64,000 nt of DNA from positions 12,937-76,936 of IMG/VR virus record IMGVR_UViG_3300020046_010243, one strand, 5' to 3'. Each line of letters starts with the position of its first letter. The stretch's first letter is position 1. The position numbers and the translations under genes were made by a program. The stretch comes from a virus (Duplodnaviria; Caudoviricetes). Positions 1 to 64,000 of this stretch are shown here, in pieces. The notes under the pieces are model-generated. The model did no database searches and was not told the origin of the DNA. It was given only the letters and a program-made list of their open reading frames with translations.

Positions 1-71
1 TGCTTTGCGGCTTCGCTGAGCAGCGCGCGCACCTCGGCGAGCAGCGCTTCGTTCTGCGCCCGGGTGCGCAT
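1..71 (-). CDS. small early protein, truncated by window edge
   Basis: ATG at 71-69 overlaps the TGA (73-71) of the upstream 68-aa gene; reads MRTRAQNEALLAEVRALLSEAAK off the edge. Confidence 0.5.
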   Translation of the reverse strand, partial: MRTRAQNEALLAEVRALLSEAAK

Positions 72-277
72 CAGACTTCCACCGCGCGGTAGCTGAAAGT
101 TGCGGTGCTGTAGGGGCTCACGTTCGCTTGAAGCGTCGCGGCATGCTTTTGCGCTTCCTCGAGCGAGGCGAACTCCATCTCGACGCGATCCGTCAGATTC
201 ATCGCGACGCATTTCAGAAAAGCGCTACGCGAACCAGTCACGCCGCCCGAGACCGAACAGAGAATCTTGAAGGCCAT
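71..277 (-). CDS. hypothetical early protein, 68 aa (MAFKILCSVSGG...)
   Basis: Internal ATG of ORF 71..535 with AGAAAGGAA RBS at 292-284. Confidence 0.75.
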   Translation of the reverse strand: MAFKILCSVSGGVTGSRSAFLKCVAMNLTDRVEMEFASLEEAQKHAATLQANVSPYSTATFSYRAVEV

Positions 278-283
278 AATGTA

Positions 284-350
284 TTCCTTTCTAGAAACGC
301 TTGCACCAATGCAAGCGATGCAGCGCACCGCGATCCTCTGCGATGCGCTG
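284..350 (-). repeat. early leader module copy 1 (hairpin B, hairpin A, RBS)
   Basis: + strand cgcttgca-ccaa-tgcaagcg (298-317); cagcgca...tgcgctg (321-350); ttcctttct (284-292). Confidence 0.8.
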
Positions 351-369
351 CCGCGCGGCACTGCTGAGC

Positions 370-687
370 TTACGGCTGCACGAAGAGCGTGATGTAAGCG
401 CCGCCGACGCCCGGCTGCAAATGATTCGGCAGCGCGTATGCGTAGCTGAAGTTCGCGTTCATCATATATGCGCTGGTCTCTGCAACATCCTTCTTGGTCA
501 GCGCGGCCTGCATGTAGCGCTTGATGTATGCGCAAGCTTCGCTATAGGTCATGCTCGGCGTCCAGAGAATGTGCCGAGAATTTTGCGGGCGCGCCTCAAG
601 CGAGAACGCCCACGAGCCGCGACCGCGCGGCGTGCGCCCGTGGGAGCGCTCGAACTCGATCGTTTCAATGTCGATGGCATGCTTCAT
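370..687 (-). CDS. hypothetical early protein, 105 aa (MKHAIDIETIEF...)
   Basis: ATG at 687 with AGAAAGGAA RBS at 700-692. Confidence 0.75.
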   Translation of the reverse strand: MKHAIDIETIEFERSHGRTPRGRGSWAFSLEARPQNSRHILWTPSMTYSEACAYIKRYMQAALTKKDVAETSAYMMNANFSYAYALPNHLQPGVGGAYITLFVQP

Positions 688-691
688 GATG

Positions 692-769
692 TTCCTTTCT
701 AGATCGCTTGCGGGAATGCAAGCGTGCAAGCGCTGCGCGATGATCTGCGCAGCGCTTGACCGATGCACT
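692..769 (-). repeat. early leader module copy 2
   Basis: cgcttgc-gggaat-gcaagcg (705-724); caagcgctgcgc-gatgatct-gcgcagcgcttg (727-758); ccgatgcact flank; RBS. Confidence 0.85.
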
Positions 770-786
770 ACCTACTGCTCAGCGCT

Positions 787-972
787 TTACCGCACGCGCT
801 GCCATCCGCCCTGCGAGTAGATGCGGACGTCCTTGTGCTTGTCGAGCGACGGCTCCTTCTTCACCGCAGCGACCAGCGCCGCATCGGGCGATTCGGCCTT
901 GACGATCGCTTCCACATCGTGCTCGCCCTTGCTCGTCGCGACGCCGACCACCTTGAAGGATTTCTTTGCCAT
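787..972 (-). CDS. small early protein, 61 aa, paralog A
   Basis: RBS gaaaggaa at 988-981; 39/61 identical to 1079..1264. Confidence 0.85.
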   Translation of the reverse strand: MAKKSFKVVGVATSKGEHDVEAIVKAESPDAALVAAVKKEPSLDKHKDVRIYSQGGWQRVR

Positions 973-980
973 GATTCAGT

Positions 981-1078
981 TTCCTTTCAGACTGTGAACC
1001 GGTAAGCCCGGTCGCTTGCGGGAATGCAAGCGTCGCAGCGCTCAGCATGCTACTCGCTGAGCGCTGCTCCAATGCACT
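981..1078 (-). repeat. early leader module copy 3
   Basis: cgcttgc-gggaat-gcaagcg (1013-1032); gcagcgctcagc-atgctactc-gctgagcgctgc (1035-1067); tccaatgcact flank; RBS. Confidence 0.85.
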
Positions 1079-1264
1079 CTACCGAACGCGCTGCCATCCC
1101 CCGCGCTCGTAGAAGCGCACGTCGGGATGCTTATCGAAGCTCGGCTCCTTCTTGATCGCTTCCGCGCGCGCGGCTTCAACGCTCGCCGCTTTGATGATGA
1201 CCTCCACGTCACGCTCACCAACCTTCGACGCGAATGCCACGACCTTGAATGTGCGCTTTGCCAT
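1079..1264 (-). CDS. small early protein, 61 aa, paralog B
   Basis: RBS at 1280-1272; paralog of 787..972, both end GGWQRVR. Confidence 0.85.
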   Translation of the reverse strand: MAKRTFKVVAFASKVGERDVEVIIKAASVEAARAEAIKKEPSFDKHPDVRFYERGGWQRVR

Positions 1265-1271
1265 GATCTGA

Positions 1272-1350
1272 TTCCTTTCTGGTTTCGATTGCGGGAGTGC
1301 AATCGGGCCAGCGCACCGCGATGTTCTGCGATGCGCTGAACCAATGCATT
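1272..1350 (-). repeat. early leader module copy 4
   Basis: cgattgc-gggagt-gcaatcg (1286-1305, compensatory change versus copies 2 and 3); cagcgca...tgcgctg (1309-1338); ccaatgcatt flank; RBS. Confidence 0.85.
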
Positions 1351-2145
1351 CTTTGCTGCCTGGTACAGAGGTATGAGGAATTGAAGATGCACAGAAGAGA
1401 AGTCAGTCCTGCTGCGTTTCGACCCGACCATTTCTGCAGTGCACGGCATGCGGATGCGACTAGGCGAGACTTCCGGGTTCGCGATTGCGTCTGGCGGTTA
1501 GCTGATACTACGCGCGCTATCGTTGAGGGAGCGCACTCCGCGTCATCAACCCTTCCCTGCTTCGTCGGGCGCAGCGCGTCGAGCTTGCGCGCGCTGCTCA
1601 TCATCGTGCATTGGATGCTTCATGGATTGCGGGTGATTCGCTTTAACCCAAACCGCGCGCGAAATTGCATCGTGCGCAGGCGCTGCTCTGGGGCTCCGGT
1701 CTTAGCGCTTTCATCTTCTTTTTATTTGGGGCTGCTCGGGTGCTCTGCGCGGTCGCGATGATCTGCGATGCGCAGCAATGAGCAATTAGCGCGCAGTTGC
1801 GATGATCTGCAAATGCGCGGCGCTTTTCGGCGGGAGTGTCTAGCTGGCGCTGGGAAGGGGCTCTCACCTCACGTGCACTCTGACCAGACGTTCAAAACGG
1901 GGGCGGGTAAATCGAATCATCAGACCCCGGGCGCTGGCTACACGGCCTCTCGCAGCGCTGCGCGATGATCTGCGCTCTTCGCTGCGGCTTCGGGCTCTTC
2001 GGATCTGCTGAGATCCTCGCGGGGGCTTGACTTTCGCGTTTGAGCTTTGCTGCTTGGCTCTGGTCGCGCCCTTGCGCTCGCGACCCGCTACTCCTGACCC
2101 GCATTCGCCCTGCTACTGCTGCTGCTCTCTGCTACCTCTGCTACG
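1351..2145 (-). ncRNA. candidate long structured leader or ncRNA
   Basis: No convincing ORF with RBS; many hairpins, three closing on the loop gatgatct (1745-1775, 1790-1818, 1951-1986); lies just downstream of the promoter. Confidence 0.35.
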
Positions 2146-2150
2146 CCCCC

Positions 2151-2179
2151 ATGCTATCAGAGGAAAGGGGGATAGTCAA
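2151..2179 (-). promoter_or_regulatory. sigma70-type early promoter
   Basis: Minus strand TTGACT (2179-2174), 17-nt spacer, TAGCAT (2156-2151), with TG extended -10. Confidence 0.75.
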
Positions 2180-2190
2180 TACCGTATTTT

Positions 2191-2264
2191 CCCTTAAAAA
2201 TCAAGGGCTTGCGGGGCTTTTTGGTTAACCCTAGATCCAAAAAACCCTTAAAAATCAATGGCTT
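2191..2264. repeat. 20-nt direct repeat pair upstream of early promoter
   Basis: cccttaaaaatcaagggctt (2191-2210) and cccttaaaaatcaatggctt (2245-2264), 1 mismatch. Confidence 0.8.
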
Positions 2265-2330
2265 ACCGGAAATGGGGACCGGTTTACGACGCACCGAACG
2301 CATGCATGTGCATGAGTCGCCCGCCGCATG

Positions 2331-3923
2331 CTACGTCCCGACCAACTCCGCCGCCGCGTCGGTCGACATCGCAAACTTCTCAGCATCGACTTTATAGCAC
2401 CCGAGTTTCGCGTCGTAGCGCACGATGACTTCCGTCGGTTCCTCGAGCACGCGGACGAGCGCAAGCGCCTCCCGCGCATTCGTAGGCACCTGACTCCCGG
2501 TCAACCCACGACGCGCGAACCACCGCCGCGCCAGGTGAAGCGCACCGCCCTTGTACTCAACGCAGAGGAACTCCTTCGCTACGAAAGCGCGTCCCTGTGC
2601 ATCCTCGAGTTCGTAGGTCAGGATCAGCAGGTTGGTGCCGGGGAAACGCCGCGACGGGATCACGAAGCCGTCGATGTGCTGCACTTCGGCCTCGAACGAG
2701 GATCCGTTTCGCATCGGATCTTCCGACGATGGGTCGAAAAGCTCCGGTCGGTCGCGCGGTTTCACCTTCTTCCGGTTGCCTTCCGTCGCGGCCCGGGCCG
2801 CGGCGACCGCTTCGGGCGTCCGCATGTCGTAGGTTTCGGAGACCGCACCGACCCCACCCAGGCGCTCCAGGTTGCCTACGAAGTCGAGGAGGAGGCAGTT
2901 TTTCTTTTCGCCCGACTCCGCGACTCCCAACCGCATGCCGCGGCCGAGGATCTGTTGCCAGAGCACATCGCTTTGCGTCGGCCGCATGGAAATAATGCAG
3001 TCGGTGCCAGGGGCGTCGAAACCAGTAGTCAGCACTCCGACGTTCACCAACGCGCGAACATCGCCCGCGCGGAAGGAAGCAATCGCATGAGCGCGTGCGT
3101 CATCGTCAGTCTTCCCGGTCACGACGACATTGCTGATGCCCTGCGCTGTCAACTCCGCAGCGATCTCGTGCGCATGGTCGACTCCCGCGGCAAACACCAA
3201 CCAAGACCGTCGCTTCCGTGCGTAGCGGCATGCTTTCGCGACCGCCGCGGGAAGAGGCAGCGTCGCCTGCACGGCCGCTGCTGCTTGTTCTGCGATGTAG
3301 TCGCCCCCGCGCGACCCGACGCCCGACAAATCCGCCTGCATTTCCGCGACAACCCCGGTCAGCGGGAGCAGGAACCCTCGCTTGATGAGCAGGCGCACAT
3401 CGATCTCATGCGCGATGTGCGAGAACCATGCATCGTCGCCATCGATTAGCGATCCGGATCCATCGAGGCGCTTCGGAGTTGCGGTCAGCCCGGTGCGCTG
3501 CGCTCCCATGAAGTGCGCGAAGACCTGCGCATACATGGCTCCGCTCTTGCGGGGGCATAGATGCGCTTCGTCGATGAATAGATATCTGCGCGGCTTGCGG
3601 AAGAGAGGCAGCGAGCGCGAGACCGACTGCACCGAACCGAAGACCACCCGAGCGTTCGGGTTCTTCTCCTTGAGCTTCGCGACGAAGAAACTTTGCTCCA
3701 TGTTCGGGGCGACCCGGCGCAGCGCTTTGCTGTTCTGCTCGAGTAGCTCAGCGACATGGGTCAAGACCAACGCGTCTGCATTGAGGCGTTGCAGCACGCC
3801 CGCAAGCACTAATGACTTGCCTGAGCCGGTCGGGAGTACGCATAGGGGATGCTGCTTCGCTGCGAGTGCATCGGTGATGCGCTCAACAGACTCCGACTGA
3901 TAGTCACGGAGGTCTACTCGCAC
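2331..3923 (-). CDS. superfamily 2 DNA helicase (RadD/UvsW-like)
   Basis: LRDYQ Q-motif, LPTGSGKS Walker A, IDEAH, GLTATP, LTTGFDAP, QILGRGMR; RBS agaaaggaa. Confidence 0.93.
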   Translation of the reverse strand: MRVDLRDYQSESVERITDALAAKQHPLCVLPTGSGKSLVLAGVLQRLNADALVLTHVAELLEQNSKALRRVAPNMEQSFFVAKLKEKNPNARVVFGSVQSVSRSLPLFRKPRRYLFIDEAHLCPRKSGAMYAQVFAHFMGAQRTGLTATPKRLDGSGSLIDGDDAWFSHIAHEIDVRLLIKRGFLLPLTGVVAEMQADLSGVGSRGGDYIAEQAAAAVQATLPLPAAVAKACRYARKRRSWLVFAAGVDHAHEIAAELTAQGISNVVVTGKTDDDARAHAIASFRAGDVRALVNVGVLTTGFDAPGTDCIISMRPTQSDVLWQQILGRGMRLGVAESGEKKNCLLLDFVGNLERLGGVGAVSETYDMRTPEAVAAARAATEGNRKKVKPRDRPELFDPSSEDPMRNGSSFEAEVQHIDGFVIPSRRFPGTNLLILTYELEDAQGRAFVAKEFLCVEYKGGALHLARRWFARRGLTGSQVPTNAREALALVRVLEEPTEVIVRYDAKLGCYKVDAEKFAMSTDAAAELVGT

Positions 3924-3967
3924 TGGTCAGTTCCTTTCTCGGTCGCGGTGCTGCGGGATGGTCAGGC

Positions 3968-3997
3968 TTGCGCTGTTCGCGCTCATTAGATTATGCT
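3968..3997 (+). promoter_or_regulatory. possible sigma70 promoter for replication operon
   Basis: TTGCGC-N18-TATGCT in the divergent intergenic gap. Confidence 0.3.
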
Positions 3998-4037
3998 CCA
4001 ACTGCCCGCTGCTTTGCGAGCACAGAAAGGATGAAAG

Positions 4038-4406
4038 ATGAACGGCAACCAATCTCCCGAGACCTCACTTGCTCCGCCTGAACAAGGCAGCGCTCAGCCT
4101 CGTGCTTTCCTCGTGCAGGATAACCCGACGCTCGACTTCTCGCCGCTGCGCGAGTACGCCGCCTGGCCGCCTGAGGTTGTGTTCGATCCGGGGCAGGTTA
4201 CGCTGCACCCGCAGCATGCACTGAAACACGCACGAACCAAACTGCAAGGCATGCAGGAGGATGACTTCCTGCTGCTGAACGGGGATCCCGTGATGATCGG
4301 GATCTGTCTCGCGGTAGCGGCTGAGCTTATCGGCCGCGTGAAGCTACTCCGGTGGGACCGCCGCGAGAAGATTTACCTTCCCATCACGCTCGACTTCGAT
4401 CAATAA
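4038..4406 (+). CDS. hypothetical alpha/beta protein, possibly CARF/SAVED-half-like
   Basis: RBS agaaagga; DFLLLNGDPVMIGICLAVAA...VKLLRWD...IYLP pattern; fold guess only. Confidence 0.7.
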   Translation: MNGNQSPETSLAPPEQGSAQPRAFLVQDNPTLDFSPLREYAAWPPEVVFDPGQVTLHPQHALKHARTKLQGMQEDDFLLLNGDPVMIGICLAVAAELIGRVKLLRWDRREKIYLPITLDFDQ

Positions 4407-4422
4407 CCCGAAAGGAAATGAC

Positions 4423-5247
4423 ATGGCCGAAAAGTCGGCAGCAGAATCCGCGGCTCCCGAGAAGGAAGCCGCACCCGCGCAGGAAGCGAAGCAAGAGAAG
4501 CCGAAGACGCTCCTCAGCACCATCGTCAGCGGCAAGGCGCACATGCCGCCGCGCATCTTGCTTTATGGGGTCCACGGCATCGGCAAGTCGACCTTCGCGG
4601 CGGAAGCCCCGTCGCCCATCTTCATCCCGACCGAAGACGGCGCAAACGAGATCGACGTCCCGAAGTTCCCAGTGGTGAAGGATCGCGGCGAGGTCATGGC
4701 GATTCTGCGCGAGCTTTACTCGCAGCCGCATGACTACCAAACCCTGGTGCTCGACTCGGTCGACTGGTTCGAGGACTTCATCCAGGCCGAACTGCGCGCG
4801 GAGAAGACCGAGAAGGAGTTGGGCTATGGTCGGGAGTCGCTCTTCGCGGAGGCGATGCTGAGCGATGTGCTCGGCGCATTCTCTATGCTGCGGAAGAAGC
4901 GCAGCATGACTGTCGTAGTCATCGCGCATAGCGAGATCAAGCGTTTCGACTCGCCGATGACCGAACCCTACGACCGGTACCAGCCGAAGCTCACGCCGCG
5001 CCTCTCTTCGCTGCTCCAGGAATGGGCGGATGTGGTCGCGTTCGCTACCTACGATGTTGCCGTGAAAAAGGAGGAGGTCGGCTTCAACCGCGAAGTGCGT
5101 CGCGGCATCAGCAGCGGGGATCGCGTCATCTACACCGAGGAACGCCCCGCCTTCTACGCGAAGAATCGCTACAAGCTCCCGCCCGAAATGCCGCTGAACT
5201 GGGCGAAGTTCGCGTCGAAGATTCCCTACTACAGCGCGGAGAAGTAG
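4423..5247 (+). CDS. Sak4-like AAA ATPase (AAA_24), strand-annealing recombinase
   Basis: LLYGVHGIGKST Walker A, LVLDSVD Walker B, EWADVV, AKNRY. Confidence 0.9.
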   Translation: MAEKSAAESAAPEKEAAPAQEAKQEKPKTLLSTIVSGKAHMPPRILLYGVHGIGKSTFAAEAPSPIFIPTEDGANEIDVPKFPVVKDRGEVMAILRELYSQPHDYQTLVLDSVDWFEDFIQAELRAEKTEKELGYGRESLFAEAMLSDVLGAFSMLRKKRSMTVVVIAHSEIKRFDSPMTEPYDRYQPKLTPRLSSLLQEWADVVAFATYDVAVKKEEVGFNREVRRGISSGDRVIYTEERPAFYAKNRYKLPPEMPLNWAKFASKIPYYSAEK

Positions 5248-5286
5248 CCGCGCTTTTTCTGACCCACCGAAAGGAGTCACCGCATC

Positions 5287-5817
5287 ATGGCAAAAGTTGA
5301 CTGGGACGAAACCGAGTACGAGGAAGGTAGGTCCGGCTTCGAGGCGTTGCCCAAGGGCCGCTACTCGGCGCGCATCACCGATATCGAAAAGCGCGACACG
5401 AAGAGCAAGACCGGCTATATGTTCTGCCCCGAGTTCACGCTCGACGGCGAGCAGTTCAAGAACCGCAAGGTCTGGGCGCAGTTGAATGTCTCGAACCCGT
5501 CGGAGATCGCGCAGCGCATCGGTCGCGAGCAATGGAACTCGCTCATCGTCGCCTGCGGGTTCGAGATCGGCACCGTGAAGGATACCGACAAGCTCGTCGG
5601 CAAGCGCCTGATCGTGCTGGTCGACATCGAAAAGGATCAGGATGGGTCGCCGCGCAACAAGGTGACCGGCTTCTTCCCGCATGATGGTAGCGCACCGGCC
5701 CCAGGCACCTCGGGCGGTACGCGGACGGGGCGCACGAGCGGCAGCGCTCCCGCCGCGAGCAACACACCGAAGCCCGCCGGCAAGGCCGAGATCGACGAAG
5801 ACGACATCCCTTTCTAG
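5287..5817 (+). CDS. DUF669-type single-stranded DNA-binding protein
   Basis: FEALPKGRYSARI start, acidic tail DEDDIPF, follows Sak4-like gene. Confidence 0.85.
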   Translation: MAKVDWDETEYEEGRSGFEALPKGRYSARITDIEKRDTKSKTGYMFCPEFTLDGEQFKNRKVWAQLNVSNPSEIAQRIGREQWNSLIVACGFEIGTVKDTDKLVGKRLIVLVDIEKDQDGSPRNKVTGFFPHDGSAPAPGTSGGTRTGRTSGSAPAASNTPKPAGKAEIDEDDIPF

Positions 5818-5917
5818 GCTCATTGCTCTACCACCCCGAGTCGGACTCCCTCTTTTCTGCTGAGGAGTACGACCCGGGGGATGGTTGCGTAGAGGATGCT
5901 ACCAACGAGCAATGGGC
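5818..5917 (+). promoter_or_regulatory. ~100-nt nested stem-loop between SSB and exonuclease genes
   Basis: gctcattgctc (5818-5828) pairs with gagcaatgggc (5907-5917); inner ccccg/cgggg, gtcg/cgac, actcc/ggagt stems. Confidence 0.55.
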
Positions 5918-5926
5918 GAGAGACCG

Positions 5927-6982
5927 ATGGAACCAGGAACATCCGAAGCACCCGATACCGCAGTTACCGCAGCAGAAAATCCCGGAGTAAGCGAGCGCGA
6001 GGGCTACATCGGCGGCAGCGACCTTGCCGCCATCCTCGGCTTCTCTCCCTACGCGAGTCCCTTCTCCGTCTTTCTGGCGAAGAAGGGACTCGCCCCGCCG
6101 AAACGCATCGACCCCGGGCTGCAGGAGAAGTTCGACTTCGGGCATGCGATGGAGCCGGTCATCGCGCAGATGTTTGCCAAGCGGACCGGGCTGACCACCA
6201 TACTGCCTCGCGGCGATATCGCGTTCATGCGCAACGAGGAGTATCCTTTTCTCGCTGGGCATGTCGATTACTTCGTCGCGCGCGAGGGCGAGGCTGTGCA
6301 TGCGATCCTCGAGTGCAAGAACATCGAGTATCGCGGAGACGAGTGGGGCGAGCCTGATCCCGAGCGCTGCAACGCGCATCTGGTCGCGCTCTACTACCTG
6401 ACGCAATGCGACCATTACATGGCACTGGCAAAAGTCGACCTGTGCTACCTGGCGGTCCTCTTCGGCGGGTGCCGCTTGGTCATCTATCCGATTCATCGCA
6501 GCGCGGACCGCGAGGCGGTGCTCCTTGCCGCCGAGGCTCGCTTCTGGAAACGAGTGGTCGAAGATGATGCACCCGACTTCTCTGGCAGCATCGATGACCT
6601 CACCCGCGCGCTGCAAACGAAGTACCGGGCGGGCCTGACCGCAGCCGAGGCGAAGAAGGCGAAAGCGGTCGTGCAGTTGAGCGAGCAGACCGCTACGCTG
6701 CTGCGGGAGATCAAAGCCGCCCGCAAGACCGTTGCGAAGGCGAAGAAGGAGGACCAAGCGAAGACCGCTGCGCTGACTCTCCTCATGAACGGGGAGACCG
6801 GCTACCTCCGGATCGGCGACGAGCCATGGGGAAGCCTCCTCATGCAAGACCGCAAGACCTTTGATGATTTCGCCTTGCAGATGGAGCACCCCGAACTCTA
6901 CGAGAAGTACGTGCGCACGAATCGGGTCGGCCCTATCCTGCGCCTCCGCAAGGACCCGGACGAAGAAACCAACGAGGAGTAG
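5927..6982 (+). CDS. YqaJ/lambda-exonuclease family recombination nuclease
   Basis: IGGSDLAAILGFSPYASPFSVF, GHAME, GHVD, ILECK, YYLTQCDHYM; start uncertain. Confidence 0.9.
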   Translation: MEPGTSEAPDTAVTAAENPGVSEREGYIGGSDLAAILGFSPYASPFSVFLAKKGLAPPKRIDPGLQEKFDFGHAMEPVIAQMFAKRTGLTTILPRGDIAFMRNEEYPFLAGHVDYFVAREGEAVHAILECKNIEYRGDEWGEPDPERCNAHLVALYYLTQCDHYMALAKVDLCYLAVLFGGCRLVIYPIHRSADREAVLLAAEARFWKRVVEDDAPDFSGSIDDLTRALQTKYRAGLTAAEAKKAKAVVQLSEQTATLLREIKAARKTVAKAKKEDQAKTAALTLLMNGETGYLRIGDEPWGSLLMQDRKTFDDFALQMEHPELYEKYVRTNRVGPILRLRKDPDEETNEE

Positions 6983-6987
6983 CGGTC

Positions 6988-7491
6988 ATGAGTTTGCGAT
7001 TGTTCATCGGGATCGACCCGGGGATTCGAGGCGCTGTAGGCGTGCTGACCGGCGACCATCAGGACCCGTTCGTCGACGTCTTCGATATGCCGATCCAGAC
7101 GAAACGCAGCGGACGCAATGAAGTCGACCCGCTCGCGCTTTGGGATCGGCTTTGCGCAGTCACGCAGCCTTACGTTAGCCTCGAGCGACTCTTCGTCGTC
7201 GAGCAGGTCTCCGCGATGCCGGGTCAGGGCGTCTCGGGCATGTTCTCGCTTGGTGACTCGTATGGTTGCGCGCGCACCATCGCAACGATTCACGGTCGAG
7301 CGACGGGCGTCAGTCCGGTCACCTGGAAAAAGGCGATGAAACTCACCAAGAACAAGAGCTACTCGCTGACCCTCGCCCGGCGCGCCTTCCCATCCGCCGC
7401 AAAGCACCTCACCCGGGTGAAGGATGAGGGGCGCGCTGAGGCACTGCTGCTCGCGCAGTACGCTATGCGCAACGCCGACACTCTCTTCTGA
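6988..7491 (+). CDS. RuvC-like Holliday junction resolvase
   Basis: FIGIDPGIRGA, VVEQV, FSLGDSYG, PVTWKK, DEGRAEALLLA. Confidence 0.88.
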   Translation: MSLRLFIGIDPGIRGAVGVLTGDHQDPFVDVFDMPIQTKRSGRNEVDPLALWDRLCAVTQPYVSLERLFVVEQVSAMPGQGVSGMFSLGDSYGCARTIATIHGRATGVSPVTWKKAMKLTKNKSYSLTLARRAFPSAAKHLTRVKDEGRAEALLLAQYAMRNADTLF

Positions 7492-7493
7492 CG

Positions 7494-9694
7494 TGTCGCA
7501 GCAAGCGGATATTGTAGTCGCTCGCGGCGAGCATGTCGGCGCGGTCGATCCCGGTCCCGACTTCCTACCCAGGGTCGAGTACTCCTGGGATGAGTTCGTC
7601 ACCGCAGTCACGACCTTCGATCATCGCAGCGACAAAGACGGCCCCTACTTCTGCCGCCCGATGGGCGACTCAGGGCACCGCACCGATAAGAACGCCGAAC
7701 CCTGGTCGCTACTGGTCGCAGACCTCGACCAACTCCTCCCCGAGGACAGCAAAGCACTGCATGAGTGGTGCGAGAAGGCGGGACTGCAGTTGGTTCTGGC
7801 GACGACCTTCTCCCATGCGCCCGATGCGCCTCGCATGCGGATGTGGATTCGCTGCTCGCGCGAGGTCAGCAAGGATGAGCACCCGTTCCTGCATATGTCG
7901 CTTGCGGCGGTCTTCCCATTCAAGCTCGACCAATCTCTAGCGAAGCCCTCGCAACCGATCTTCCTGCCCTCATGCCCGCCCTCGCGCGCGAGCTACTCCT
8001 TTGCCCGCGAGTATCCGGGGAAGCCTATCGATGTAGACCGCATGCTCGCGGGCTACCAAGCGCTGATTCAACAGCGCGCGAAGGATCGGAGCGAGGGCGC
8101 GAAGGGCATCAAGACCGGCGTCCGCGTCGCGGGCGGGACCATCGACCTCTTCAACCGCAACTTTGATCTGCGCGACCTGCTCGAAAGCAGTAACGCGTAC
8201 GTGCGCAAGTCGCGCAACCGCTATATGTATCGCGGGTCGAAGAGCAAACGGGCGGCGGTCGTCGTGTATGACCAGGGGCCCGAGCACTCGGTGGTCTCGT
8301 TCCATGAAAACGATCCGCTCGCGGTGAAGGATGCCTCCGGGCAGCCGCGTATGTTGGACTCCTTTGCCGCGTATACTATCCTCGAGCATAGCGACGACTT
8401 CAAGTCCGCGTTCGAGGGCGCGCGGCGATGGGTGAACGAGCGCGGCCTCGCTGATAAGGAGAAGAGCAGCGAGTCAGCACCGCCCAAGCAACTGATAATT
8501 CTGACGCTCGACCAGATCAGTGCGAACCTGATACCGCGCATGTCGGTGGTGCAGGGGCTCCTTGAGCGTGGATGCGTGACTCTTGCAACGGGCGACTCGA
8601 ACTCGGGTAAGACGACGGTCCTTCAGTACCAGTCGATGTGCATCGCGCAGGGGACTCCCTTCGCCTCGCATACCACCACGCGCAGCAAGGTGCTGTGGGT
8701 CGCGGGCGAAGATGCCTACAATGCGCAAATTCGCTACCTCGCACTCGCGCAGAAATATGGCGTCGATCACCGCGAGTTGAAGGATTGGCTCTTCGTGCTG
8801 CCGCAACGCATCGAAATCCTCAACCCCGAATCGCTCAGCATGGTGCACGAGGCCATCGCGCAGACGCTACCGAACTCGACCGATATCGGAGCGATCTACC
8901 TCGACTCGAAGTCGATGGTATGGGGCGGCGAGGATGAGAATAGCAACGACGAAGCCGCGCGATTCATTCAAGTGCTGAACGAGGAGCTTGCGCAGCGCTA
9001 CCAGTGCGCTGTCATCGTGACGCATCACCTCACCAAGTTCAAGGATAAGTCGCAGCAAACTGCACGCGGCGCGGGTGCGCTCATCAATAACATCGACCAC
9101 GAGTGGCGCTTCGATAAGAAGGGCAACGAGCACATCGTCACGATGGAGCCTGGGGCCAAGTTGCGCATCGCCCCATGGTCGCCGAAACACTTCTTCATTG
9201 AAGTCTACTCCCTCGACTGCACCGACCATGCGCACCTCATCGACAATTTCGGCGAGGCGCCGCGCATCAGCCTACCGAAGCTCGTCAATGCCGCAGGCGT
9301 CTCCGTCTCATCTCTCGAGGAAGACCTAGAGCAGGCGTTGGTGATCCTCGTGCTCGACCTGCCCTCCTCGATCACATCGAAGGGCAAGGTCATGGTGCGC
9401 CGCGTCGCGAAGGGAGTCCTTGAGCATCCCTCCGCCGAGCCGGTGCGTCGCGCGCGAGGAGTTCCGCAAGGGGCTGAGACCGCCGAGGATGCTGAGGATG
9501 CTTACGTCAAGGGCTACCAGGATAAGCTCCGTCGCACCATCCTACCGAGACTTGTCGAGAAGCAACTGTTGACAGAAGAGTTCAAGCCGACCGACGCGGG
9601 TCGACGCTTCGCCGAGTCTGTGCTGGGCCCCGGTGCGACCGCGACCGAGAGCGAGGAAGAAAGTCAACCCGAGAGCGACCCCGCCGACAGTTAG
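7494..9694 (+). CDS. primase-helicase (AEP-like primase plus RecA-like AAA_25 helicase)
   Basis: LVADLD, TTFSH, PRMR primase-like motifs; GDSNSGKTT Walker A; IYLDS Walker B; HHLTK, RGAGAL; start uncertain. Confidence 0.85.
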
Positions 9695-9697
9695 CGC

Positions 9698-9726
9698 TTG
9701 CACCCCGCAGCGCTCATCGCTATGAT
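9698..9726 (+). promoter_or_regulatory. sigma70-type promoter
   Basis: TTGCAC-N17-TATGAT, upstream of RBS agaaaggaa and ATG 9765. Confidence 0.65.
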
Positions 9727-9764
9727 GACTGCGCAGTTGAGAGTTCATCCCAGAAAGGAAAACG

Positions 9765-10718
9765 ATGAGCAAAAAATCAGCCAAGTCAGCACCGAAACTA
9801 TCCCCACGCAAGAGCAAGAAACAGCGCGAACTTGCCGCAGCACTAGGCGCTCCCGAAGCCGAGCAGGCCGCCGCCGAGGCTGCTCTCGAACAAGAGAGCG
9901 AAGAGCAAGCGTACTCCTCGCTGCCTCCGATACCGCCTCCGCCCGAGTGGGTCGCTCCGATCGGTCCGCCCGAGATTCCGAGCGCATGGGCAGATGGCGG
10001 GTACCTCGCATTGGTCACGAATTTCCACGGCGGAGTCGTGACATTCATTTCATCGTCGAGCGGAGGCGAATCTTCCCGCCTCGACTTGCCCAAATTCTGG
10101 CGCCGCATCAAGCCGCATTTCCCTGCGGTAGACCCCACCCGCTGCATTCTTTCCTTCCTCGCGCGCGAGCGCAGCGGACTATTCAATATGCGCGTGCGAG
10201 ACATCAGGAGACTAATCGAAATGCTCACGAAGGAATCGCTGGAGAAAATGTCCGAGCGTGACCTGGGTAACGAGTATCGCAAACTCGTCGATCCCAAGGG
10301 TCCGCAACGCATCAAGACCGACAAGAAGGCTGAGTTCATCCAGAAGATCCTGGACGCCGCGAAGGAAATGGGCGCGAAGGTCGACGCGGACGGGACGCCG
10401 AAGCCCCCGAAGGAGAAGAAAGTCAAGCCGCCGACGGAGCCGAAGCCGCCGAAGGAGAAGAAGGTCAAGGAGCCCAAGCCCCCGAAGGAACCGAAGACTC
10501 CGAAGCAGCCCAAGACCCCGAAAGCGCCCAAGCAGTCAGCGAAGGAAATCAAGGCGGCCGGCGGGAATCCCTTCCGGGAAGGATCGATGAAGAACAAAGC
10601 CTTCTCGGTCTACCTCGCGACGAAGGGCGACCGGGAAAAGACGATCGAAGCCGCTACGAAGGCCGGCGCGACGCCCTCGACCGCAAGCTCCTGGTACGCC
10701 GCCTTCAACAAGCTTTAG
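9765..10718 (+). CDS. Lys/Pro-rich histone-H1-like DNA-binding protein
   Basis: Basic N-terminus, repeated KPPKE/KTPK blocks, small helical C-terminal domain. Confidence 0.7.
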   Translation: MSKKSAKSAPKLSPRKSKKQRELAAALGAPEAEQAAAEAALEQESEEQAYSSLPPIPPPPEWVAPIGPPEIPSAWADGGYLALVTNFHGGVVTFISSSSGGESSRLDLPKFWRRIKPHFPAVDPTRCILSFLARERSGLFNMRVRDIRRLIEMLTKESLEKMSERDLGNEYRKLVDPKGPQRIKTDKKAEFIQKILDAAKEMGAKVDADGTPKPPKEKKVKPPTEPKPPKEKKVKEPKPPKEPKTPKQPKTPKAPKQSAKEIKAAGGNPFREGSMKNKAFSVYLATKGDREKTIEAATKAGATPSTASSWYAAFNKL

Positions 10719-10732
10719 TCATCATCGGTTCG

Positions 10733-10783
10733 GGGGCGCTGCGTAGCGCTGCGCGGTAACCGCAGGGTAGCGCCCCTAATTTT
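10733..10783 (+). terminator. GC-rich hairpin, possible terminator or attenuator before que operon
   Basis: ggggcgct (10733-10740) / agcgcccc (10769-10776) followed by taatttt. Confidence 0.45.
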
Positions 10784-10795
10784 CCTGGAGTCCCC

Positions 10796-11533
10796 ATGTT
10801 CGGTCTCAACAAGATCCGCAAGGTCGATGCTACGAGCGACTCGCTGTTCGTGCATTCGCTCTTCCCGACGATTCAAGGCGAAGGACCCTATGCCGGGCAG
10901 CGCGCGGTCTTCCTGCGCCTTGGCGGCTGCTCGCTCGCCTGCTCCTGGTGCGACACCGAGTTCGAGGAGGGCGCTCAGCGCATCCCGAACAAGAACATTT
11001 TCGAGCTACTCGAAGATGAGCGCGAAGGCATCGCGTCGCCTCTCTGCGTCATCACCGGCGGCGAACCGATGCGGCAGAACCTGGAGCCCCTGGCACGCCT
11101 CCTCCTGAAGGCGGGCTGGCGCGTCCAGATCGAAACCGCGGGCATTCATTGGGTCGATGGACTAGAGGCTTTCGAGCACGAAATGCTCGCACTCGATTCG
11201 CAGGAGACTCTGACTATCGTCTGTTCGCCCAAGACGCCCAAAATCAACCCGATCCTCGAGCAGTATTGCATCAATTACAAATTCATCGTCAGCGCGGACG
11301 AGCCGACCGCCGATGATGGTCTGCCCCTTTATGCGGTCTCGCAGTCACTCAAGAAGCAGTCGGGGCTGATGTTTCGACCGAGCAATCCGCGTGCGGTCAT
11401 ATTCGTGCAGCCGCTTGATCTGCCGAGCGACCCGGACGCGACGCAGCGCAACATCCATCGGTGCGCCGCGCTTGCAATCAAGCACGGCTACCGCCTCTCT
11501 CTGCAACTCCACAAGATACTGGGGCTTCCATGA
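10796..11533 (+). CDS. queE: 7-carboxy-7-deazaguanine synthase (radical SAM)
   Basis: TIQGEG, FLRLGGCSLACSWCDT (CxxxCxxC), ITGGEP, IETAG, CSPK, LSLQLHK. Confidence 0.95.
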   Translation: MFGLNKIRKVDATSDSLFVHSLFPTIQGEGPYAGQRAVFLRLGGCSLACSWCDTEFEEGAQRIPNKNIFELLEDEREGIASPLCVITGGEPMRQNLEPLARLLLKAGWRVQIETAGIHWVDGLEAFEHEMLALDSQETLTIVCSPKTPKINPILEQYCINYKFIVSADEPTADDGLPLYAVSQSLKKQSGLMFRPSNPRAVIFVQPLDLPSDPDATQRNIHRCAALAIKHGYRLSLQLHKILGLP

Positions 11534-11745
11534 GCGATGAAATGTGGTTGTTGGTGAAGGTCGCCGTTGCCGGCATGTTAGCCTATCTCAGCCTCATCAC
11601 CGCGAGTGCGGCGTCTTGGGATCGCGGATGGAGCAGGCGGTTCGGATTCGCTTTCGCTTTCGTGTTGATGCTGCCGGCGATCTACTGGTTCATGCGTCTT
11701 TTTCTCTGGGTGATGAATCTTCCGCTGCCGGAGGCCTTTCGATGA
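11530..11745 (+). CDS. small membrane protein, 71 aa
   Basis: Two hydrophobic segments; ATGA coupling on both sides. Confidence 0.7.
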   Translation: MSDEMWLLVKVAVAGMLAYLSLITASAASWDRGWSRRFGFAFAFVLMLPAIYWFMRLFLWVMNLPLPEAFR

Positions 11746-12068
11746 GAATGTGGATGGTTCAGCCAGAAACGATGTGCACGCAGCACCTTCTCGGGGAGCA
11801 CCTCGAACTGCATATGTTCGTCGGCAGCATTGCGAAGGGCATAAGCATGCAAGGGTATGTCGATGCGGGGCTGCTCGAGTCGAGTAGCATCGCCTTTCGG
11901 CACGAGCAACTGGTCGCAGAAATGGCGCGCCGCGGCTTCTCCCATAAGTCGCCGCTGCCCTACTTCGACACAATCAACCAGGGTCAGGTCCCCCGCGCGG
12001 GCGCGCGCGAGGAGTTGCTGCGCCGCTGCCCGACCTGCCGCAAGCTCGCCGCGGAGTTCGAGCAATGA
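11742..12068 (+). CDS. pyrimidine-dimer DNA glycosylase / endonuclease V (DenV-like)
   Basis: MRMWMVQP..MC.QHLLGEH.ELHM and RHEQLVAEMARRGFSHKSPL motifs. Confidence 0.8.
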   Translation: MRMWMVQPETMCTQHLLGEHLELHMFVGSIAKGISMQGYVDAGLLESSSIAFRHEQLVAEMARRGFSHKSPLPYFDTINQGQVPRAGAREELLRRCPTCRKLAAEFEQ

Positions 12069-12214
12069 GCGCGTTGGTGGCGGTCGCTCTCGGATCCGTC
12101 ATCATTCCTCTCGGGATCGCGCTCTGGATGCGAAACACCATGGGCGTCCTCGGTTTTGCGGGCATGCTCTTCTATGCGGTAGTCTACTGGTTCCGCGTCG
12201 GTGCCTGCGCATGA
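12065..12214 (+). CDS. small membrane protein, 49 aa
   Basis: MSALVAVALGSVIIPLGIALW...; coupled start and stop. Confidence 0.6.
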   Translation: MSALVAVALGSVIIPLGIALWMRNTMGVLGFAGMLFYAVVYWFRVGACA

Positions 12215-12453
12215 ACCACAAGTTCTTTACCACCAACAACGCCGCTTGGTTCCCCAAGGACCGACCGAACGGCAAAGCGGGCAGCGAGCGCATGGTGCTC
12301 TACTCGATGATCGAAGCTCGCCCGGGCATCAGCAGCGATGAACTCGAATCCCAATGGACTTTTCATACCAGCATGCGCTCGCGCCTCAAGGAGTTGTTCG
12401 ATAAGCACCACATCGAACTACGCCGGCCGAGTGATCTTTTCGGGGAGCAGTGA
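12211..12453 (+). CDS. small winged-helix-like protein, 80 aa
   Basis: RPGISSDEL...SMRSRLKELFDKHHI resembles wHTH. Confidence 0.55.
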   Translation: MNHKFFTTNNAAWFPKDRPNGKAGSERMVLYSMIEARPGISSDELESQWTFHTSMRSRLKELFDKHHIELRRPSDLFGEQ

Positions 12454-12454
12454 A

Positions 12455-12973
12455 GTGGCGGAGATTCCGAAGATGGAAGTAGTCGTAGATGTAGAAGAGC
12501 TTGCAACTCACCTGGCAGCGCAGGGACCGGTCATCGTCGCGCGGCGTTACCACGACTTCTCGTGCGGGCATCGCGTGCATAACCACGAAGGGAAGTGCGC
12601 GCTGTTGCACGGCCACAACTACCGGGTGACCTTCTCCATTCGCGCAGCGGAGTTGGATGCGGTCGGTCGGGTGCTCGACTTCTCGGTCATCAAGGAGCGC
12701 CTCTGCATCTGGCTCGAGGAAAACTGGGACCATCGGTTCTTGGCATGGTCGCAGGATGACCTCATGCACGACCTCTTCTCCCACGAGGGCGGTCCCGGAC
12801 AGCAGATGATGGAGAAGTCGCTGGTCTGGGTGCCGTTCAATCCCACAGCCGAGAACATGGCGCTCTTCCTTCTGCAAACCGTCGGTCCTGCGCAACTCGC
12901 GGGCACCGGCGCCGAACTGATTCATGTCATCGTCGAAGAGACCCGCAAGTGCCGGGCTGAAGTCTACAAGTAA
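12455..12973 (+). CDS. queD: 6-carboxy-tetrahydropterin synthase
   Basis: HRV...KCALLHGHNYRV, LDFSVIK, WDHRFL, PTAEN, VEET; start 12455 or 12473. Confidence 0.93.
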   Translation: MAEIPKMEVVVDVEELATHLAAQGPVIVARRYHDFSCGHRVHNHEGKCALLHGHNYRVTFSIRAAELDAVGRVLDFSVIKERLCIWLEENWDHRFLAWSQDDLMHDLFSHEGGPGQQMMEKSLVWVPFNPTAENMALFLLQTVGPAQLAGTGAELIHVIVEETRKCRAEVYK

Positions 12974-12983
12974 AGGAGCTACC

Positions 12984-13190
12984 ATGATGAAAGCAGGACA
13001 GACCCTCTCGCGCGCGCTGCCCGCATGCCCGACATGCAAGAAGTCGGATGCGGTGCGGGCGATGACCGCGACTCCGGGGCAGTACTTCTGCGCGCGCTGC
13101 CAACTGAACCTCTCGCTGGAAACCGAAGCCAAGGATCTGCATCGCGCGCGCGACCGCAAGGGCGAGTACCTCACGAAGGGGGAGAAGTGA
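12984..13190 (+). CDS. small zinc-ribbon protein, 68 aa
   Basis: CPTC...CARC; RBS aaggag. Confidence 0.7.
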   Translation: MMKAGQTLSRALPACPTCKKSDAVRAMTATPGQYFCARCQLNLSLETEAKDLHRARDRKGEYLTKGEK

Positions 13191-13756
13191 ACGAACCTAC
13201 GATCGAGGAAGCCGTCGCACTGATGCTCCGCGAGATCGAAGGCGGGTCATATATGCGCGCGGGGCTCACGGATACTCCCATGCGCGTGGCGAAAGCATAC
13301 AAGGAATGGTTCGCGGGCTACACCATAAACATCCCCGCGCTCTTCAAGACGTTCGAGGATGGTGCGGAGAAGTGCGACGAAATGATCGTGCTCGACAACA
13401 TCCCGGTGCAGTCGCACTGCGAGCACCATATGGCGCCCTTCGTGGGGACGGCGGTGGTCGGTTACATCCCCTCGGGGCGCATCATCGGACTCAGCAAGAT
13501 CCCGAAGCTCGTCAACGCCTTCAGCAAGCGACTTCAGGTGCAGGAGCGCCTGACCAACCAGATTGCCGAGGCGATGCAGGAGCACTTGAAGCCAAAGGGC
13601 GCCGGGGTCATCATCCGCGCCGAGCACTTCTGCATGGCGACCAGGGGCGTCCATACTCCGGGAGTCTTCACGACTACTTCCGCGCTGCGCGGCGTCTTCC
13701 GCGAGGCGGGAGCCCGGGAAGAATTTCTACAGTTCGCTTGGCGGGGGCATCGATGA
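13187..13756 (+). CDS. folE: GTP cyclohydrolase I
   Basis: TPMRVAKAY, SHCEHHMAPF, GLSKI, RLQVQERLT, HFCMATRGV; GTG start. Confidence 0.96.
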   Translation: MNEPTIEEAVALMLREIEGGSYMRAGLTDTPMRVAKAYKEWFAGYTINIPALFKTFEDGAEKCDEMIVLDNIPVQSHCEHHMAPFVGTAVVGYIPSGRIIGLSKIPKLVNAFSKRLQVQERLTNQIAEAMQEHLKPKGAGVIIRAEHFCMATRGVHTPGVFTTTSALRGVFREAGAREEFLQFAWRGHR

Positions 13757-14826
13757 CTACGGAGTACAAAGACAAAGCAGTCGTCCTTCTCAGCGGGGGA
13801 CTCGACAGCGCACTCTCGCTCGCCATCATGGTCAGCGATCCCGAGATCGACGAAGTGCATGCGCTGATTTTCGACTACGGCCAATCGTCGCAGGCAGAGG
13901 TCGGGAAAGCGGTCAGGCTTTGCGAGGCTTGGCTGGTCCCCTTCACGGTTCAGCGGATGAAACTCAGCACCGACGCGGATACGCATGTCGAGATTCCCGC
14001 GCGCAACCTGATATTCGTCGCACAGGCGGCGGCCTTCGCGCTCTCGCATGGGTTCACCTCAATTGTGATCGGCGCGGAGCCCGACAGCACCTACGCGGAT
14101 TCATCCGTCGAGTTTCTGCAAAAGGCAGACGCGATGCTTCGCTGCTTCAACCTCAGACTCGTCGCACCAGTGAAGCTTTTGGCGAACAAAAAAGAACTGG
14201 TGATGGAGGCACTCGCGCGAGGCGTTCCGCTGCACCTCTGCCATTCTTCGCGCAGCGACAAAGTAGATGGCGAGTGCAAGACCTCGCGGCGCTTCCTCGA
14301 CGCTCTCGGTTCGATCTTTCCGCGCATCGATCCTCTTGTTCTTCTTGATGTGCTGAACCGACTCTCTAGCCCTTCCGTGGTGAGCATCGCGCGCCCGAAT
14401 GTCGGGGCGAGTATTTGCTACCGCTTGACGGAAGGAAGCTTCAGTTTCAAACTGCCCGCAGCGCTGATGGTCGTCGGGTCGATGAACTGGGTAACGTATC
14501 CGCAACAGGTCATCGTCTATACTACGGGTTCATGGGGCAAGGCGCTCAAGGCAGCCCAAGCGCTTATCGGCGACTCGAAAGACGTCGCAGTAATTCAAAG
14601 CTACTGGCTGGTCGACCTCCTGGGACAGCCCATTAACTGCGACCTGCTCGAGGCTCAGTGGGGGATCAAACAAGCGATGTCGATGCTGCCGCGTCCCCGC
14701 TACATGCCCCGCGTCGCCTGCCGGGTAACGCAAGGGCACCTGGCGCATGCGTTAACTTCTCTCGGATATGAAGTGGTTCTTCCGAACGACCCGCGACCCA
14801 ACCTGCTCCTCGAGACGGTAGTCTGA
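13753..14826 (+). CDS. queC: QueC-like PP-loop enzyme lacking most Zn ligands, with ~150-aa C-terminal extension
   Basis: VVLLSGGLDS, FDYGQ, IPARNLIF, YADSSVEF; Zn site reads HSSRSDKVDGECKTS. Confidence 0.75.
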   Translation: MTTEYKDKAVVLLSGGLDSALSLAIMVSDPEIDEVHALIFDYGQSSQAEVGKAVRLCEAWLVPFTVQRMKLSTDADTHVEIPARNLIFVAQAAAFALSHGFTSIVIGAEPDSTYADSSVEFLQKADAMLRCFNLRLVAPVKLLANKKELVMEALARGVPLHLCHSSRSDKVDGECKTSRRFLDALGSIFPRIDPLVLLDVLNRLSSPSVVSIARPNVGASICYRLTEGSFSFKLPAALMVVGSMNWVTYPQQVIVYTTGSWGKALKAAQALIGDSKDVAVIQSYWLVDLLGQPINCDLLEAQWGIKQAMSMLPRPRYMPRVACRVTQGHLAHALTSLGYEVVLPNDPRPNLLLETVV

Positions 14827-14829
14827 GCT

Positions 14830-16122
14830 ATGTGCGGAATTTTCATCAGCCCTTCCGACTTACTTACCTCAGCCGGTCTCGGGCAAATGCGCTACCGCGG
14901 GCCGGATGCTTCGCACATCGTTAGCGCCGGGGACCTCTGTGTGGGGTTCGCTCGGCTAGCGATTGTCGATACCGACGCAGCCGAGGCGCAGCAGCCCCAC
15001 CGCACCGCGAAGGGCCGCATCGTGGTCATGAACGGGGAGATTTACAACTACCATAGCCTCGACCCCGCCGCGAAGAGCGAAGTCGAACTGCTAGGGCGCA
15101 TGCTGGATGATGGCCTCGACCCGCGGCACTTCATCGACGGCGACTATGCCATCGCAAGCTTCGATCCCTCGAACCGGCTGCTGACGCTCTACCGAGACCG
15201 CTTCGGTGCCTGCCCGCTCTACTATCAGGTAAAGCCTTTCGTCGCGGTGAGCAGCGAGCGTCGCTGGCTTAACTCCGCCATCGAATTGATGCCGCACCAG
15301 AAGGTCGTGATACGAGTTACCGGTCGCTTCGCCAGGGGCAAGGTAGTGCAGCGTAACCGATGGCCGCATTATGGTCTCACCGTTTTCGACTCTCCTCCGC
15401 CCTCGGTGCCCTACTTCAAGTCGCTACTCCGCCGCGCAGTGCTCTCGCGCGCGATGCATTCTGATACCGGGTTCTCGGTGACCTGCTCTGGCGGTCTCGA
15501 CTCGAGCGCGGTAATCTTCGCTATGCGCGACCTCGGGATTGCTCCGAAACTGATGCTCTGCGTTTCGTTCGGCGATACCGAGGATAGTCGACATGCTTTG
15601 CAAGTAGCTTCGTCGACCGGCTTTCCCTTGAAGGTGATCTACGTCGATGAGGCGCTCCTCGCGCGCGACCGCGATAAAATAATGGAGCACTCCGACTGCC
15701 GCTCGCTCCAGCCGCTGCAATGGCGAGTCGCAGTCCGAAACTGGTATGTAGCGCAGAACAGCCCAACGCGGGTAGTGCTTTCAGGAGAAGGCAGCGACGA
15801 ACTCTTCTCGGGCTACCCGCCGCATCCGGAGCGACTGAAAATTCCATACCGCATCGCGGCTAAGCAACTAGGCGCATTGAACTCGCTTCCCAAGTGCAGT
15901 CTTGACCTCAGCAACAAGATTGGTCTCGCGCACAGCGTGGAGTTTCGCGCGCCTTTCCTGCATTCGCTGCTGAGCTACTCACTCCTCGCGACGCAGACGG
16001 GAGCCCATAAGCACCTTCTTCGTAGCATCCTCTCGAACTTCGGAGCACCCGCAGACTTGGTTCATCGGGGTAAGTGGGGATCGAATGAACAGCTACTCGA
16101 TGCCTCAATGGAGAACGCATGA
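14830..16122 (+). CDS. asparagine-synthetase-B-like glutamine amidotransferase / amide synthetase
   Basis: MCGI Ntn nucleophile, RGPD, RLAIVD, NGEIYN, RDRFG, SGGLDSS, SGEGSDELFSGY, EFRAPFL. Confidence 0.9.
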   Translation: MCGIFISPSDLLTSAGLGQMRYRGPDASHIVSAGDLCVGFARLAIVDTDAAEAQQPHRTAKGRIVVMNGEIYNYHSLDPAAKSEVELLGRMLDDGLDPRHFIDGDYAIASFDPSNRLLTLYRDRFGACPLYYQVKPFVAVSSERRWLNSAIELMPHQKVVIRVTGRFARGKVVQRNRWPHYGLTVFDSPPPSVPYFKSLLRRAVLSRAMHSDTGFSVTCSGGLDSSAVIFAMRDLGIAPKLMLCVSFGDTEDSRHALQVASSTGFPLKVIYVDEALLARDRDKIMEHSDCRSLQPLQWRVAVRNWYVAQNSPTRVVLSGEGSDELFSGYPPHPERLKIPYRIAAKQLGALNSLPKCSLDLSNKIGLAHSVEFRAPFLHSLLSYSLLATQTGAHKHLLRSILSNFGAPADLVHRGKWGSNEQLLDASMENA

Positions 16123-16292
16123 CGGCGCAACTCTCGCAACTACTCGCTACGCTCATCGGCATTTTCTTTTTCGGCATGATGAAGGAGTACTACAAGCAAA
16201 GGCTGCCGGCCTGGGGCAACCTCTACCGGGCGCTTTGCCTCATCTACTTGGGTATCCTCGTCGGTCGCGCAATCGGGAGCTACTTGCAATGA
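16119..16292 (+). CDS. small membrane protein, 57 aa
   Basis: MTAQLSQLLATLIGIFFFG...ALCLIYLGILVG; coupled overlaps. Confidence 0.6.
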   Translation: MTAQLSQLLATLIGIFFFGMMKEYYKQRLPAWGNLYRALCLIYLGILVGRAIGSYLQ

Positions 16293-16468
16293 GCACCGAA
16301 ATCGAATGCGTCCGAGTGCGCGAGACGGACAACGCGGTTCTCATCGAAGTCGACGGCGATAACCATTGGATTCCGCTTTCGCAGGTCAAGTCGATGCACT
16401 TCAACATGCATGAGAAGGGCACCATCGTCATCAGCGACTGGATCGCCGAGCAGAAAGGACTTGCGTAG
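16289..16468 (+). CDS. small beta-rich protein, 59 aa
   Basis: ETDNAVLIE..HWIPLSQV..DWIAEQKGL, a common small phage family pattern. Confidence 0.7.
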   Translation: MSTEIECVRVRETDNAVLIEVDGDNHWIPLSQVKSMHFNMHEKGTIVISDWIAEQKGLA

Positions 16469-16998
16469 TGAAGCCGACCTACCTGCTGCTCTATAGCGGC
16501 GGTCTCGCCTGCACGGTGACGATGCTGAACTCGATCCGAGAAGGACTCAAGCCGCTTCTCCTCTTCTACAAGAATCTGGGTCCCGCGGGCGAGGGCGAGC
16601 GAGAGGCGGTCATCGCATTTTCTTCGCGCTACGACCTACCAGTTCAAACCATCCCATATGCTGCGCGCTCGCATCTTCATATCACCGACCGCGAGGCGCT
16701 GATGATGGTCGAGCTTGCGCGCGAGGTTGCGAATGAGCGCGGGCTTAAGTCAGTCGTGATCGGGCGACGGACCTTCATGGGCTCTGCGATACCCACCGCC
16801 ATGAACTTGCCTGCGACTGCGCTCTATCTTCCGAGAGTCGAGCATCGCGACGAGGACTACCGCGCAGCGCTGAACTACGAACCGACGCTCTTCCGCGCGA
16901 CGTTCTCCTGCACCGAAAGCTTCAACGAGGTGCCCTGCGGCAAGTGCGAGAAGTGCAAGTCGACGGCTGCGCTCTACAAACGAATTCGCAAAGGGTAA
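16468..16998 (+). CDS. second QueC-like protein: degenerate PP-loop, intact Zn motif
   Basis: LLYSGGLAC instead of SGGLDS; C-terminal TFSC...PCGKCEKC. Confidence 0.75.
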   Translation: MKPTYLLLYSGGLACTVTMLNSIREGLKPLLLFYKNLGPAGEGEREAVIAFSSRYDLPVQTIPYAARSHLHITDREALMMVELAREVANERGLKSVVIGRRTFMGSAIPTAMNLPATALYLPRVEHRDEDYRAALNYEPTLFRATFSCTESFNEVPCGKCEKCKSTAALYKRIRKG

Positions 16999-17000
16999 GC

Positions 17001-17939
17001 ATGCTCCGCTACTTCCTCTCTGGCGCGTCGGGCATCCGCAATGAGGTGCTGCCCCGCGTCGCTGCGCTCATCCCCTACCGCCTGCTCTCCATGCACTCGG
17101 CGTTCAAGGGGAATACCAAGACGTGGACTGCGGTCTCGCACCATCCCGACTCCGGGATGAAGGAGGTCATGCTCGACTCGGGTGCCTTCACCGCCTTCAC
17201 CAAGGGCCACAAGGTCGAACTGAACGACCTCATCGCGACCTATGATGACACCATTCGCAAACTGAATCCGAAGCTCCAGGTCTGGCTCATCAACCTCGAC
17301 GTGATACCAGGGTCCTTCGGGAAAGTCGCGACGCCATCTGAGGTAGTCGATGCGCTCGCGCGCAGCGATGACAACTACAAGATACTCAAGAAGCGCTATG
17401 GTAGCCGAGTGCTGCCGGTCTTCCACCAAACCGAGCCGAACTCGCGCCTGCGCGAGGTAGTCGGCATGAATGATTTCGTGGCGATGGGCTTTCGGCAGGA
17501 CTTCGCCGAGGAGCACCGCATTCGCTGCGCTGAGGAGTCGCTCGAGTATGCGCACAGCAAAGGGATTCTTGTGCATGGACTTGCTACTACAGGATATAAA
17601 ATGCTCTCTCGCGCGCCATTCGATACCGTGGATAGCGCCACGTGGTTATACATCGCAGCGATGGGAGGAATTAGTTACGTCAGCGAGTCGGGCACCATCG
17701 ACTCCATTGCCATTTCGCAAGAGTCGCCTCAGCAGCGCACTCTCCGCGCTCATTACCGAACCCTGCCCTACGATGAGCAGCAATTCATCCTCAACCGCAT
17801 CGCGGAGGCGGGGACGTGCCTGAAGGAGATCGAAAGCGATCTCTCCTACCGCATCCTCTTCAATGCGCACCAGATGCGCGAGTGGTTGAAGTCATACAAG
17901 CGCCCGGTCATCAAACGCGAACAAGGACTCTTCCTATGA
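17001..17939 (+). CDS. dpdA: TGT-like DNA deazaguanine transglycosylase (DpdA family)
   Basis: MLDSGAFT, INLDVIPG, PVFHQ, VHGLA, FDTVDSATW; adjacent to que genes. Confidence 0.85.
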   Translation: MLRYFLSGASGIRNEVLPRVAALIPYRLLSMHSAFKGNTKTWTAVSHHPDSGMKEVMLDSGAFTAFTKGHKVELNDLIATYDDTIRKLNPKLQVWLINLDVIPGSFGKVATPSEVVDALARSDDNYKILKKRYGSRVLPVFHQTEPNSRLREVVGMNDFVAMGFRQDFAEEHRIRCAEESLEYAHSKGILVHGLATTGYKMLSRAPFDTVDSATWLYIAAMGGISYVSESGTIDSIAISQESPQQRTLRAHYRTLPYDEQQFILNRIAEAGTCLKEIESDLSYRILFNAHQMREWLKSYKRPVIKREQGLFL

Positions 17940-18211
17940 GCAATACGCTGGTCCCGCCGTATCCCTTCGGTCTCTCCTCGCTGCTCGGATTGTCGTTCGT
18001 CGAAATACCCGACCGCTATGAACCGGTGCTGAAACTGCGCGAAGGGCTCTGCGTCAGCGATGAGTTCCGCCGCGACTTCAACGCCTACCTGCTCGAAACC
18101 TTCGGGATGCGCGATGTTTCTCTTGTTCCGAAAGGGACGAGCTTCATCATCGGCGGTTCGCACCTGATGATGCGCGCGAGCGATGCGGTCAAGCTTTCAA
18201 CCTTGATTTAA
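17936..18211 (+). CDS. hypothetical protein, 91 aa
   Basis: ATGA overlap with dpdA stop. Confidence 0.6.
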   Translation: MSNTLVPPYPFGLSSLLGLSFVEIPDRYEPVLKLREGLCVSDEFRRDFNAYLLETFGMRDVSLVPKGTSFIIGGSHLMMRASDAVKLSTLI

Positions 18212-18218
18212 GGATCCC

Positions 18219-19208
18219 ATGAGCAAGCTCGACGTACCTCCCGAAGCCATCGAGTCGCTGCGCCTCGCCTGCATGCTCTGCGAGACGGGCGCGGCCATCG
18301 AACGCTACCGGCACATCACCTTCGCCGACAATCAGGTGCGCGCCTTCAATGGCATCGTCAGCCTGCAAGCACCCTTCCCCGCTGAGAACGAGACGTTTGC
18401 AGTCAACGAAGAGCGCCTCGAGCGGGCACTCGCGGCGTGCGAGGGCGAGGGGCTGTCGGTCAGTCAGACGAAAGACCACCTCATCTTCAAACAGAAAAAG
18501 CTCACCATCCGCGTGCGCAAACTGAGCGCAGACAGCGTATTTTCAGACCGCATGGTGCTCCCCGCGAAGGAAGACCGCTTCGATGCATCGCTGCTGCAAA
18601 ACGCGCTAGGGAAGGTCGCGCCTTTTGTCAGCGCCGATGCGTCGCGCCCATGGTCGGTCGCTGCGCTCTTCCAGTATGGTCATGCATGGGCGACCAACAA
18701 TCTCGCTCTTGTGCGCTCACCCATCGCGCTCGACGTCGAACTCAAGATTCCGTCGCCCGCGATTCCGGTGCTGCTCGCGCTGCCCAGCATCGAGTGGGTC
18801 GCGAAAGATGAGCACAAGGTCTTTGTCGCGCACAAGCGTGTAGTGCTGAGCTTCCCCGAGCATCAAGGCGACTGGCCCGATGTGCGCGCCTTCTTCAAGG
18901 ATAAGCCGAAGAAACTCGAGCCGCTCGACTCGGAACTGCTCGACGCCGCGAAAATGGTCGAGAAGTTCGCGGATCGATTCGTGACGCTCTCGCCTGGCGC
19001 TATCGAAGGGAAGACCGCGACGATCGAGTCCGAGTATGAGGTCTCGGTAAAAAAGGGCTGCGGCACCTACTCGGCGAAGTTGCTCTCGTTGGTGCTGAGC
19101 GTCGCGTCGCACGGCGACTTCTCGACCTACCCGAAACCGGTGTTCTTCGCGGGCGAGGGGATCGAAGGCGTCGCGGTCGGAGTGACGCCCGAACAGGCGG
19201 CAGCGTGA
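18219..19208 (+). CDS. DNA polymerase III beta-clamp-like processivity protein
   Basis: ~330 aa; VRAFNG and DASRPW..ALFQYGHAWATN(N) resemble DnaN D.sR..l.gv...ATD repeats; near polA. Confidence 0.65.
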   Translation: MSKLDVPPEAIESLRLACMLCETGAAIERYRHITFADNQVRAFNGIVSLQAPFPAENETFAVNEERLERALAACEGEGLSVSQTKDHLIFKQKKLTIRVRKLSADSVFSDRMVLPAKEDRFDASLLQNALGKVAPFVSADASRPWSVAALFQYGHAWATNNLALVRSPIALDVELKIPSPAIPVLLALPSIEWVAKDEHKVFVAHKRVVLSFPEHQGDWPDVRAFFKDKPKKLEPLDSELLDAAKMVEKFADRFVTLSPGAIEGKTATIESEYEVSVKKGCGTYSAKLLSLVLSVASHGDFSTYPKPVFFAGEGIEGVAVGVTPEQAAA

Positions 19209-19456
19209 AGCCGATACCGATTCTGCTCAACCATGATCCAAGCGCAAAGCCAATCGGCTATGTGCTGTCGCATGCTGATGGATCGCTGCGCGTTCGCATA
19301 TCGAAGGATGTGCGCATCACGCGGGAAATGCTATTCGATATTTTCGGGGGCGCGGGCATCCGCATCAACTCGTCCGCGCTCGAAAAAGATGGGACCATGG
19401 TAATACATGAGGGCACCATCCTCGAATTTTCGTTGTCGAGGCAGGCGACCGCATGA
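19205..19456 (+). CDS. hypothetical protein, 83 aa
   Basis: Coupled ORF; ILLNHD..KPIG. Confidence 0.6.
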   Translation: MKPIPILLNHDPSAKPIGYVLSHADGSLRVRISKDVRITREMLFDIFGGAGIRINSSALEKDGTMVIHEGTILEFSLSRQATA

Positions 19457-19680
19457 TCGAACAGGTAGCCATCGCCATCTGCGGCGTCGCTTCGATCTGG
19501 CTGTCGCAGTCGCCCTCCTTCGCGCAGCGCCGCTGGGCTCCCGTGATCGGGATCATCGCGCAGCCCTTCTGGTGCTACGCCGCTTGGAAGGCTGAGCAGT
19601 GGGGTATCTTCGCGCTCTCGCTTGTCTATGCCGCGGGTTGGGTGCGCGGGCTGCGCACGTACTGGTGGGGTCGAGGATGA
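19453..19680 (+). CDS. small membrane protein, 75 aa
   Basis: Three hydrophobic segments, QPFW motif. Confidence 0.7.
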   Translation: MIEQVAIAICGVASIWLSQSPSFAQRRWAPVIGIIAQPFWCYAAWKAEQWGIFALSLVYAAGWVRGLRTYWWGRG

Positions 19681-19829
19681 TGCTGCGAATCAGCGCCCCG
19701 CATTTCGTCGCGGGCATCGTGCGCGGCGGTCTCTGCGCGCCCATCATTCGTTATATGAAAGGCTGGACGCTTGCGCAAATTGAAAGCTACTGCGCGAAAA
19801 AGAGCTGGGAAGTCGAGAGGATGCCTTGA
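19677..19829 (+). CDS. hypothetical protein, 50 aa
   Basis: MMLRISAPHFVAGIV...; coupled overlaps. Confidence 0.55.
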   Translation: MMLRISAPHFVAGIVRGGLCAPIIRYMKGWTLAQIESYCAKKSWEVERMP

Positions 19830-20029
19830 AACCGAAACCACATATACAGCGGGCGCAACCCTACGACGGTGACGGATGGGTCTGTTATTGCCGCGGACCG
19901 GATGACCATGGGATCGGGTTCGGCAAGACTCCCGAGGAAGCATACCGTGACTGGCTAAACCCCGACTCGCTATTCAAGTTCTGGACGCAGGGCGCGGGCG
20001 CCTTTCGGCGGGTGAGCGGCCTTGGGTAA
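19826..20029 (+). CDS. hypothetical protein, 67 aa
   Basis: GIGFGKTPEEAYRDW motif; coupled. Confidence 0.6.
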   Translation: MKPKPHIQRAQPYDGDGWVCYCRGPDDHGIGFGKTPEEAYRDWLNPDSLFKFWTQGAGAFRRVSGLG

Positions 20030-21959
20030 CCTCTTCGACGACGAAGGGCTGTTTTGGGTGCCCGAGCAGTATAGCCGGGAGAAGGTCGACCGCAAAGCGA
20101 AGCAGCCCCGCATCCTGCCCGGGATTCCCGAGACAGGATGGAAGCCGCGCGCTATCTTCCCCGACCTCTCCGCGGCGAAAGCGATCTCCTTCGATACCGA
20201 GACGTTCGACCCCGACTTGCTCACCCTGGGCCCCGGTGCGATGCGGGATGGTTTCATAGTCGGCGTCAGCGTCGCGGCTGATGACTTCTGCGCCTACTAC
20301 CCGATCCGCCATACGATCGGCGAGAACCTTGATCCCGTCCCGGTCTTCGCATGGTTGAAGGATCAGCTAGGGCGTCCCCGGCAACCGAAGGTCGGCGCGA
20401 ATCTCCTCTACGATCTCGAATTCCTCGAGGAGGCCGGGGTGCATGTCGAGGGGCCCTTCTATGATGTGCAGTTCGCGGACCCACTGATCTACGAATACGA
20501 GTCGAGCTATTCGCTGGATTCCATCGCGCAGCGTCGCCTTGGTCTGCGCAAGGAGACTTCGCTCCTCTACCAATGGTGCGCGGATGCATATGGCGGGAAG
20601 CCCGATGGGGCGCAGCGCGCGAACATCTGGCGTGCGCCCTCAGAACTCGTCGGTCCCTATGCGGAGCAAGACGCGCGACTGCCCCTGCAAATCATCCGCA
20701 AGCAATGGGCGATGCTGCGCGATCTCGAACAACTCGACATCTTCCTGCTCGAGTCACGCCTGATTCCGATGCTGCTGCATATGCGTCGGCAAGGCGTGCC
20801 TATCAACGAAGCGCGGTGCAAGGAAGTCGATGCCGAGTTGACCATGAAGCTCGACGCGATGCAGAAGGAGTTGGGGTTCAACGTGCATGCCCCCGGCGAC
20901 CTGCGCGCGCTATGCGAGGCTGAGGGCATCGCCTACCCGCTGACAGCGCAAGGCAACCCGAGCTTCACCAAGGGCTGGCTGAAGGAGCAACTGCACCCGA
21001 AGTTGCGGCAGGTGAACGACCTGCGCACGCTCTACAAGATGCGCGATACTTTCATCCGCGGGGCGTTGCTCGGCACCGCGCAAAAAGGGCGCATCCATTG
21101 CCAGTTCCATCCGCTGCGCAGCGACAGCTACGGCACGGTCAGCGGTCGGTTCAGTTCCTCGAACCCGAACTTGCAGCAGGTCCCCGCACGCGACGAGTAC
21201 TGGGGCCCCACAGTGCGCTCCTGCTTCGTGCCCGACGAGGGGCTGGCATGGTTGAAGCTCGACCTATCGCAGATCGAGTTTCGTCTTGGCGTGCACTACG
21301 GCCAGGGTGAAGGGATTGAGGAGGTGCGTGACGCCTATCGCAACGACCCGAAAATTTCCTTCTACCGACTCGCTGCGGGGCTCACCGGTCTCCCCTATCA
21401 GGAGGCTAAGTCGCTGTCGCTGGGCACGCTCTACGGCATGGGACTCCCGAAGTTCGCCTCGATGATCGGTCGTTCGCTCTCGGAAGCGAAGCAGATATTC
21501 TCGACCTACAATGAGAAGTTGCCCTTCATGCGCGCGACCTACAACCACTACTGCACGATCACCGAGACTCGCGGTTCGCTGAGCGAGACCGGCGATGGTT
21601 GGGTGCGCACGATCGGCAACCGCCTCTGTCATTTGAATGCCGGGTTCGAGCACAAGTCGCTCAACCGCATGCTACAGGGCTCCTGCGCTGACTGGATGAA
21701 ACGCGCGATGCTCGACGCTTGGGAGGCGGGAGTCTTCGATGTGCTCCTGATTTACCTCACGGTGCATGATGAGCTTGATACCGGAGTGCCCCGTTCGCGC
21801 GCGGGGGCGCAGGCAGCGCGCGAACTGCATAATGCGCTGACGAGCGCGTACGCATTATGCATCCCGGTGCTCGCAAGTAGTTCGATGGGTCGGGCCTGGG
21901 GCGACTTGGATGATGTCGACCCGCAGGATTTTGAGAAGTACCTACTGGAGAAAGTATAA
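20022..21959 (+). CDS. polA: family A DNA polymerase with 3'-5' exonuclease
   Basis: SFDTET exo I, TVSGRFSSSNPNLQQVP, DLSQIEFR motif A, K...LG.LYGMG motif B, LQGSCAD, TVHDEL motif C. Confidence 0.95.
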   Translation: MGNLFDDEGLFWVPEQYSREKVDRKAKQPRILPGIPETGWKPRAIFPDLSAAKAISFDTETFDPDLLTLGPGAMRDGFIVGVSVAADDFCAYYPIRHTIGENLDPVPVFAWLKDQLGRPRQPKVGANLLYDLEFLEEAGVHVEGPFYDVQFADPLIYEYESSYSLDSIAQRRLGLRKETSLLYQWCADAYGGKPDGAQRANIWRAPSELVGPYAEQDARLPLQIIRKQWAMLRDLEQLDIFLLESRLIPMLLHMRRQGVPINEARCKEVDAELTMKLDAMQKELGFNVHAPGDLRALCEAEGIAYPLTAQGNPSFTKGWLKEQLHPKLRQVNDLRTLYKMRDTFIRGALLGTAQKGRIHCQFHPLRSDSYGTVSGRFSSSNPNLQQVPARDEYWGPTVRSCFVPDEGLAWLKLDLSQIEFRLGVHYGQGEGIEEVRDAYRNDPKISFYRLAAGLTGLPYQEAKSLSLGTLYGMGLPKFASMIGRSLSEAKQIFSTYNEKLPFMRATYNHYCTITETRGSLSETGDGWVRTIGNRLCHLNAGFEHKSLNRMLQGSCADWMKRAMLDAWEAGVFDVLLIYLTVHDELDTGVPRSRAGAQAARELHNALTSAYALCIPVLASSSMGRAWGDLDDVDPQDFEKYLLEKV

Positions 21960-22454
21960 ATGCTGATGAGTCGGAGAGGTTTCCTAGGCATGATCCTAGC
22001 GGCTGCGGTGGCTCCGGCGATAGTCCGGGCCTCCTCGCTGATGAAGGTTGTGCCCCGGGCGCGATATGCTGTCCCGGAAGTGTGTTACTGGGTCGACGCC
22101 GATGGGGCCTTGCTTGGTCCGCTTGACGAGCTTGTCCCCTGCCCGCTGATGTACTTCAGCAAAGTGCGAGAGGACTTCGATTACATCGACGTCTCGACTC
22201 TCATGAGCGAGGCGAAGGAGTACGCCCTTGGCGTTCACTATGGCTTCCGGGCAGACTTCACGGTGGAGGTGCCGCCCGGGGCGCGGGCGGAGTTCTACTT
22301 TGACGGGCGACCGGCTCCGGTTCCGGTGCGCCTCGACTTCTCGCCATCAGCAGTCAACCCGACCGGCGTACTGGTCGCGCACTTCGATGATGTCGCGTTG
22401 GCGGAGTACGGCAACCGGGTTCCTGTAGTTCAAATCAGAAAGGGACGCACATGA
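21960..22454 (+). CDS. protein with twin-arginine (Tat) signal peptide
   Basis: N-terminal SRRGFLGMILAAAVAPAIVRA. Confidence 0.7.
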   Translation: MLMSRRGFLGMILAAAVAPAIVRASSLMKVVPRARYAVPEVCYWVDADGALLGPLDELVPCPLMYFSKVREDFDYIDVSTLMSEAKEYALGVHYGFRADFTVEVPPGARAEFYFDGRPAPVPVRLDFSPSAVNPTGVLVAHFDDVALAEYGNRVPVVQIRKGRT

Positions 22455-22618
22455 TTATCGAAGACCTCGCACTGATGGATCGGCGCACGCTGGAGAAACG
22501 GTGCAAGCGCGCGGAGTGCCTCATCAAGAGCGCCAAGCAGCAGGGCAACGCAGAGGCGGAAGCCTTCTGGACGCGCAAGCTCAAGGAGTACAAGAGCGAA
22601 CTGGAGGAGAAGGAATGA
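22451..22618 (+). CDS. hypothetical helical protein, 55 aa
   Basis: ATG at 22451, coupled both ends. Confidence 0.55.
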   Translation: MIIEDLALMDRRTLEKRCKRAECLIKSAKQQGNAEAEAFWTRKLKEYKSELEEKE

Positions 22619-23364
22619 GCGCGCCGGATGCAGCTATACCCGACATGACAGAGTGCCCTTGGTGTCATTCGATCTTCGCAGCACAGCATCACCCGCCCGC
22701 CCCGCCCGCCCTTTGCCCGCACGGCAAAGACCGCGAACAGGTGAACTGTTACGCCTGCATCAACGTACCGCCCGCCCCCGCTGCGCCCGCCGATTGGACC
22801 GATACGCGGGCACTATCGGGGATACTCAGCGTAGAAGAGAGGCAGCGACCCGCCCCCGCTGCGCCCGCGCCGACTCTCGAACCGTCACCATGCAAGGAGA
22901 ATTGGGTCGAGCAGCAAGTAATGGCGTGCAATCCGCCCGCCGCCGTGCGTGCGGATGCCGCCGCGCACAGGTGGGCCTACAGTTACTTGCAGTCGCGGAT
23001 GGAGAGCATCGACCGACACGGGTGGGCGCACGATTGTGATGGAGAGATTGAAGCGCGGATCGCCGCCCGCAGCGCAGGGGACGAAATGAGCGATCAAACA
23101 GCGTCCATCTGGTATTCGTGCAACGATAGCGAGTCCCGCTACGAGGCGCAGGTCCCGGCATTTTGGATCGAGCGCGGCGAGCCGTGGTACGACGATTGCG
23201 CCGAGCGATGCGCGGACGACTATCACAGCAACCACGACGGCTGGGAGTCGGTGTGGCCGCGCACCTTCAAGCTTTATGCGACCGAGGACGGCCCCGCGCT
23301 GGCCGCGTTTGAGGTTGACCGAGAGGCCCGGCCCGAATTCATCGCGTCCCCGGTGCCGCTATGA
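22615..23364 (+). CDS. hypothetical mosaic protein with Cys clusters and Pro/Ala linkers
   Basis: CPWC, CPHG..CYAC, PAAPA linkers. Confidence 0.55.
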   Translation: MSAPDAAIPDMTECPWCHSIFAAQHHPPAPPALCPHGKDREQVNCYACINVPPAPAAPADWTDTRALSGILSVEERQRPAPAAPAPTLEPSPCKENWVEQQVMACNPPAAVRADAAAHRWAYSYLQSRMESIDRHGWAHDCDGEIEARIAARSAGDEMSDQTASIWYSCNDSESRYEAQVPAFWIERGEPWYDDCAERCADDYHSNHDGWESVWPRTFKLYATEDGPALAAFEVDREARPEFIASPVPL

Positions 23365-23600
23365 AGGCTGACCTGCGCGAACGGCTGATGGCGCTGGCTG
23401 ATGACCGCGATAACTGCGGCCACGGGTATAGCTACAGCGATTTATGCCACGTCGCCCTAGCCGCCGCCCGGCTCGCGCTGGACGATGCGGCGCAGGCGTG
23501 CGAGGACCGCGCCAACGACAAACTGCCCAACCCGCTCTTTTGTCTTGGTGCGCGCCAGTGCGCCGCCGCTATCCGAGCCATGCGCGAGGAACTCAAATGA
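23361..23600 (+). CDS. hypothetical protein, 79 aa
   Basis: Coupled ORF; CAAAIRAM ending. Confidence 0.6.
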   Translation: MKADLRERLMALADDRDNCGHGYSYSDLCHVALAAARLALDDAAQACEDRANDKLPNPLFCLGARQCAAAIRAMREELK

Positions 23601-23788
23601 CACGCGACGACGCGACTGCTGTTGCTGATGCCATCATCGAAGTGGTGGCGGCGAAAATCAACATGGATAATGCGGGGGCGATGCTGCCGCGTTACGTCCA
23701 TGAGATTGAGGTGAAGAACTTCGTGCTCAAACGGGAAGCACTCATCAACAAGCTCAGCCGCAAGACGCTGGGAACGGGAGGCATATGA
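23597..23788 (+). CDS. hypothetical protein, 63 aa
   Basis: ATG at 23597 after gagga RBS. Confidence 0.55.
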   Translation: MTRDDATAVADAIIEVVAAKINMDNAGAMLPRYVHEIEVKNFVLKREALINKLSRKTLGTGGI

Positions 23789-24015
23789 CTACAATCGACA
23801 GAGCGCATTGCGGACCACACAAAGCGACCTGCGCGGCGTGCAGGCAGGAGATTGGTGCATACGAGTCGAGGTGCTATGGTCCGACCGGCGCAATCCATGC
23901 CTTCGATCCGGCCCACTCGATCTACGGGAATAAGGATGCACGCCCGTGCAATCCTGCGGTGTATCCAGAGGTCTTCGGCAGCGGGCTGTATCCGAATTAC
24001 TACACGGACGGGTGA
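23785..24015 (+). CDS. small Cys/His-rich protein, 76 aa
   Basis: CAAC, coupled start. Confidence 0.55.
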   Translation: MTTIDRAHCGPHKATCAACRQEIGAYESRCYGPTGAIHAFDPAHSIYGNKDARPCNPAVYPEVFGSGLYPNYYTDG

Positions 24016-24019
24016 TGCG

Positions 24020-24310
24020 GTGCCGCAGAATCCCCGCCAGCCAATGCCCCGTCCGCGCAAGACGGGCTGCGCTTACTGCGCGCGGGAGGTCCAGCCTCCC
24101 GGGTCGCTGAACTGCTGCGGATGCGGAGCGCCGCTTCGGTCGCCGATCCGGCCCACGCCTCCTCCGCACCGGGTCGTTTGCCAAGGCTGCGATGGGAAGT
24201 TTGCTTCATGCGCTCGCTGCGGCGGCTCCGGGCTCATCGAAGTCACTTCTTTTTTAAGCACTGAACCAGAGTACCTCGAAATCTCGCAACCGAAAGGCAT
24301 CAAAAAATGA
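24020..24310 (+). CDS. small double zinc-finger protein
   Basis: CAYC..CCGC and CQGCDG..CARCGGSG; start uncertain. Confidence 0.55.
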   Translation: MPQNPRQPMPRPRKTGCAYCAREVQPPGSLNCCGCGAPLRSPIRPTPPPHRVVCQGCDGKFASCARCGGSGLIEVTSFLSTEPEYLEISQPKGIKK

Positions 24311-24876
24311 AGCTCACCATCGCCTGCGTGAACTACGGGGACTATCTGGGGATGGGCGACCGGTACGTCGATGCATTGCGCCGCTCCGTCTCACGCCACC
24401 TGAGCCGCCCGTATGAGTTCGTTTGCCTCAAGGATGAAGGCGACTGGCCTGGGTGGTGGTCGAAAATCGAGTTGTTCCGACCGGGTCGGTTCAAGGGGCG
24501 CGTGGTTTTCTTCGACCTCGACGGAGTCGTCACCGGTAACCTCGACCGCTTCGTCGAAAACAAGGGGATTATCGACCTCGCCGACTGGGGCTGGACCACA
24601 CATACCCTATGCTCTACGGTGATGGTCTGGGATGGCGACGAGCATCGACGCATCTTTGACGACTTCGATTGGGCGGTTCCGCAACTATATCGGGGCGATC
24701 AGGACTGGATCACCGCGATTGGCGGCTGGCAAATCCTACCGAAAGGGTTCTGCTGCTCGTATCGCTACCATGCCGTCCGGGGAATTCCGCGGGACTGCGT
24801 GCATGTTTCGATGCATGGGCGACCCAAGCCGCACGAAATTACCGAGGGCTGGGTCCCCGCGACCTGGGACAAGTAG
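24307..24876 (+). CDS. GT-A fold glycosyltransferase (GT8-like)
   Basis: GWWSKIELF, FFDLD (DxD), GDQDWI, HGRPKPHE. Confidence 0.85.
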   Translation: MKLTIACVNYGDYLGMGDRYVDALRRSVSRHLSRPYEFVCLKDEGDWPGWWSKIELFRPGRFKGRVVFFDLDGVVTGNLDRFVENKGIIDLADWGWTTHTLCSTVMVWDGDEHRRIFDDFDWAVPQLYRGDQDWITAIGGWQILPKGFCCSYRYHAVRGIPRDCVHVSMHGRPKPHEITEGWVPATWDK

Positions 24877-24881
24877 TCGCG

Positions 24882-25241
24882 CTACCCGATCACGCCCGCA
24901 AAATTCGGCGGGTTCCAAGTGATTCCGCGAGCGCTGAGCAGCGCGACCGCGCGGTCGACCATCAACTGCGCTGCGGCAGCACCCTCGGGATCGGTCGCGG
25001 GGTCGTTCAAAGCAGCGGAAAAACGCTCGAAATTCTCGTTGGCGACCTGTTCTAGCGACGCATCGCTGAGCGATTCGAGCGAGTCGGGCTCATGCGAGAG
25101 CGCAGGGGGCTTTTCCGCGCGGAATTCCGTGCTCTGCTGCGGTCTATGAACGATTTTCTGCTCCGGCGCCTCCGCAACCATTCGGTCGACATAGCTCGGC
25201 TTGCGGGGGAAGGTGCGGTTTTTATGCGGGGGCTTGTTCAT
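24882..25241 (-). CDS. hypothetical protein, 119 aa
   Basis: Last ORF of late operon; aaagga RBS. Confidence 0.6.
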   Translation of the reverse strand: MNKPPHKNRTFPRKPSYVDRMVAEAPEQKIVHRPQQSTEFRAEKPPALSHEPDSLESLSDASLEQVANENFERFSAALNDPATDPEGAAAAQLMVDRAVALLSARGITWNPPNFAGVIG

Positions 25242-25271
25242 GGGGTTCCTTTCAAGCGGTCAATGCGGCGC

Positions 25272-25790
25272 TCAGGGCAGCGGTCGCGGCAGTGAGTTCG
25301 GTTTGACCTTCTCAGCGCACCAGAGATCCGATGCGCTGACCGATGATCCATCGGGCTGCGGCACCTTGACGTCGGGATACCAGACGCCATCTGCTCCGCC
25401 CTCGAACTTGATAAACGAGTAGGTCCCATCGGGGTTGCGCCGCTCCTGCACATTGGCGCCTCCCGATCCGCCGCCGCCATAAGCCTGCACGCGCAACGAC
25501 GCCTCGCCGCCCCACTTCGCGACCGCCCAATTCTGCTCAGTCGGGGTCAGCAGCGTCCCCCATGCGCAGTTCTGCCCCACCGCTGCACGGGCCATGAAGG
25601 TGACTTCCGGATCCGTCGGGATCGGAGTGGGGTCGGGAGCGGTCGCCCAGTTCAGTGCGCCGGCCAAGTTACCGAAGGCGACCCACTCGGTCGCATCGAT
25701 CACGACGGCACCGCCTCCGGGCGGGATGCGAAAGTAGATATTCGAGAACAGCGACGCATCGGCGGGGTTCGGGTGAAAGCATTTGGTCAT
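25272..25790 (-). CDS. hypothetical protein, 172 aa
   Basis: TGATG coupling with upstream ORF. Confidence 0.65.
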   Translation of the reverse strand: MTKCFHPNPADASLFSNIYFRIPPGGGAVVIDATEWVAFGNLAGALNWATAPDPTPIPTDPEVTFMARAAVGQNCAWGTLLTPTEQNWAVAKWGGEASLRVQAYGGGGSGGANVQERRNPDGTYSFIKFEGGADGVWYPDVKVPQPDGSSVSASDLWCAEKVKPNSLPRPLP

Positions 25791-26032
25791 CAGAAGTCTC
25801 CTAATGCACTGAGGTGATTGGAGTAGTACCGCACCGCTTCCTCATCGGCTTGTTTCTTGATGCGCGCATAGAGAGCAAGCAGTAGCGGGTCCTCGGAGTT
25901 CTCGAACTCCGCTACCAGGGTGAACGGGATCGTAACGCGCGATCCCGTTCCCCCGGTACCGCCGAAGGGCCGGCGGTAATCAAGCTCGCCGGTTAAGCGA
26001 GCCCGATCATAGACGACCCCAAGGTCAGACAT
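25790..26032 (-). CDS. hypothetical protein, 80 aa
   Basis: In-operon ORF. Confidence 0.6.
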   Translation of the reverse strand: MSDLGVVYDRARLTGELDYRRPFGGTGGTGSRVTIPFTLVAEFENSEDPLLLALYARIKKQADEEAVRYYSNHLSALGDF

Positions 26033-26037
26033 GGCGA

Positions 26038-26379
26038 TCAGGGCGTCGGCGGGGTCGTCGGGAGTTGGTCGTCCGCTTCGTCTTCGGCGGCGGTGAGCTT
26101 GTCGAGCACCGACTGCGCGCGAGCAGCGAGCGCATCGATGTTGGCCTGCACATCGCCTGACGCCTTCAGGTCGATGACAGCTTGCGCGAGGCCTTTCAGC
26201 GTATCGGACGATTCGGTCACCTTCGCCTCGAGCGCTGCGATCTTGCTTTCCAGTTCGGTCAGATTGTTCATGATGCGGACTCCTGTGCTGTTGAGGGTGG
26301 TGAGCGCGGTCACTATTTCCGCCAGTGCGCTCAGTAGCTGCGGCGGAACCTTGTGTTCGATTATGAGGGAGAAAAGCAT
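26038..26379 (-). CDS. coiled-coil protein downstream of endolysin
   Basis: Heptad pattern LTELESKIAALEAKV. Confidence 0.7.
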   Translation of the reverse strand: MLFSLIIEHKVPPQLLSALAEIVTALTTLNSTGVRIMNNLTELESKIAALEAKVTESSDTLKGLAQAVIDLKASGDVQANIDALAARAQSVLDKLTAAEDEADDQLPTTPPTP

Positions 26380-26383
26380 GGGG

Positions 26384-27634
26384 CTACTCTTCGCGGTCGA
26401 TGTTGCGGGAAGTCATCCCGATGACCGCTTTGGTCTGGTCGCTCGACTGCTTGCTACCATCGAAGCGGTAAGCGATGATTGCCAGCCAGCCCGTAACCGC
26501 GGCCATCAGGATCGGACCCGCGATACCGAGAAGTCCCGAGTCGATTTCGCGGTCGCCGGTCGTCGCTTGGAAGACCAGCGCGCCGATGAGCGAGAAGATG
26601 AGAGCGCAGAGCATGACGCCCGCGAAGCTAACGAGATACTTCGTCATATCCCAGAGCCCGGCCCTGTGCTCTTCGATGGCGACCTGCGAGGTCAACTTCT
26701 TGCTCGCAAGCTCGGCGTCCCACTTCGCCTTGTCGTAGTCGATAGTGCGGTCGAGCAGCGGCGCCAATTGCTTGATCCGTTCGCTCAGCGATTCGGTCGC
26801 TGCGATCTGCGCCTTCTCGACCATCGCGGGGTTCTGGCGCGCGACCGCGACCGCCTCGAGTTCATCCTTCTTCCCGGTTTCCTTCATCGCGGATCCGAGC
26901 AGCGCCTCCGACAGGCTGTTCGCAAGCGCCTGGCCCACCCCAGGCGTATCGCTATGCTTGTCGACCACCGCCGCCAACTGCTCCTTGATGAGAGGCTGGA
27001 ACGCTTGGAAGAGGATGCCCGCTGCGGGATGCAGTAGGCTCAGAAGTCCGGTGACGCCAGTGACGGTGCTAGGTTCCATCGCGGTGGTCTCCTTTGCGGT
27101 GAGTGCTTCGTAGTCGGTCGCGTTCTGCGGAAGCAAGCCTGCAGCAAGCCGCTTGCGCACTTGATCGGCAGCCTCGAGCTTGGTGATATTGCCGTCGCGG
27201 TTCAGGTCCAGACCGCGGTTCTGGATATAAGCCTTGCCGCCATCATCCCGTATCAGCACATAGTCCCCAGGCTCGCCGATCGCTTTGGGCCAGAGGATCG
27301 CCATGTAGAGGTCGGGAAGGTTTCCGATCCTTCCCGCATACCCGTTTTGCACGAAGTACTTCTTCACCCAATCGAGTTGATCGACTGCGCTCATGCGCGC
27401 GAGCGCATCGACCGTCGTGCCCAATGCAATCGCGGTCTTGGGCATGAACTGAATCAGCCCGGTCGCGCCGCTTTGCTTGTTGCGTATCGCGGGATCGAAG
27501 GTGCCGCCGGTCTCGAACGCTATCGAGGCCATGAGGTCGGAAGGCTCCGCACCGATCTCGCCGGCGATGCGATGCACCTTCCCTCGAAACTCTGGGCTGA
27601 CTTTCGCGCCCCATGCTAGTGGTCGAAGCTTCAT
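26384..27634 (-). CDS. endolysin (lytic transglycosylase) fused to holin-like membrane domain
   Basis: IAFETGGTF, GATGLIQFMP, DLNRDGNITK; C-terminal two TM helices and IIAYRFDGSKQS. Confidence 0.85.
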   Translation of the reverse strand: MKLRPLAWGAKVSPEFRGKVHRIAGEIGAEPSDLMASIAFETGGTFDPAIRNKQSGATGLIQFMPKTAIALGTTVDALARMSAVDQLDWVKKYFVQNGYAGRIGNLPDLYMAILWPKAIGEPGDYVLIRDDGGKAYIQNRGLDLNRDGNITKLEAADQVRKRLAAGLLPQNATDYEALTAKETTAMEPSTVTGVTGLLSLLHPAAGILFQAFQPLIKEQLAAVVDKHSDTPGVGQALANSLSEALLGSAMKETGKKDELEAVAVARQNPAMVEKAQIAATESLSERIKQLAPLLDRTIDYDKAKWDAELASKKLTSQVAIEEHRAGLWDMTKYLVSFAGVMLCALIFSLIGALVFQATTGDREIDSGLLGIAGPILMAAVTGWLAIIAYRFDGSKQSSDQTKAVIGMTSRNIDREE

Positions 27635-27647
27635 GTGCTCACCTCGG

Positions 27648-27992
27648 TTAAGGGGTATGACCTAACTGTCGCAGCCTGCGCTCTAGTTGGTCAACCCGCT
27701 CGCGCAGTTCGATGGCTACGCGCTCAGCAGCATAGCGCGCATTTCGCTCCTCATCCAGAGCCGCAGACATTTCTGAGACTGACTCAGCTAGTCGCTCGAC
27801 TTCGGTCCGCAACTGCTTTATCAGTTGGTCGTAGCCGCCGAGTACTTTGCCTTCGGCCTCATGTCCGCGTGCTGCGGCTTTGTCGTCGCGGCTATCCGCC
27901 TTGAATCGAAGCCAGACCTTCCAGAGAACTGAGCCGAGGAAAACGAGGCCGGCTAACCATCCTGCATTTTCGTCAATCTGCGGGAGATCCAT
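27648..27992 (-). CDS. single-TM plus coiled-coil lysis-region protein (holin-like)
   Basis: GWLAGLVFLGSVLWKVW then heptads; upstream of endolysin. Confidence 0.7.
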   Translation of the reverse strand: MDLPQIDENAGWLAGLVFLGSVLWKVWLRFKADSRDDKAAARGHEAEGKVLGGYDQLIKQLRTEVERLAESVSEMSAALDEERNARYAAERVAIELRERVDQLERRLRQLGHTP

Positions 27993-28431
27993 AGCGCCGT
28001 TTCTTCGGGTTGGAGATGAAGGCGAACATCGCGAGTGCGGTGATTACAGTAACTCCGGCAAACTGTCCCGGGCGCAAAACGGTCATGCCCGAGGAGATAG
28101 CGAACATCAAGCTTGTCCAAGTATAAAGCCAAACGAGAAGAAAAACTCCATAGACTCCCGCACCGAGTATCAGCGGAACCGCGCGAAAAAGAAGCCGCAG
28201 AAAAGCGCAGATGGCGAGCAGTAGCAGAGAGGCAGCGAGAATATCCTCGCCTCGAGCGGTGAAGAAAAACGAAGACCCAGGCCAGCGCTCGAGTGCGCTC
28301 TCCTTCCAGAGCACGACGCCCGCCCAAAGCCCGGTTGCGATCGTCACGCAGATTTTTGCCAGCACCTGACCCGAGTACTGGTAAGGATTGTCGAGCAACG
28401 ACGCTACCATTTCGCAGGTTCTACATTTCAT
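27973..28431 (-). CDS. four-TM membrane protein (holin-like candidate)
   Basis: Four hydrophobic segments, basic C-terminus; start uncertain. Confidence 0.65.
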   Translation of the reverse strand: MKCRTCEMVASLLDNPYQYSGQVLAKICVTIATGLWAGVVLWKESALERWPGSSFFFTARGEDILAASLLLLAICAFLRLLFRAVPLILGAGVYGVFLLVWLYTWTSLMFAISSGMTVLRPGQFAGVTVITALAMFAFISNPKKRRYGSPAD

Positions 28432-28442
28432 ATGTGGGTATC

Positions 28443-29189
28443 TCAGAAATTCGGAAATGGTGCAGTGGGCACGGCATAGTTCGTCGGACCATACCGGCAC
28501 ACTCCCTTAGTGACCCGAAAATCATCAGCATAGCCAACCAACGCCTCACCGTATGCATCTTGCCCGCAATAGAGTTGGCCGGTGGCCCCCGTCAGTGCCC
28601 CGAAGTTCCATGAGCCGATATAGTTGCCGTCTACGTGCAGGTACCAGTTCCGGAGAGTAGAGGCTACGGCGGCACCTTCTTGACAAAAAGAAATAAAATG
28701 CCAAGTAGCTGCACTACAAACCCCGTTGGCGCTAGTTATCCTGTAGCTGGAATCAGCAAAAAGACTGACCTGCCCCAGTGAACGACATCGGACAATCGGC
28801 GACCCATCGTTCCATGCGAAGCAAACATTGGTGTCGCGCAGCGTATCGAACCAAAACCAGCCCTCAAGTGTATGCGCCAAGGTCCCAAAGCCGTAGTCAG
28901 CGATATTGGCAAGGTTCTGCGCACCGGAAGAAGTGTTCGGGGATCTAAGCGATGCGCCGCCCCACTTGCTTTGCGTGGTGGAGATGGTGGCGGAACCGAG
29001 AACCGTGAGCGTGTTGCCGCGGGGGCACGAGTTAGTTAAAGTCGTGGAGCCATTCGATCCGTCAAAGTGCGCCATCTGAACGACGGAGGAAAAGTTTGGG
29101 TCGCCCCCGCCGCCACCTCGGTACGGATCAATAGTGAAAAAGCCTCGCTGCTGACGGCGCAAAGGTCGCGTAATGATCCTGCGATCCAT
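28443..29189 (-). CDS. LamG/concanavalin-like tail fibre or receptor-binding protein
   Basis: HFDGSNGST, FGTLAHTLEGW, TWHFIS, LHVDG, YADDFRVTKGVCRY. Confidence 0.8.
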   Translation of the reverse strand: MDRRIITRPLRRQQRGFFTIDPYRGGGGGDPNFSSVVQMAHFDGSNGSTTLTNSCPRGNTLTVLGSATISTTQSKWGGASLRSPNTSSGAQNLANIADYGFGTLAHTLEGWFWFDTLRDTNVCFAWNDGSPIVRCRSLGQVSLFADSSYRITSANGVCSAATWHFISFCQEGAAVASTLRNWYLHVDGNYIGSWNFGALTGATGQLYCGQDAYGEALVGYADDFRVTKGVCRYGPTNYAVPTAPFPNF

Positions 29190-29191
29190 CG

Positions 29192-32100
29192 TCAGTATCC
29201 GATTAGACATACCACTAGCCCCTTTGCATTGCCGCCGACCGCATCGATGTCAACGGTGATCTCAGCATCATCGGCCAGCGACGCATCCGAAATTACCGCA
29301 GCGGTTGCGGCGGTAGTGCTGGTCAACTCGCCCCCGTCGATAGTGAGCTTAGTAGAGAGAATCGAACTGCCGCCTTCATTGATATCGACCGTGATACCTG
29401 AGACGGGACTGCCGGTGTCTGCTGTGGCGAGGGAGCAGCGCACCGCGGTCAGAGTCATCGCATGCGGCATACGGAAGACCGCCTTGCGGGTTCCCGGGGT
29501 CAGCGCAGTTGAAAGATCCGAGCAAGCGAACTGGATTACTTTCTTGATGCTCGGATTCGGGTAGCTACCTACGAGGTCTCCTCCCGCGCTCCCCGCTACC
29601 GCGAGCGACCACTCCCCGCACTCATTGAGGAAGTAGGTAGGGTCGCACCCAGGCGCATGCGGCGAAGGCACCAGACCAGGCGTCAGGACATTCGGGGAGC
29701 CGGTCGTGTTCTGTCCGTAGACCGGGAGATTTCCTGCAACGGTCTCGTAATAAGTCGTCGTCGCAATTCCGGTATTCGTGAACTCAATCGCGGATGCTGA
29801 AGAGAGCGCGGCGCCAAAGGTCACCGCCTTGTAGAGGAAAGGCTGGTTCAGTTCCGATTCAGGCGCATCGACGTTGACGAAGGGCACGAGGCAGAAGAGA
29901 TCGCCCGCACCATGCCCAGTCGTGCCCGTGCCGAAACGCCCGCGCAGGAAGCCTCTCAGCAGATATGTCTCCGGCCCGATCAGGATAGCATCTCGAAACT
30001 GCAGCAGTTCCCATTGAATGACCGCAGGTGAGCCGACATAGCCTCTACTGATCGCGCAAAGGTTCCCGCCGTTCAGCAGCGCTTCCTCGCTGATGCTTTG
30101 CAGCGAGCCAAGTCGGGACGAGACGATCAAACATATCTCGGATTCGTCGATGACATCGCTACCGCTATGCGATGGGAGCGCGCCCGAGACTACCGGTGAA
30201 CCCCCGGATGTCGTAGTCTGCCCGATTACTGTTGCAGAGGAAGTCGAGGCTACCGAGGAGTAGGTTGAGCCACCATCGATTGATTTGTATAGAGTCGCAC
30301 CCGTCCATGCGCCCGCTACTGACGCCGGGTACATCGCAGCATAGAACCCGAAGGGCGCATGCGACTGCGAAAGGATCGGGATATCGAGGAGGATCAGTCC
30401 AGTGGGCGCGAGGAGTCCTACGGGCGGTTGCTCAGCGAAACCGCCTCCGGTAGCGCCCGGTGCGCTTTGCGTGTAGAGGTCTGCGGCAGCAAGCACGCCG
30501 GTAAACTTCAGCACGCCGCCAGGGGCGAGGGATTTTGTCAGGATGCGAATTTCGCGCGACTGGATGAGCACGATGTCGCACGGCACGAGTCGGTCCCACT
30601 TGCGAGTGAGAGACCACTCGAAGGTTTCGCGCTCGACTACCGCCGATGCAAGGAGGGCCGAGACTTTTCGCGCGGCGTCTTGATCGGTGAGACCCACTGC
30701 TACTTCGATGGAGACATCCTGCTGCGATAGCGCGGACCGGCGCTCTTCGCGCTGCACTCCGGGTTGGTAGTCGGCCTCGATGTTGATGTAGGTCAGCGAG
30801 AGCGAGCGCGGGATCGTCTCTTCGCGCGCGCGAACGCAGAGCAGCGGATCCGGCGACTCGTCACCAAACTCTCTCGCGCAGAGGTCGGCATCGGGGATTG
30901 CAATCGCGGTACCTAGCCCGAGCTTTCGGAAGACTATCTGGTCATCGCATTCGACTGCACTGAAAAAGTAGATGGGGCGTAGCGATGCAATCGCATTGCG
31001 CACCGTCATGTTCGATGCGATAGCGAACCATGGGACCTCATCATTCTCGAGTTCGACTACATCATACTGGCTGGGAGAGCCCGCCAGAGAAGTCATGTTC
31101 GAGAGATCGGCTACGATGGTCGCGAGAGACTCGCCGGTGGGCGGCGGACGGAGCGAAATGATTCCATCATTGACGAGTACCAGCGGGGAATTTTCCAGCA
31201 ATGAGACGTCACCAATGTACCCGGCCCCACCGTGGCCAACCGCCCCGATATAGGTCGCGGTCAGATCATCGTTCAGGTAGAATGTGCCAAGTTGCTTGAA
31301 TCCGGTGTTGCCCATATCGCAGGCAAGAATCAGGTCACCCTCATCCGTCTCATAGACGGTGAATAGGAAGCCGTTGATGATGGCGCGCGCTGCGTTCTCT
31401 GCGCTCAGGTCCCAGACACGGCTCACCGTCAACCCCGGGGCGTCGAACTCAGTCAACTCTTCCGCGTGGCCATCCCAGAGGTACACCCGGTCAGGCGTGT
31501 TCGATGTAGCGATGACGAAATCCGACATGGAAGCGTTGCCGCCGCTCCCGTCCGCAAGCCCAAGATCATAGGTGGCGATATATGGGCAAATAAGGCACTG
31601 GCCTGACATCGCAATAACTCGATCCGGCGCATAGTGACTATGGATATTTGCATGACCATTGATCGTGCTGCCTGACAGGAAGTATGCATAATCGGCATAG
31701 TAAACAGCGGATTGACCTGCGACCGCATCACCGCTGCTGCCATTGCCGTTGTCGATGCCCTCTGCGCCGCCGTGCTCAAAGGTGCTGAGCACTGCGCCGT
31801 CGCTGACTCCAAGGAAGTTCTGCAACGGCATCGTGAATGTCGTGCTGATGTAGCGGACGCTGCGCTTGCTCTCATCCTCTACGCCATGGATGCTGAAGTG
31901 ACGCACCGTCAGGTCGGTGTAAGGCTTGCTGACGTCGTCATAGTCGGCAACCTGAACATCGCCCGCGACATACTGCACCGAGCGCAGCCGACCGGCGCTG
32001 TCGCCTATCGGCTCAAAAATGGAGACCCGCCAGGGGAACTCGCCGACTTCCGTGTATACCTCGAACTCATACTGCGGGATCCGGTTGCCGAAGTCAGTCA

Positions 32101-32632
32101 AGTATTGATCGGTGAAGACGGCATGCGCGAACCCATTGTATGCCGGGACATTCCCAACGCCATGAATCGCCTCAAAGGTCGGGTCCGGCTCCTGGTCATC
32201 CCCGCCCTTGTAGAGAACGAAGGGGCAATCCTTCCCGTCATCCTGCGACCAGATGAGTCGGCCGTCCGCCCAGAGTCGTCGCACCCCGCGGATCGGGCCA
32301 TGACAGAGAAGGATATCGAACGAGGCGCTGTACGTGTAGTTGCTGACCTCGGGACCGCCTTTGCCGCCGCTCGTCTCCTTATGCTCTTCCAGGTCCGTCT
32401 GGTCAATGACGTTGCCGGCCAGTCGTCCCGTACCCCAGACATAGGGAGTGATCCAACCGTAGGTCGAGCGCTGAAGTTTCAGGTCGCTTAGTCGGGGTCC
32501 TTCGACCTTGGGCGGATCGATAAGGTTGCCGACCAGCGTGCCCGCGAGCAGCCCGATCTGCGCGCCGATCGGACCGCCAATCGCATACCCGATACCCGCG
32601 CCGACAATCCCTAGAATCTGACCGGTAGACAC
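29192..32632 (-). CDS. central tail / tail-tip protein (GTA-like, Phage-tail_3)
   Basis: STYG..PYVWG..RLAGNVI, WADGRLIW, VPAYNG, FGNRIP; GTG start at 32632. Confidence 0.88.
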   Translation of the reverse strand: MSTGQILGIVGAGIGYAIGGPIGAQIGLLAGTLVGNLIDPPKVEGPRLSDLKLQRSTYGWITPYVWGTGRLAGNVIDQTDLEEHKETSGGKGGPEVSNYTYSASFDILLCHGPIRGVRRLWADGRLIWSQDDGKDCPFVLYKGGDDQEPDPTFEAIHGVGNVPAYNGFAHAVFTDQYLTDFGNRIPQYEFEVYTEVGEFPWRVSIFEPIGDSAGRLRSVQYVAGDVQVADYDDVSKPYTDLTVRHFSIHGVEDESKRSVRYISTTFTMPLQNFLGVSDGAVLSTFEHGGAEGIDNGNGSSGDAVAGQSAVYYADYAYFLSGSTINGHANIHSHYAPDRVIAMSGQCLICPYIATYDLGLADGSGGNASMSDFVIATSNTPDRVYLWDGHAEELTEFDAPGLTVSRVWDLSAENAARAIINGFLFTVYETDEGDLILACDMGNTGFKQLGTFYLNDDLTATYIGAVGHGGAGYIGDVSLLENSPLVLVNDGIISLRPPPTGESLATIVADLSNMTSLAGSPSQYDVVELENDEVPWFAIASNMTVRNAIASLRPIYFFSAVECDDQIVFRKLGLGTAIAIPDADLCAREFGDESPDPLLCVRAREETIPRSLSLTYINIEADYQPGVQREERRSALSQQDVSIEVAVGLTDQDAARKVSALLASAVVERETFEWSLTRKWDRLVPCDIVLIQSREIRILTKSLAPGGVLKFTGVLAAADLYTQSAPGATGGGFAEQPPVGLLAPTGLILLDIPILSQSHAPFGFYAAMYPASVAGAWTGATLYKSIDGGSTYSSVASTSSATVIGQTTTSGGSPVVSGALPSHSGSDVIDESEICLIVSSRLGSLQSISEEALLNGGNLCAISRGYVGSPAVIQWELLQFRDAILIGPETYLLRGFLRGRFGTGTTGHGAGDLFCLVPFVNVDAPESELNQPFLYKAVTFGAALSSASAIEFTNTGIATTTYYETVAGNLPVYGQNTTGSPNVLTPGLVPSPHAPGCDPTYFLNECGEWSLAVAGSAGGDLVGSYPNPSIKKVIQFACSDLSTALTPGTRKAVFRMPHAMTLTAVRCSLATADTGSPVSGITVDINEGGSSILSTKLTIDGGELTSTTAATAAVISDASLADDAEITVDIDAVGGNAKGLVVCLIGY

Positions 32633-33063
32633 TAAGCAACTCCCCTGAACCGATACGCTCGCAAAACCTTCGCTCCGGCGACAGCGATGCCATTCTCGGC
32701 CACGAACCCCACTGACTGGTAGGCATGAATGACGTAGCCGGGCTTGCTTATCATCGCAAAGTGCTGCGGGAAGCGACGAAACGCCATCACCAGCACATCG
32801 CTCTCGCGCGCGAGCGAGAGATCTATGCGGTCCATGAACCGCTCGCAGGAAGCATAGAGAAACTCCGGGCGCGGAAGGCGACCATACGAATGCATCGCAG
32901 GATCTGCGCGCCATTCGGCGGCTCCCGGTAGCCCTAGCGCCAATGCGCTCATCCCGAGCAATCCCAAGCAGTCGACGCCGAGCCCCTTTACTCGAGCCTG
33001 ATGCACCCAAGGCGTCCACATCCAGGTGCGAGCTTCCTCGATCAGGAGAGACCGGCTAGTCAT
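32632..33063 (-). CDS. NlpC/P60 tail-associated peptidase
   Basis: ARTW..TPWVHQARVKGLGVDCLGL, QHFAM, IHAY. Confidence 0.9.
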   Translation of the reverse strand: MTSRSLLIEEARTWMWTPWVHQARVKGLGVDCLGLLGMSALALGLPGAAEWRADPAMHSYGRLPRPEFLYASCERFMDRIDLSLARESDVLVMAFRRFPQHFAMISKPGYVIHAYQSVGFVAENGIAVAGAKVLRAYRFRGVA

Positions 33064-33919
33064 TGTGCCTGCCGATCTGCACCAGCGCATCGTTGCCGCG
33101 CAACCAAGGTTCCCCATTGAAGCGTCGACCGTTGCCGAATGTCTCGACGCAATCCTCGATGAAGCGGCCGCGGCAGCCGCGCATGATCGAGTAGGAGTCG
33201 CCGGTCACATCATACGGGACCGGGCTGAGAAGTTCAAGCTCCCCTACGGTATAGGTCTTGACCTCAAAGGAGAGGTTGACTGCATCGCCGCTGGTGAAAG
33301 TGATGGTGCCCCGGTCGAAGGTGCCTGCATCTTCGGTTCGATCATTCACCGTCAGGACGAAGCGATTCGTGCTGACCCCATCGACTACTCCGGTGAAAGT
33401 ATATACCGGCGACCCGGCACCCAAGACGACTCCGCACTTCTCATCACCGAGCACATTGCGGCACCCCGCCTGGGTGGGTTCGCCGATACTGGTGCTGTAG
33501 GCGTCCATCATGCCGATGAGTTCGGCGATGAACATCTGCCTGCCCGTGCGCACTTCACCGAGCCTGCCCGCGCGTAGCTTGTTCTTCCCGGCAGCCGGGT
33601 TCGCCCAACTCACCATGAACATTCGGAACTGCGCATAGTCCCACCGCCCCGCGCGCAGATCATCGGCGGTCAGGCCTGCCTGCGAGAGCAGCGCGTCGAC
33701 CTGCACGTCATCGGGACCCATATCGCCGCCGGTAGCAACGTCAGTCGGGGTGAAGCTCGACCCGGGTCGATACTCGAGCCCATCGACTGTCAGCATCTTG
33801 CGGTTGGTCGTGAAGCCATAGACGTTGCCGTCGCGGCGTTCGATGCGGATGCAGGTCGCGAGTCGCGCCGACGAACGCGACATTTCGGTTTGCAAAGCAA
33901 GCGGGATCACCTTGCTCAT
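33056..33919 (-). CDS. baseplate hub protein (DUF2163, GTA-like)
   Basis: IERRDG..YGFT, GRWDYA, GC...LGD..CGV, GCRGRF..C..FGN..RFNGEPW. Confidence 0.88.
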   Translation of the reverse strand: MSKVIPLALQTEMSRSSARLATCIRIERRDGNVYGFTTNRKMLTVDGLEYRPGSSFTPTDVATGGDMGPDDVQVDALLSQAGLTADDLRAGRWDYAQFRMFMVSWANPAAGKNKLRAGRLGEVRTGRQMFIAELIGMMDAYSTSIGEPTQAGCRNVLGDEKCGVVLGAGSPVYTFTGVVDGVSTNRFVLTVNDRTEDAGTFDRGTITFTSGDAVNLSFEVKTYTVGELELLSPVPYDVTGDSYSIMRGCRGRFIEDCVETFGNGRRFNGEPWLRGNDALVQIGRHND

Positions 33920-34491
33920 ACTTCTTCTCCAGTCACTTCGATGATTTCGATGTCGCGCCAGCCGACGATCAAGCCCTCGCGCCCTCGGTTGATGACCTGC
34001 GCTTTCATGGGGTCGTTGTTCAAGCGGCACCAGCAATCGAACTCGCCATACCAAGTCGTGCCGCTAGTCGCGATCCCGGTAGCATAGTCGAGCCCTACGG
34101 CGTTCGTGGTGATGGTCCCCTGCACCGGCTTGGTAATCACCCGATCGTAGGTGTAGGGGCCGTAGGTGTAGCGCTTGACCATTTGCTTGCCGACCGGGCT
34201 ACCTTCGCTATCAATGAAGAAGCCTTCCCCGGAGTAGCACTCGAAGTCGACCCAGTCCTTGAAGCGGAAGGTATTCGCCATGCCTGCGACGTTGCGGAAG
34301 AAGGAGAGCAGAGGCTGCCAGTCGCCGTATGCGCGCGCCTCATGACTCACCGTCCATTCGCCGCGCTCGAGTTCCCACTCTTGCGTGCGCGACTCGGCTC
34401 CGCTCGCTACGGTTGCAATGCTGGTCTTGAATCGGGGTCCGCCGACCGCACCGAAACTGACCTTCTCGGGGAACCGGATATCCAGATCCAT
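33916..34491 (-). CDS. distal tail protein (DUF2460, GTA-like)
   Basis: RFP..VSFGAVGGPRFKT.I...SGAESR, FRFKDWVDF. Confidence 0.88.
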   Translation of the reverse strand: MDLDIRFPEKVSFGAVGGPRFKTSIATVASGAESRTQEWELERGEWTVSHEARAYGDWQPLLSFFRNVAGMANTFRFKDWVDFECYSGEGFFIDSEGSPVGKQMVKRYTYGPYTYDRVITKPVQGTITTNAVGLDYATGIATSGTTWYGEFDCWCRLNNDPMKAQVINRGREGLIVGWRDIEIIEVTGEEV

Positions 34492-34492
34492 A

Positions 34493-36709
34493 TCAATCCT
34501 TCAGCGTTCGCATGACTACTCCGCGCAATGCGTTGCCCGCTTGCCGAGCCGAGCGAGTATCGGCACCCGGCAGCACGTTGGTGATGAATGTGTTGCCGCC
34601 GCTGCCCGCCATGCGCTGCGACATCTGCGCTGAGTAGACCTTCGCGCCGCGAGGCAGGTCGACAAGCTCCGGGCCATTCTCGCCCACCCAGGCTCGACCG
34701 CCGGGAGCGAAGGAAGTGCCTGAAGCGAAGCCGCCGAAGCCGCCCGGGACCGGGTCGACTACGCTGAGGTAACTCGTGCCCCCGCCGCCGAGGAATCCCA
34801 TCGCAAGCTTCGCCAGAACTCCGAAGAAATCAGGTCCCGCGGTCTGGTTGCCGCCGAAGATCATGTTCCCGATGTTCTGCGCAGCGACTCGGGTCGCCTG
34901 CTTCAGGATATCATCGACGAATGACTTGAAGGCATCCTTCGCGCTCTTGGTGCCTTCGATGAACTCGAGGAAGGAGTCTGCGAAGGCATTGGAGAAGGCG
35001 TTCTTGACCTCCTGCAACGCCTCGGCTTCCTTCTTCAACTGCTCAGCAAAGGCGAGGTCTCCGACCAACTGCTTGCGCTTTTCGAGCGCGGCGATCTGCT
35101 CGTTCAGGACTGCAACTTGCGCCTCGGTATTCTCAATGTTCGCGAGCGCGAACGCCTTGTCCTTTGCCTCGACGATGAGAGCGTCGATTTTCGCAAGGGT
35201 GAGCTTACGCACCGCCTCTTCGCCGCCCTTGACGAAAGCAATCTGCTCCTCGAGTTGCTTGTTGCTGTCGCGGATGCCTTGCGCAGTCTTCTGCTCAGCC
35301 TCAAGCTCCTTCGTGCGAGTCTTCGAGTTCTGCTCGCGGATGCGAGAGGCTTCCTCTTCGAGTTTCTTGCGATCGGCTTCGACCTTCTTGGCAATCTCGG
35401 CATCCTGAATGCGTACAGCGAGCAGTTCGATGGCGGCTTGTCGCTCAGCGGTGAGCCCGGTGAACTTCGCTTTCGATAGGTCGAGTTCGACTTGCTCGAG
35501 GACCGTGAGGTCTTGCATCTTTTCAAGTTGCTTCTCTAGCGACGCAATCAGTTTCTCTGCGTCGGTGATCTCGGCCTTCTTGTCGGGGCCTTCCTTGCCC
35601 GAGAAACTCAGTTGCTTGCCGGGCGGCTTGAAGTTGCGATCCTCGAGCGCAGCCTGATTGCGCAGCGTGCGCGCCTTGTCAAACTCGCGTTCGAGAGTAG
35701 CTGAGAAAAGCGGCTTCTCGAGGAGCCGCTTGATGTCGCTCTGGAACTCGCCGATGATCGCTCGCGCGCCCGAGAGGTTGCCGCTCATCGCCTCGTTGCG
35801 TGCAGCAAGCCCCGCAGCGATAGAGAGACCCACCGCCTGGAAGACTCGAACTACGCCATCCCCCGCATCGACGAGCTTCGCTAGAGCGAGCGCGCCCGTC
35901 TCGGCGAACTTGCGAATCTGTTCGCCGTCGAGGTTCTTCGCTTGCGTGCTGACTCCGATCAACTGCGCTACGAACTCCTTTGTCGCGGTAATGATAGAGG
36001 TGATAGTCGGGAGTGCTTCGGTCGCGAGCGCCTGGAGGTAGAGTTCCAGTTGCGCGCGAGTGCGCTTCTGAGCATCCGAGTAGGCATCTGCGCGTTCGAT
36101 TTGCTGCTGCGTCAGGATCACCTGGCGCCCACCTTCGGCGGCCAGTTCCTTCAGGAAGGGCAGCAGCGCTGCTCCGCTCTTCCCGAACAGCGCCATTGCG
36201 ACCGCGGTCTTCGATGCCCCGTCCTCGAATCCCGCGAGTGCCTTCGCAACCGTCTCCAGTTGCGTCGCAGGGTCGAGAGCCTTGAACTCCTTGATCGGAA
36301 GACCAAGCGCAGCGAGTGCGGCGCCCGCATCCTTGGTCTCATCTTCGGTGGTAACGAGGCCTTTGGTGAGCTTGTTCAATGCGCCCGCAAGCGTCGCGGT
36401 GTCCGCACCCGCAGTCTTGCCTGCGACTGCAAACGATGCGAGCGCCTCAGCATTCGCGCCGGTGATCTCCTCGAAGTCCTTGAAGTCGCCCGCTTGTCCG
36501 GCGAGGTTGTTGATCGCAGCGAAGGCGCCGATCGCCGCAGCACCCATCGCAGCAATCGCCCCCGCGGCTGCGGTAGCACCAGCCGCAATCGCTTGGTCGA
36601 GTTTCTTGGCGAACTTCTCAGCATCGCGCTCGGACTTCGTGAGCCCGGTAGTGAACTCGGCAGCATTCAACCCGAGCGATACGACCAGAGAACCGAGAGA
36701 GGTAGCCAT
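34493..36709 (-). CDS. tape measure protein
   Basis: MATSLGSLVVSLGLNAAEFT, long helical Ala-rich body, FASG...WVGENGPE. Confidence 0.92.
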   Translation of the reverse strand: MATSLGSLVVSLGLNAAEFTTGLTKSERDAEKFAKKLDQAIAAGATAAAGAIAAMGAAAIGAFAAINNLAGQAGDFKDFEEITGANAEALASFAVAGKTAGADTATLAGALNKLTKGLVTTEDETKDAGAALAALGLPIKEFKALDPATQLETVAKALAGFEDGASKTAVAMALFGKSGAALLPFLKELAAEGGRQVILTQQQIERADAYSDAQKRTRAQLELYLQALATEALPTITSIITATKEFVAQLIGVSTQAKNLDGEQIRKFAETGALALAKLVDAGDGVVRVFQAVGLSIAAGLAARNEAMSGNLSGARAIIGEFQSDIKRLLEKPLFSATLEREFDKARTLRNQAALEDRNFKPPGKQLSFSGKEGPDKKAEITDAEKLIASLEKQLEKMQDLTVLEQVELDLSKAKFTGLTAERQAAIELLAVRIQDAEIAKKVEADRKKLEEEASRIREQNSKTRTKELEAEQKTAQGIRDSNKQLEEQIAFVKGGEEAVRKLTLAKIDALIVEAKDKAFALANIENTEAQVAVLNEQIAALEKRKQLVGDLAFAEQLKKEAEALQEVKNAFSNAFADSFLEFIEGTKSAKDAFKSFVDDILKQATRVAAQNIGNMIFGGNQTAGPDFFGVLAKLAMGFLGGGGTSYLSVVDPVPGGFGGFASGTSFAPGGRAWVGENGPELVDLPRGAKVYSAQMSQRMAGSGGNTFITNVLPGADTRSARQAGNALRGVVMRTLKD

Positions 36710-36712
36710 GCG

Positions 36713-37084
36713 CTACACCGCCTTCGCTTTGCGCTTGCGCTTCAACCCGAGAACCCGCACATTCTTGCCGCCGATTCCCGCAAAAGCCTCCGCGGCGATC
36801 TTGCCGGATGCAACTGAATTGGTCGGGGCTTCGGGCTTCGGCATCAGGTCAACGAGGAAATCCTCGAGCGTGTAATCGGATGCGCCGCCCATTGCCTGAG
36901 CGACCACTAGGCAGACCAGAGCCAACTGCAAATGCGTGCGGCGAGAGGGGAGCCCGACGGTGCGCTGATACTTCTCCCACCGCGAGAACTCTCGGGACGA
37001 CATGCGCACCGAAAGCTCCCGCACCGTCATGCCCATCTCTAGCGCCAGATCGTGCAGGAGGATCTGGCGCTTCGTCAGTTTCCC
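36713..37084 (-). CDS. frameshifted extension of tail assembly chaperone (GT)
   Basis: -1 frame opens GKLTKRQILLHDLALEMGMTVREL..MSSREF..W. Confidence 0.8.
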   Translation of the reverse strand, partial: GKLTKRQILLHDLALEMGMTVRELSVRMSSREFSRWEKYQRTVGLPSRRTHLQLALVCLVVAQAMGGASDYTLEDFLVDLMPKPEAPTNSVASGKIAAEAFAGIGGKNVRVLGLKRKRKAKAV

Positions 37085-37386
37085 GGCGTATCCTCCGCGA
37101 TGGCTGCACTCAGCAACTTCCAGGGCTGCCGGGCGAGCAATGCGACATCTTCCGGGTCGTCGCAGTTGAAGAGCAAGACGCCTTCCGCATCGCAGAGAAC
37201 CCGCGCCGCTGCGCGCGCGATGCGGTGCTTGTTCTTCTTGTCGGCGGTATCTTCGGTCTGGTCTTCGATCTCCGAGACAGTGACATCGCGGATGTAGACC
37301 TCGCCCCACTTCGGGATGGTGCGCTTGCGCGGAGGCTCCGCGGCAGTCGCTCGCATCGCGGCGATCAGTTCATCGCGGGTCGTCAT
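37075..37386 (-). CDS. tail assembly chaperone (G)
   Basis: Between tube and TMP; ends PGN*. Confidence 0.85.
   Translation of the reverse strand: MTTRDELIAAMRATAAEPPRKRTIPKWGEVYIRDVTVSEIEDQTEDTADKKNKHRIARAAARVLCDAEGVLLFNCDDPEDVALLARQPWKLLSAAIAEDTPGN
37078..37084 (-). promoter_or_regulatory. programmed -1 frameshift slippery site G GGA AAC
   Basis: X XXY YYZ heptamer immediately before the TGA. Confidence 0.8.
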
Positions 37387-37387
37387 C

Positions 37388-38047
37388 TTACGCCTCGAAG
37401 ACGAAGACTTCGCCGGTGAGCTTGATCGAAGCCGAGGCCGTCCAGACCCCATTGACCGCGCCCTGGAAGGAGGTCGAGGTCACGGTGCCGATCATGATGA
37501 CGATGCCGCCGGTGCCCGGGAAGATGATCTTGAAGGCGACCTGGTCACCGCTGAGCTTCGCCGCGCGCAGCGCAGCCTGCACCGCCTCGTTGCCGGCCCA
37601 GTTGAAGTCGAGTTGCAGAGTGCCCGAATCGCTCAGGCCTTGTTCGAACTCCTTCGCGGTCGAGCAGATCGTGGTGACTTCGATCGTATCGGCGCCGGCA
37701 TCCTGTTGGTTCGCGCCGGTCAGTTCGCAGAAGGTCGTGAACGTGACGGGCGAGGCGGTCGCGAGCGGGCTACCGCCAGCGAAGGCAGTGCCCCCGGTCG
37801 TATCGCCGCCCGCGAGTTCGAATGTGCCCGACGCTTCGTTGTCGACCGGGTAGAGGTTGCCCTCCAAGCCGGTGGGGGTAACGAGGTCATTGATGCGGAC
37901 CACGTCGCCGGTGACGAAGCCGTGCGCGGTCGACGAGACGACCGGCGGTTCCGCCAGGGTGACGCCCGTGATGGTCTTCGCGACTCCGAAGCCCGTCTGG
38001 ACCTTGAACTGCGAACCATTGAATTTGTAGCGCTTGCCCGAAGACAT
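37388..38047 (-). CDS. major tail tube protein
   Basis: ITGVTLAEPPVV..AHG, DTIEVTTICSTAKEFEQGL.DSG, FKIIFP. Confidence 0.88.
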   Translation of the reverse strand: MSSGKRYKFNGSQFKVQTGFGVAKTITGVTLAEPPVVSSTAHGFVTGDVVRINDLVTPTGLEGNLYPVDNEASGTFELAGGDTTGGTAFAGGSPLATASPVTFTTFCELTGANQQDAGADTIEVTTICSTAKEFEQGLSDSGTLQLDFNWAGNEAVQAALRAAKLSGDQVAFKIIFPGTGGIVIMIGTVTSTSFQGAVNGVWTASASIKLTGEVFVFEA

Positions 38048-38092
38048 GATCTACTCCTTGCGTTGTTTGCGGGGTTTACAGGGGTTGCGGTA

Positions 38093-38476
38093 TTACGGTG
38101 AACCGGAGACGCTTGAAGGGCTGATGAAATACTCGAGCGTCACTCGGTAAGTCTTGGTCTGCTCATCGAACTCTTGTCCGCCACTTGGTTGACGAGTCGC
38201 CGGCAGCGAAAATCCTAGCATAGCGGCGATGACTTGGTCGCGCAAGGTGATGACCGCCCCATGCGTCAACGCAACCAGATCGAGTTGCACTGAACTATCA
38301 TCGGTGTCGACAGTCGTGCTGCCGCAGATATCGTTGGTATCGGAAGAGGTCAGCACCGTATAGCGAATCGCGGGCCAGCGCGGCAGTTCTCCGTCGGGCT
38401 GGATGAAGGTCAGCGGGTAGCACCGGTTGTTGACCAGAGGCCCCAAGGTAGTGAACAGAAGTCCTTCCAGCATCAC
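38093..38476 (-). CDS. tail terminator (DUF3168-like)
   Basis: Position; P.IRY, VQLDL, LRDQV. Confidence 0.8.
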   Translation of the reverse strand: MMLEGLLFTTLGPLVNNRCYPLTFIQPDGELPRWPAIRYTVLTSSDTNDICGSTTVDTDDSSVQLDLVALTHGAVITLRDQVIAAMLGFSLPATRQPSGGQEFDEQTKTYRVTLEYFISPSSVSGSP

Positions 38477-38919
38477 ACACCCGCCTTCTTGAGGAAGCGC
38501 TCGAGTTTCTTGGCCATCGCTTTGATCGCGTCGCCGATGTTTTTCGCAAGAGCCGGGCGCATGTAGGGCTGAGCGCTCATGTTGATCGTCCCGAACTCCA
38601 CGAGCCGCCCATACCGCGCGGCATAGCCATCCTTCTTCTTGCCGCGCACAGTCACGATATACTCAGCGGTCAGCGAAGTGCGGGAAATCTTCTTCGTGAT
38701 GATGTTCTTTTTCAGGTTCCCCGGCTGCACCAGGGTATCCTTCACAATGTGCGGCTTGTCGTAGTCGGGCGCCGCGGCGATGGCGGCTTTCTTTACGACG
38801 CCCGCAGCCGCAGAAGTCGCCTGCCATGCAGCCTTCGTCGACAGTTCCTTCTTCAAGCGCTCCATGCGCGCGCCTAAAGCCGCTAGGCCTTGGACTTCGA
38901 TGCGAGTGACTTGCGGCAT
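38473..38919 (-). CDS. HK97 gp10-like neck protein
   Basis: GNLKKNI, YGRLVEFGT..MSAQPYMRPAL. Confidence 0.92.
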   Translation of the reverse strand: MPQVTRIEVQGLAALGARMERLKKELSTKAAWQATSAAAGVVKKAAIAAAPDYDKPHIVKDTLVQPGNLKKNIITKKISRTSLTAEYIVTVRGKKKDGYAARYGRLVEFGTINMSAQPYMRPALAKNIGDAIKAMAKKLERFLKKAGV

Positions 38920-38921
38920 AG

Positions 38922-39272
38922 CTACCCCTCGTTCGTCCCTGACTTGCAGCGAAGCTCCAGCATGCCGCGCGAGAGTCCCGGTTCGATCGGACCCACGATA
39001 TTGTAGATGACCGGCGGCCGCCCATCCGCTTGGTGCACGATGCGCGACTTCGCACTCAGCGCGGCGAGCGCAGGTGCCCAGCGGACAGTGATCTTCGTAT
39101 CGACCTCAGAGAGCAACCCGCCGCCGATCTGCGACTCGCGGGCGCTCTGCGGCAGGATCTCAGCATAGACGGTTGCGAAAGTCTGCCAGGAAGTCTCGGG
39201 TGCGCCGGTGCTCGACTGCGCATCGGTCGCGGTCTGGATCAAGACGCGATGAGAGAGGCGCGCGATTCTCAT
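38922..39272 (-). CDS. head-closure / head-tail adaptor
   Basis: LSHRVLIQ..TGAP..SWQTFATVYAEI, ITVRW, IYNI. Confidence 0.9.
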   Translation of the reverse strand: MRIARLSHRVLIQTATDAQSSTGAPETSWQTFATVYAEILPQSARESQIGGGLLSEVDTKITVRWAPALAALSAKSRIVHQADGRPPVIYNIVGPIEPGLSRGMLELRCKSGTNEG

Positions 39273-39994
39273 GCGATCGGCATCCGGATGCGGTAACGCT
39301 CGACCAGCGCCTGGATCCCCAGGGGCAGACGACTCACCATGTTGCCCACATTGATCTCCTCCCGGTTCTCATAGAGAGCACCGAGCGTCAACTTCATCGC
39401 GGCGATCAGTGAGTATGGGATGATGTTGTCGAGCGGAGAAGCGCCCGGTGCATCGTAGCCGACGCTCATGCGGATGCGGATCGACCCTGGCTGGTCGCGC
39501 GAAGAGGGCCAGTCACTCGAACCATATGCAGGATAGAGCACGGGCACCTCGCAGGCATTGTCGAGGTAGAAGGCGCTCGGATCCATCACCGCATCATTCC
39601 CGTCGCTGTCTTTATAGGTCACGGAAATGATGCCATTGACCGGCGCGGTCATCAGCGAGATCCCGAAGTCGGGCATCCATCGCGACATGCCCGAGAAGCA
39701 GCGCCCCGAAAGCTCGACCGTCTGCGGAGCGAGCGCGAGTCCGCTCACGAACTCGATATATTCGCGCGAGGCAGGGATGAGCGCCTCGATCAGTTCCTGG
39801 TCGAGGTAGGTCGCAGGGCTGCCGTATGCATCGATGCGCAAGTGCTGCGCGGCTTGGTCGAGAGTGATCGGCTCGATGCTCGGCGGAGTGATGACTCGAA
39901 GCGACTTGCGGTCGCGCAGGTCGCGCTGCCATCCCGCGATGCAGGTGATGTAGCTGTTGGCGAGACTGCGCCCATAGTTCAGGTAGCTGGTCAT
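39269..39994 (-). CDS. head-tail connector (gp6-like)
   Basis: PPSIEPITLDQAAQHLRID, AMKLTLGALYENRE, LVERYRI. Confidence 0.9.
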   Translation of the reverse strand: MTSYLNYGRSLANSYITCIAGWQRDLRDRKSLRVITPPSIEPITLDQAAQHLRIDAYGSPATYLDQELIEALIPASREYIEFVSGLALAPQTVELSGRCFSGMSRWMPDFGISLMTAPVNGIISVTYKDSDGNDAVMDPSAFYLDNACEVPVLYPAYGSSDWPSSRDQPGSIRIRMSVGYDAPGASPLDNIIPYSLIAAMKLTLGALYENREEINVGNMVSRLPLGIQALVERYRIRMPIA

Positions 39995-40677
39995 CCGAGG
40001 CACTCCTTCTTCGCTTGCTCCCAGATGTAAGCATGTTCGCATCCGGGTTTGAGTTCGGGGGTGCCCAGCGTGTAGTGGGCGATGATCGGTCGTTCGGGCT
40101 TGGGCTGCATTCCGACGAGCCAGTTATACTCGCCGGGAAGCGCACCGATCTCATTGTCGGCCAGCCAGCGAAACGCATGCAGATCGCGACCGGGCCATTG
40201 GTTGAGCATCTGGAGATTCAAGCGACGATTGGCGGGATGGTCGCAGTTGAAGAGCATCACCGACGACCAAAGCTTGCGATGGTAGTTAGTCTGGATCTGG
40301 TTGTCCATCTTGAAGCCGCCGACTTGCCCGACCTCATGCTTCACCACGCAGACCGCATAGTCATCGCGCGCATACCGAAGCATGCTGCGCGGATCCTCAA
40401 GAAAGATCACGTCCCCGTCGACGAAGAGCGCCCACCCGCTATGCGCGAGCAGGAGCGTTGCAAAGCGGGCGATGGCGAAGCGAGTCGACTGCGGAGCTTC
40501 GCTGTTGAGATCGAAAGCCTGCCCGCCTCGCGTATCCATCGGGCGGTAAATGATGCCCGATGCGCGCAGTCGGTCTTCGTAAAGACCGTGCACCTCGCAA
40601 CCGAAGCGCAGCGCAGACGCGACCGCGAGGTTGAATGAGACCGCCTCGCGCTCCTCGTAACCGACAAAGACTCTCAT
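39991..40677 (-). CDS. GT-A glycosyltransferase (GT8-like)
   Basis: VFVGYE.RE, STRF..ARF, FVDGD (DxD), RKLWSSVMLFN, HYTLGTP. Confidence 0.88.
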   Translation of the reverse strand: MRVFVGYEEREAVSFNLAVASALRFGCEVHGLYEDRLRASGIIYRPMDTRGGQAFDLNSEAPQSTRFAIARFATLLLAHSGWALFVDGDVIFLEDPRSMLRYARDDYAVCVVKHEVGQVGGFKMDNQIQTNYHRKLWSSVMLFNCDHPANRRLNLQMLNQWPGRDLHAFRWLADNEIGALPGEYNWLVGMQPKPERPIIAHYTLGTPELKPGCEHAYIWEQAKKECLG

Positions 40678-40688
40678 GCCTGCTTACC

Positions 40689-41354
40689 TCACCCCGGGAC
40701 CATGACAAAGTCGCCTGACATCTTCTCGACGCATTCGTAGCCGAGCGACTGCAACCACTCGACTGCGCCCAACTCAGGTAAACCGAACTGCTGTGCGCGC
40801 CCTGGCTTTTGTTCGACGATGATAGTGGGCAAGTCTCGCGCTATTGTAGCCTCTCCTCCGCGCAATGCAAAGTATTCGTAGCCTTCGCAGTCGAGTTTGA
40901 TGAAGTCGACAGACTGCAGATTGAAGGTGTCGAGACGGCAGAGCGGGATATCGCCCTCGCCCCCTACTTTCGAGTCCCCTGACGAGGATGGGGCTGTCTC
41001 AATACGCACGCTGCCCTCGTGGTCGCCGAGCGCGCAGGCATGCAAGACCGCGCGCGAATAGCCGAGGTTGACCAGATCCGGTTCGATGACATTCTGCTGA
41101 AAGCAGTCGCGGTGCGCTGCGACAGGCTCGAATGCATGCACAGTCTTGAACTGCTTGACCAACTGCATCGACCAGAGACCGATATGACCCCCGACATCGA
41201 CAGCAGTGCGAAAGTCGCGACAGTGCCGCAAGGCGGCACGGAGTTTCTTGATCTGGTAGGTCCCCTTGCCGTCGACCCATTCTCCCGACTTATTCATCCA
41301 GTCGAGCAGGTGCACTTCGCTGTCCGGAAACCAGATCCCCTGGTGCTGCTTCAT
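40689..41354 (-). CDS. FkbM-family SAM-dependent methyltransferase
   Basis: VDVGGHIG, HAFEP, ALGD, FIKLDCEGYEY..LRGG, PTIIVE. Confidence 0.92.
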   Translation of the reverse strand: MKQHQGIWFPDSEVHLLDWMNKSGEWVDGKGTYQIKKLRAALRHCRDFRTAVDVGGHIGLWSMQLVKQFKTVHAFEPVAAHRDCFQQNVIEPDLVNLGYSRAVLHACALGDHEGSVRIETAPSSSGDSKVGGEGDIPLCRLDTFNLQSVDFIKLDCEGYEYFALRGGEATIARDLPTIIVEQKPGRAQQFGLPELGAVEWLQSLGYECVEKMSGDFVMVPG

Positions 41355-42085
41355 GAAAAGACCTCCTGGTGAAGTGCTGCGTGAACTTCGTCAACGGTGA
41401 TGGCGAGCATGGCGGCCTTACACCCTGCGCACGCCTGCCGGTTGCCGCACCATCCGGTAGCATGCCGAATGTTGCGCTGGTTCTGGTAGCCGGTGAACTC
41501 GGGCGAGATAAACTCGGACCAAAGCACGACCGAAGGAATCGAAAGCGCAGCCGCAGCATGGTGCAATGCGCCTTCGCCGCCGACGAACCCGATGCTAGAG
41601 GTCAGGATTGCAAGAGCTTCCCGGAAGGCGGTCTCCTTGAACTCGACACCGCGCAGTCGCTTCGACTCAAGCGAACCGACCTGAATATAGCGACCTGGGT
41701 CTCGGTCGACCAACTGCTGCCATCGCTCGAACGGCCATGCTTTGTTGCCCCCGACGACCTTGGTATTCGGTTCGATCAAGACCTTGCCCGCGAAGGGCGC
41801 AGCCTTCGCAAGCTCGTCCCGGTGCAGGTAGAGACTACCCGGTTCGATGTTCCAGTGCCTCCAGACCCACCGCTCGGCGGTCTTGCCCGAGATATATGGG
41901 CGCACCCCCGAGGCGTTGAGCAAGGTAGCAGCGCCTCGCGTCTCGCGGGTGATGATCGGGTTGTACTCGAAGACCGGTGACCATTGCGCGCGCCCGCGCA
42001 GATCCATCACCACGACTTGCTTCCCGGTAGCCTGGTGAAGTTGACGCACCTGCGCGGTCGCCATAATCCAGTCACCGAGACCCAT
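41351..42085 (-). CDS. GT9-like (heptosyltransferase-type) glycosyltransferase
   Basis: MGLGDWIMAT, KAWP..RWQQL, FVGGEGALHHAAAAL..PSVVLW, CM-type ending AITVDEV. Confidence 0.85.
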   Translation of the reverse strand: MGLGDWIMATAQVRQLHQATGKQVVVMDLRGRAQWSPVFEYNPIITRETRGAATLLNASGVRPYISGKTAERWVWRHWNIEPGSLYLHRDELAKAAPFAGKVLIEPNTKVVGGNKAWPFERWQQLVDRDPGRYIQVGSLESKRLRGVEFKETAFREALAILTSSIGFVGGEGALHHAAAALSIPSVVLWSEFISPEFTGYQNQRNIRHATGWCGNRQACAGCKAAMLAITVDEVHAALHQEVFS

Positions 42086-42680
42086 TCGCACCTCCTTTGC
42101 GCCGGTAGTACCAGACCACCTCGTCGAAGGGTCCGAGTTCCTTGCGCTCGACCACGAAACCCGCCTCCTCCATGACCGCCCCGATATCGAAGGGACGGTT
42201 GTTGGTTCGAGCATCGACGATGACATCGCGCCCGCTAGGCGAAAGCCGCATGACGCAGAGATCATCGCAGATCGAAGCGAAGTGACTCGCGGCGAAGATA
42301 GGATCCTGGAGCTTGTGCAAGAGAGCGAGGAGCAGCACGATATCGTAATGCTCTTGCGGGCGATACTGATCCGCATCCGCCTGGATGAAAGTGCAGTCAG
42401 AAAAGCCTCGCTCAGCGGCGAGGCGATTCCCGATCTTGATGTGCCCCGGCACGATCTCAGCGCCGAGGACCTTGCGCGCGCCCAACCGCGCAGCCTCGAG
42501 CGAGATCAGTCCTTCTGCGCAACCGATGTCGAGGATGCTCTTGCCTTTCACCTCAGCGAAGAGAGGCTCCAGCCCGCGCAGTTGTTGTTCGAGCGTTCGA
42601 TCCCCGGGTCGCTCAGGAAGATCGAACCAGCCTCGGGTTCGCATCCGCTCAGCCTTGCGCTCGCGCGCGCGATTAGCCAC
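42072..42680 (-). CDS. class I SAM-dependent methyltransferase
   Basis: SILDIGCAEG..SLEAARLGARKVLGAE, YDIVLLLALLH; start 42680 or 42644. Confidence 0.88.
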   Translation of the reverse strand: MANRARERKAERMRTRGWFDLPERPGDRTLEQQLRGLEPLFAEVKGKSILDIGCAEGLISLEAARLGARKVLGAEIVPGHIKIGNRLAAERGFSDCTFIQADADQYRPQEHYDIVLLLALLHKLQDPIFAASHFASICDDLCVMRLSPSGRDVIVDARTNNRPFDIGAVMEEAGFVVERKELGPFDEVVWYYRRKGGANGSR

Positions 42681-43458
42681 GTTGCTCTCCTTGCCGCGAC
42701 AATGCATCCCATGCGATGCCGCGCCGCATTTCATCAAGAGTCCATTGGTTATCTGCGAGCACGCCTGCCCAGTTGCGGATGTATGCGGGCCCGCAGAAAA
42801 TTGGAGTCTCCATTCGCTCCAGCGCAAGGTTTGCTACGGGAGCAGCAGCGCATTGCTTGCTCACGAATGCGGGAACTCCGGAGAGCACTGCGGTAATCGC
42901 AGCCGCCGAGGACCAGGTGACCAGCGCATGTGCGCCTTCCAGATCCTCTCCGAGGGTGCTCGCAAGTTTCGCTTTGTCTCCGGACCAAAGCCGCAACCGC
43001 ACCGACCGCTTGCTGATACCGCCGAGCGCCTTCATAGTATCCGACGCCCAGTTCCCCTGGTAGCCGACAATCGTCTCCATGAATGAATCCGACTGCGGGC
43101 AGACGACGATGTGACTGCCTCGATTGCGAAGCGGTCGATTGTCGATCCCGAGATCATCGAAACGCTGCTTGTTCGAGACGCCGAAGCCGGTATGCTGGAG
43201 TCGGTTCTTCGTGATGCGGAAGTACTGCTGCCGCGCATCGTCGAAGTAGCTATTGTCGCAGTAGTAGAAGTCTTGCTGCGCATTCGCTCGAACTGCCTTC
43301 CAGAGGTGCGCATTGCTCGCATCGACGCCGTAGAAGAAGGCGGGGCCGGGCTGCAGTTGCTCGGCGTCGACCAGGATCTGAGCACCGCAGCCTGCGGCGA
43401 AAGCCTTGCAGATGTCGAGCGACTTTTGCTTTCCGCTTACGGGGTAGCAGTAGATCAC
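42673..43458 (-). CDS. GT-B-like protein resembling capsule-synthesis KpsS/KpsC family
   Basis: YCDNSYF, RF..LGI..RP.R, IVVCPQ, DL.GAHALVTWSSAAAITAVLSGVP. Confidence 0.7.
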   Translation of the reverse strand: MIYCYPVSGKQKSLDICKAFAAGCGAQILVDAEQLQPGPAFFYGVDASNAHLWKAVRANAQQDFYYCDNSYFDDARQQYFRITKNRLQHTGFGVSNKQRFDDLGIDNRPLRNRGSHIVVCPQSDSFMETIVGYQGNWASDTMKALGGISKRSVRLRLWSGDKAKLASTLGEDLEGAHALVTWSSAAAITAVLSGVPAFVSKQCAAAPVANLALERMETPIFCGPAYIRNWAGVLADNQWTLDEMRRGIAWDALSRQGEQRG

Positions 43459-44243
43459 TTTGCACCTCCCGCGCGCGCGATCTCGAGGAAGCGCATGAAC
43501 GGCTCACCCTTGTCGAGTTCAGCGATGCTCCATTGCGCCCACGCCATTTGCCGCATCGCATGGAGACGCTTCTCGTCGTCGTAAAGCAGCGGCGCGTCGA
43601 GCCGGGAGGCTGCGTTCGCGCAGATCCAGAAGGGCGCATCGAACCGAACCGGGATGCCGAGAGTCAGTGCCTTGACCCCCGAGGATGACGACCAGATCAC
43701 GCAGTCGCGCGCGCCCGCGAGATCAGTCTCCAATGGGATCGCGGGCATATGGTTCCCGGGATGCAGTCGCAGTTGCGTGGGGTTGCCTTGCTTCTGAAGT
43801 CGAGTCTGAGCAAGCTTGTGCCAATCGGGCGGGGATGCCATGTGCGGCGTCCCGATGCCGCGCTGCCCGCAAATCAGCGAGTAGCCTTCGCGCTTCACCC
43901 AGGGTTGGAGTTCGATGTTCAGCGCGGCGAAGCGCTCGGGGCCGCCTCCAGGCCAGATCCCGCTACCGTTATGGCCGTGAATCGATAGCGCATAGAGTTG
44001 GTGCCCGGCGGCATCCTTGCCGAGGTAGCCGTTCTCGGCGACGATGACTGTACCCCCATTCTTCTCCCAGGCGTCTGCCATCGACCCGCTCGACCCGTAC
44101 CGGTTCCAGATGATGAGGAAGTCTTCGGGATCGGCCGCCATGCCCTTTTCGATGAGCCGGAACCCCGCTGCGCGCAGACCGCCGATGAAAGCTTCGCGGC
44201 GGTAGTGCGGTTCTGCTCGGATCATGCACAATGCGTTTTTCAT
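43455..44243 (-). CDS. second KpsS/KpsC-like GT-B protein
   Basis: AENGYL, ERF.AL.IELQPW, ICGQRG, DL.GA..CVIWSSSSGVKALTLGIPV; paralog of neighbour. Confidence 0.7.
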   Translation of the reverse strand: MKNALCMIRAEPHYRREAFIGGLRAAGFRLIEKGMAADPEDFLIIWNRYGSSGSMADAWEKNGGTVIVAENGYLGKDAAGHQLYALSIHGHNGSGIWPGGGPERFAALNIELQPWVKREGYSLICGQRGIGTPHMASPPDWHKLAQTRLQKQGNPTQLRLHPGNHMPAIPLETDLAGARDCVIWSSSSGVKALTLGIPVRFDAPFWICANAASRLDAPLLYDDEKRLHAMRQMAWAQWSIAELDKGEPFMRFLEIARAGGAK

Positions 44244-45064
44244 TTGGCCAACTCCTCAGCCAGATCGCCGCGAGGGAAGGAGTTGAGCGCCGAGTCGGGA
44301 GAGCAGTTGACCACCTCGACCCCTTCGGCTTTGAGGTCGGCAGCGAAGACTGCGAAGTTCTCCTTCCAGGCGCGATGGGGCAGCGAGTTGCTGAGCGGCG
44401 AGGGATGGTCCGGATGCCAATGCTTCCCTTTGAGATCGACTCCGATCAGGAGCATCCGGCGCGTGCCCGCAAGATACGCGAGGTTCATCGCTTGCACCGA
44501 GCTATTCGCTCCCTGTGCGATGTAGGACGGATCCTTGCTCAGGTTCGAGGTGCGCCGACTGGCGATGTAGTTGAGCGAGAACTGCTTTGCTGCGAGTTCG
44601 TCTTGCGTCCAGAGCGCAGCGGGCGGGAAGATTTCGCACGCCTCGGCATAGTAGGTCTTCTTTGTCTCGGGATCCTCGGCGCGCCACCATGCACCATCGC
44701 AGGCGTAGAGAATATCCGCGAAGGGCGCGAGCCGAAAGCTCGTGTTGATAACTATGACCCGCGCATCGCCTCGGGTCTCGCGCCAGTAGCGTACGGTCTC
44801 GCATTGAGTCTCGGAAAGACTCGGACCGCTCGCAACAACCACTACGGTGCAGCCATGCCAAGGCGGGAAGCGCTGCTCGGGAACCTGCGCGACCGCAGGC
44901 GCAGGCACTGGAGGAGGCGCGGTCTTGCTTGCGGGGATGAACTGCTCCGCATAGCCCGACGCGATCCAATCCAGCGCCTTCTCGCGGTTTTCTTCGATGA
45001 ACTGATCTCCCCGACGAATCGGATTGACCGATGTCGGAAGATCCTTTAGTGCACGCAACAGCAT
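44240..45064 (-). CDS. Maf/DUF115/CstII-like sugar transferase with N-terminal small domain
   Basis: VVASGPSL, VINTSF, YACD, NSSVQAMNLAYLAG..MLLIGVD, VVNCSPDSAL. Confidence 0.75.
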   Translation of the reverse strand: MLLRALKDLPTSVNPIRRGDQFIEENREKALDWIASGYAEQFIPASKTAPPPVPAPAVAQVPEQRFPPWHGCTVVVVASGPSLSETQCETVRYWRETRGDARVIVINTSFRLAPFADILYACDGAWWRAEDPETKKTYYAEACEIFPPAALWTQDELAAKQFSLNYIASRRTSNLSKDPSYIAQGANSSVQAMNLAYLAGTRRMLLIGVDLKGKHWHPDHPSPLSNSLPHRAWKENFAVFAADLKAEGVEVVNCSPDSALNSFPRGDLAEELAK

Positions 45065-45095
45065 AGCATCTCCTTTGGGCCGGTGATGCCCAGGG

Positions 45096-46736
45096 TCACT
45101 TCAGTCGGACCTGCGTCGCTTCCTTTCCTTTGACCGCTACTTCGCGGTCCTTGCCTGGACGCCCGCGCTGCGCTGCGAGTTTCCATGAGTCGCTTGTCCC
45201 CGGTACTTCGTTCGTCGAGCGCTTCGCAATCCACCACGAACCATCCCACGCTACCGAATCGCCTCGAGCATAAAGCTTTCCTTGCTCGTATGCATCCCGA
45301 CTGATGACCATCGGGAGCACGACTTCCTGTACGTTGGTTTCCTCGACCTCTCCGTTGCTGTTCAGGCTCATGCGCAGCGTGCGGTCATCGGGAAGGAGTT
45401 CGAGCTTGAAGTCCTTGACCGAGAGACCATCCTTGCCCGCGGGCGGCGGAGGCATCGACTTCAGATAGTGGGTGACGGCGAGATCGACCATGAGCTTTAT
45501 GGCGTCGAGGTCGGGAGCCTTCTCCTTCGGCAATGCGAGGATCGCTTGCGCAACCTCGCCCCTCACCATCGAACGCACTTGCTCGGCATCGACCGAGACG
45601 CCATCCTTGCCGGGGATAGGATCGGGCACGACGATTTCGATTTGCTTCACGGCGTCCTCGACCATCGAAGCGATGACCGCGGGGTCAGCATCCTTGCCGT
45701 TTGCGGGCACCGGGATCAATGCAACCGCCGCATCGACTTGCTCCATGACTTTCTTGAAGACCAGCGCATAGTCGATCTCGGGCGGGGGCGCTTGCGGGGG
45801 CGCGCTCGCGCTCGCTCGCGCGAGAGCAGCCTCGACGATATGATCGAGTTGCTCCATCGATGGGGCTCGTTTCTCTGCGGCTGCGTCGATGAGCGGCGCG
45901 ATCTCCTCGAGAGTCACCGACTTCCCATCGGCGGGCTTCGGAATCTGCGCAACCGCGAGCGATAGCGCGCCATGCAGTTCGGGCAGCGCAGTTTCTGCGA
46001 GTTGCTTGCGCACCTCTGCGCCGATCGCCGGAGCGACATCCTCGAGCGTCACCGAGGTCCCCGGCTTGCCCTCGGGGACTACGATGTTTTTGATTTGCGC
46101 ATCGACTACTTCGACTACGAAGCGGTGCACCGCGGCGAGGTCGACCGGGTCGGCATCCTTTCCGTTCGCGGGCTTCGGGATCGCAGCGACTTCGGCTTGC
46201 ACCGCCGCGAGGATCATCGGCTGCACATCTCCGATCAGCACTGATGCACCATCCTTCGGAATCGGGATCTGCGCGACGAGTGCCTCGAGCGAAGCCGAGA
46301 GCGACTGCGAAAGCTCCTCCTTCATCTTCGCAGCGAGCGAAGGCAGCGCAGCGAGCGCAGCCTCGATAGCGAGCGCGGGATCCGCATCCTTGCCTGGTGC
46401 TCCCGGCGGTGCAGGAGGCAATGCGCGCACCTGCTCAGCGATGGTCTCCTTCACCGAGAGCAGAAGCGCATCCTTGTCGATGCTCTCGCCCGGATCGCCC
46501 TTGGGCCCCGGATCGCCAGGGTCACCCTTGGGCGGGGCAGGGATCGCAGCGAGAGCGGCGCTGACCGCCTTCTCGACGATGAGCGCCAACCCTTCCAGCG
46601 ATTGCGCATGTCGCTGCGCCATCGCCGCTTCGGCTTTCTGGAAGAGGTCAAGCAAATCTGCCTCTCGTTTCGCGCAGTAAGTCTTGACCGAATCGAAGAC
46701 TCGCGCCGCGAGCAGATCCAAATTATTGTCAGACAT
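45096..46736 (-). CDS. head-associated repetitive protein with C-terminal carbohydrate-binding-like domain
   Basis: Repeated IP.P..GK motifs; Y.RGD.V.WDGSWW...W.L..QRGR C-terminus. Confidence 0.75.
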   Translation of the reverse strand: MSDNNLDLLAARVFDSVKTYCAKREADLLDLFQKAEAAMAQRHAQSLEGLALIVEKAVSAALAAIPAPPKGDPGDPGPKGDPGESIDKDALLLSVKETIAEQVRALPPAPPGAPGKDADPALAIEAALAALPSLAAKMKEELSQSLSASLEALVAQIPIPKDGASVLIGDVQPMILAAVQAEVAAIPKPANGKDADPVDLAAVHRFVVEVVDAQIKNIVVPEGKPGTSVTLEDVAPAIGAEVRKQLAETALPELHGALSLAVAQIPKPADGKSVTLEEIAPLIDAAAEKRAPSMEQLDHIVEAALARASASAPPQAPPPEIDYALVFKKVMEQVDAAVALIPVPANGKDADPAVIASMVEDAVKQIEIVVPDPIPGKDGVSVDAEQVRSMVRGEVAQAILALPKEKAPDLDAIKLMVDLAVTHYLKSMPPPPAGKDGLSVKDFKLELLPDDRTLRMSLNSNGEVEETNVQEVVLPMVISRDAYEQGKLYARGDSVAWDGSWWIAKRSTNEVPGTSDSWKLAAQRGRPGKDREVAVKGKEATQVRLK

Positions 46737-46751
46737 TTTCATGACCTCGTG

Positions 46752-47234
46752 TCAGTCAAGCAACCCAGAGTGCAGTGCTGAAATGAGCAGGGCGATTATA
46801 TCCTGATCGTCTCGGAGAATGCGCGCGCGGTTAGAAGGCGGGTAGTAAAAATGATATCCCCCACCAGGCATCGGAGTGATGATCGGAGGTTCCGGCGGTT
46901 CGATAGGCGCACCGATACCCATGCCGAATCGAACGAAAAGCGAAGCCGACTGCACCGTCCCAAGCGTGATGTAGCTGCCGCTTTGCGTGGCCGCAGAAGG
47001 CGCAAGGCCGAGCATTGCGGCCTTGCTTGCGCTCTGTCCATAACCAAAGGTGATATAGCTGCCGCCTTGAGCTGTCGCGGAAGGCACAAGGCCGAGCATT
47101 GCGGCCTTGCTTGCGCTCTGCCCATAGCCAAAGGTGATATAGCTTCCGCCCTCCCCCGGGTCATCGACAAAAGCATGCCACCACGGGTTTGCGAACTCCG
47201 CGCTGTCGAACCAAGGTTGTTGAAACCAAACCAC
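46752..47234 (-). CDS. accessory virion protein with 28-aa tandem repeat
   Basis: GGSYITFGYGQSASKAAMLGL repeated about 2.5 times. Confidence 0.7.
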   Translation of the reverse strand: MVWFQQPWFDSAEFANPWWHAFVDDPGEGGSYITFGYGQSASKAAMLGLVPSATAQGGSYITFGYGQSASKAAMLGLAPSAATQSGSYITLGTVQSASLFVRFGMGIGAPIEPPEPPIITPMPGGGYHFYYPPSNRARILRDDQDIIALLISALHSGLLD

Positions 47235-47238
47235 ACCA

Positions 47239-48096
47239 TTAGCTCCCGTCCAGAACCGTGCCGCTTCGCTCGCCTTCGGCAGTCGCAGTTCCGGCTATGC
47301 GATCGGTGCTGCCGTCGACACTCTTGAACGTGATTGCATATGTCCCGTTACCATTATCTACTACTTCGCAGTTCCCCGCGATGCCCGCGAGAATGACTCG
47401 AAGTACTTCGCTCGCAGTCATGCCTGACTCGATGAGAGCATCCCAAGGGTTCGCCCCCGCCCCTAGATCGTTCAACTTCTCGCCCATAGACCCGGCTGCA
47501 TTGTTCGCAGAAGCAACCGCAGACCAGACTGACTGACCAACGTTTGCGGTGCTGAGTCCGGTCCCGGTCACGACGATATCAATCGCCATGTCGCCGAAAG
47601 CAGCAATGGTGGCGTCGAGATCCCCCGCACCAAGCAGGTTGACCACCATGTTGCCGAGTCCCGACAAGCTCGCTTCCAGGTCGCCCGCCCCGGTGAAGTC
47701 GACGCTTGCATTCAAGCGACCTTGAATCGTTGCGGTCAGCGCGCCCGAACCGCCCAGCGCGCAGAGCATCGACACTACTAGCGCGGCGGTCGCATCGAAG
47801 TCACTTGCTCCGGTGAGGTCTATGCTCATCGGATACGTCGCGATCAAGCTCCCGGCTATGCTGCCGATACCATCGGTCCGCATCGACATTTCACTCGCGA
47901 GGATCGGCGGCTGGTAGGAGTTCTGGAGATAATGACCCGGAGGATTCGCGACGGTCTGTAGAACTTCGGATGCGCCGTCCGGGTAGATGTATTTCTCGAA
48001 CTGGTAGTAGCTATCCCACTGCCCGGGCAGCAGTGCCTGCGCGCTCCCCTCGAACATCCCCGAGAAGCCGATCCGCAAGAAGTTCGAGAGAAGCAT
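47239..48096 (-). CDS. accessory virion (fibre-like) protein, 285 aa
   Basis: Gly/Ala beta-repeat shaft; AGSMGEKLND, TAEGERSG..LD C-terminus. Confidence 0.7.
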   Translation of the reverse strand: MLLSNFLRIGFSGMFEGSAQALLPGQWDSYYQFEKYIYPDGASEVLQTVANPPGHYLQNSYQPPILASEMSMRTDGIGSIAGSLIATYPMSIDLTGASDFDATAALVVSMLCALGGSGALTATIQGRLNASVDFTGAGDLEASLSGLGNMVVNLLGAGDLDATIAAFGDMAIDIVVTGTGLSTANVGQSVWSAVASANNAAGSMGEKLNDLGAGANPWDALIESGMTASEVLRVILAGIAGNCEVVDNGNGTYAITFKSVDGSTDRIAGTATAEGERSGTVLDGS

Positions 48097-49283
48097 TACG
48101 ACGTCCAGCCGAAATTCAGGTGCGCTTCGATGAGCGAGTTCGCCGGAGTCGCAACGCCTGACTTGCCGATCATGTAGAGGGCGGCACCATCGTAGACCCG
48201 CACGCCGCCATCGAAGCGCCAGGGGACGCTCTGTCCGAGGACTTGCAGCGGCACCGGCTCGCCGAGTCGTTTGAAGAGCGCGACGGAGTACATGCCCGAG
48301 GTGTAGGTCGCGCTGTTGCGGATGGTCTGGATAGAGCGGATGCCGCTATCGGCTCCTTGCAGGGGAATCGCGGGGCCGAACTTCCCCGCGCCGGTCGCGC
48401 CGGTATAGAGAATGTGCGAGGCAGTCGCAGCGGTCTTCCCGATCGGCGCGCTAGGCGACGTCGGGGTGGCGCGGCTTGCGGTCCCGGCGCCGTTCTGGTA
48501 GCCGAGAGTCAGTTGCGGCGTACCCGCACCAAGGGCGGTTGCCGAAGGATTGAAGAACATCGCGTCGACGCCGACCCCATCCGAGTAGCGCGGCAGCCGA
48601 ACATCGATGACATTGGTTCCGGTCCCGGCATCGGTATAGGCAATCGCCGTCCCCGCGATGGCATTCGTGCGGCTGGTAGCGAAGCGACTCGTGGTCGCCG
48701 ATACCCGGATCGTATAGTAGTCGACGCCCGCGGTAAGCCCGGTAGGCAGCGCGCCTCCTGAATTGCGGAACCTCACCTTCGAGAGGCTTTGGACGTCGTT
48801 GGTGTAAGTTCCGAGCAGACCCGACGATGACGAGAAGGTAGTAGTCTCTCCGCCGCCTATCCCCGATCCCGTATCGTAGGGCCAGATGACGGTCTGCGCG
48901 GTCGTGGTGGTGACTGAAGTCACCCGGATGAAACCGAGCAGGTCGATCAGTTGCACCCAGAAGGGAACCACGGTTGCCGCCGCGGTGTTCACCATCGCGG
49001 TCTCGAGGATCTTGTAGTCGTCGCCATCGGCTCCGACATCGCCTCCGTGATAGAGGCTACCTGCGCTCGCAGTCTGGTCACTCACCGACTGGAAGAGGAG
49101 GTTGGTGCCCGCATCGAAGATCGCATCGGCCGAGGGGTAGCCGCCGCCCCGGAAGAGAGTATGCCATTCATTCGCAACGGCGGCGGCGGTCGGGTTGAAC
49201 TGCTTGGACATGACGGTTTGGAAGCGCTTGCCGAGCGCCGACATCGAGTTCAGGCGATTGTCGAGTCCGGTGAATCCACCCAT
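48096..49283 (-). CDS. accessory virion protein, 395 aa, paralog of 49285..50142
   Basis: Shared QLIDLL/LIIADYL, LPRYSDG.GV, PL..GD.G(I/V)RS(I/V) motifs. Confidence 0.75.
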   Translation of the reverse strand: MGGFTGLDNRLNSMSALGKRFQTVMSKQFNPTAAAVANEWHTLFRGGGYPSADAIFDAGTNLLFQSVSDQTASAGSLYHGGDVGADGDDYKILETAMVNTAAATVVPFWVQLIDLLGFIRVTSVTTTTAQTVIWPYDTGSGIGGGETTTFSSSSGLLGTYTNDVQSLSKVRFRNSGGALPTGLTAGVDYYTIRVSATTSRFATSRTNAIAGTAIAYTDAGTGTNVIDVRLPRYSDGVGVDAMFFNPSATALGAGTPQLTLGYQNGAGTASRATPTSPSAPIGKTAATASHILYTGATGAGKFGPAIPLQGADSGIRSIQTIRNSATYTSGMYSVALFKRLGEPVPLQVLGQSVPWRFDGGVRVYDGAALYMIGKSGVATPANSLIEAHLNFGWTS

Positions 49284-49284
49284 G

Positions 49285-50142
49285 TTATTTCCTCACCCAT
49301 AAGGTTCGAAGTTGACCTTCAATGATGGCGCCCGACAGGGAGCCGTTCGGCTTACAAATCATCGACAGATATGCATCGTCTTCGATCTGCTCAAACATTC
49401 CAAGATGCTGCCAGAAGGACCAGCCCGATGGGTTAGTGTTTTCGTAGCCCGCAAAAGGCGCGAGAGGCTTGACGAGCACTACTGCGAGGTTCCCGGCGTC
49501 GGCAGAGAAAAACTCGATGCTCTCGACGCTGCGCACCCCACCATCGCCTTGCGCTAGCGGCACGAAGGGACCGGGACAGCCTGCTTTAGTAGGCGCGGAA
49601 GTCGCAACCGTACCGAGGAGCGCCTGGGTATTGATGGTCATGATCGGGGACTGCCTGCCTGCTACGCCCGCAGAGTTCGTATACGTAACGCGGCAGGTAC
49701 CGCCGCCCACATATGGGAACTGCTCGACCAGCATGATCTGCACACCTTCGCCGCTCGAGTAGCGGGGCAGCGTGACTGCATTCGTCATCGACTGCACATC
49801 CTCCATCGGGATCAGAGGATAGTACATCAGGTAGTCGGCGATGATGAGCGAAAGAGGCATCGCAGTGGCGGTGACCGATAGCACGCATGCGTAGTCGAGA
49901 AACTTGCGGTAGTCGGAGCCCTTGTCTTCGCCATGATCCAGCCCGCCGTCGACGCTCCGGCGCAGCGCTCGCGCGGTATTCGGAGACCCATCAGTGAAGT
50001 AATTCGCGGCAGGGTAGCGACCCGACATCGTGAGGTCGACGAAGATGCCTGCTCCGGTTGCGATGGATGGAACCTTGACCCAGGGGCGGGCGAGGACTCG
50101 TCCTTCATCCGGAGCCGAAAACAATTTCGCATGCGTCAGCAC
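49285..50142 (-). CDS. accessory virion protein, 285 aa
   Basis: LPRYSSGEGV, PLAQGDGGVRSVES. Confidence 0.75.
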   Translation of the reverse strand: MLTHAKLFSAPDEGRVLARPWVKVPSIATGAGIFVDLTMSGRYPAANYFTDGSPNTARALRRSVDGGLDHGEDKGSDYRKFLDYACVLSVTATAMPLSLIIADYLMYYPLIPMEDVQSMTNAVTLPRYSSGEGVQIMLVEQFPYVGGGTCRVTYTNSAGVAGRQSPIMTINTQALLGTVATSAPTKAGCPGPFVPLAQGDGGVRSVESIEFFSADAGNLAVVLVKPLAPFAGYENTNPSGWSFWQHLGMFEQIEDDAYLSMICKPNGSLSGAIIEGQLRTLWVRK

Positions 50143-50396
50143 TAGATGCTCCGGCCAGTCAGCGCAGAGAGAAACTGCCGCAGCGTCAGCCGCAACCTAC
50201 GCTCCGCGCGAACCGCTACATTAACATCGCCCTGTCCGCGCAGAGTCACTTTCCGATTCGCCCAGATGATCGCATCCGTATGGTCGCAAGAGAACTTCTT
50301 ACGTGGTTCGCCGCCATCCGGCGCAAGAGTGACATCGACAGCAGCGCCGCAAACGGAGCATTCGTAGAGCGGAGGGAAGCGGTCGCGCAACGACAT
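50142..50396 (-). CDS. small zinc-ribbon protein, 84 aa
   Basis: YECSVCGA..FSCDH. Confidence 0.6.
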   Translation of the reverse strand: MSLRDRFPPLYECSVCGAAVDVTLAPDGGEPRKKFSCDHTDAIIWANRKVTLRGQGDVNVAVRAERRLRLTLRQFLSALTGRSI

Positions 50397-50398
50397 GC

Positions 50399-50833
50399 TC
50401 AGGTCTCCGTGATCGTGACCGATCCGATCGGGAAGCGCGGCTGGATCTGATTCGAGACTGCGATGGAGGCATTCAAGTCACCGTAATGGAAAATCTGCGC
50501 CGATCCTCCCCCGGGCTTACCCGTCGCGGCAGCGACGATGGTGTTGCCCGTGACCCCGCACTGCGGGAACTCGATGGCCGCCGCGTTCGCGGTTGCGCCC
50601 CCAGAGGGAGCCGACCAGCCCCCGGTCGTCCGCGCAGTGCTCTGGCGCGCGTAGTTCGTGTAGGTCGATTCGTTGCTGGCGAGAGTCGATGAGGCGCTAT
50701 AGCTCGCGGTCGCCAGCGCAACTTCGACTGCGGTGATCGGGCTGGTCGCATCATTGTCGGCGATGTCCGCGATAGCCGAGGCATTGTAGTACAGCCCGAG
50801 AACTGCATTGCACATTGCGGTAGACTTCGGCAT
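50399..50833 (-). CDS. accessory virion beta protein, 144 aa
   Basis: NE.TYT.YARQ, NAAAIEFP, LNASIAV...PRFP.G.VTITE pattern. Confidence 0.7.
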   Translation of the reverse strand: MPKSTAMCNAVLGLYYNASAIADIADNDATSPITAVEVALATASYSASSTLASNESTYTNYARQSTARTTGGWSAPSGGATANAAAIEFPQCGVTGNTIVAAATGKPGGGSAQIFHYGDLNASIAVSNQIQPRFPIGSVTITET

Positions 50834-50856
50834 TTCAGAACTCCCCTAAGTTTTGA

Positions 50857-51735
50857 TTATGTAGCTCTGGTTTGAGTGGTCGGCGTTGTCGCGCTATCAA
50901 GCGTGAACGTCATGGCGGTCGTGCTTCCATCCAACTTCTTTGCGGTGAGAGTAGTGCTGGCGATGCTGCGTTCTGCGAGCAACGACCAGATCATATGCAG
51001 TGCTTGCGCAGGAGTCATCGCGCTGCCATCCGCCGCATAGCTTTCGGTCATCGCAGTCGTCCAGCCAGGGTCAACATCCGAAGAAGTTGCCAGCCCGCTT
51101 TGGATTTCGGCGACTGCGTCGGAGGCGAGAGCCGAGGCGTTCAGTGTATTTGCTTGCATAGCGCCGATGGTAGCATCAATCCGCCCGCTGATGAGAGCAG
51201 CGGGCAGGCGGCTCTGGATGTCGCTGATCTCGGTATCGATATAGCCGGCGACCGTTGCGAGGTTCACTGCGCTCGCTCGCGAACTGATGGTCGCGTCGAG
51301 GTTGAGCAAGGAGAGCAGTTGGGTGTCAAGGTTCGCCGAGGCGAGACCGACTGCTGTGCGGATTCCCGCAGCATTGAGCGTCGCCGCTAGAATCGCAGCG
51401 ATATCGGCAGCGAGGCTCGCTCCCGCAGGCGCCCCCGCGCGCGAGAAGGTGTCTCCGCTCTGCGGATAGCTCGGATAGACCTGCACGGTCACGTTGAGCG
51501 CAGCAGAGTTAACGAAGGTGAAAGCGACATGGTCGTAATTCGTCTCCGCAGCCGTCGGCCAGTAAGCCCAGGCCCCGTTCCCAAGATGACTCGACGAAGG
51601 GGAACCCGCGGCCGCAGTCTGCGCTCCGCCGTTGCCGCTCACGTAGACATCAGTCGTTCCGGAGGTCACGGGAGAGCCATCGCTCTTGTTGATTAGCTGA
51701 GCGACAATCAGTTGCGACGCGACATTCTTTTTCAT
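50857..51735 (-). CDS. accessory virion fibre-like protein, 292 aa
   Basis: N-terminal Ig-like HLGNG.W.Y.PT.AETN; LDATISSR shaft; FTLDSATTPT end. Confidence 0.7.
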   Translation of the reverse strand: MKKNVASQLIVAQLINKSDGSPVTSGTTDVYVSGNGGAQTAAAGSPSSSHLGNGAWAYWPTAAETNYDHVAFTFVNSAALNVTVQVYPSYPQSGDTFSRAGAPAGASLAADIAAILAATLNAAGIRTAVGLASANLDTQLLSLLNLDATISSRASAVNLATVAGYIDTEISDIQSRLPAALISGRIDATIGAMQANTLNASALASDAVAEIQSGLATSSDVDPGWTTAMTESYAADGSAMTPAQALHMIWSLLAERSIASTTLTAKKLDGSTTAMTFTLDSATTPTTQTRAT

Positions 51736-54059
51736 GCTGTCACTGCTCCGGGTTGAAGGGCGGCTGCATTAGAAGCATTGGCCCATGCGGGCGAGAAGGA
51801 GGTGATTTTACTCGCCGTAGTCGACCCTCGAATCGCAAGACGCGCACGAGGGTCGACGGAGAAACCACCCGCAGCAAACCAGTCCGAGGCGCCTTTCATC
51901 CATGCTTCGCCCCAGGTTTGCAGTTGCGAAGGAGTACCATTGCCATCCTGTTGCGAATTTTCGGGAGTGATCGAAGCAAGTGTCTTATGCGTGTTGCGGA
52001 AGTAGGCGTAGGTAGTGTCGGCAATATTCGAGCCATCAAGACCGATCGTCGTGTAGTCATCGGCGAAGCTCATCAGGCGCGAAGATCCATATCCGTAGGT
52101 ATAGGCGCCTTGCGCTCCATCATACTTCGTATGCCAATCCATGAACCAGTCGAGCTTGCGACCATTCATCGCTACCACTGCCGCAGCGCGCGAAAGCGAC
52201 ACTACCTCGAAATCAGGCGAAGCGTCTTCGTAGTGGTGGTTGATGTCGGGACCCGCGGTCGCGCCTCCGACTGCAGTCGATTGAAACTGAGTGCGGTAGT
52301 GACCGCCATTACGGCCAGGGGCGTTGATGATCGGGAATACAATGAGATCAAAGCCGCGTCGCAGGGAGATCGCTTTCGCATCCGAGGAGCAGAAGAACTC
52401 GACCGCCCTCTGCATCGCAAGGTTGCCCCCATCCTCGGTAGCGTGCACGCCTGAGAAGAACATAGCCAGTTTCTTCTGCCCCGAAACCGGGGCCAGCGAT
52501 GCATCGGAGACCATGAAGGCGAGCAGCGGGCAAGCGGGAATCGTCCGACCAAGCTCATCGGTCTGCGCCGAATAGGTCGCAGCGACATACGAAGATCCTC
52601 CCGCGACATCGCCGATCATCGTAGGGTAGGTCGCGGCGAGCGACTGAATCCATGCGAGCGCTTCGTCGGTCCCTACGCGCGGGTATTTCGATATCCAGAT
52701 CGCATCATCGGTCATCGCAGCCGAGTGTGAGATCGTGACGGTATTGGTGGTCGTCGGATCCTTCGACGACGCAGTATCCATGTGCGTCCAAGTGAGCTTG
52801 TCCGCACTGAAGTACCCATGGTCAGTCGAAGCCCAGGGTGCCTTGACGAAACTCGAAGCAGTACCCGCGGTATCCGACTCGTAACGATTCATCACTACTT
52901 TGAGCTTCGCGCCCTGCACGCCGCTCACCTTGAAGCAGGCGGTTCGCCAACCGAACTTGTCGGCGGTGTCGCTGTTGTTGCCTGCGTAGGTAAGGCGCGG
53001 AGTCACCGTGATCTCATAAGTCCCATCCGAGAGCACTCGGTACGTGGTGAGGCTTGGGTCGATCGTCGTGAGCGCCGAGGCGCCGTCGATGGTCAAGAGG
53101 CGCTTCGAGTTGGTCGCTCCGCGCATCAAGCCGACGCGGCCCGAGATCACCGCGCCATCGGCCACGTGATTCGCTTGCAAGGATCCGCGCAGCAGACCGA
53201 CGCGACCAGAGATCGCTACTCCGGCTGCGGCGGCTTCGTGGGTCGCGGTGCTTGAGGAGTGAAGCTTGAGGCGCCCGCTGATGTTGGTTGAAACAATCCC
53301 GGCTGCGGGCGCAGGCGGCATGAATGCCGAACCCGGCAAGAAGAAATTTGATATACCGATCGGCGAACGGCCACGCGTAATCGCAGTTTTTGTCGGCCGC
53401 ATTTTGTACGGGCCAAGATCAGTATCGTTTGCCCAGCACAGGATCAATCCAAGTGGTACAGCCAGCGGACCATAGAGTTGCGCGTGCTGGAACTCCGCGA
53501 GCGACAACACTCGGTTCCATCGGGCAACCCAAGCGATGCTCCCATTCCAGGTGCGGTCAGTTCCTTCTCGATTGCCGATATGTAGGTTGCGGCCTGCGGT
53601 AATGCTTCCAGCCCCGCTACCCTCTGCGTTGTTCGCACCGTTGACCGTCTGCTGGGATAACTTTGCGCCATCCGTCCCGACATAGACGATGATCCCGGAA
53701 CTGTTGATCGACCCATCCCAAGACGCCGCAACATGATGCCACTTCCCATAAGCGCCCGTGCCCGCAGTCGTGTTATGCGCAGGACCACCAGCAACTCCAG
53801 TCGTATTACCCTGAAAACCAAATTGAGTATTGCCTGAATTGTGGAGGTGAATAAGACGTGGACCATTCGACGTCGCAGAAGACGTCAAGGCCATTATGTA
53901 TCCACTGCTATTCTCTCCTGTCGCATCAGGATAGACGTATGCCATGCAAGACTGCGCGAGGCAATCCTGCGCTGGATTGGCCCCGAGATTAATAGTACTC
54001 GTCGTTGCATTGAAGAACGATGTTGCGAGCGGGAGACGGCTGAGTCGGTACAGGGACAT
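51732..54059 (-). CDS. LamG domain fused to M14 zinc carboxypeptidase
   Basis: LamG WHHVAASWDG, IGNR, WNRVLS; M14 GVHATE (HxxE), FPIIN, MDWH, SITPE. Confidence 0.8.
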   Translation of the reverse strand: MSLYRLSRLPLATSFFNATTSTINLGANPAQDCLAQSCMAYVYPDATGENSSGYIMALTSSATSNGPRLIHLHNSGNTQFGFQGNTTGVAGGPAHNTTAGTGAYGKWHHVAASWDGSINSSGIIVYVGTDGAKLSQQTVNGANNAEGSGAGSITAGRNLHIGNREGTDRTWNGSIAWVARWNRVLSLAEFQHAQLYGPLAVPLGLILCWANDTDLGPYKMRPTKTAITRGRSPIGISNFFLPGSAFMPPAPAAGIVSTNISGRLKLHSSSTATHEAAAAGVAISGRVGLLRGSLQANHVADGAVISGRVGLMRGATNSKRLLTIDGASALTTIDPSLTTYRVLSDGTYEITVTPRLTYAGNNSDTADKFGWRTACFKVSGVQGAKLKVVMNRYESDTAGTASSFVKAPWASTDHGYFSADKLTWTHMDTASSKDPTTTNTVTISHSAAMTDDAIWISKYPRVGTDEALAWIQSLAATYPTMIGDVAGGSSYVAATYSAQTDELGRTIPACPLLAFMVSDASLAPVSGQKKLAMFFSGVHATEDGGNLAMQRAVEFFCSSDAKAISLRRGFDLIVFPIINAPGRNGGHYRTQFQSTAVGGATAGPDINHHYEDASPDFEVVSLSRAAAVVAMNGRKLDWFMDWHTKYDGAQGAYTYGYGSSRLMSFADDYTTIGLDGSNIADTTYAYFRNTHKTLASITPENSQQDGNGTPSQLQTWGEAWMKGASDWFAAGGFSVDPRARLAIRGSTTASKITSFSPAWANASNAAALQPGAVTA

Positions 54060-54060
54060 G

Positions 54061-54423
54061 CTAGGCGATGTCAGTCAGTTCTTGCATGAAGGCTTCGCAG
54101 GTCACGGCCTGGGCAGTGTTCCCGGTCACATCGACCCGCACGTACATCGCGGCCGCGGGAAGCTCGCAGGAGAACTCCCCCACCGCGCTGTTCGTGCTGC
54201 TGTGGGTGAAGGAGGTTAAGAGCTTGAAGTTGCTATTGTCGCCCGAGACATAGACATATGCGGTAGCGGGCACGGTCGGTCCGGTACCGCCATTGGTGAT
54301 CTTGATCGTGATGAGACCACCGAAGGCGGTGGTGACATCGAAGGCGGTACCGGTCGCAGTGCTGCCGGCGCTGTTGCTGGTCGCCGCCGCGATGAAAGTT
54401 CGGAGGTTCTTGCTGGCGCCCAT
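54061..54423 (-). CDS. accessory virion beta-sandwich protein, 120 aa
   Basis: ITNGGTGPT, VSGDNSNF, YVRVDVTGN. Confidence 0.7.
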   Translation of the reverse strand: MGASKNLRTFIAAATSNSAGSTATGTAFDVTTAFGGLITIKITNGGTGPTVPATAYVYVSGDNSNFKLLTSFTHSSTNSAVGEFSCELPAAAMYVRVDVTGNTAQAVTCEAFMQELTDIA

Positions 54424-54431
54424 TGCGACTC

Positions 54432-55016
54432 CTAGATATTGACCACGAAGGTGCTGATCCGATGCGTCCCGTTCGAGGAGTAGGTCTCTTCGACGATCTT
54501 GCTGACCACGCACGCGGCTGCTGCCTGCGAGGTGATATCGATGGCCGAGCCGCCTTGGGTCAGCGCGACCTGGAAATAATCGGGGTCACCTGAGGTCACT
54601 CCGACCACGAAGTAGGTCGTGCCCGCGGTGAGTCCGCCAGGGGCGGTGTCGTTATGGAAGACCACCTTGTCGTTGTTGGCATAGCCGCTACCTTCGACAT
54701 AGATGCGATTGTTGGTCACATCGATCTGAAAGGAGTAGTCGGTACCGCCGTTCGGCTGCATGCCGTAGAAAGTCGAGCCGTCTGCGCTCCATAGCCCGAT
54801 CCACTTGATCGTGACCGTCGCGGTGATGGCGATATCGACCGCGGTCGAGAGCGACTTGGACCGCGACGAAGCAGCACCGAACACCGCATCCATCTTGGTG
54901 CCATGGACATTCGCGCCGGTCGCGCTGTAGTCCGTATGCGCTGCAAGCTTGAGTTGCGGAGACCCGGCAGGGATCGACCGGTCCAACATGTCATTGATGA
55001 AAGCAGTAGTATACAT
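54432..55016 (-). CDS. accessory virion protein, 194 aa
   Basis: Contains PGGLTAGTTYFVV..FQVA.T insert also seen in the 395-aa protein. Confidence 0.7.
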   Translation of the reverse strand: MYTTAFINDMLDRSIPAGSPQLKLAAHTDYSATGANVHGTKMDAVFGAASSRSKSLSTAVDIAITATVTIKWIGLWSADGSTFYGMQPNGGTDYSFQIDVTNNRIYVEGSGYANNDKVVFHNDTAPGGLTAGTTYFVVGVTSGDPDYFQVALTQGGSAIDITSQAAAACVVSKIVEETYSSNGTHRISTFVVNI

Positions 55017-55027
55017 CTTCGGTCTCC

Positions 55028-57766
55028 TTAGACTTCGGGCCAGCGAATGTAATAAATCAGCGCATCCATTTCAGCATCGCTCAAGTTCACCGAGTTCGGC
55101 AAGCCCCAACCCGAGCGCATCAGCGTCGCGAGATCAACATTGCTCAACTGGCGCAGTTGCGCGAAGCCGTTTCCTTCAAGCGTATCTTGGCCATCGATCC
55201 CATGACGGAACCCCCAGTTGCCGATATAGATCCCGCGACCGAGAGAGAACTTGGCATTGTTCTGCATGGGATCGGTCGGCAACTTCAGCGTATAGCGATA
55301 GGCGCCTTCCGATCCGGTGCCCACCAGTACGATGCAGCCGCCCGCGCAAGCAACGAGCGTCGGATAGTTGATGTGGAAGGCTTGGTTCGCCTGCCCTTCG
55401 ACTGCGCCGGGGCGCCAGGTGCCATCCGACTCATCGATGCCGATCTGGCCGCCCCACGAGTAGCCCGTAGCGGTCTTATTGAAGATCCCCGTGCTGCCCC
55501 ATCGCGTCACGAATATCGAGTCGAGCGGTCCGGTGGTCCCATCGGATAGCGCAATCGTCCAATCGCGGGTGTTAGCATCGCCCACCGGCGCCCAGATCGT
55601 GGTGATGGTTTTCGCTGCGAGATCGATATAGCGCAGCGTCCCGCCGCCGCGATCCCACTTGCAAGCGACCACGAGGTTGCCTTTGCTGTCAACCTTGATC
55701 GACTGCGGGTAGTAGAGCGTCGCGGTGCCGAAGGGGCCATCGACGCTCTGCGGCACCGGGGGGATCACGTTGTTCGCGGGCTTGCCGAGGTACTTCGGGT
55801 TCCCGATCGGCGACTTATAGAGAGTCGCGACTTGCATCGTCGTCGGGTCGAGCGTTCGGATAGCCGCGTTCTCGAAATCGGTCAAGTAAAGCATGCGCGA
55901 CGCGGGGTTCTGCGCGACATCCCAGAGAGAATCGAAGAGCGCTTGGTCGGCGGGACCATCCCGGTAGCCCTTCTCGGCGCTGCGGCTGCCGGCGAAGGTG
56001 CGGATGGTCGAGATGCCGCCCGGGCTCAGCAGCGGCGTCATGTCGACCAGGCGCAAGCAGTGGTTGTAGGTGTCCGCGATGTACCAAGTCTTCCGGAAGC
56101 CCGGTCCGTCCGCGACTTCCCATTCCAATCCCCATGGTTCTTGGAAGCGCGCGGGCCCATCGATCCAGATCCCGACGTTCTCGACTTGATCGGGAGAGAT
56201 CGGCGTCGCGTTCAGCGGGCGACGGAAGCCAGCGATCGTCGAGATACGACCATCGATATGGCAGTACCAGAAACGACCCTGCGTGCTGACGCCATGAAAG
56301 GCGCCGGTAGCAGGGTCGACTCGACCCGCCCAGGCATGGCCGAAGGCTCCGACTCCGCGCGGCCCATCATAGAGCGGCATCGCGTTCCACTCCAGATGCC
56401 AGTACTGGTACTGCTGATAGGAGCAGGTGTGGACATGGCCTTGCGGCGTTTGATAGAAGCGGCGCGGCCAGCCGTTCTTCGTAGTCGGTACGATGGGTTG
56501 CGCCCAAAGGTCAGAGGGCGCTATTTTGCCCGCGGTCCGGATCGGCGCCAGTTCGTTGCTCCATGGCGTGCGAGTGCGCCCGGGCATCGGGATCGGATTG
56601 CCCGCGAGGTCGGGCTGCTTCTCGTAGCGAACCTTGAACGGAAGCACCGAGGGCGATGAGACGCCATAGGTGAGATCCTCAACCGTAGCGCAAGCCCAAA
56701 CATCGCGCGCGCCCGCGAGCGGAGTAGATGGATTGTCGACCACTTCGATCAGGACTCCTTCGCACCAGAGCAGCGAGCCTTGACTTTCAGCCCATAGGCA
56801 GTGCGATCCGAGCGCAGTGGTCGAGAGGTCAAGGTTGAGTTGGATCTCGTTATTCGTCGGGATGATCCAATCGGAGACCGGGATGCCATCGAGGATGAAC
56901 CGCGAGGTCGGGATGGTCGCGCGCATCCCGCCCATCTTTTGGCAGCGCAGGATGATCGATGCCGGCGCAGCGCGCGAGAGGATGAAGGGACCCTTCCCGT
57001 TCGCTCCCATCTGGTGGCGGATATACGACTGCGCTTGCGTCCCGGTTGCGGGCGAGTAGAAGTAGAGATAGGGCGAGTTCGCGGCGGGGCGCGGTCCGGG
57101 AGCCGGCTTGCTCACCGGGGTGCCGACCAGCACCGTCACGCCCGCAGAGATATCGGGCACGAAAGGATTCGCAAGAGTGCAACGCAGGTGCAGCGTATGC
57201 GGCCCATAGCTCAGCAGCAGCGGGTCGAAGATGAGCGGGTCGTCGGGGATGCCGTTGGTGATGTTCGTAGCCCAGTGGGGCAGACCATCGACGAGCAGCA
57301 TCGCAGAACCACCGCCGCTATAGCCGCCGAGCGAGAAGACGAGCGACATCGCGCCGCTGACCTTCGCCCCTGGTGCCGGAGAACTGATGACCACCTTGTG
57401 ATGGCCCGGAGTAGGAACGGGGGTAGCGGCATCGACTACGACTGCGAGATCGACCGCCGCATCGGGGAGCGCGGCGCCCTTCGCGACCAAGCGGAAAGTG
57501 TGCGAGGCAGAGACCGGTACGTTCAGTGGTAGCGCGGCCACGACAGCGCCATCCAGAAGAACCGAGGTCGCATCCTTGATAGTCGCATCGATAATCACGC
57601 TACCCCCGGTCGAGGGGAGGCGGTTCGGCGTGACGCTAGCGTTGGTGATCGAAGGCGCAGCGGGCGTCGGGGTCGATCCGGCGATAGCGCGCGCTTCGGC
57701 GAGGGCTTCGGCCGACCGCGCCTGCACTTCAAGCAATTTAGCAATGACGATATTGATATCAGCCAT
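55028..57766 (-). CDS. Ig-like plus NHL beta-propeller protein, 912 aa
   Basis: ISSPAPGAKVSG Ig-like; IADTYNHCLR, AG....GYRDGPADQALF, LTDFENAAIR, DG...TATLYYP.SIKVD.KGNL. Confidence 0.8.
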   Translation of the reverse strand: MADINIVIAKLLEVQARSAEALAEARAIAGSTPTPAAPSITNASVTPNRLPSTGGSVIIDATIKDATSVLLDGAVVAALPLNVPVSASHTFRLVAKGAALPDAAVDLAVVVDAATPVPTPGHHKVVISSPAPGAKVSGAMSLVFSLGGYSGGGSAMLLVDGLPHWATNITNGIPDDPLIFDPLLLSYGPHTLHLRCTLANPFVPDISAGVTVLVGTPVSKPAPGPRPAANSPYLYFYSPATGTQAQSYIRHQMGANGKGPFILSRAAPASIILRCQKMGGMRATIPTSRFILDGIPVSDWIIPTNNEIQLNLDLSTTALGSHCLWAESQGSLLWCEGVLIEVVDNPSTPLAGARDVWACATVEDLTYGVSSPSVLPFKVRYEKQPDLAGNPIPMPGRTRTPWSNELAPIRTAGKIAPSDLWAQPIVPTTKNGWPRRFYQTPQGHVHTCSYQQYQYWHLEWNAMPLYDGPRGVGAFGHAWAGRVDPATGAFHGVSTQGRFWYCHIDGRISTIAGFRRPLNATPISPDQVENVGIWIDGPARFQEPWGLEWEVADGPGFRKTWYIADTYNHCLRLVDMTPLLSPGGISTIRTFAGSRSAEKGYRDGPADQALFDSLWDVAQNPASRMLYLTDFENAAIRTLDPTTMQVATLYKSPIGNPKYLGKPANNVIPPVPQSVDGPFGTATLYYPQSIKVDSKGNLVVACKWDRGGGTLRYIDLAAKTITTIWAPVGDANTRDWTIALSDGTTGPLDSIFVTRWGSTGIFNKTATGYSWGGQIGIDESDGTWRPGAVEGQANQAFHINYPTLVACAGGCIVLVGTGSEGAYRYTLKLPTDPMQNNAKFSLGRGIYIGNWGFRHGIDGQDTLEGNGFAQLRQLSNVDLATLMRSGWGLPNSVNLSDAEMDALIYYIRWPEV

Positions 57767-57774
57767 GATGACCT

Positions 57775-58134
57775 CTATGGAATCGGGGTAGCGATTACTT
57801 CGCTGGTGAACCCTTGGTCATCTCGAAAGAACTGGAACTTCCATCCCTTCGGTTTTGCAATGGGGCCTACCTCGCCTCGAGGACCGGGATCCCCGCGGTC
57901 GCCCTTGGGGCCGGGGATGCCCGGCTTACCCGGGTCGCCAGGGTCGCCCTTGGGCCCTCGCTCGCCCGGGTCGCCCTTCGTCCCGGGATCGCCCTTGGGT
58001 CCTTGCTCTCCAGGGTCGCCCTTCGTCCCAGGATCGCCCTTGGGACCCGGGTCGCCTTTCTCGACGCGCCGGTTCTCGGCCCAAGGAGTACCGGGCAACC
58101 AAGGGACCCGAGGCGAATCAGGCGGCAAGCGCAT
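57775..58134 (-). CDS. collagen-like small virion protein
   Basis: About 22 Gly-X-Y triplets; [12 protein letters not shown]-terminus; overlaps portal stop. Confidence 0.75.
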
Positions 58135-59536
58135 CCTCTTGGAACATGCGGATCAACTTCTCCGCAAGTTCAGCGGCGCCTTCCTCAGCGCTTCGCTGCG
58201 CGCGCGGGGGGGCGGGCGGGGGCGCGCGCGGGGGGGCGGGGGCGCTTGCGGGCGCAGGCGCGGGGGCGGGCGCAGGCGGAGGCTTGCCGAGCGGGTTCTC
58301 CTTGTCGCGATCGGCGAGCGCGGCGAGCGAGAAGTTCTGCTGCTGGAGGTATGGAGTGTCGCCGCCCTTGACCGGTTCGAGATTGTCCTCGGCGCGCGCC
58401 TCGTTGGGCGAGAAGTAGCCCGCCGCAATCTTCTTGCTGTTGACCTCAGCCCGCCCGAGCGGATCCATTCGCATCAGTCCGCGTTCGATGTCGAAGCGCA
58501 CATCGTACTCATCGCTCATGCCCAAGCCTTCCTTCAGGCAGAGTTCGATGCATTCGATCGGCGACTGTAGCGTCTGCGAATAGTAGTCCTGGTTCTGGGC
58601 GCCGACATTGCTGAACGTCACGTTCCCGCTCGAGGAAATCTTGTGGAGCGGAACTCGGAAGCAGCGCGCCACGTCCTCGACCGTCCAACGTAGCTGTTCG
58701 ATCAACTGCGCGTCCGAAGCCGGGATCGTGATCGCTTCATACTTCAGGCCATCACCACCGACGAACATGCGACCCAGGTTGCCGGCCGAGAAGTTCTTCT
58801 CGAACTCTTCCTTCAGGCGCTGCGCGGTCTCTTGCTTCACCGTGTTGGGCGAATACAACTGACCGGACGGGCGTGACATGTTCTCGAAAAACTTCGCGCT
58901 GTTGTTCTGGATCCGGATGCCCTGCGTCGCGCTCGACCCGCAAGCGAAGATCGGGGAGACGCCGCAGAGCGGATGGAAGAGGGTCATCCCTCGGTCGTGA
59001 ATGACCTCGGATGCCGGCAGAGTCATCAGTCCATTCACCGCGGAGAGCTTGTCGTCGTTGATCTGATACCAGACCGAACCATCCTCGGCGATGAGCGGCA
59101 CGACGCGACGCGAGTCGAGCACGTACATGTTCACGACCATCTTGCGGGTCGGTTCGCGCTCGAGGAAGATGTAGGCGTTGCCGTACAGCAACTTCATGAT
59201 GACCCAGTAGAGGAAGAACTGGATCCGGGTCTGGTAGGCGTTCGGTTTCTTGATCGGCTTCCAGAATGGGGACTGGTTGCTCGCAGGAGTCCAGATGCCC
59301 GGCTTCGATTCGATGACCACTTCCGGCCGAAGCTTGCTGATGTCTTCGGCGATGATAGAGATGCAGGCATACACGGCGCTGAAGGCGAGGAGATTCTCCT
59401 TGCGATCGGCTACGATGTTGCGCTGCCATGCGCCGGGGAAGGACTCCAGGATCCCGCCCAGCCAGCCCCAGCCCGACGACCGAGCGACCGACATTTCTTT
59501 CGCTACCCGGCTGACCTCGAACCCTAGGAGCTTCAT
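58118..59536 (-). CDS. HK97-family portal protein
   Basis: [50 protein letters not shown]. Confidence 0.96.
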
Positions 59537-59561
59537 TTGCGAATACCTCGCGACCTCTGAG

Positions 59562-59594
59562 AAAAGCCCCCGCGCGAGCGACTGCGCGGGGGCT
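59562..59594 (-). terminator. rho-independent terminator after capsid gene
   Basis: Minus strand agcccccgcgc-8nt-gcgcgggggct followed by tttc. Confidence 0.75.
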
Positions 59595-59623
59595 GCTCTT
59601 GCTAGCTCATCGACTGCCCGCGG

Positions 59624-61627
59624 TTACAGGTGCAGGTTGTCGATGTAGGTCACGGCGGCGGTGCGGCGACGCTGCCAGTTGATGACGCGCTCGAGGCGGA
59701 TGCCGATCAGGTTGTTCTGCCAGAGCGACTTGAGCGACGTGGCACCGCCCGAGGGCGCATCGTTCATTTCGATGGACGCCTGATCCGACGCATCGATCTC
59801 CATCCCGCCTTCGTCCGAGAGGAAGATTTCGGGCTGCGCGAAGAGCGCCAGGATGGAGCCCGCCGAGACCGAATGCGGCACGGCGTTCGAAGTGACGAGC
59901 GGGATGCCGTAGAGCGTTCCGCCCATCATGGTGACGCCCGGGAAGGCGTAGTTGCCGTCGGCAGTGCGCAGCATGCCGATCTTCATCGCGGTGTACGGGT
60001 CGGTGACCCAGACGGCGCGGGTGAAGTCGATCTCGCCCGCGATCAGGACCGACATGGCCGCTGCCGCATCGACCTCGAACGTCGCGAGCGTGGTGCCCGT
60101 CGCCTGATTCTGCGAGGTCAGCCCGTTCGTGATCGAAGCCGGCGAGACGTTCGCGGAAGCAGCGACGCCCGGATCGATGAACTGTTGGTCCAGGAACTGA
60201 ACCATCGCATCCATCATGTCCTGGCGCACCAGTTCCTCGGCGCTCGGCGACGAGAACATCGCCAACTCCTTGGTGATGACCACGATGCCCGCCGCCTTGG
60301 CGAAGCCCAGCGTGTTGGTCGACAGCTGGAGCTTGCTGACCTTCTTCGGCGCGTCCTGCCCGACCCAACCCATCGAGGAGCCCGACGACTGCGACGGGAA
60401 CCGGATGTTGAAGGGCACGCGGCGCAGACCGGTGAGCTTGCCGATGATCGTCTGCGGCCGGAGCAGCGCGACGAACTCGCTCGCCATGTTGTCGTACTGC
60501 ACGAGCGGCGAGGCCCAGTTGGTATCGGTGGTGTTGCCGGCCGCGACCGCCGCCTTCTGCTGCATGAAGTCGAGCACGAGACCCTGGGTGCCGCCGCGCT
60601 GGTTCGCGTAGTTCAGAACCTGCACGACTTCGGGGGTCGAGTCCTTCCACTTCTTGGCGATCTCCGCGGCTTGCTGCACCGACCCCTTGGCGAGCGCGAG
60701 CGCGCAGGCCATGCGGGTGAAGTTGGTGCCCTTCGGCAGCGTCGTCTTGATCTGCCCGTCGCCGAAGCGCACGTTCGCGGCGCCCTGCGAGTTGCCGCGC
60801 TGACCACGCGCCTCGAGCGAGCCGTCTTCCGTGTTGCCGGCGGTCTCGGTGACCGGGGTCATCGTCGTCGCCAGCATCTTCTCGCGCGAGCGCAGGCGCG
60901 CCAGGTGCTCGTCGATCTCCGCGACTTCGACTTCCATCGCATCGTATTCCTTCTTCTGGTCGGGCGTGAACGTCGCGCCCTCGCTGTCCTTCAGGATCGC
61001 GTCCAGGCGCGCGACATTCGCCGCGCGCTTCGCCTCGAAGGCGGCCATCTGTTCCTTCAACGTCATGATGCTTGCTCCTTTTGGAGTAGTGGTCTTCCCC
61101 GAGGCACCGGGAGGGGGAAGCATCACGCGGGGTCGCCCTGCGCTTGCGCCGGACACGGCACGCAGGAACTCAGCGTCGATGCTCTTGATGGTCTGGATAC
61201 TGGCTTCCGCATTCGCAGGAATGGTGACCGCGCTCAACTCGAGCCAGTCCCACTTGAGGAACCGCTGTCCCCACGAACCCGCAATGTCTGCTGACTCGAC
61301 CGGCGCGAAGCCAATCGATAGGCCCCCGACGAGGCCCGATTTGATGAGCGCCCAGGCGCGGTCGATCTCGGGCAGGATACCGCGCATGATCTTCGCGCGA
61401 ATCCAGATGCCCGCCTCGGTGACCTTCGCTTCGATCACCTGACCGATGGGCTCGCCCGAGCGATGCTGCCAGAGCAGCGGGATCGGGAGCTTGAACTGGG
61501 CACCCATGGGCTCGACAATGTCGCCCATGCGGTCGGTGGTTGGCGTAGTCGCCAGCCCTTCGATGATGCCCTGCTCTTCGTCGACCGCCTTCAACGTGAG
61601 CAGGCAGTAAGCTCGCTTCATTGTCAT
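59624..61627 (-). CDS. prohead protease - scaffold - major capsid fusion (HK97 fold)
   Basis: DRMGDIV, LLWQH, GLSIGF, ELSAVTIPAN protease; coiled coil; LRPQT, PFNIRFP, WVGQ, WQNNLIGIRLE capsid. Confidence 0.95.
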   Translation of the reverse strand: MTMKRAYCLLTLKAVDEEQGIIEGLATTPTTDRMGDIVEPMGAQFKLPIPLLWQHRSGEPIGQVIEAKVTEAGIWIRAKIMRGILPEIDRAWALIKSGLVGGLSIGFAPVESADIAGSWGQRFLKWDWLELSAVTIPANAEASIQTIKSIDAEFLRAVSGASAGRPRVMLPPPGASGKTTTPKGASIMTLKEQMAAFEAKRAANVARLDAILKDSEGATFTPDQKKEYDAMEVEVAEIDEHLARLRSREKMLATTMTPVTETAGNTEDGSLEARGQRGNSQGAANVRFGDGQIKTTLPKGTNFTRMACALALAKGSVQQAAEIAKKWKDSTPEVVQVLNYANQRGGTQGLVLDFMQQKAAVAAGNTTDTNWASPLVQYDNMASEFVALLRPQTIIGKLTGLRRVPFNIRFPSQSSGSSMGWVGQDAPKKVSKLQLSTNTLGFAKAAGIVVITKELAMFSSPSAEELVRQDMMDAMVQFLDQQFIDPGVAASANVSPASITNGLTSQNQATGTTLATFEVDAAAAMSVLIAGEIDFTRAVWVTDPYTAMKIGMLRTADGNYAFPGVTMMGGTLYGIPLVTSNAVPHSVSAGSILALFAQPEIFLSDEGGMEIDASDQASIEMNDAPSGGATSLKSLWQNNLIGIRLERVINWQRRRTAAVTYIDNLHL

Positions 61628-61636
61628 GACGACCTC

Positions 61637-63424
61637 TTACAGGAAATGGAAACTCGGGTCCCGCTCGGCCGCACCGCACGCGCGACCCATAGCCATGAAT
61701 GCTGCAATCGCCCCGTCGATCTTCTGGTGCTTCTTCTGCTTCGTCGGCGCGACCATGCCTTTTCGGGCGGGGCGCGCTACGCAATTGCTGAAGCACCAAG
61801 TCGTGATCGGGTTGCCGTCATGGTGAAAACGACCATCCTTGAGCGCTGCAAGTAATTCGTCAACCGGCACTGTGAAGTTCGCGGGGGTCTGAGTGAACTC
61901 CACGACTTCGATGTTCGCATTCATGAGGTCGTTCGCCATCTGCGTGGCGATATGTGGGTCGTATACAACCTCGGTTGGGTTGATTCTAGCGCAAGTTTCT
62001 TTTACGTGCTCCGTGATTTCGTTGAAGTCAATTGTCGCGCCGTCGGTCTGGATGAGGTGGCCTGTCTTGACCCACTTGCGATAGTGCGCCTGGTTGGGAC
62101 CCTCTTCCTCGACAGCCTCTTCCGGCAGCCAATAGTCACCGAACAGATAGAAGTGGGGCTGTTCTTGGTTGGGGAACATCTTCTTGTAGAGGCGCTGTTC
62201 GGTGACAAGGTCGAGCTTCGATGCAAGGTCAACCGAGACCCAACACTCGGCGCCCTTGAGTTCGTCTTCCTCGAGCAGCGCGTCGCCCGCGAGCGCCCAC
62301 TGCTGCATGTTGATGATGCCCGCCATCACCGAGCACCAGACGTTCAGGTGCTTGGTCTTGAACTTGGTCTGCTGGATCGGGTTCGCCATCGCTTGGCGCT
62401 GCTGCGACTGCAGGAACTCGCCGTCGACCGAGACCCCATAGTTCGGGTTCGCTTTGATGAGGATGCGCGGGTCGGCCCAGTCATCCTTCTCGTCGATGCC
62501 GAAGATGACGCCGAAGACCTCGGGATTGTCGAGCGTGCCGTCGAGAATCTTGACGACATCGCTATGCGTCTCGTGGCAGGGGCCGGCGATGTTATAGCCT
62601 GCTGTCGTGATGATGAGGATAAGGGGCTGCTCGCGCGCGCCCATCCCCGTCTCCATCGTGTCATGCAGCGCGGGCGTGTCGTGCTCGTGGTACTCGTCGA
62701 TGATCGCGCAGGATGGCGAGGACCCATCCCCAGGGTTTCCGATCAACGGCTCGAACTTGCTGCCATCATGCGGCTTGAGGACGATCTTCGCCCAGACCTC
62801 GACGCCGAAGTGATCGATCAACTTCTGCGTCTTCATAGCCATCATGCGCGCAGGGCGGAAGACTTCCCATGCTTGCTTCTCGGTCGTCGCGCCGGAGTAG
62901 ACCTCGGCACCATACTCCCCATCATGCAGGAGCATATAGAGGCCGATCGCTGCCGCGAGGATCGACTTCCCATTCTTGCGGGGTATCTCCCAGTACGCCT
63001 TGCGGAAGCGGCGCTTGCCATTCGACTTGCGCAACCATGCGAACAGACCGACGACCAGGAATATCTGCCAAGGCTGGAGGACGATCAGTTCGGCCTTCGC
63101 GGCCCAGCGCCCCTTCACATGGGGCAAAGTCTCTATGAACCGACAGACTTTAGCGCCCGCTTCGCTCTCGAAGTAGTAGGGGTAGCTCGAATCGCTTTCC
63201 GCTCGGCTAAGATCGTCTAGGTGTCGTCTCGCCGCCTGTCTTACGCGCGGACCCGCGGGCACATTCAGCGAGAGTACATCCTCAGCGTACCGCTTCGCGA
63301 CCGCGGCATAGTCGCAGCGGTCGACCCATTTCTTTTTTGTCGGGGTTGAAGCGGAGGCGGCTGTCGTGCTGCGCTTTTTAGCGCCGGGTTTTTTCGACTT
63401 AGCCGTAGGGGTTCGGAGGCTCAT
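61637..63424 (-). CDS. terL: terminase large subunit
   Basis: LQPWQ, EIPRKNGKS, IIDEYH, ITTAG, VDLASKLD, YDP, KIDG; start 63424 or 63445. Confidence 0.97.
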   Translation of the reverse strand: MSLRTPTAKSKKPGAKKRSTTAASASTPTKKKWVDRCDYAAVAKRYAEDVLSLNVPAGPRVRQAARRHLDDLSRAESDSSYPYYFESEAGAKVCRFIETLPHVKGRWAAKAELIVLQPWQIFLVVGLFAWLRKSNGKRRFRKAYWEIPRKNGKSILAAAIGLYMLLHDGEYGAEVYSGATTEKQAWEVFRPARMMAMKTQKLIDHFGVEVWAKIVLKPHDGSKFEPLIGNPGDGSSPSCAIIDEYHEHDTPALHDTMETGMGAREQPLILIITTAGYNIAGPCHETHSDVVKILDGTLDNPEVFGVIFGIDEKDDWADPRILIKANPNYGVSVDGEFLQSQQRQAMANPIQQTKFKTKHLNVWCSVMAGIINMQQWALAGDALLEEDELKGAECWVSVDLASKLDLVTEQRLYKKMFPNQEQPHFYLFGDYWLPEEAVEEEGPNQAHYRKWVKTGHLIQTDGATIDFNEITEHVKETCARINPTEVVYDPHIATQMANDLMNANIEVVEFTQTPANFTVPVDELLAALKDGRFHHDGNPITTWCFSNCVARPARKGMVAPTKQKKHQKIDGAIAAFMAMGRACGAAERDPSFHFL

Positions 63425-63836
63425 CGGGGAAGGCGACGCGCACATGCGAGCGATGTGCGGGCGTCATGCCGAGAAGAGCGAGGCAACGTTCGATGCGCTG
63501 GATCTGGTTCGCGGGCATCACCCACCGCGTCTTGCGCGCGACCACGAGGAGCGAGGAAAGGCACTCGACAATAATGCGGTCGTTCTTGGTGAGTACTCCC
63601 TTGCACGCAAGGTCTACCACTTCATTCCATGCGGCTAACTCTTCCTTACTGAAGTCTTTCGGGGGAGGACCCAGGGGCTCCAGTTTTTGCAGGTTGCCGT
63701 CCGGAGACTGGCCGCGTTTCGCTCGCTGCTCGGAGCGCTTTCCGCTGCCGCGCATTTCCAGGATGTTGGAAGGAGTCCGCGCCCGCACGCGAGTAGGCGG
63801 AGGAATCGAGTCGGCGTATTCGGGGGAGGCACTCAT
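63399..63836 (-). CDS. terS: terminase small subunit (P27-like)
   Basis: PP..F.KEE..AWNEV, GVLTKND, LLGMTPAHRSHV; start uncertain. Confidence 0.88.
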   Translation of the reverse strand: MSASPEYADSIPPPTRVRARTPSNILEMRGSGKRSEQRAKRGQSPDGNLQKLEPLGPPPKDFSKEELAAWNEVVDLACKGVLTKNDRIIVECLSSLLVVARKTRWVMPANQIQRIERCLALLGMTPAHRSHVRVAFPDEPPNPYG

Positions 63837-63910
63837 TTGTGGGGCATAAACGGGGATTTTTTCGGGCAATAGGGAAAAACTATCAGAACCTTAGTCAGGT
63901 TAGTAAAAAA

Positions 63911-64000
63911 ATCCGGGCCGCGGGCAAAATAGCGCCCTCTGACCTTTGGGCGCAACCCATCGTACCGACTACGAAGAACGGCTGGCCGCGCCGCTTCTAT
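63911..64000. repeat. 90-nt inverted copy of 56453-56542
   Basis: Reverse complement matches at 89/90 positions, the mismatch being near the junction. Confidence 0.92.

Follow-up and report, generated by a model that had tools for sequence, protein, structure and literature searches.

A recurrent Gly-Ser-Pro tag in the neck and tail proteins of an uncultured tailed phage as a candidate acceptor for O-glycosylation

Why would a phage repeat the same tripeptide, Gly-Ser-Pro (GSP), across neck and tail proteins of unrelated fold? The question is raised by a 64,000-nt stretch of DNA (the window) from an uncultured tailed phage (IMGVR_UViG_3300020046_010243, positions 12,937-76,936), where a sequence-only reading had located 11 GSP sites in neck and tail proteins plus 4 in accessory proteins and proposed that they mark proteins for phage O-glycosylation. 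All 15 sites are in frame on the minus strand, in the contexts that it quoted, and the identities that it gave to the neck and tail proteins were upheld. We located further sites in the gene next to the tail block and in the non-structural arm:

39269-40042, minus strand: head-tail adaptor (called connector in the sequence-only reading), GSP at residue 74 (39815-39823)
38093-38476, minus strand: tail terminator, GSP as the final three residues (38096-38104)
37388-38047, minus strand: tail tube protein, GSP at residue 92 (37766-37774)
33916-34491, minus strand: distal tail protein, GSP at residue 97 (34195-34203)
33056-34054, minus strand: tail hub/tail assembly protein, GSP at residue 214 (33407-33415)
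29192-33019, minus strand: GTA gp15-like central tail protein, five GSP in its C-terminal half (31073, 30194, 30026, 29693 and 29405; span 29405-31081)
28443-29210, minus strand: ConA/LamG-like distal tail protein, one GSP (28797-28805)
27982-27990, minus strand: extra GSP near the C-terminal end of gene 27973-28500, missed by the sequence-only reading
49981-49989, minus strand: GSP in accessory protein 49285-50142
51598-51678, minus strand: two GSP (51598 and 51670) in the N-terminal part of accessory protein 50857-51735
54957-54965, minus strand: GSP in accessory protein 54432-55016
5644-5652: non-structural GSP, DUF669 protein
13708-13716: non-structural GSP, N-terminal part of a QueC-like ORF

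A Gly-Ser-Pro excess in neck and tail proteins

The neck and tail block has 11 GSP where local composition would give 1.27 (p 1.1e-7), in agreement with the single occurrence that had been estimated, and GSP ranks first among the 2540 tripeptides seen in the block. A first-order Markov model predicts 2.58 occurrences (p 8e-5). The excess is weaker over the whole structural arm (16 versus 4.7 expected, rank 4), and the non-structural arm has two in-frame GSP versus approximately 2.2 expected. One of the two is the DUF669 protein, the 'SSB' that the earlier reading had given as its only non-structural case; the one in the QueC-like ORF had escaped it. We found zero GSP in the tape measure, portal and capsid, as had been reported, and also zero in the inner neck proteins.

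The same excess, approximately 10-fold, recurs in about eight related metagenomic phage lineages. In G001, the neck and tail proteins have 13 GSP versus 1.29 expected; the counts are 10 versus 0.80 in L023/G007, 12 versus 0.87 in L020/G006, 12 versus 0.72 in L214, 11 versus 0.91 in L225, 5 versus 0.43 in L024, 3 versus 0.23 in L022 and 4 versus 0.29 in L217. In the relatives for which tripeptides were ranked (G001, L023, L020, L024 and L022), GSP is the most or second-most enriched. Among the genes sampled, the tag appears to be confined to exterior neck and tail proteins: G007 was sampled over approximately 9,900 aa of head, accessory and non-structural sequence, and G001 and G005 in their head proteins, all with zero GSP.

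Could the excess reflect chance, composition or a DNA-level artefact chosen after the fact? Both tripeptide and region were picked post hoc, GSP ranks only fourth over the whole structural arm, and the tail proteins of control phages already have a baseline observed/expected ratio of approximately 1.5 to 3. However, residue shuffles of the block produced any equally extreme tripeptide in only 3 of 2000 cases. All six Ser codons are in use at the GSP sites, as the sequence-only reading had stated, and the majority of GSP occurrences in a six-frame scan are out of frame, which together argue against a DNA-level motif. The replication of the excess in the eight further lineages, seen independently, effectively refutes an artefact, and the site conservation described below leaves it scarcely credible.

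Fate of individual sites in homologues

The tag is selected on the protein, apparently by strong purifying selection. In relatives with 46-54% identity, GSP is kept at 8/10, 8/10 and 7/8 aligned sites (approximately 80%), versus 19%, 12% and 15% for other tripeptides in the same comparisons (Fisher 6e-5 to 1e-6). The flanks vary, and homologous sites can have Ser swapped for Thr. We propose that the fuller form of the tag is a small residue, Gly, Ser (sometimes Thr) and Pro.

Outside the large tail-tip protein, the alignable sites are all loop insertions or a C-terminal extension, which suggests that GSP was added to these exterior proteins rather than inherited from their ancestors. In relatives that lack the glycosyltransferase island described below, these sites are mostly missing. 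For example, the adaptor site reads GSP in G001, L009, L033 and L217 and DSP in L005, L026, L032 and L040; in L006, L007, L010, L011, L041 and L042 the loop is missing altogether, and L034, L035 and L043 have a shorter version that lacks Pro. The terminator extension ending in GSP is common to G001, L022, L023, L024, L039, L033 and L217 and is missing in L005, L006, L007, L019 and L026. In the tube protein, GSP lies in a 4-5 residue loop insertion that ends an extra N-terminal beta domain. This site is GSP in G001, L022, L023, L020 and L217, GTP in L009 and L019, and NSP in L005, and it is deleted in more than 20 further tube homologues. The insertion arose approximately once. The distal tail GSP, an insertion of 3 residues, persists in G001, L023, L020, L024 and L039 and is missing in L006, L007, L009 and L019, and the hub GSP is kept in G001, L023, L020, L024, L009 and L032 and missing in L007, L019 and L026. 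Such insertions and deletions suggest that the GSP loops are exposed on the surface.

In the central tail protein, four of the five GSP have a counterpart in one or more of G001, L023 and L020, and these relatives have additional GSP of their own (7, 4 and 9 in the protein, respectively), so individual sites turn over and the excess persists. An alignable homologue of the ConA/LamG-like protein was not found in close relatives. Gene 27973-28500 has homologues in G001, G006 and G007, and the aligned part stops short of the GSP. Among the accessory proteins, the site in 49285-50142 is GTP in the 70-75% identical homologues of G005 and G007, with the residues around it unchanged, the homologues of 50857-51735 span residues 150-218 only, outside its GSP sites, and a homologue of 54432-55016 was not found among the loci compared.

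These patterns bear on whether GSP could be a lineage-specific structural or docking element with no modification, either a tight turn that stabilizes exterior loops or a contact for accessory or decoration proteins, possible partners including the phage's own lectin-fold (ConA/LamG-like) proteins. L006 and L007, which lack the glycosyltransferase island discussed below, also have a GSP at tube residue 21, so some GSP are plainly structural, and the limitation of the tag to one tail clade with few origins suits such a role. A pure turn would not, however, be expected to be inserted in seven unrelated folds and in a free C-terminal tail. Gain and loss across the central tail protein at a steady count would also be unexpected of it, as would a swap of Ser for Thr with the motif otherwise exact.

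The adjacent glycosyltransferase island and its co-occurrence with the tag

The late operon has, between the head and neck genes, an island that the sequence-only reading counted correctly as five sugar-transferase-like proteins and two methyltransferases:

44240-45064, minus strand: Maf/GT42-like glycosyltransferase, 274 aa, candidate priming enzyme
43455-44243, minus strand: KpsC/WbbB-like glycosyltransferase, paralogue A
42673-43458, minus strand: KpsC/WbbB-like glycosyltransferase, paralogue B
42072-42827, minus strand: class I SAM methyltransferase (Methyltransf_25 at 1.7e-11), true start probably near 42680
41351-42085, minus strand: GT9-like glycosyltransferase, approximately 244 aa (the 341-aa ORF is over-extended)
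40689-41354, minus strand: FkbM-family methyltransferase (PF05050 8e-15; TIGR01444 4.6e-19)
39991-40677, minus strand: GT8-like protein

Structure models support the predicted folds of the Maf-like, KpsC-like and GT8-like proteins, and sequence matches support the GT9-like and methyltransferase assignments; together they point to a genuine glycan cassette. The Maf-like protein matches the 'sialyltransferase' family phrog_4603 (1.8e-36) and, under the cut-off, the MptE-like domain (PF01973, 24.9 bits). Its AF2 model (pLDDT 87.7) has as best PDB folds the Magnetospirillum Maf (5mu5), Cst-II and Cst-I (probability 0.99-1.0), and the protein has none of the flagellin-binding domains seen in true Maf proteins. 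GT42 relatives have glycans, not proteins, as acceptors. The two KpsC-like paralogues are 22% identical in one alignment and share no invariant Asp. The AF2 model of paralogue B (pLDDT 86.5) has the retaining beta-Kdo transferases KpsC, WbbB and KrkA as top PDB folds (probability 1.0), with a TM of up to 0.58 to KpsC and WbbB; paralogue A is also present in L026 and L032, both without GSP excess. The GT9-like protein barely passes the PF01075 cut-off (22.2 bits versus 22.0), and matches the heptosyltransferases WaaF and WaaC in a profile search (5e-4). Its N-terminal part bears a GD-x-IMA motif, and a C-terminal C-x5-C-x2-C is invariant. A Pfam search gave nothing for the GT8-like protein, and its ESM Atlas model matched viral clusters at TM 0.90, one of them with Glyco_transf_8 (PF01501) in 57% of its members. 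The SAM methyltransferase has homologues in G004, L212 and L214. The island of G001 also has a sugar C-methyltransferase and a DegT sugar aminotransferase, in whose place G007 has ORFs of similar size.

The tag travels with the Maf-like gene, which is present in 6/6 strongly or moderately GSP-enriched phages with known upstream DNA. In L217, a Maf-like gene of approximately 200 aa between a MuF-like gene and the adaptor is the sole island gene, which suggests that this gene is the smallest correlate of the excess. Furthermore, when GSP, GTP and DSP are summed, the 18 lineages with a Maf-like gene have a higher observed/expected ratio than the 7 without one (Mann-Whitney p 0.003, uncorrected for relatedness). 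Relatives whose head genes directly abut the adaptor have neither island nor tag. For example, the capsid gene of L006 abuts the adaptor with no island between them, and its adaptor, tube, distal tail and terminator GSP insertions are all missing; L227, of the same lineage, has 0 GSP in 1688 aa, tail tip included. The expectation of the sequence-only reading that GSP would be an insertion co-occurring with the island was borne out in that the sites are insertions and that, where upstream DNA is known, a strong excess is seen only in phages with the island or at least the Maf-like gene.

It did not hold for G004, L037, L038 and L250. G004 has the whole island at 40-58% identity next to a non-homologous tail, in which 4 GSP occur in 3347 aa versus 1.6 expected (p 0.07), and three Maf-bearing phages (L247, L230 and L028) have little or no GSP excess. 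The GT9-like gene, usually with a KpsC-like partner, is found at 74 viral loci, most of them without GSP excess, and the two Maf paralogue types do not sort with the motif variants GSP, DSP and GTP. Furthermore, the approximately single origin of the tube insertion means that the co-occurrence rests on few independent events. The link between tag and island is correlative and phylogenetically shallow.

The structural or docking role gains from G004, which has the island without a significant GSP excess, and from the collagen-like and ConA/LamG-like proteins encoded beside the island; under that role, the island would instead glycosylate collagen-like head fibres, host envelope glycans or DNA. 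Against it, the tag is missing in Maf-free relatives at equal sequence distance, and we regard it as unlikely.

Modification by an enzyme from outside the island, with the clade pattern reflecting a shared host, would also place a chemical group on GSP. Candidates are proline-directed Ser/Thr phosphorylation, prolyl hydroxylation or a host cytoplasmic glycosylation such as a flagellin pathway. Ser-Pro and Thr-Pro are classic kinase motifs, and Ser/Thr exchange suits any hydroxyl modification. Consistent with this proposal, the adaptor site is GSP in L037, L038 and L250, the terminator of L037 and L038 ends in x-S-P, and no island gene was found in the 3.6 to 8 kb upstream in these three. The window proteins searched had no match to a kinase or hydroxylase family, however, and the GSP excess follows the Maf-like gene across relatives, both of which make such an enzyme quite improbable.

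A candidate acceptor tag compared with known systems

The reading that we favour, with a probability of roughly 55%, is that GSP is an undescribed acceptor tag for phage O-glycosylation of exposed neck and tail proteins. Excess, insertion, selection and restriction are as a sequon would predict, and to that extent the original proposal stands; its link to the island is correlative, and the GT9-like gene is common without the excess. The modification would take place in the host cytoplasm, before or during assembly, and would be carried out by the late-operon glycan cassette. The likeliest reader of the tag would be the Maf/GT42-like enzyme core of approximately 200 residues, which would add the first sugar to Ser; this sugar would probably be an ulosonic acid such as Kdo, supplied in CMP-activated form. 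Extension and capping of the glycan would fall to the other island enzymes: the KpsC-like pair, the GT9-like and GT8-like proteins and both methyltransferases. Gram-negative hosts make CMP-Kdo and ADP-heptose for lipopolysaccharide. The host of this phage is probably Gram-negative, and these host sugars would explain why the phage needs no sugar-nucleotide genes of its own.

Phage-encoded glycosyltransferases glycosylate the virions of mycobacteriophages Che8, Corndog and Myrna (Freeman et al. 2023, via PMC12619734, PMC12363180). As proposed here for our phage, these accounts give the phage's own structural proteins, including the tail tube, as the proposed targets, and C-terminal glycans there recall the GSP at the terminator C-terminus. 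Unlike our phage, these are phages of Actinobacteria with glycans at the capsid and tail tube C-termini, and the accounts mention no short dispersed sequon (PMC12619734, PMC12363180). Here the capsid has no GSP, the exact tripeptide occurs in loops of neck and tail proteins, seven in all, and the island encodes Maf/GT42-, KpsC-, GT9- and GT8-like enzymes.

Maf enzymes O-glycosylate exposed Ser/Thr in the cytoplasm using CMP-ulosonic acids, with Kdo transfer possible (PMC11339370). The phage protein shares their catalytic fold (best PDB match 5mu5). However, true Maf proteins have approximately 600 aa, extra flagellin-recognition domains and no known sequon (PMC11339370), whereas the phage protein is a core of 200-274 aa, below the Pfam cut-off, and its putative target is a tag of three residues shared by many unrelated proteins. 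In its WaaC/WaaF similarity and invariant C-terminal Cys cluster, the GT9-like protein recalls TibC/AAH (BAHT family), which O-glycosylate Ser in the cytoplasm and combine a GT-B core resembling WaaC with a Cys-bound metal finger that serves in substrate recognition (PMC4358343). Yet the phage protein has approximately 244 aa versus 406 and three invariant Cys versus four, a PDB search with its profile (E up to 1) recovered WaaF and WaaC and did not recover TibC, and its gene is missing from the GSP-rich L217 locus and common without GSP excess. The KpsC/KpsS/WbbB retaining beta-Kdo transferases (GT99/GT107) are the best predicted fold matches of the 42673-44243 paralogues; known members extend capsule or O-antigen glycolipids, whereas the phage copies are in a morphogenesis operon.

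Like the bacterial sequons of PglB (D/E-x-N-x-S/T) and PglL (WPAAASAP) (PMC11339370), GSP would be a short linear motif that flags the acceptor residue. Unlike the phage enzymes, PglB and PglL are periplasmic oligosaccharyltransferases that use lipid-linked glycans; tailed-phage virion proteins remain cytoplasmic, which would call for a soluble transferase. The literature searched gave no G-S-P glycosylation tag. If real, the resulting sugar coat on neck and tail could shield the virion or alter its stickiness.

Gly-Ser-Pro in the neck and tail proteins

The tripeptide Gly-Ser-Pro (GSP) occurs 11 times in the neck-tail block of the window, which runs from the head-tail adaptor through the ConA/LamG-like protein, where local composition predicts 1.27 occurrences (p 1.1e-7). 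The sites listed by the sequence-only reading are all in frame, with the positions and contexts it gave, and its rough expectation of one occurrence agrees with ours. The tripeptide enrichment that it had proposed computing places GSP as the most extreme tripeptide in the block (rank 1 among the 2540 present), and within-protein shuffles produced any tripeptide as extreme in 3 of 2000 cases. A Markov model, which absorbs part of the signal, gives an expectation of 2.58 for the same block. All six Ser codons are used at these sites, as had been noticed from the sequence, so the constraint acts on the protein.

The excess is weaker over the whole structural arm (16 versus 4.7 expected; rank 4). 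The tape measure, portal and capsid lack GSP, as previously counted, and so do the inner neck proteins. The single non-structural site that had been assigned to an SSB is present in the DUF669 protein, and there is a second in a QueC-like ORF. A depletion of GSP in non-structural proteins is unsupported here (2 versus ~2.2 expected). The DUF669 gene (5287–5817) and an AAA_24 gene (4423–5247) are the real, plus-strand genes at a place where a 479-aa minus-strand ORF (4384–5823) is spurious.

The window phage is known solely from metagenomes. Its source IMG/VR record is 76.9 kb long and judged 94% complete, the window being its bases 12937–76936. The late genes are arranged as follows:

25272–63869, minus strand: late operon
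Head part, in order: large terminase, protease-capsid fusion, portal, 11-kb accessory block, MuF-like protein
39991–45064, minus strand: glycan island, between the MuF-like gene and the head-tail adaptor
After the island, in order: head-tail adaptor, head closure, neck, terminator, tube, chaperones, tape measure
Tail tip, gene transfer agent (GTA)-like: distal tail protein, hub, 1275-aa gp15-like central protein, ConA/LamG-like protein

The order large terminase, protease-capsid fusion and portal is found at 59624–63445, and the capsid fusion shares 38–42% identity with its counterparts in phage PAJU2, Salmonella phage FSL SP-016 and Stx-converting phages. The 11-kb block between the portal and the MuF-like gene (46752–58134) encodes a 119-aa collagen-like protein, a 775-aa ConA/LamG-like protein, a 912-aa protein whose weak match to NHL repeats falls under the threshold and several proteins without a family. 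It is missing from G001, a related genome, and parts of it (47239–50833 and 57775–58134) have homologues in the relatives G005 and G007. Out-of-frame GSP runs on the plus strand (57887–58057 and 46492–46527) are the antisense of collagen-like G-x-y repeats and lie outside the finding.

A 20-kb megablast query returned no match and no close cultured relative in the phage collection, and scanning at the protein level with the central tail protein likewise gave none. The nearest cultured relatives are ~30–40% identical and comprise phages with GTA-like tails (alphaproteobacterial, Pseudomonas and Xanthomonas phages) and with PAJU2-like heads. The protein-level neighbours of the head are phages of Pseudomonas, Salmonella and Rhizobium. 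Because these neighbours are phages of Gram-negative bacteria, the host is likely Gram-negative as well.

We gathered about 60 related contigs by capsid scan, tube scan and tube alignment and extended four of them to full length. A GSP excess of about 10-fold is repeated in the homologous neck/tail proteins of lineages whose tube proteins are 55–75% identical to that of the window, and GSP ranks first or second in the loci where enrichment was ranked (G001, L023, L020, L024 and L022). The GSP observation is confirmed and replicated. Across the head, accessory and non-structural proteins of G007 (~9,900 aa) GSP is missing, as it is from the heads of G001 and G005.

Table. GSP in the neck/tail proteins of related genomes (G) and loci (L), observed versus expected
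G001: 13 versus 1.29
G007 (L023): 10 versus 0.80
G006 (L020): 12 versus 0.87
L214: 12 versus 0.72
L225: 11 versus 0.91
L024: 5 versus 0.43
L022: 3 versus 0.23
L217: 4 versus 0.29
L212: 4 GSP and 4 Gly-Thr-Pro (GTP)

Selection on the tag is evident from its retention. In comparisons of the window phage with G001, L023 and L020 (neck/tail proteins 46–54% identical), GSP is kept at 8/10, 8/10 and 7/8 aligned sites, whereas other tripeptides are kept at 19, 12 and 15% (Fisher 6e-5, 1e-6 and 1e-5, respectively). The flanks vary freely, with clear preferences across 55 sites limited to Ala/Gly before the tag and Ser/Ala/Thr after it. These relatives add 7, 4 and 9 GSP of their own in the central tail protein, indicating that sites turn over while their density is kept. 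Ser is sometimes replaced by Thr at homologous positions, yielding GTP in the tube of L009 and L019 and in an accessory protein of G005 and G007.

The alignment with homologues suggested by the sequence-only reading reveals GSP as an insertion of 3–5 residues in the adaptor, tube and distal tail protein. The terminator carries it as a C-terminal extension. The tube insertion is missing from more than 20 tube homologues and marks one clade in the tube tree (support 90/96); thus, it arose about once in the tube and was lost in L024. The tube GSP of the window phage sits where an extra N-terminal beta domain, added to a lambda-gpV-like tube core, ends, a location that suggests an outward-facing position. 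This domain spans residues 22–103 of the tube protein (37388–38047), the match to lambda gpV extending from residue 100 on only, and a PDB search with its profile hits a domain of ubiquitin-activating enzyme E1 (E 2e-5 to 1e-4).

The glycan island

Fold and family searches returned the tally made from the sequence alone, namely five sugar-transferase-like genes (one of Maf/GT42 fold, two of KpsC fold, one GT9 and one GT8-like) and two methyltransferases, all encoded by the phage. Three of the enzymes owe their predicted folds to structural models and the remainder were assigned by sequence matches:

44240–45064, minus strand: Maf/GT42-like protein (model pLDDT 87.7; nearest folds Maf of Magnetospirillum, then Cst-II, Cst-I and MptE)
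42673–43458 and 43455–44243, minus strand: KpsC/WbbB-like paralogues (model pLDDT 86.5; folds KpsC, WbbB and KrkA)
42072–42827, minus strand: class I SAM methyltransferase, hidden beneath an over-extended ORF
41351–42085, minus strand: compact GT9-like enzyme with WaaC/WaaF similarity and an invariant C-x5-C-x2-C
40689–41354, minus strand: FkbM methyltransferase
39991–40677, minus strand: GT8-like protein (ESM Atlas structure match, TM 0.90)

In a Foldseek search the top match of the Maf-like model is 5mu5 (E 1.4e-4, probability 1.00, query TM 0.46); Cst-II, Cst-I and MptE HPPK rank next. The protein scores 24.9 bits against PF01973 (MptE-like/MAF_flag10), under the gathering cut-off of 34.6. 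It resembles the Maf glycosyltransferases of flagellin in its predicted catalytic-core fold but has 274 aa (187–252 aa in relatives, some with only a 68-residue N-terminal extension), whereas Maf proteins are multi-domain enzymes of ~600 aa with acceptor-binding domains.

The paralogues at 42673–44243 match the fold of the retaining beta-Kdo transferases KpsC and WbbB (probability 1.0; TM by query 0.41–0.58) and that of KrkA (probability 0.97–0.98; TM 0.28). This relationship emerged by fold search, a profile of the paralogues against PDB sequences having returned noise only. In a sequence alignment of nine such paralogues no Asp is invariant.

The GT9-like protein reaches the gathering score of the GT9 heptosyltransferase family PF01075 at the borderline (22.2 bits versus a cut-off of 22.0), through its C-lobe only, and scores far under the cut-offs of the NCBIfam equivalogues. 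Near its C-end it has three invariant cysteines (C-x5-C-x2-C), whereas the iron finger of TibC, one of the bacterial autotransporter heptosyltransferases (TibC/AAH), has four (PMC4358343). A profile search of the PDB with E up to 1 matched WaaF and WaaC only, with no TibC or AAH. In the stretch 41351–42827, the 341-aa ORF called for this gene is over-extended. Its first 97 residues align with no relative and overlap the genuine methyltransferase gene at 42072–42827, which longest-ORF calling had masked.

The island of G001 has extra genes (L002 6956–10017 and L016 752–1426) for a two-domain sugar C-methyltransferase (Methyltransf_13/14) and a DegT/EryC1 sugar aminotransferase, together with an additional weak methyltransferase-like gene. 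ORFs of similar size occupy the same place in G007. These predicted functions and like-sized ORFs identify the island as a putative glycan-building cassette, the product of which probably differs between close relatives.

Genes that travel with the tag

The Maf-like gene is the common factor travelling with the tag, as it is present in every GSP-enriched phage with known upstream DNA. L217 has it as its only island gene, placed between the MuF-like gene and the adaptor, and carries GSP in the adaptor loop, the terminator C-end and the tube loop. In L006 the capsid gene runs directly into the adaptor and the insertions are missing; L227, from the same lineage, has no GSP in 1688 aa, tail tip included. 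When observed/expected ratios are summed over GSP, GTP and Asp-Ser-Pro (DSP), 18 Maf-bearing lineages score higher than 7 Maf-free ones (Mann-Whitney p 0.003, uncorrected for kinship).

Some phages depart from the co-occurrence of GSP insertion and island raised by the sequence-only reading. G004 has the whole island, an unrelated tail and only 4 GSP versus 1.6 expected. Conversely, the adaptor site reads GSP in L037, L038 and L250, and a search upstream for island genes found none; L037 and L038 also have an x-S-P terminator end. The Maf-like gene is present in L247, L230 and L028 with little or no GSP excess. Two otherwise unrelated tail-region proteins of G004 (47824–48198 and 39198–40487 of L127) have the context A-A-L-T-T-G-S-P in common.

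We rejected the GT9-like gene as a predictor of GSP. It is found in 74 viral loci (36–72% GC), usually beside a KpsC-like gene and mostly without GSP excess. The adjacent GT9-like and KpsC-like pair is widespread in low-GC (36–39%) phage contigs without GSP excess (L058–L087 and others).

Three Maf-bearing sister lineages have DSP in place of GSP in their neck/tail genes (4–5 versus 0.5–0.7 expected), partly at the same sites. Among these, L040 has Maf-like genes only, and L026 and L032 have one Maf-like and a KpsC-like gene. In ~70 further Maf-bearing viral loci (L132–L210), pooled, DSP stands at 2.17 times expectation downstream of the Maf-like gene and at 0.80 times upstream. DSP may be a second tag. 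We also rejected the idea that the type of Maf paralogue decides which motif (GSP, DSP or GTP) a lineage carries, since the Maf-like proteins of L217 (GSP) and L040 (DSP) are closely related.

A proposed scheme for virion glycosylation

Because folding and assembly of tailed-phage virion proteins take place in the cytoplasm, soluble transferases would be needed to glycosylate them. The most economical reading of island and tag is a scheme in three steps. Our data show the tag, the selection on it and its gene association; we infer the chemistry, the order of the enzymes and the biological role. The Maf-like enzyme would first attach a CMP-activated ulosonic acid to the Ser of an exposed GSP. 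The KpsC-like, GT9-like and GT8-like enzymes would then lengthen the glycan by adding Kdo, heptose and hexose, drawing precursors from the lipopolysaccharide pool of the host, and the methyltransferases would cap it. By computed mass, a heptose would contribute about 192 Da and each methyl group 14 Da. The evidence partly supports GSP as an O-glycosylation tag, to which we assign a probability slightly better than even (roughly 55%). More tentatively, and with the odds against it, a minimal Maf/GT42-like phage enzyme of ~200 residues could read a small-Gly-Ser/Thr-Pro sequon and, working in the cytoplasm from host CMP-Kdo and ADP-heptose, O-glycosylate seven or more different virion proteins at exposed loops and termini, with sister lineages using a related Asp-Ser-Pro tag.

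Gram-negative bacteria have two such soluble systems of protein O-glycosylation among those considered here. Flagellin is the substrate of Maf enzymes, which have no known sequon and are able to put Kdo, a mass gain of 220 Da, on Ser/Thr (PMC11339370). WaaC-like heptosyltransferases carry out soluble O-glycosylation of autotransporters (PMC4358343). Both systems have predicted fold relatives in the island. The sequence-only reading had noted that virion glycosylation is established in some mycobacteriophages, in agreement with two papers citing work on phage-encoded glycosylation in which capsid and tube subunits are modified C-terminally (PMC12619734; PMC12363180). The glycosyltransferases are phage-encoded in that system; the window phage likewise has five GT-like genes.

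In our literature searches, neither a dispersed tripeptide sequon nor a G-S-P tag nor any Maf-like enzyme acting on virions turned up. To our knowledge, only a few mycobacteriophages have yet been shown to glycosylate their virions with enzymes of their own, and Maf-type O-glycosyltransferases are regarded as sequon-free, which limits their use in glycoengineering. If true, the more tentative reading, with its minimal enzyme, would give a soluble O-glycosyltransferase of bacterial type a defined sequon for the first time, and a three-residue tag with a 200-residue soluble enzyme would allow portable attachment of ulosonic-acid glycans to chosen proteins in E. coli, a species that makes both CMP-Kdo and ADP-heptose. 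The hypothesis is open to direct test with two small genes co-expressed. It would also mean that phages of Gram-negative hosts make sugar coats for their tails from lipopolysaccharide precursors, which matters for how stable phages are, how they adsorb, how host defences and antibodies recognise them, and how therapeutic phages are designed.
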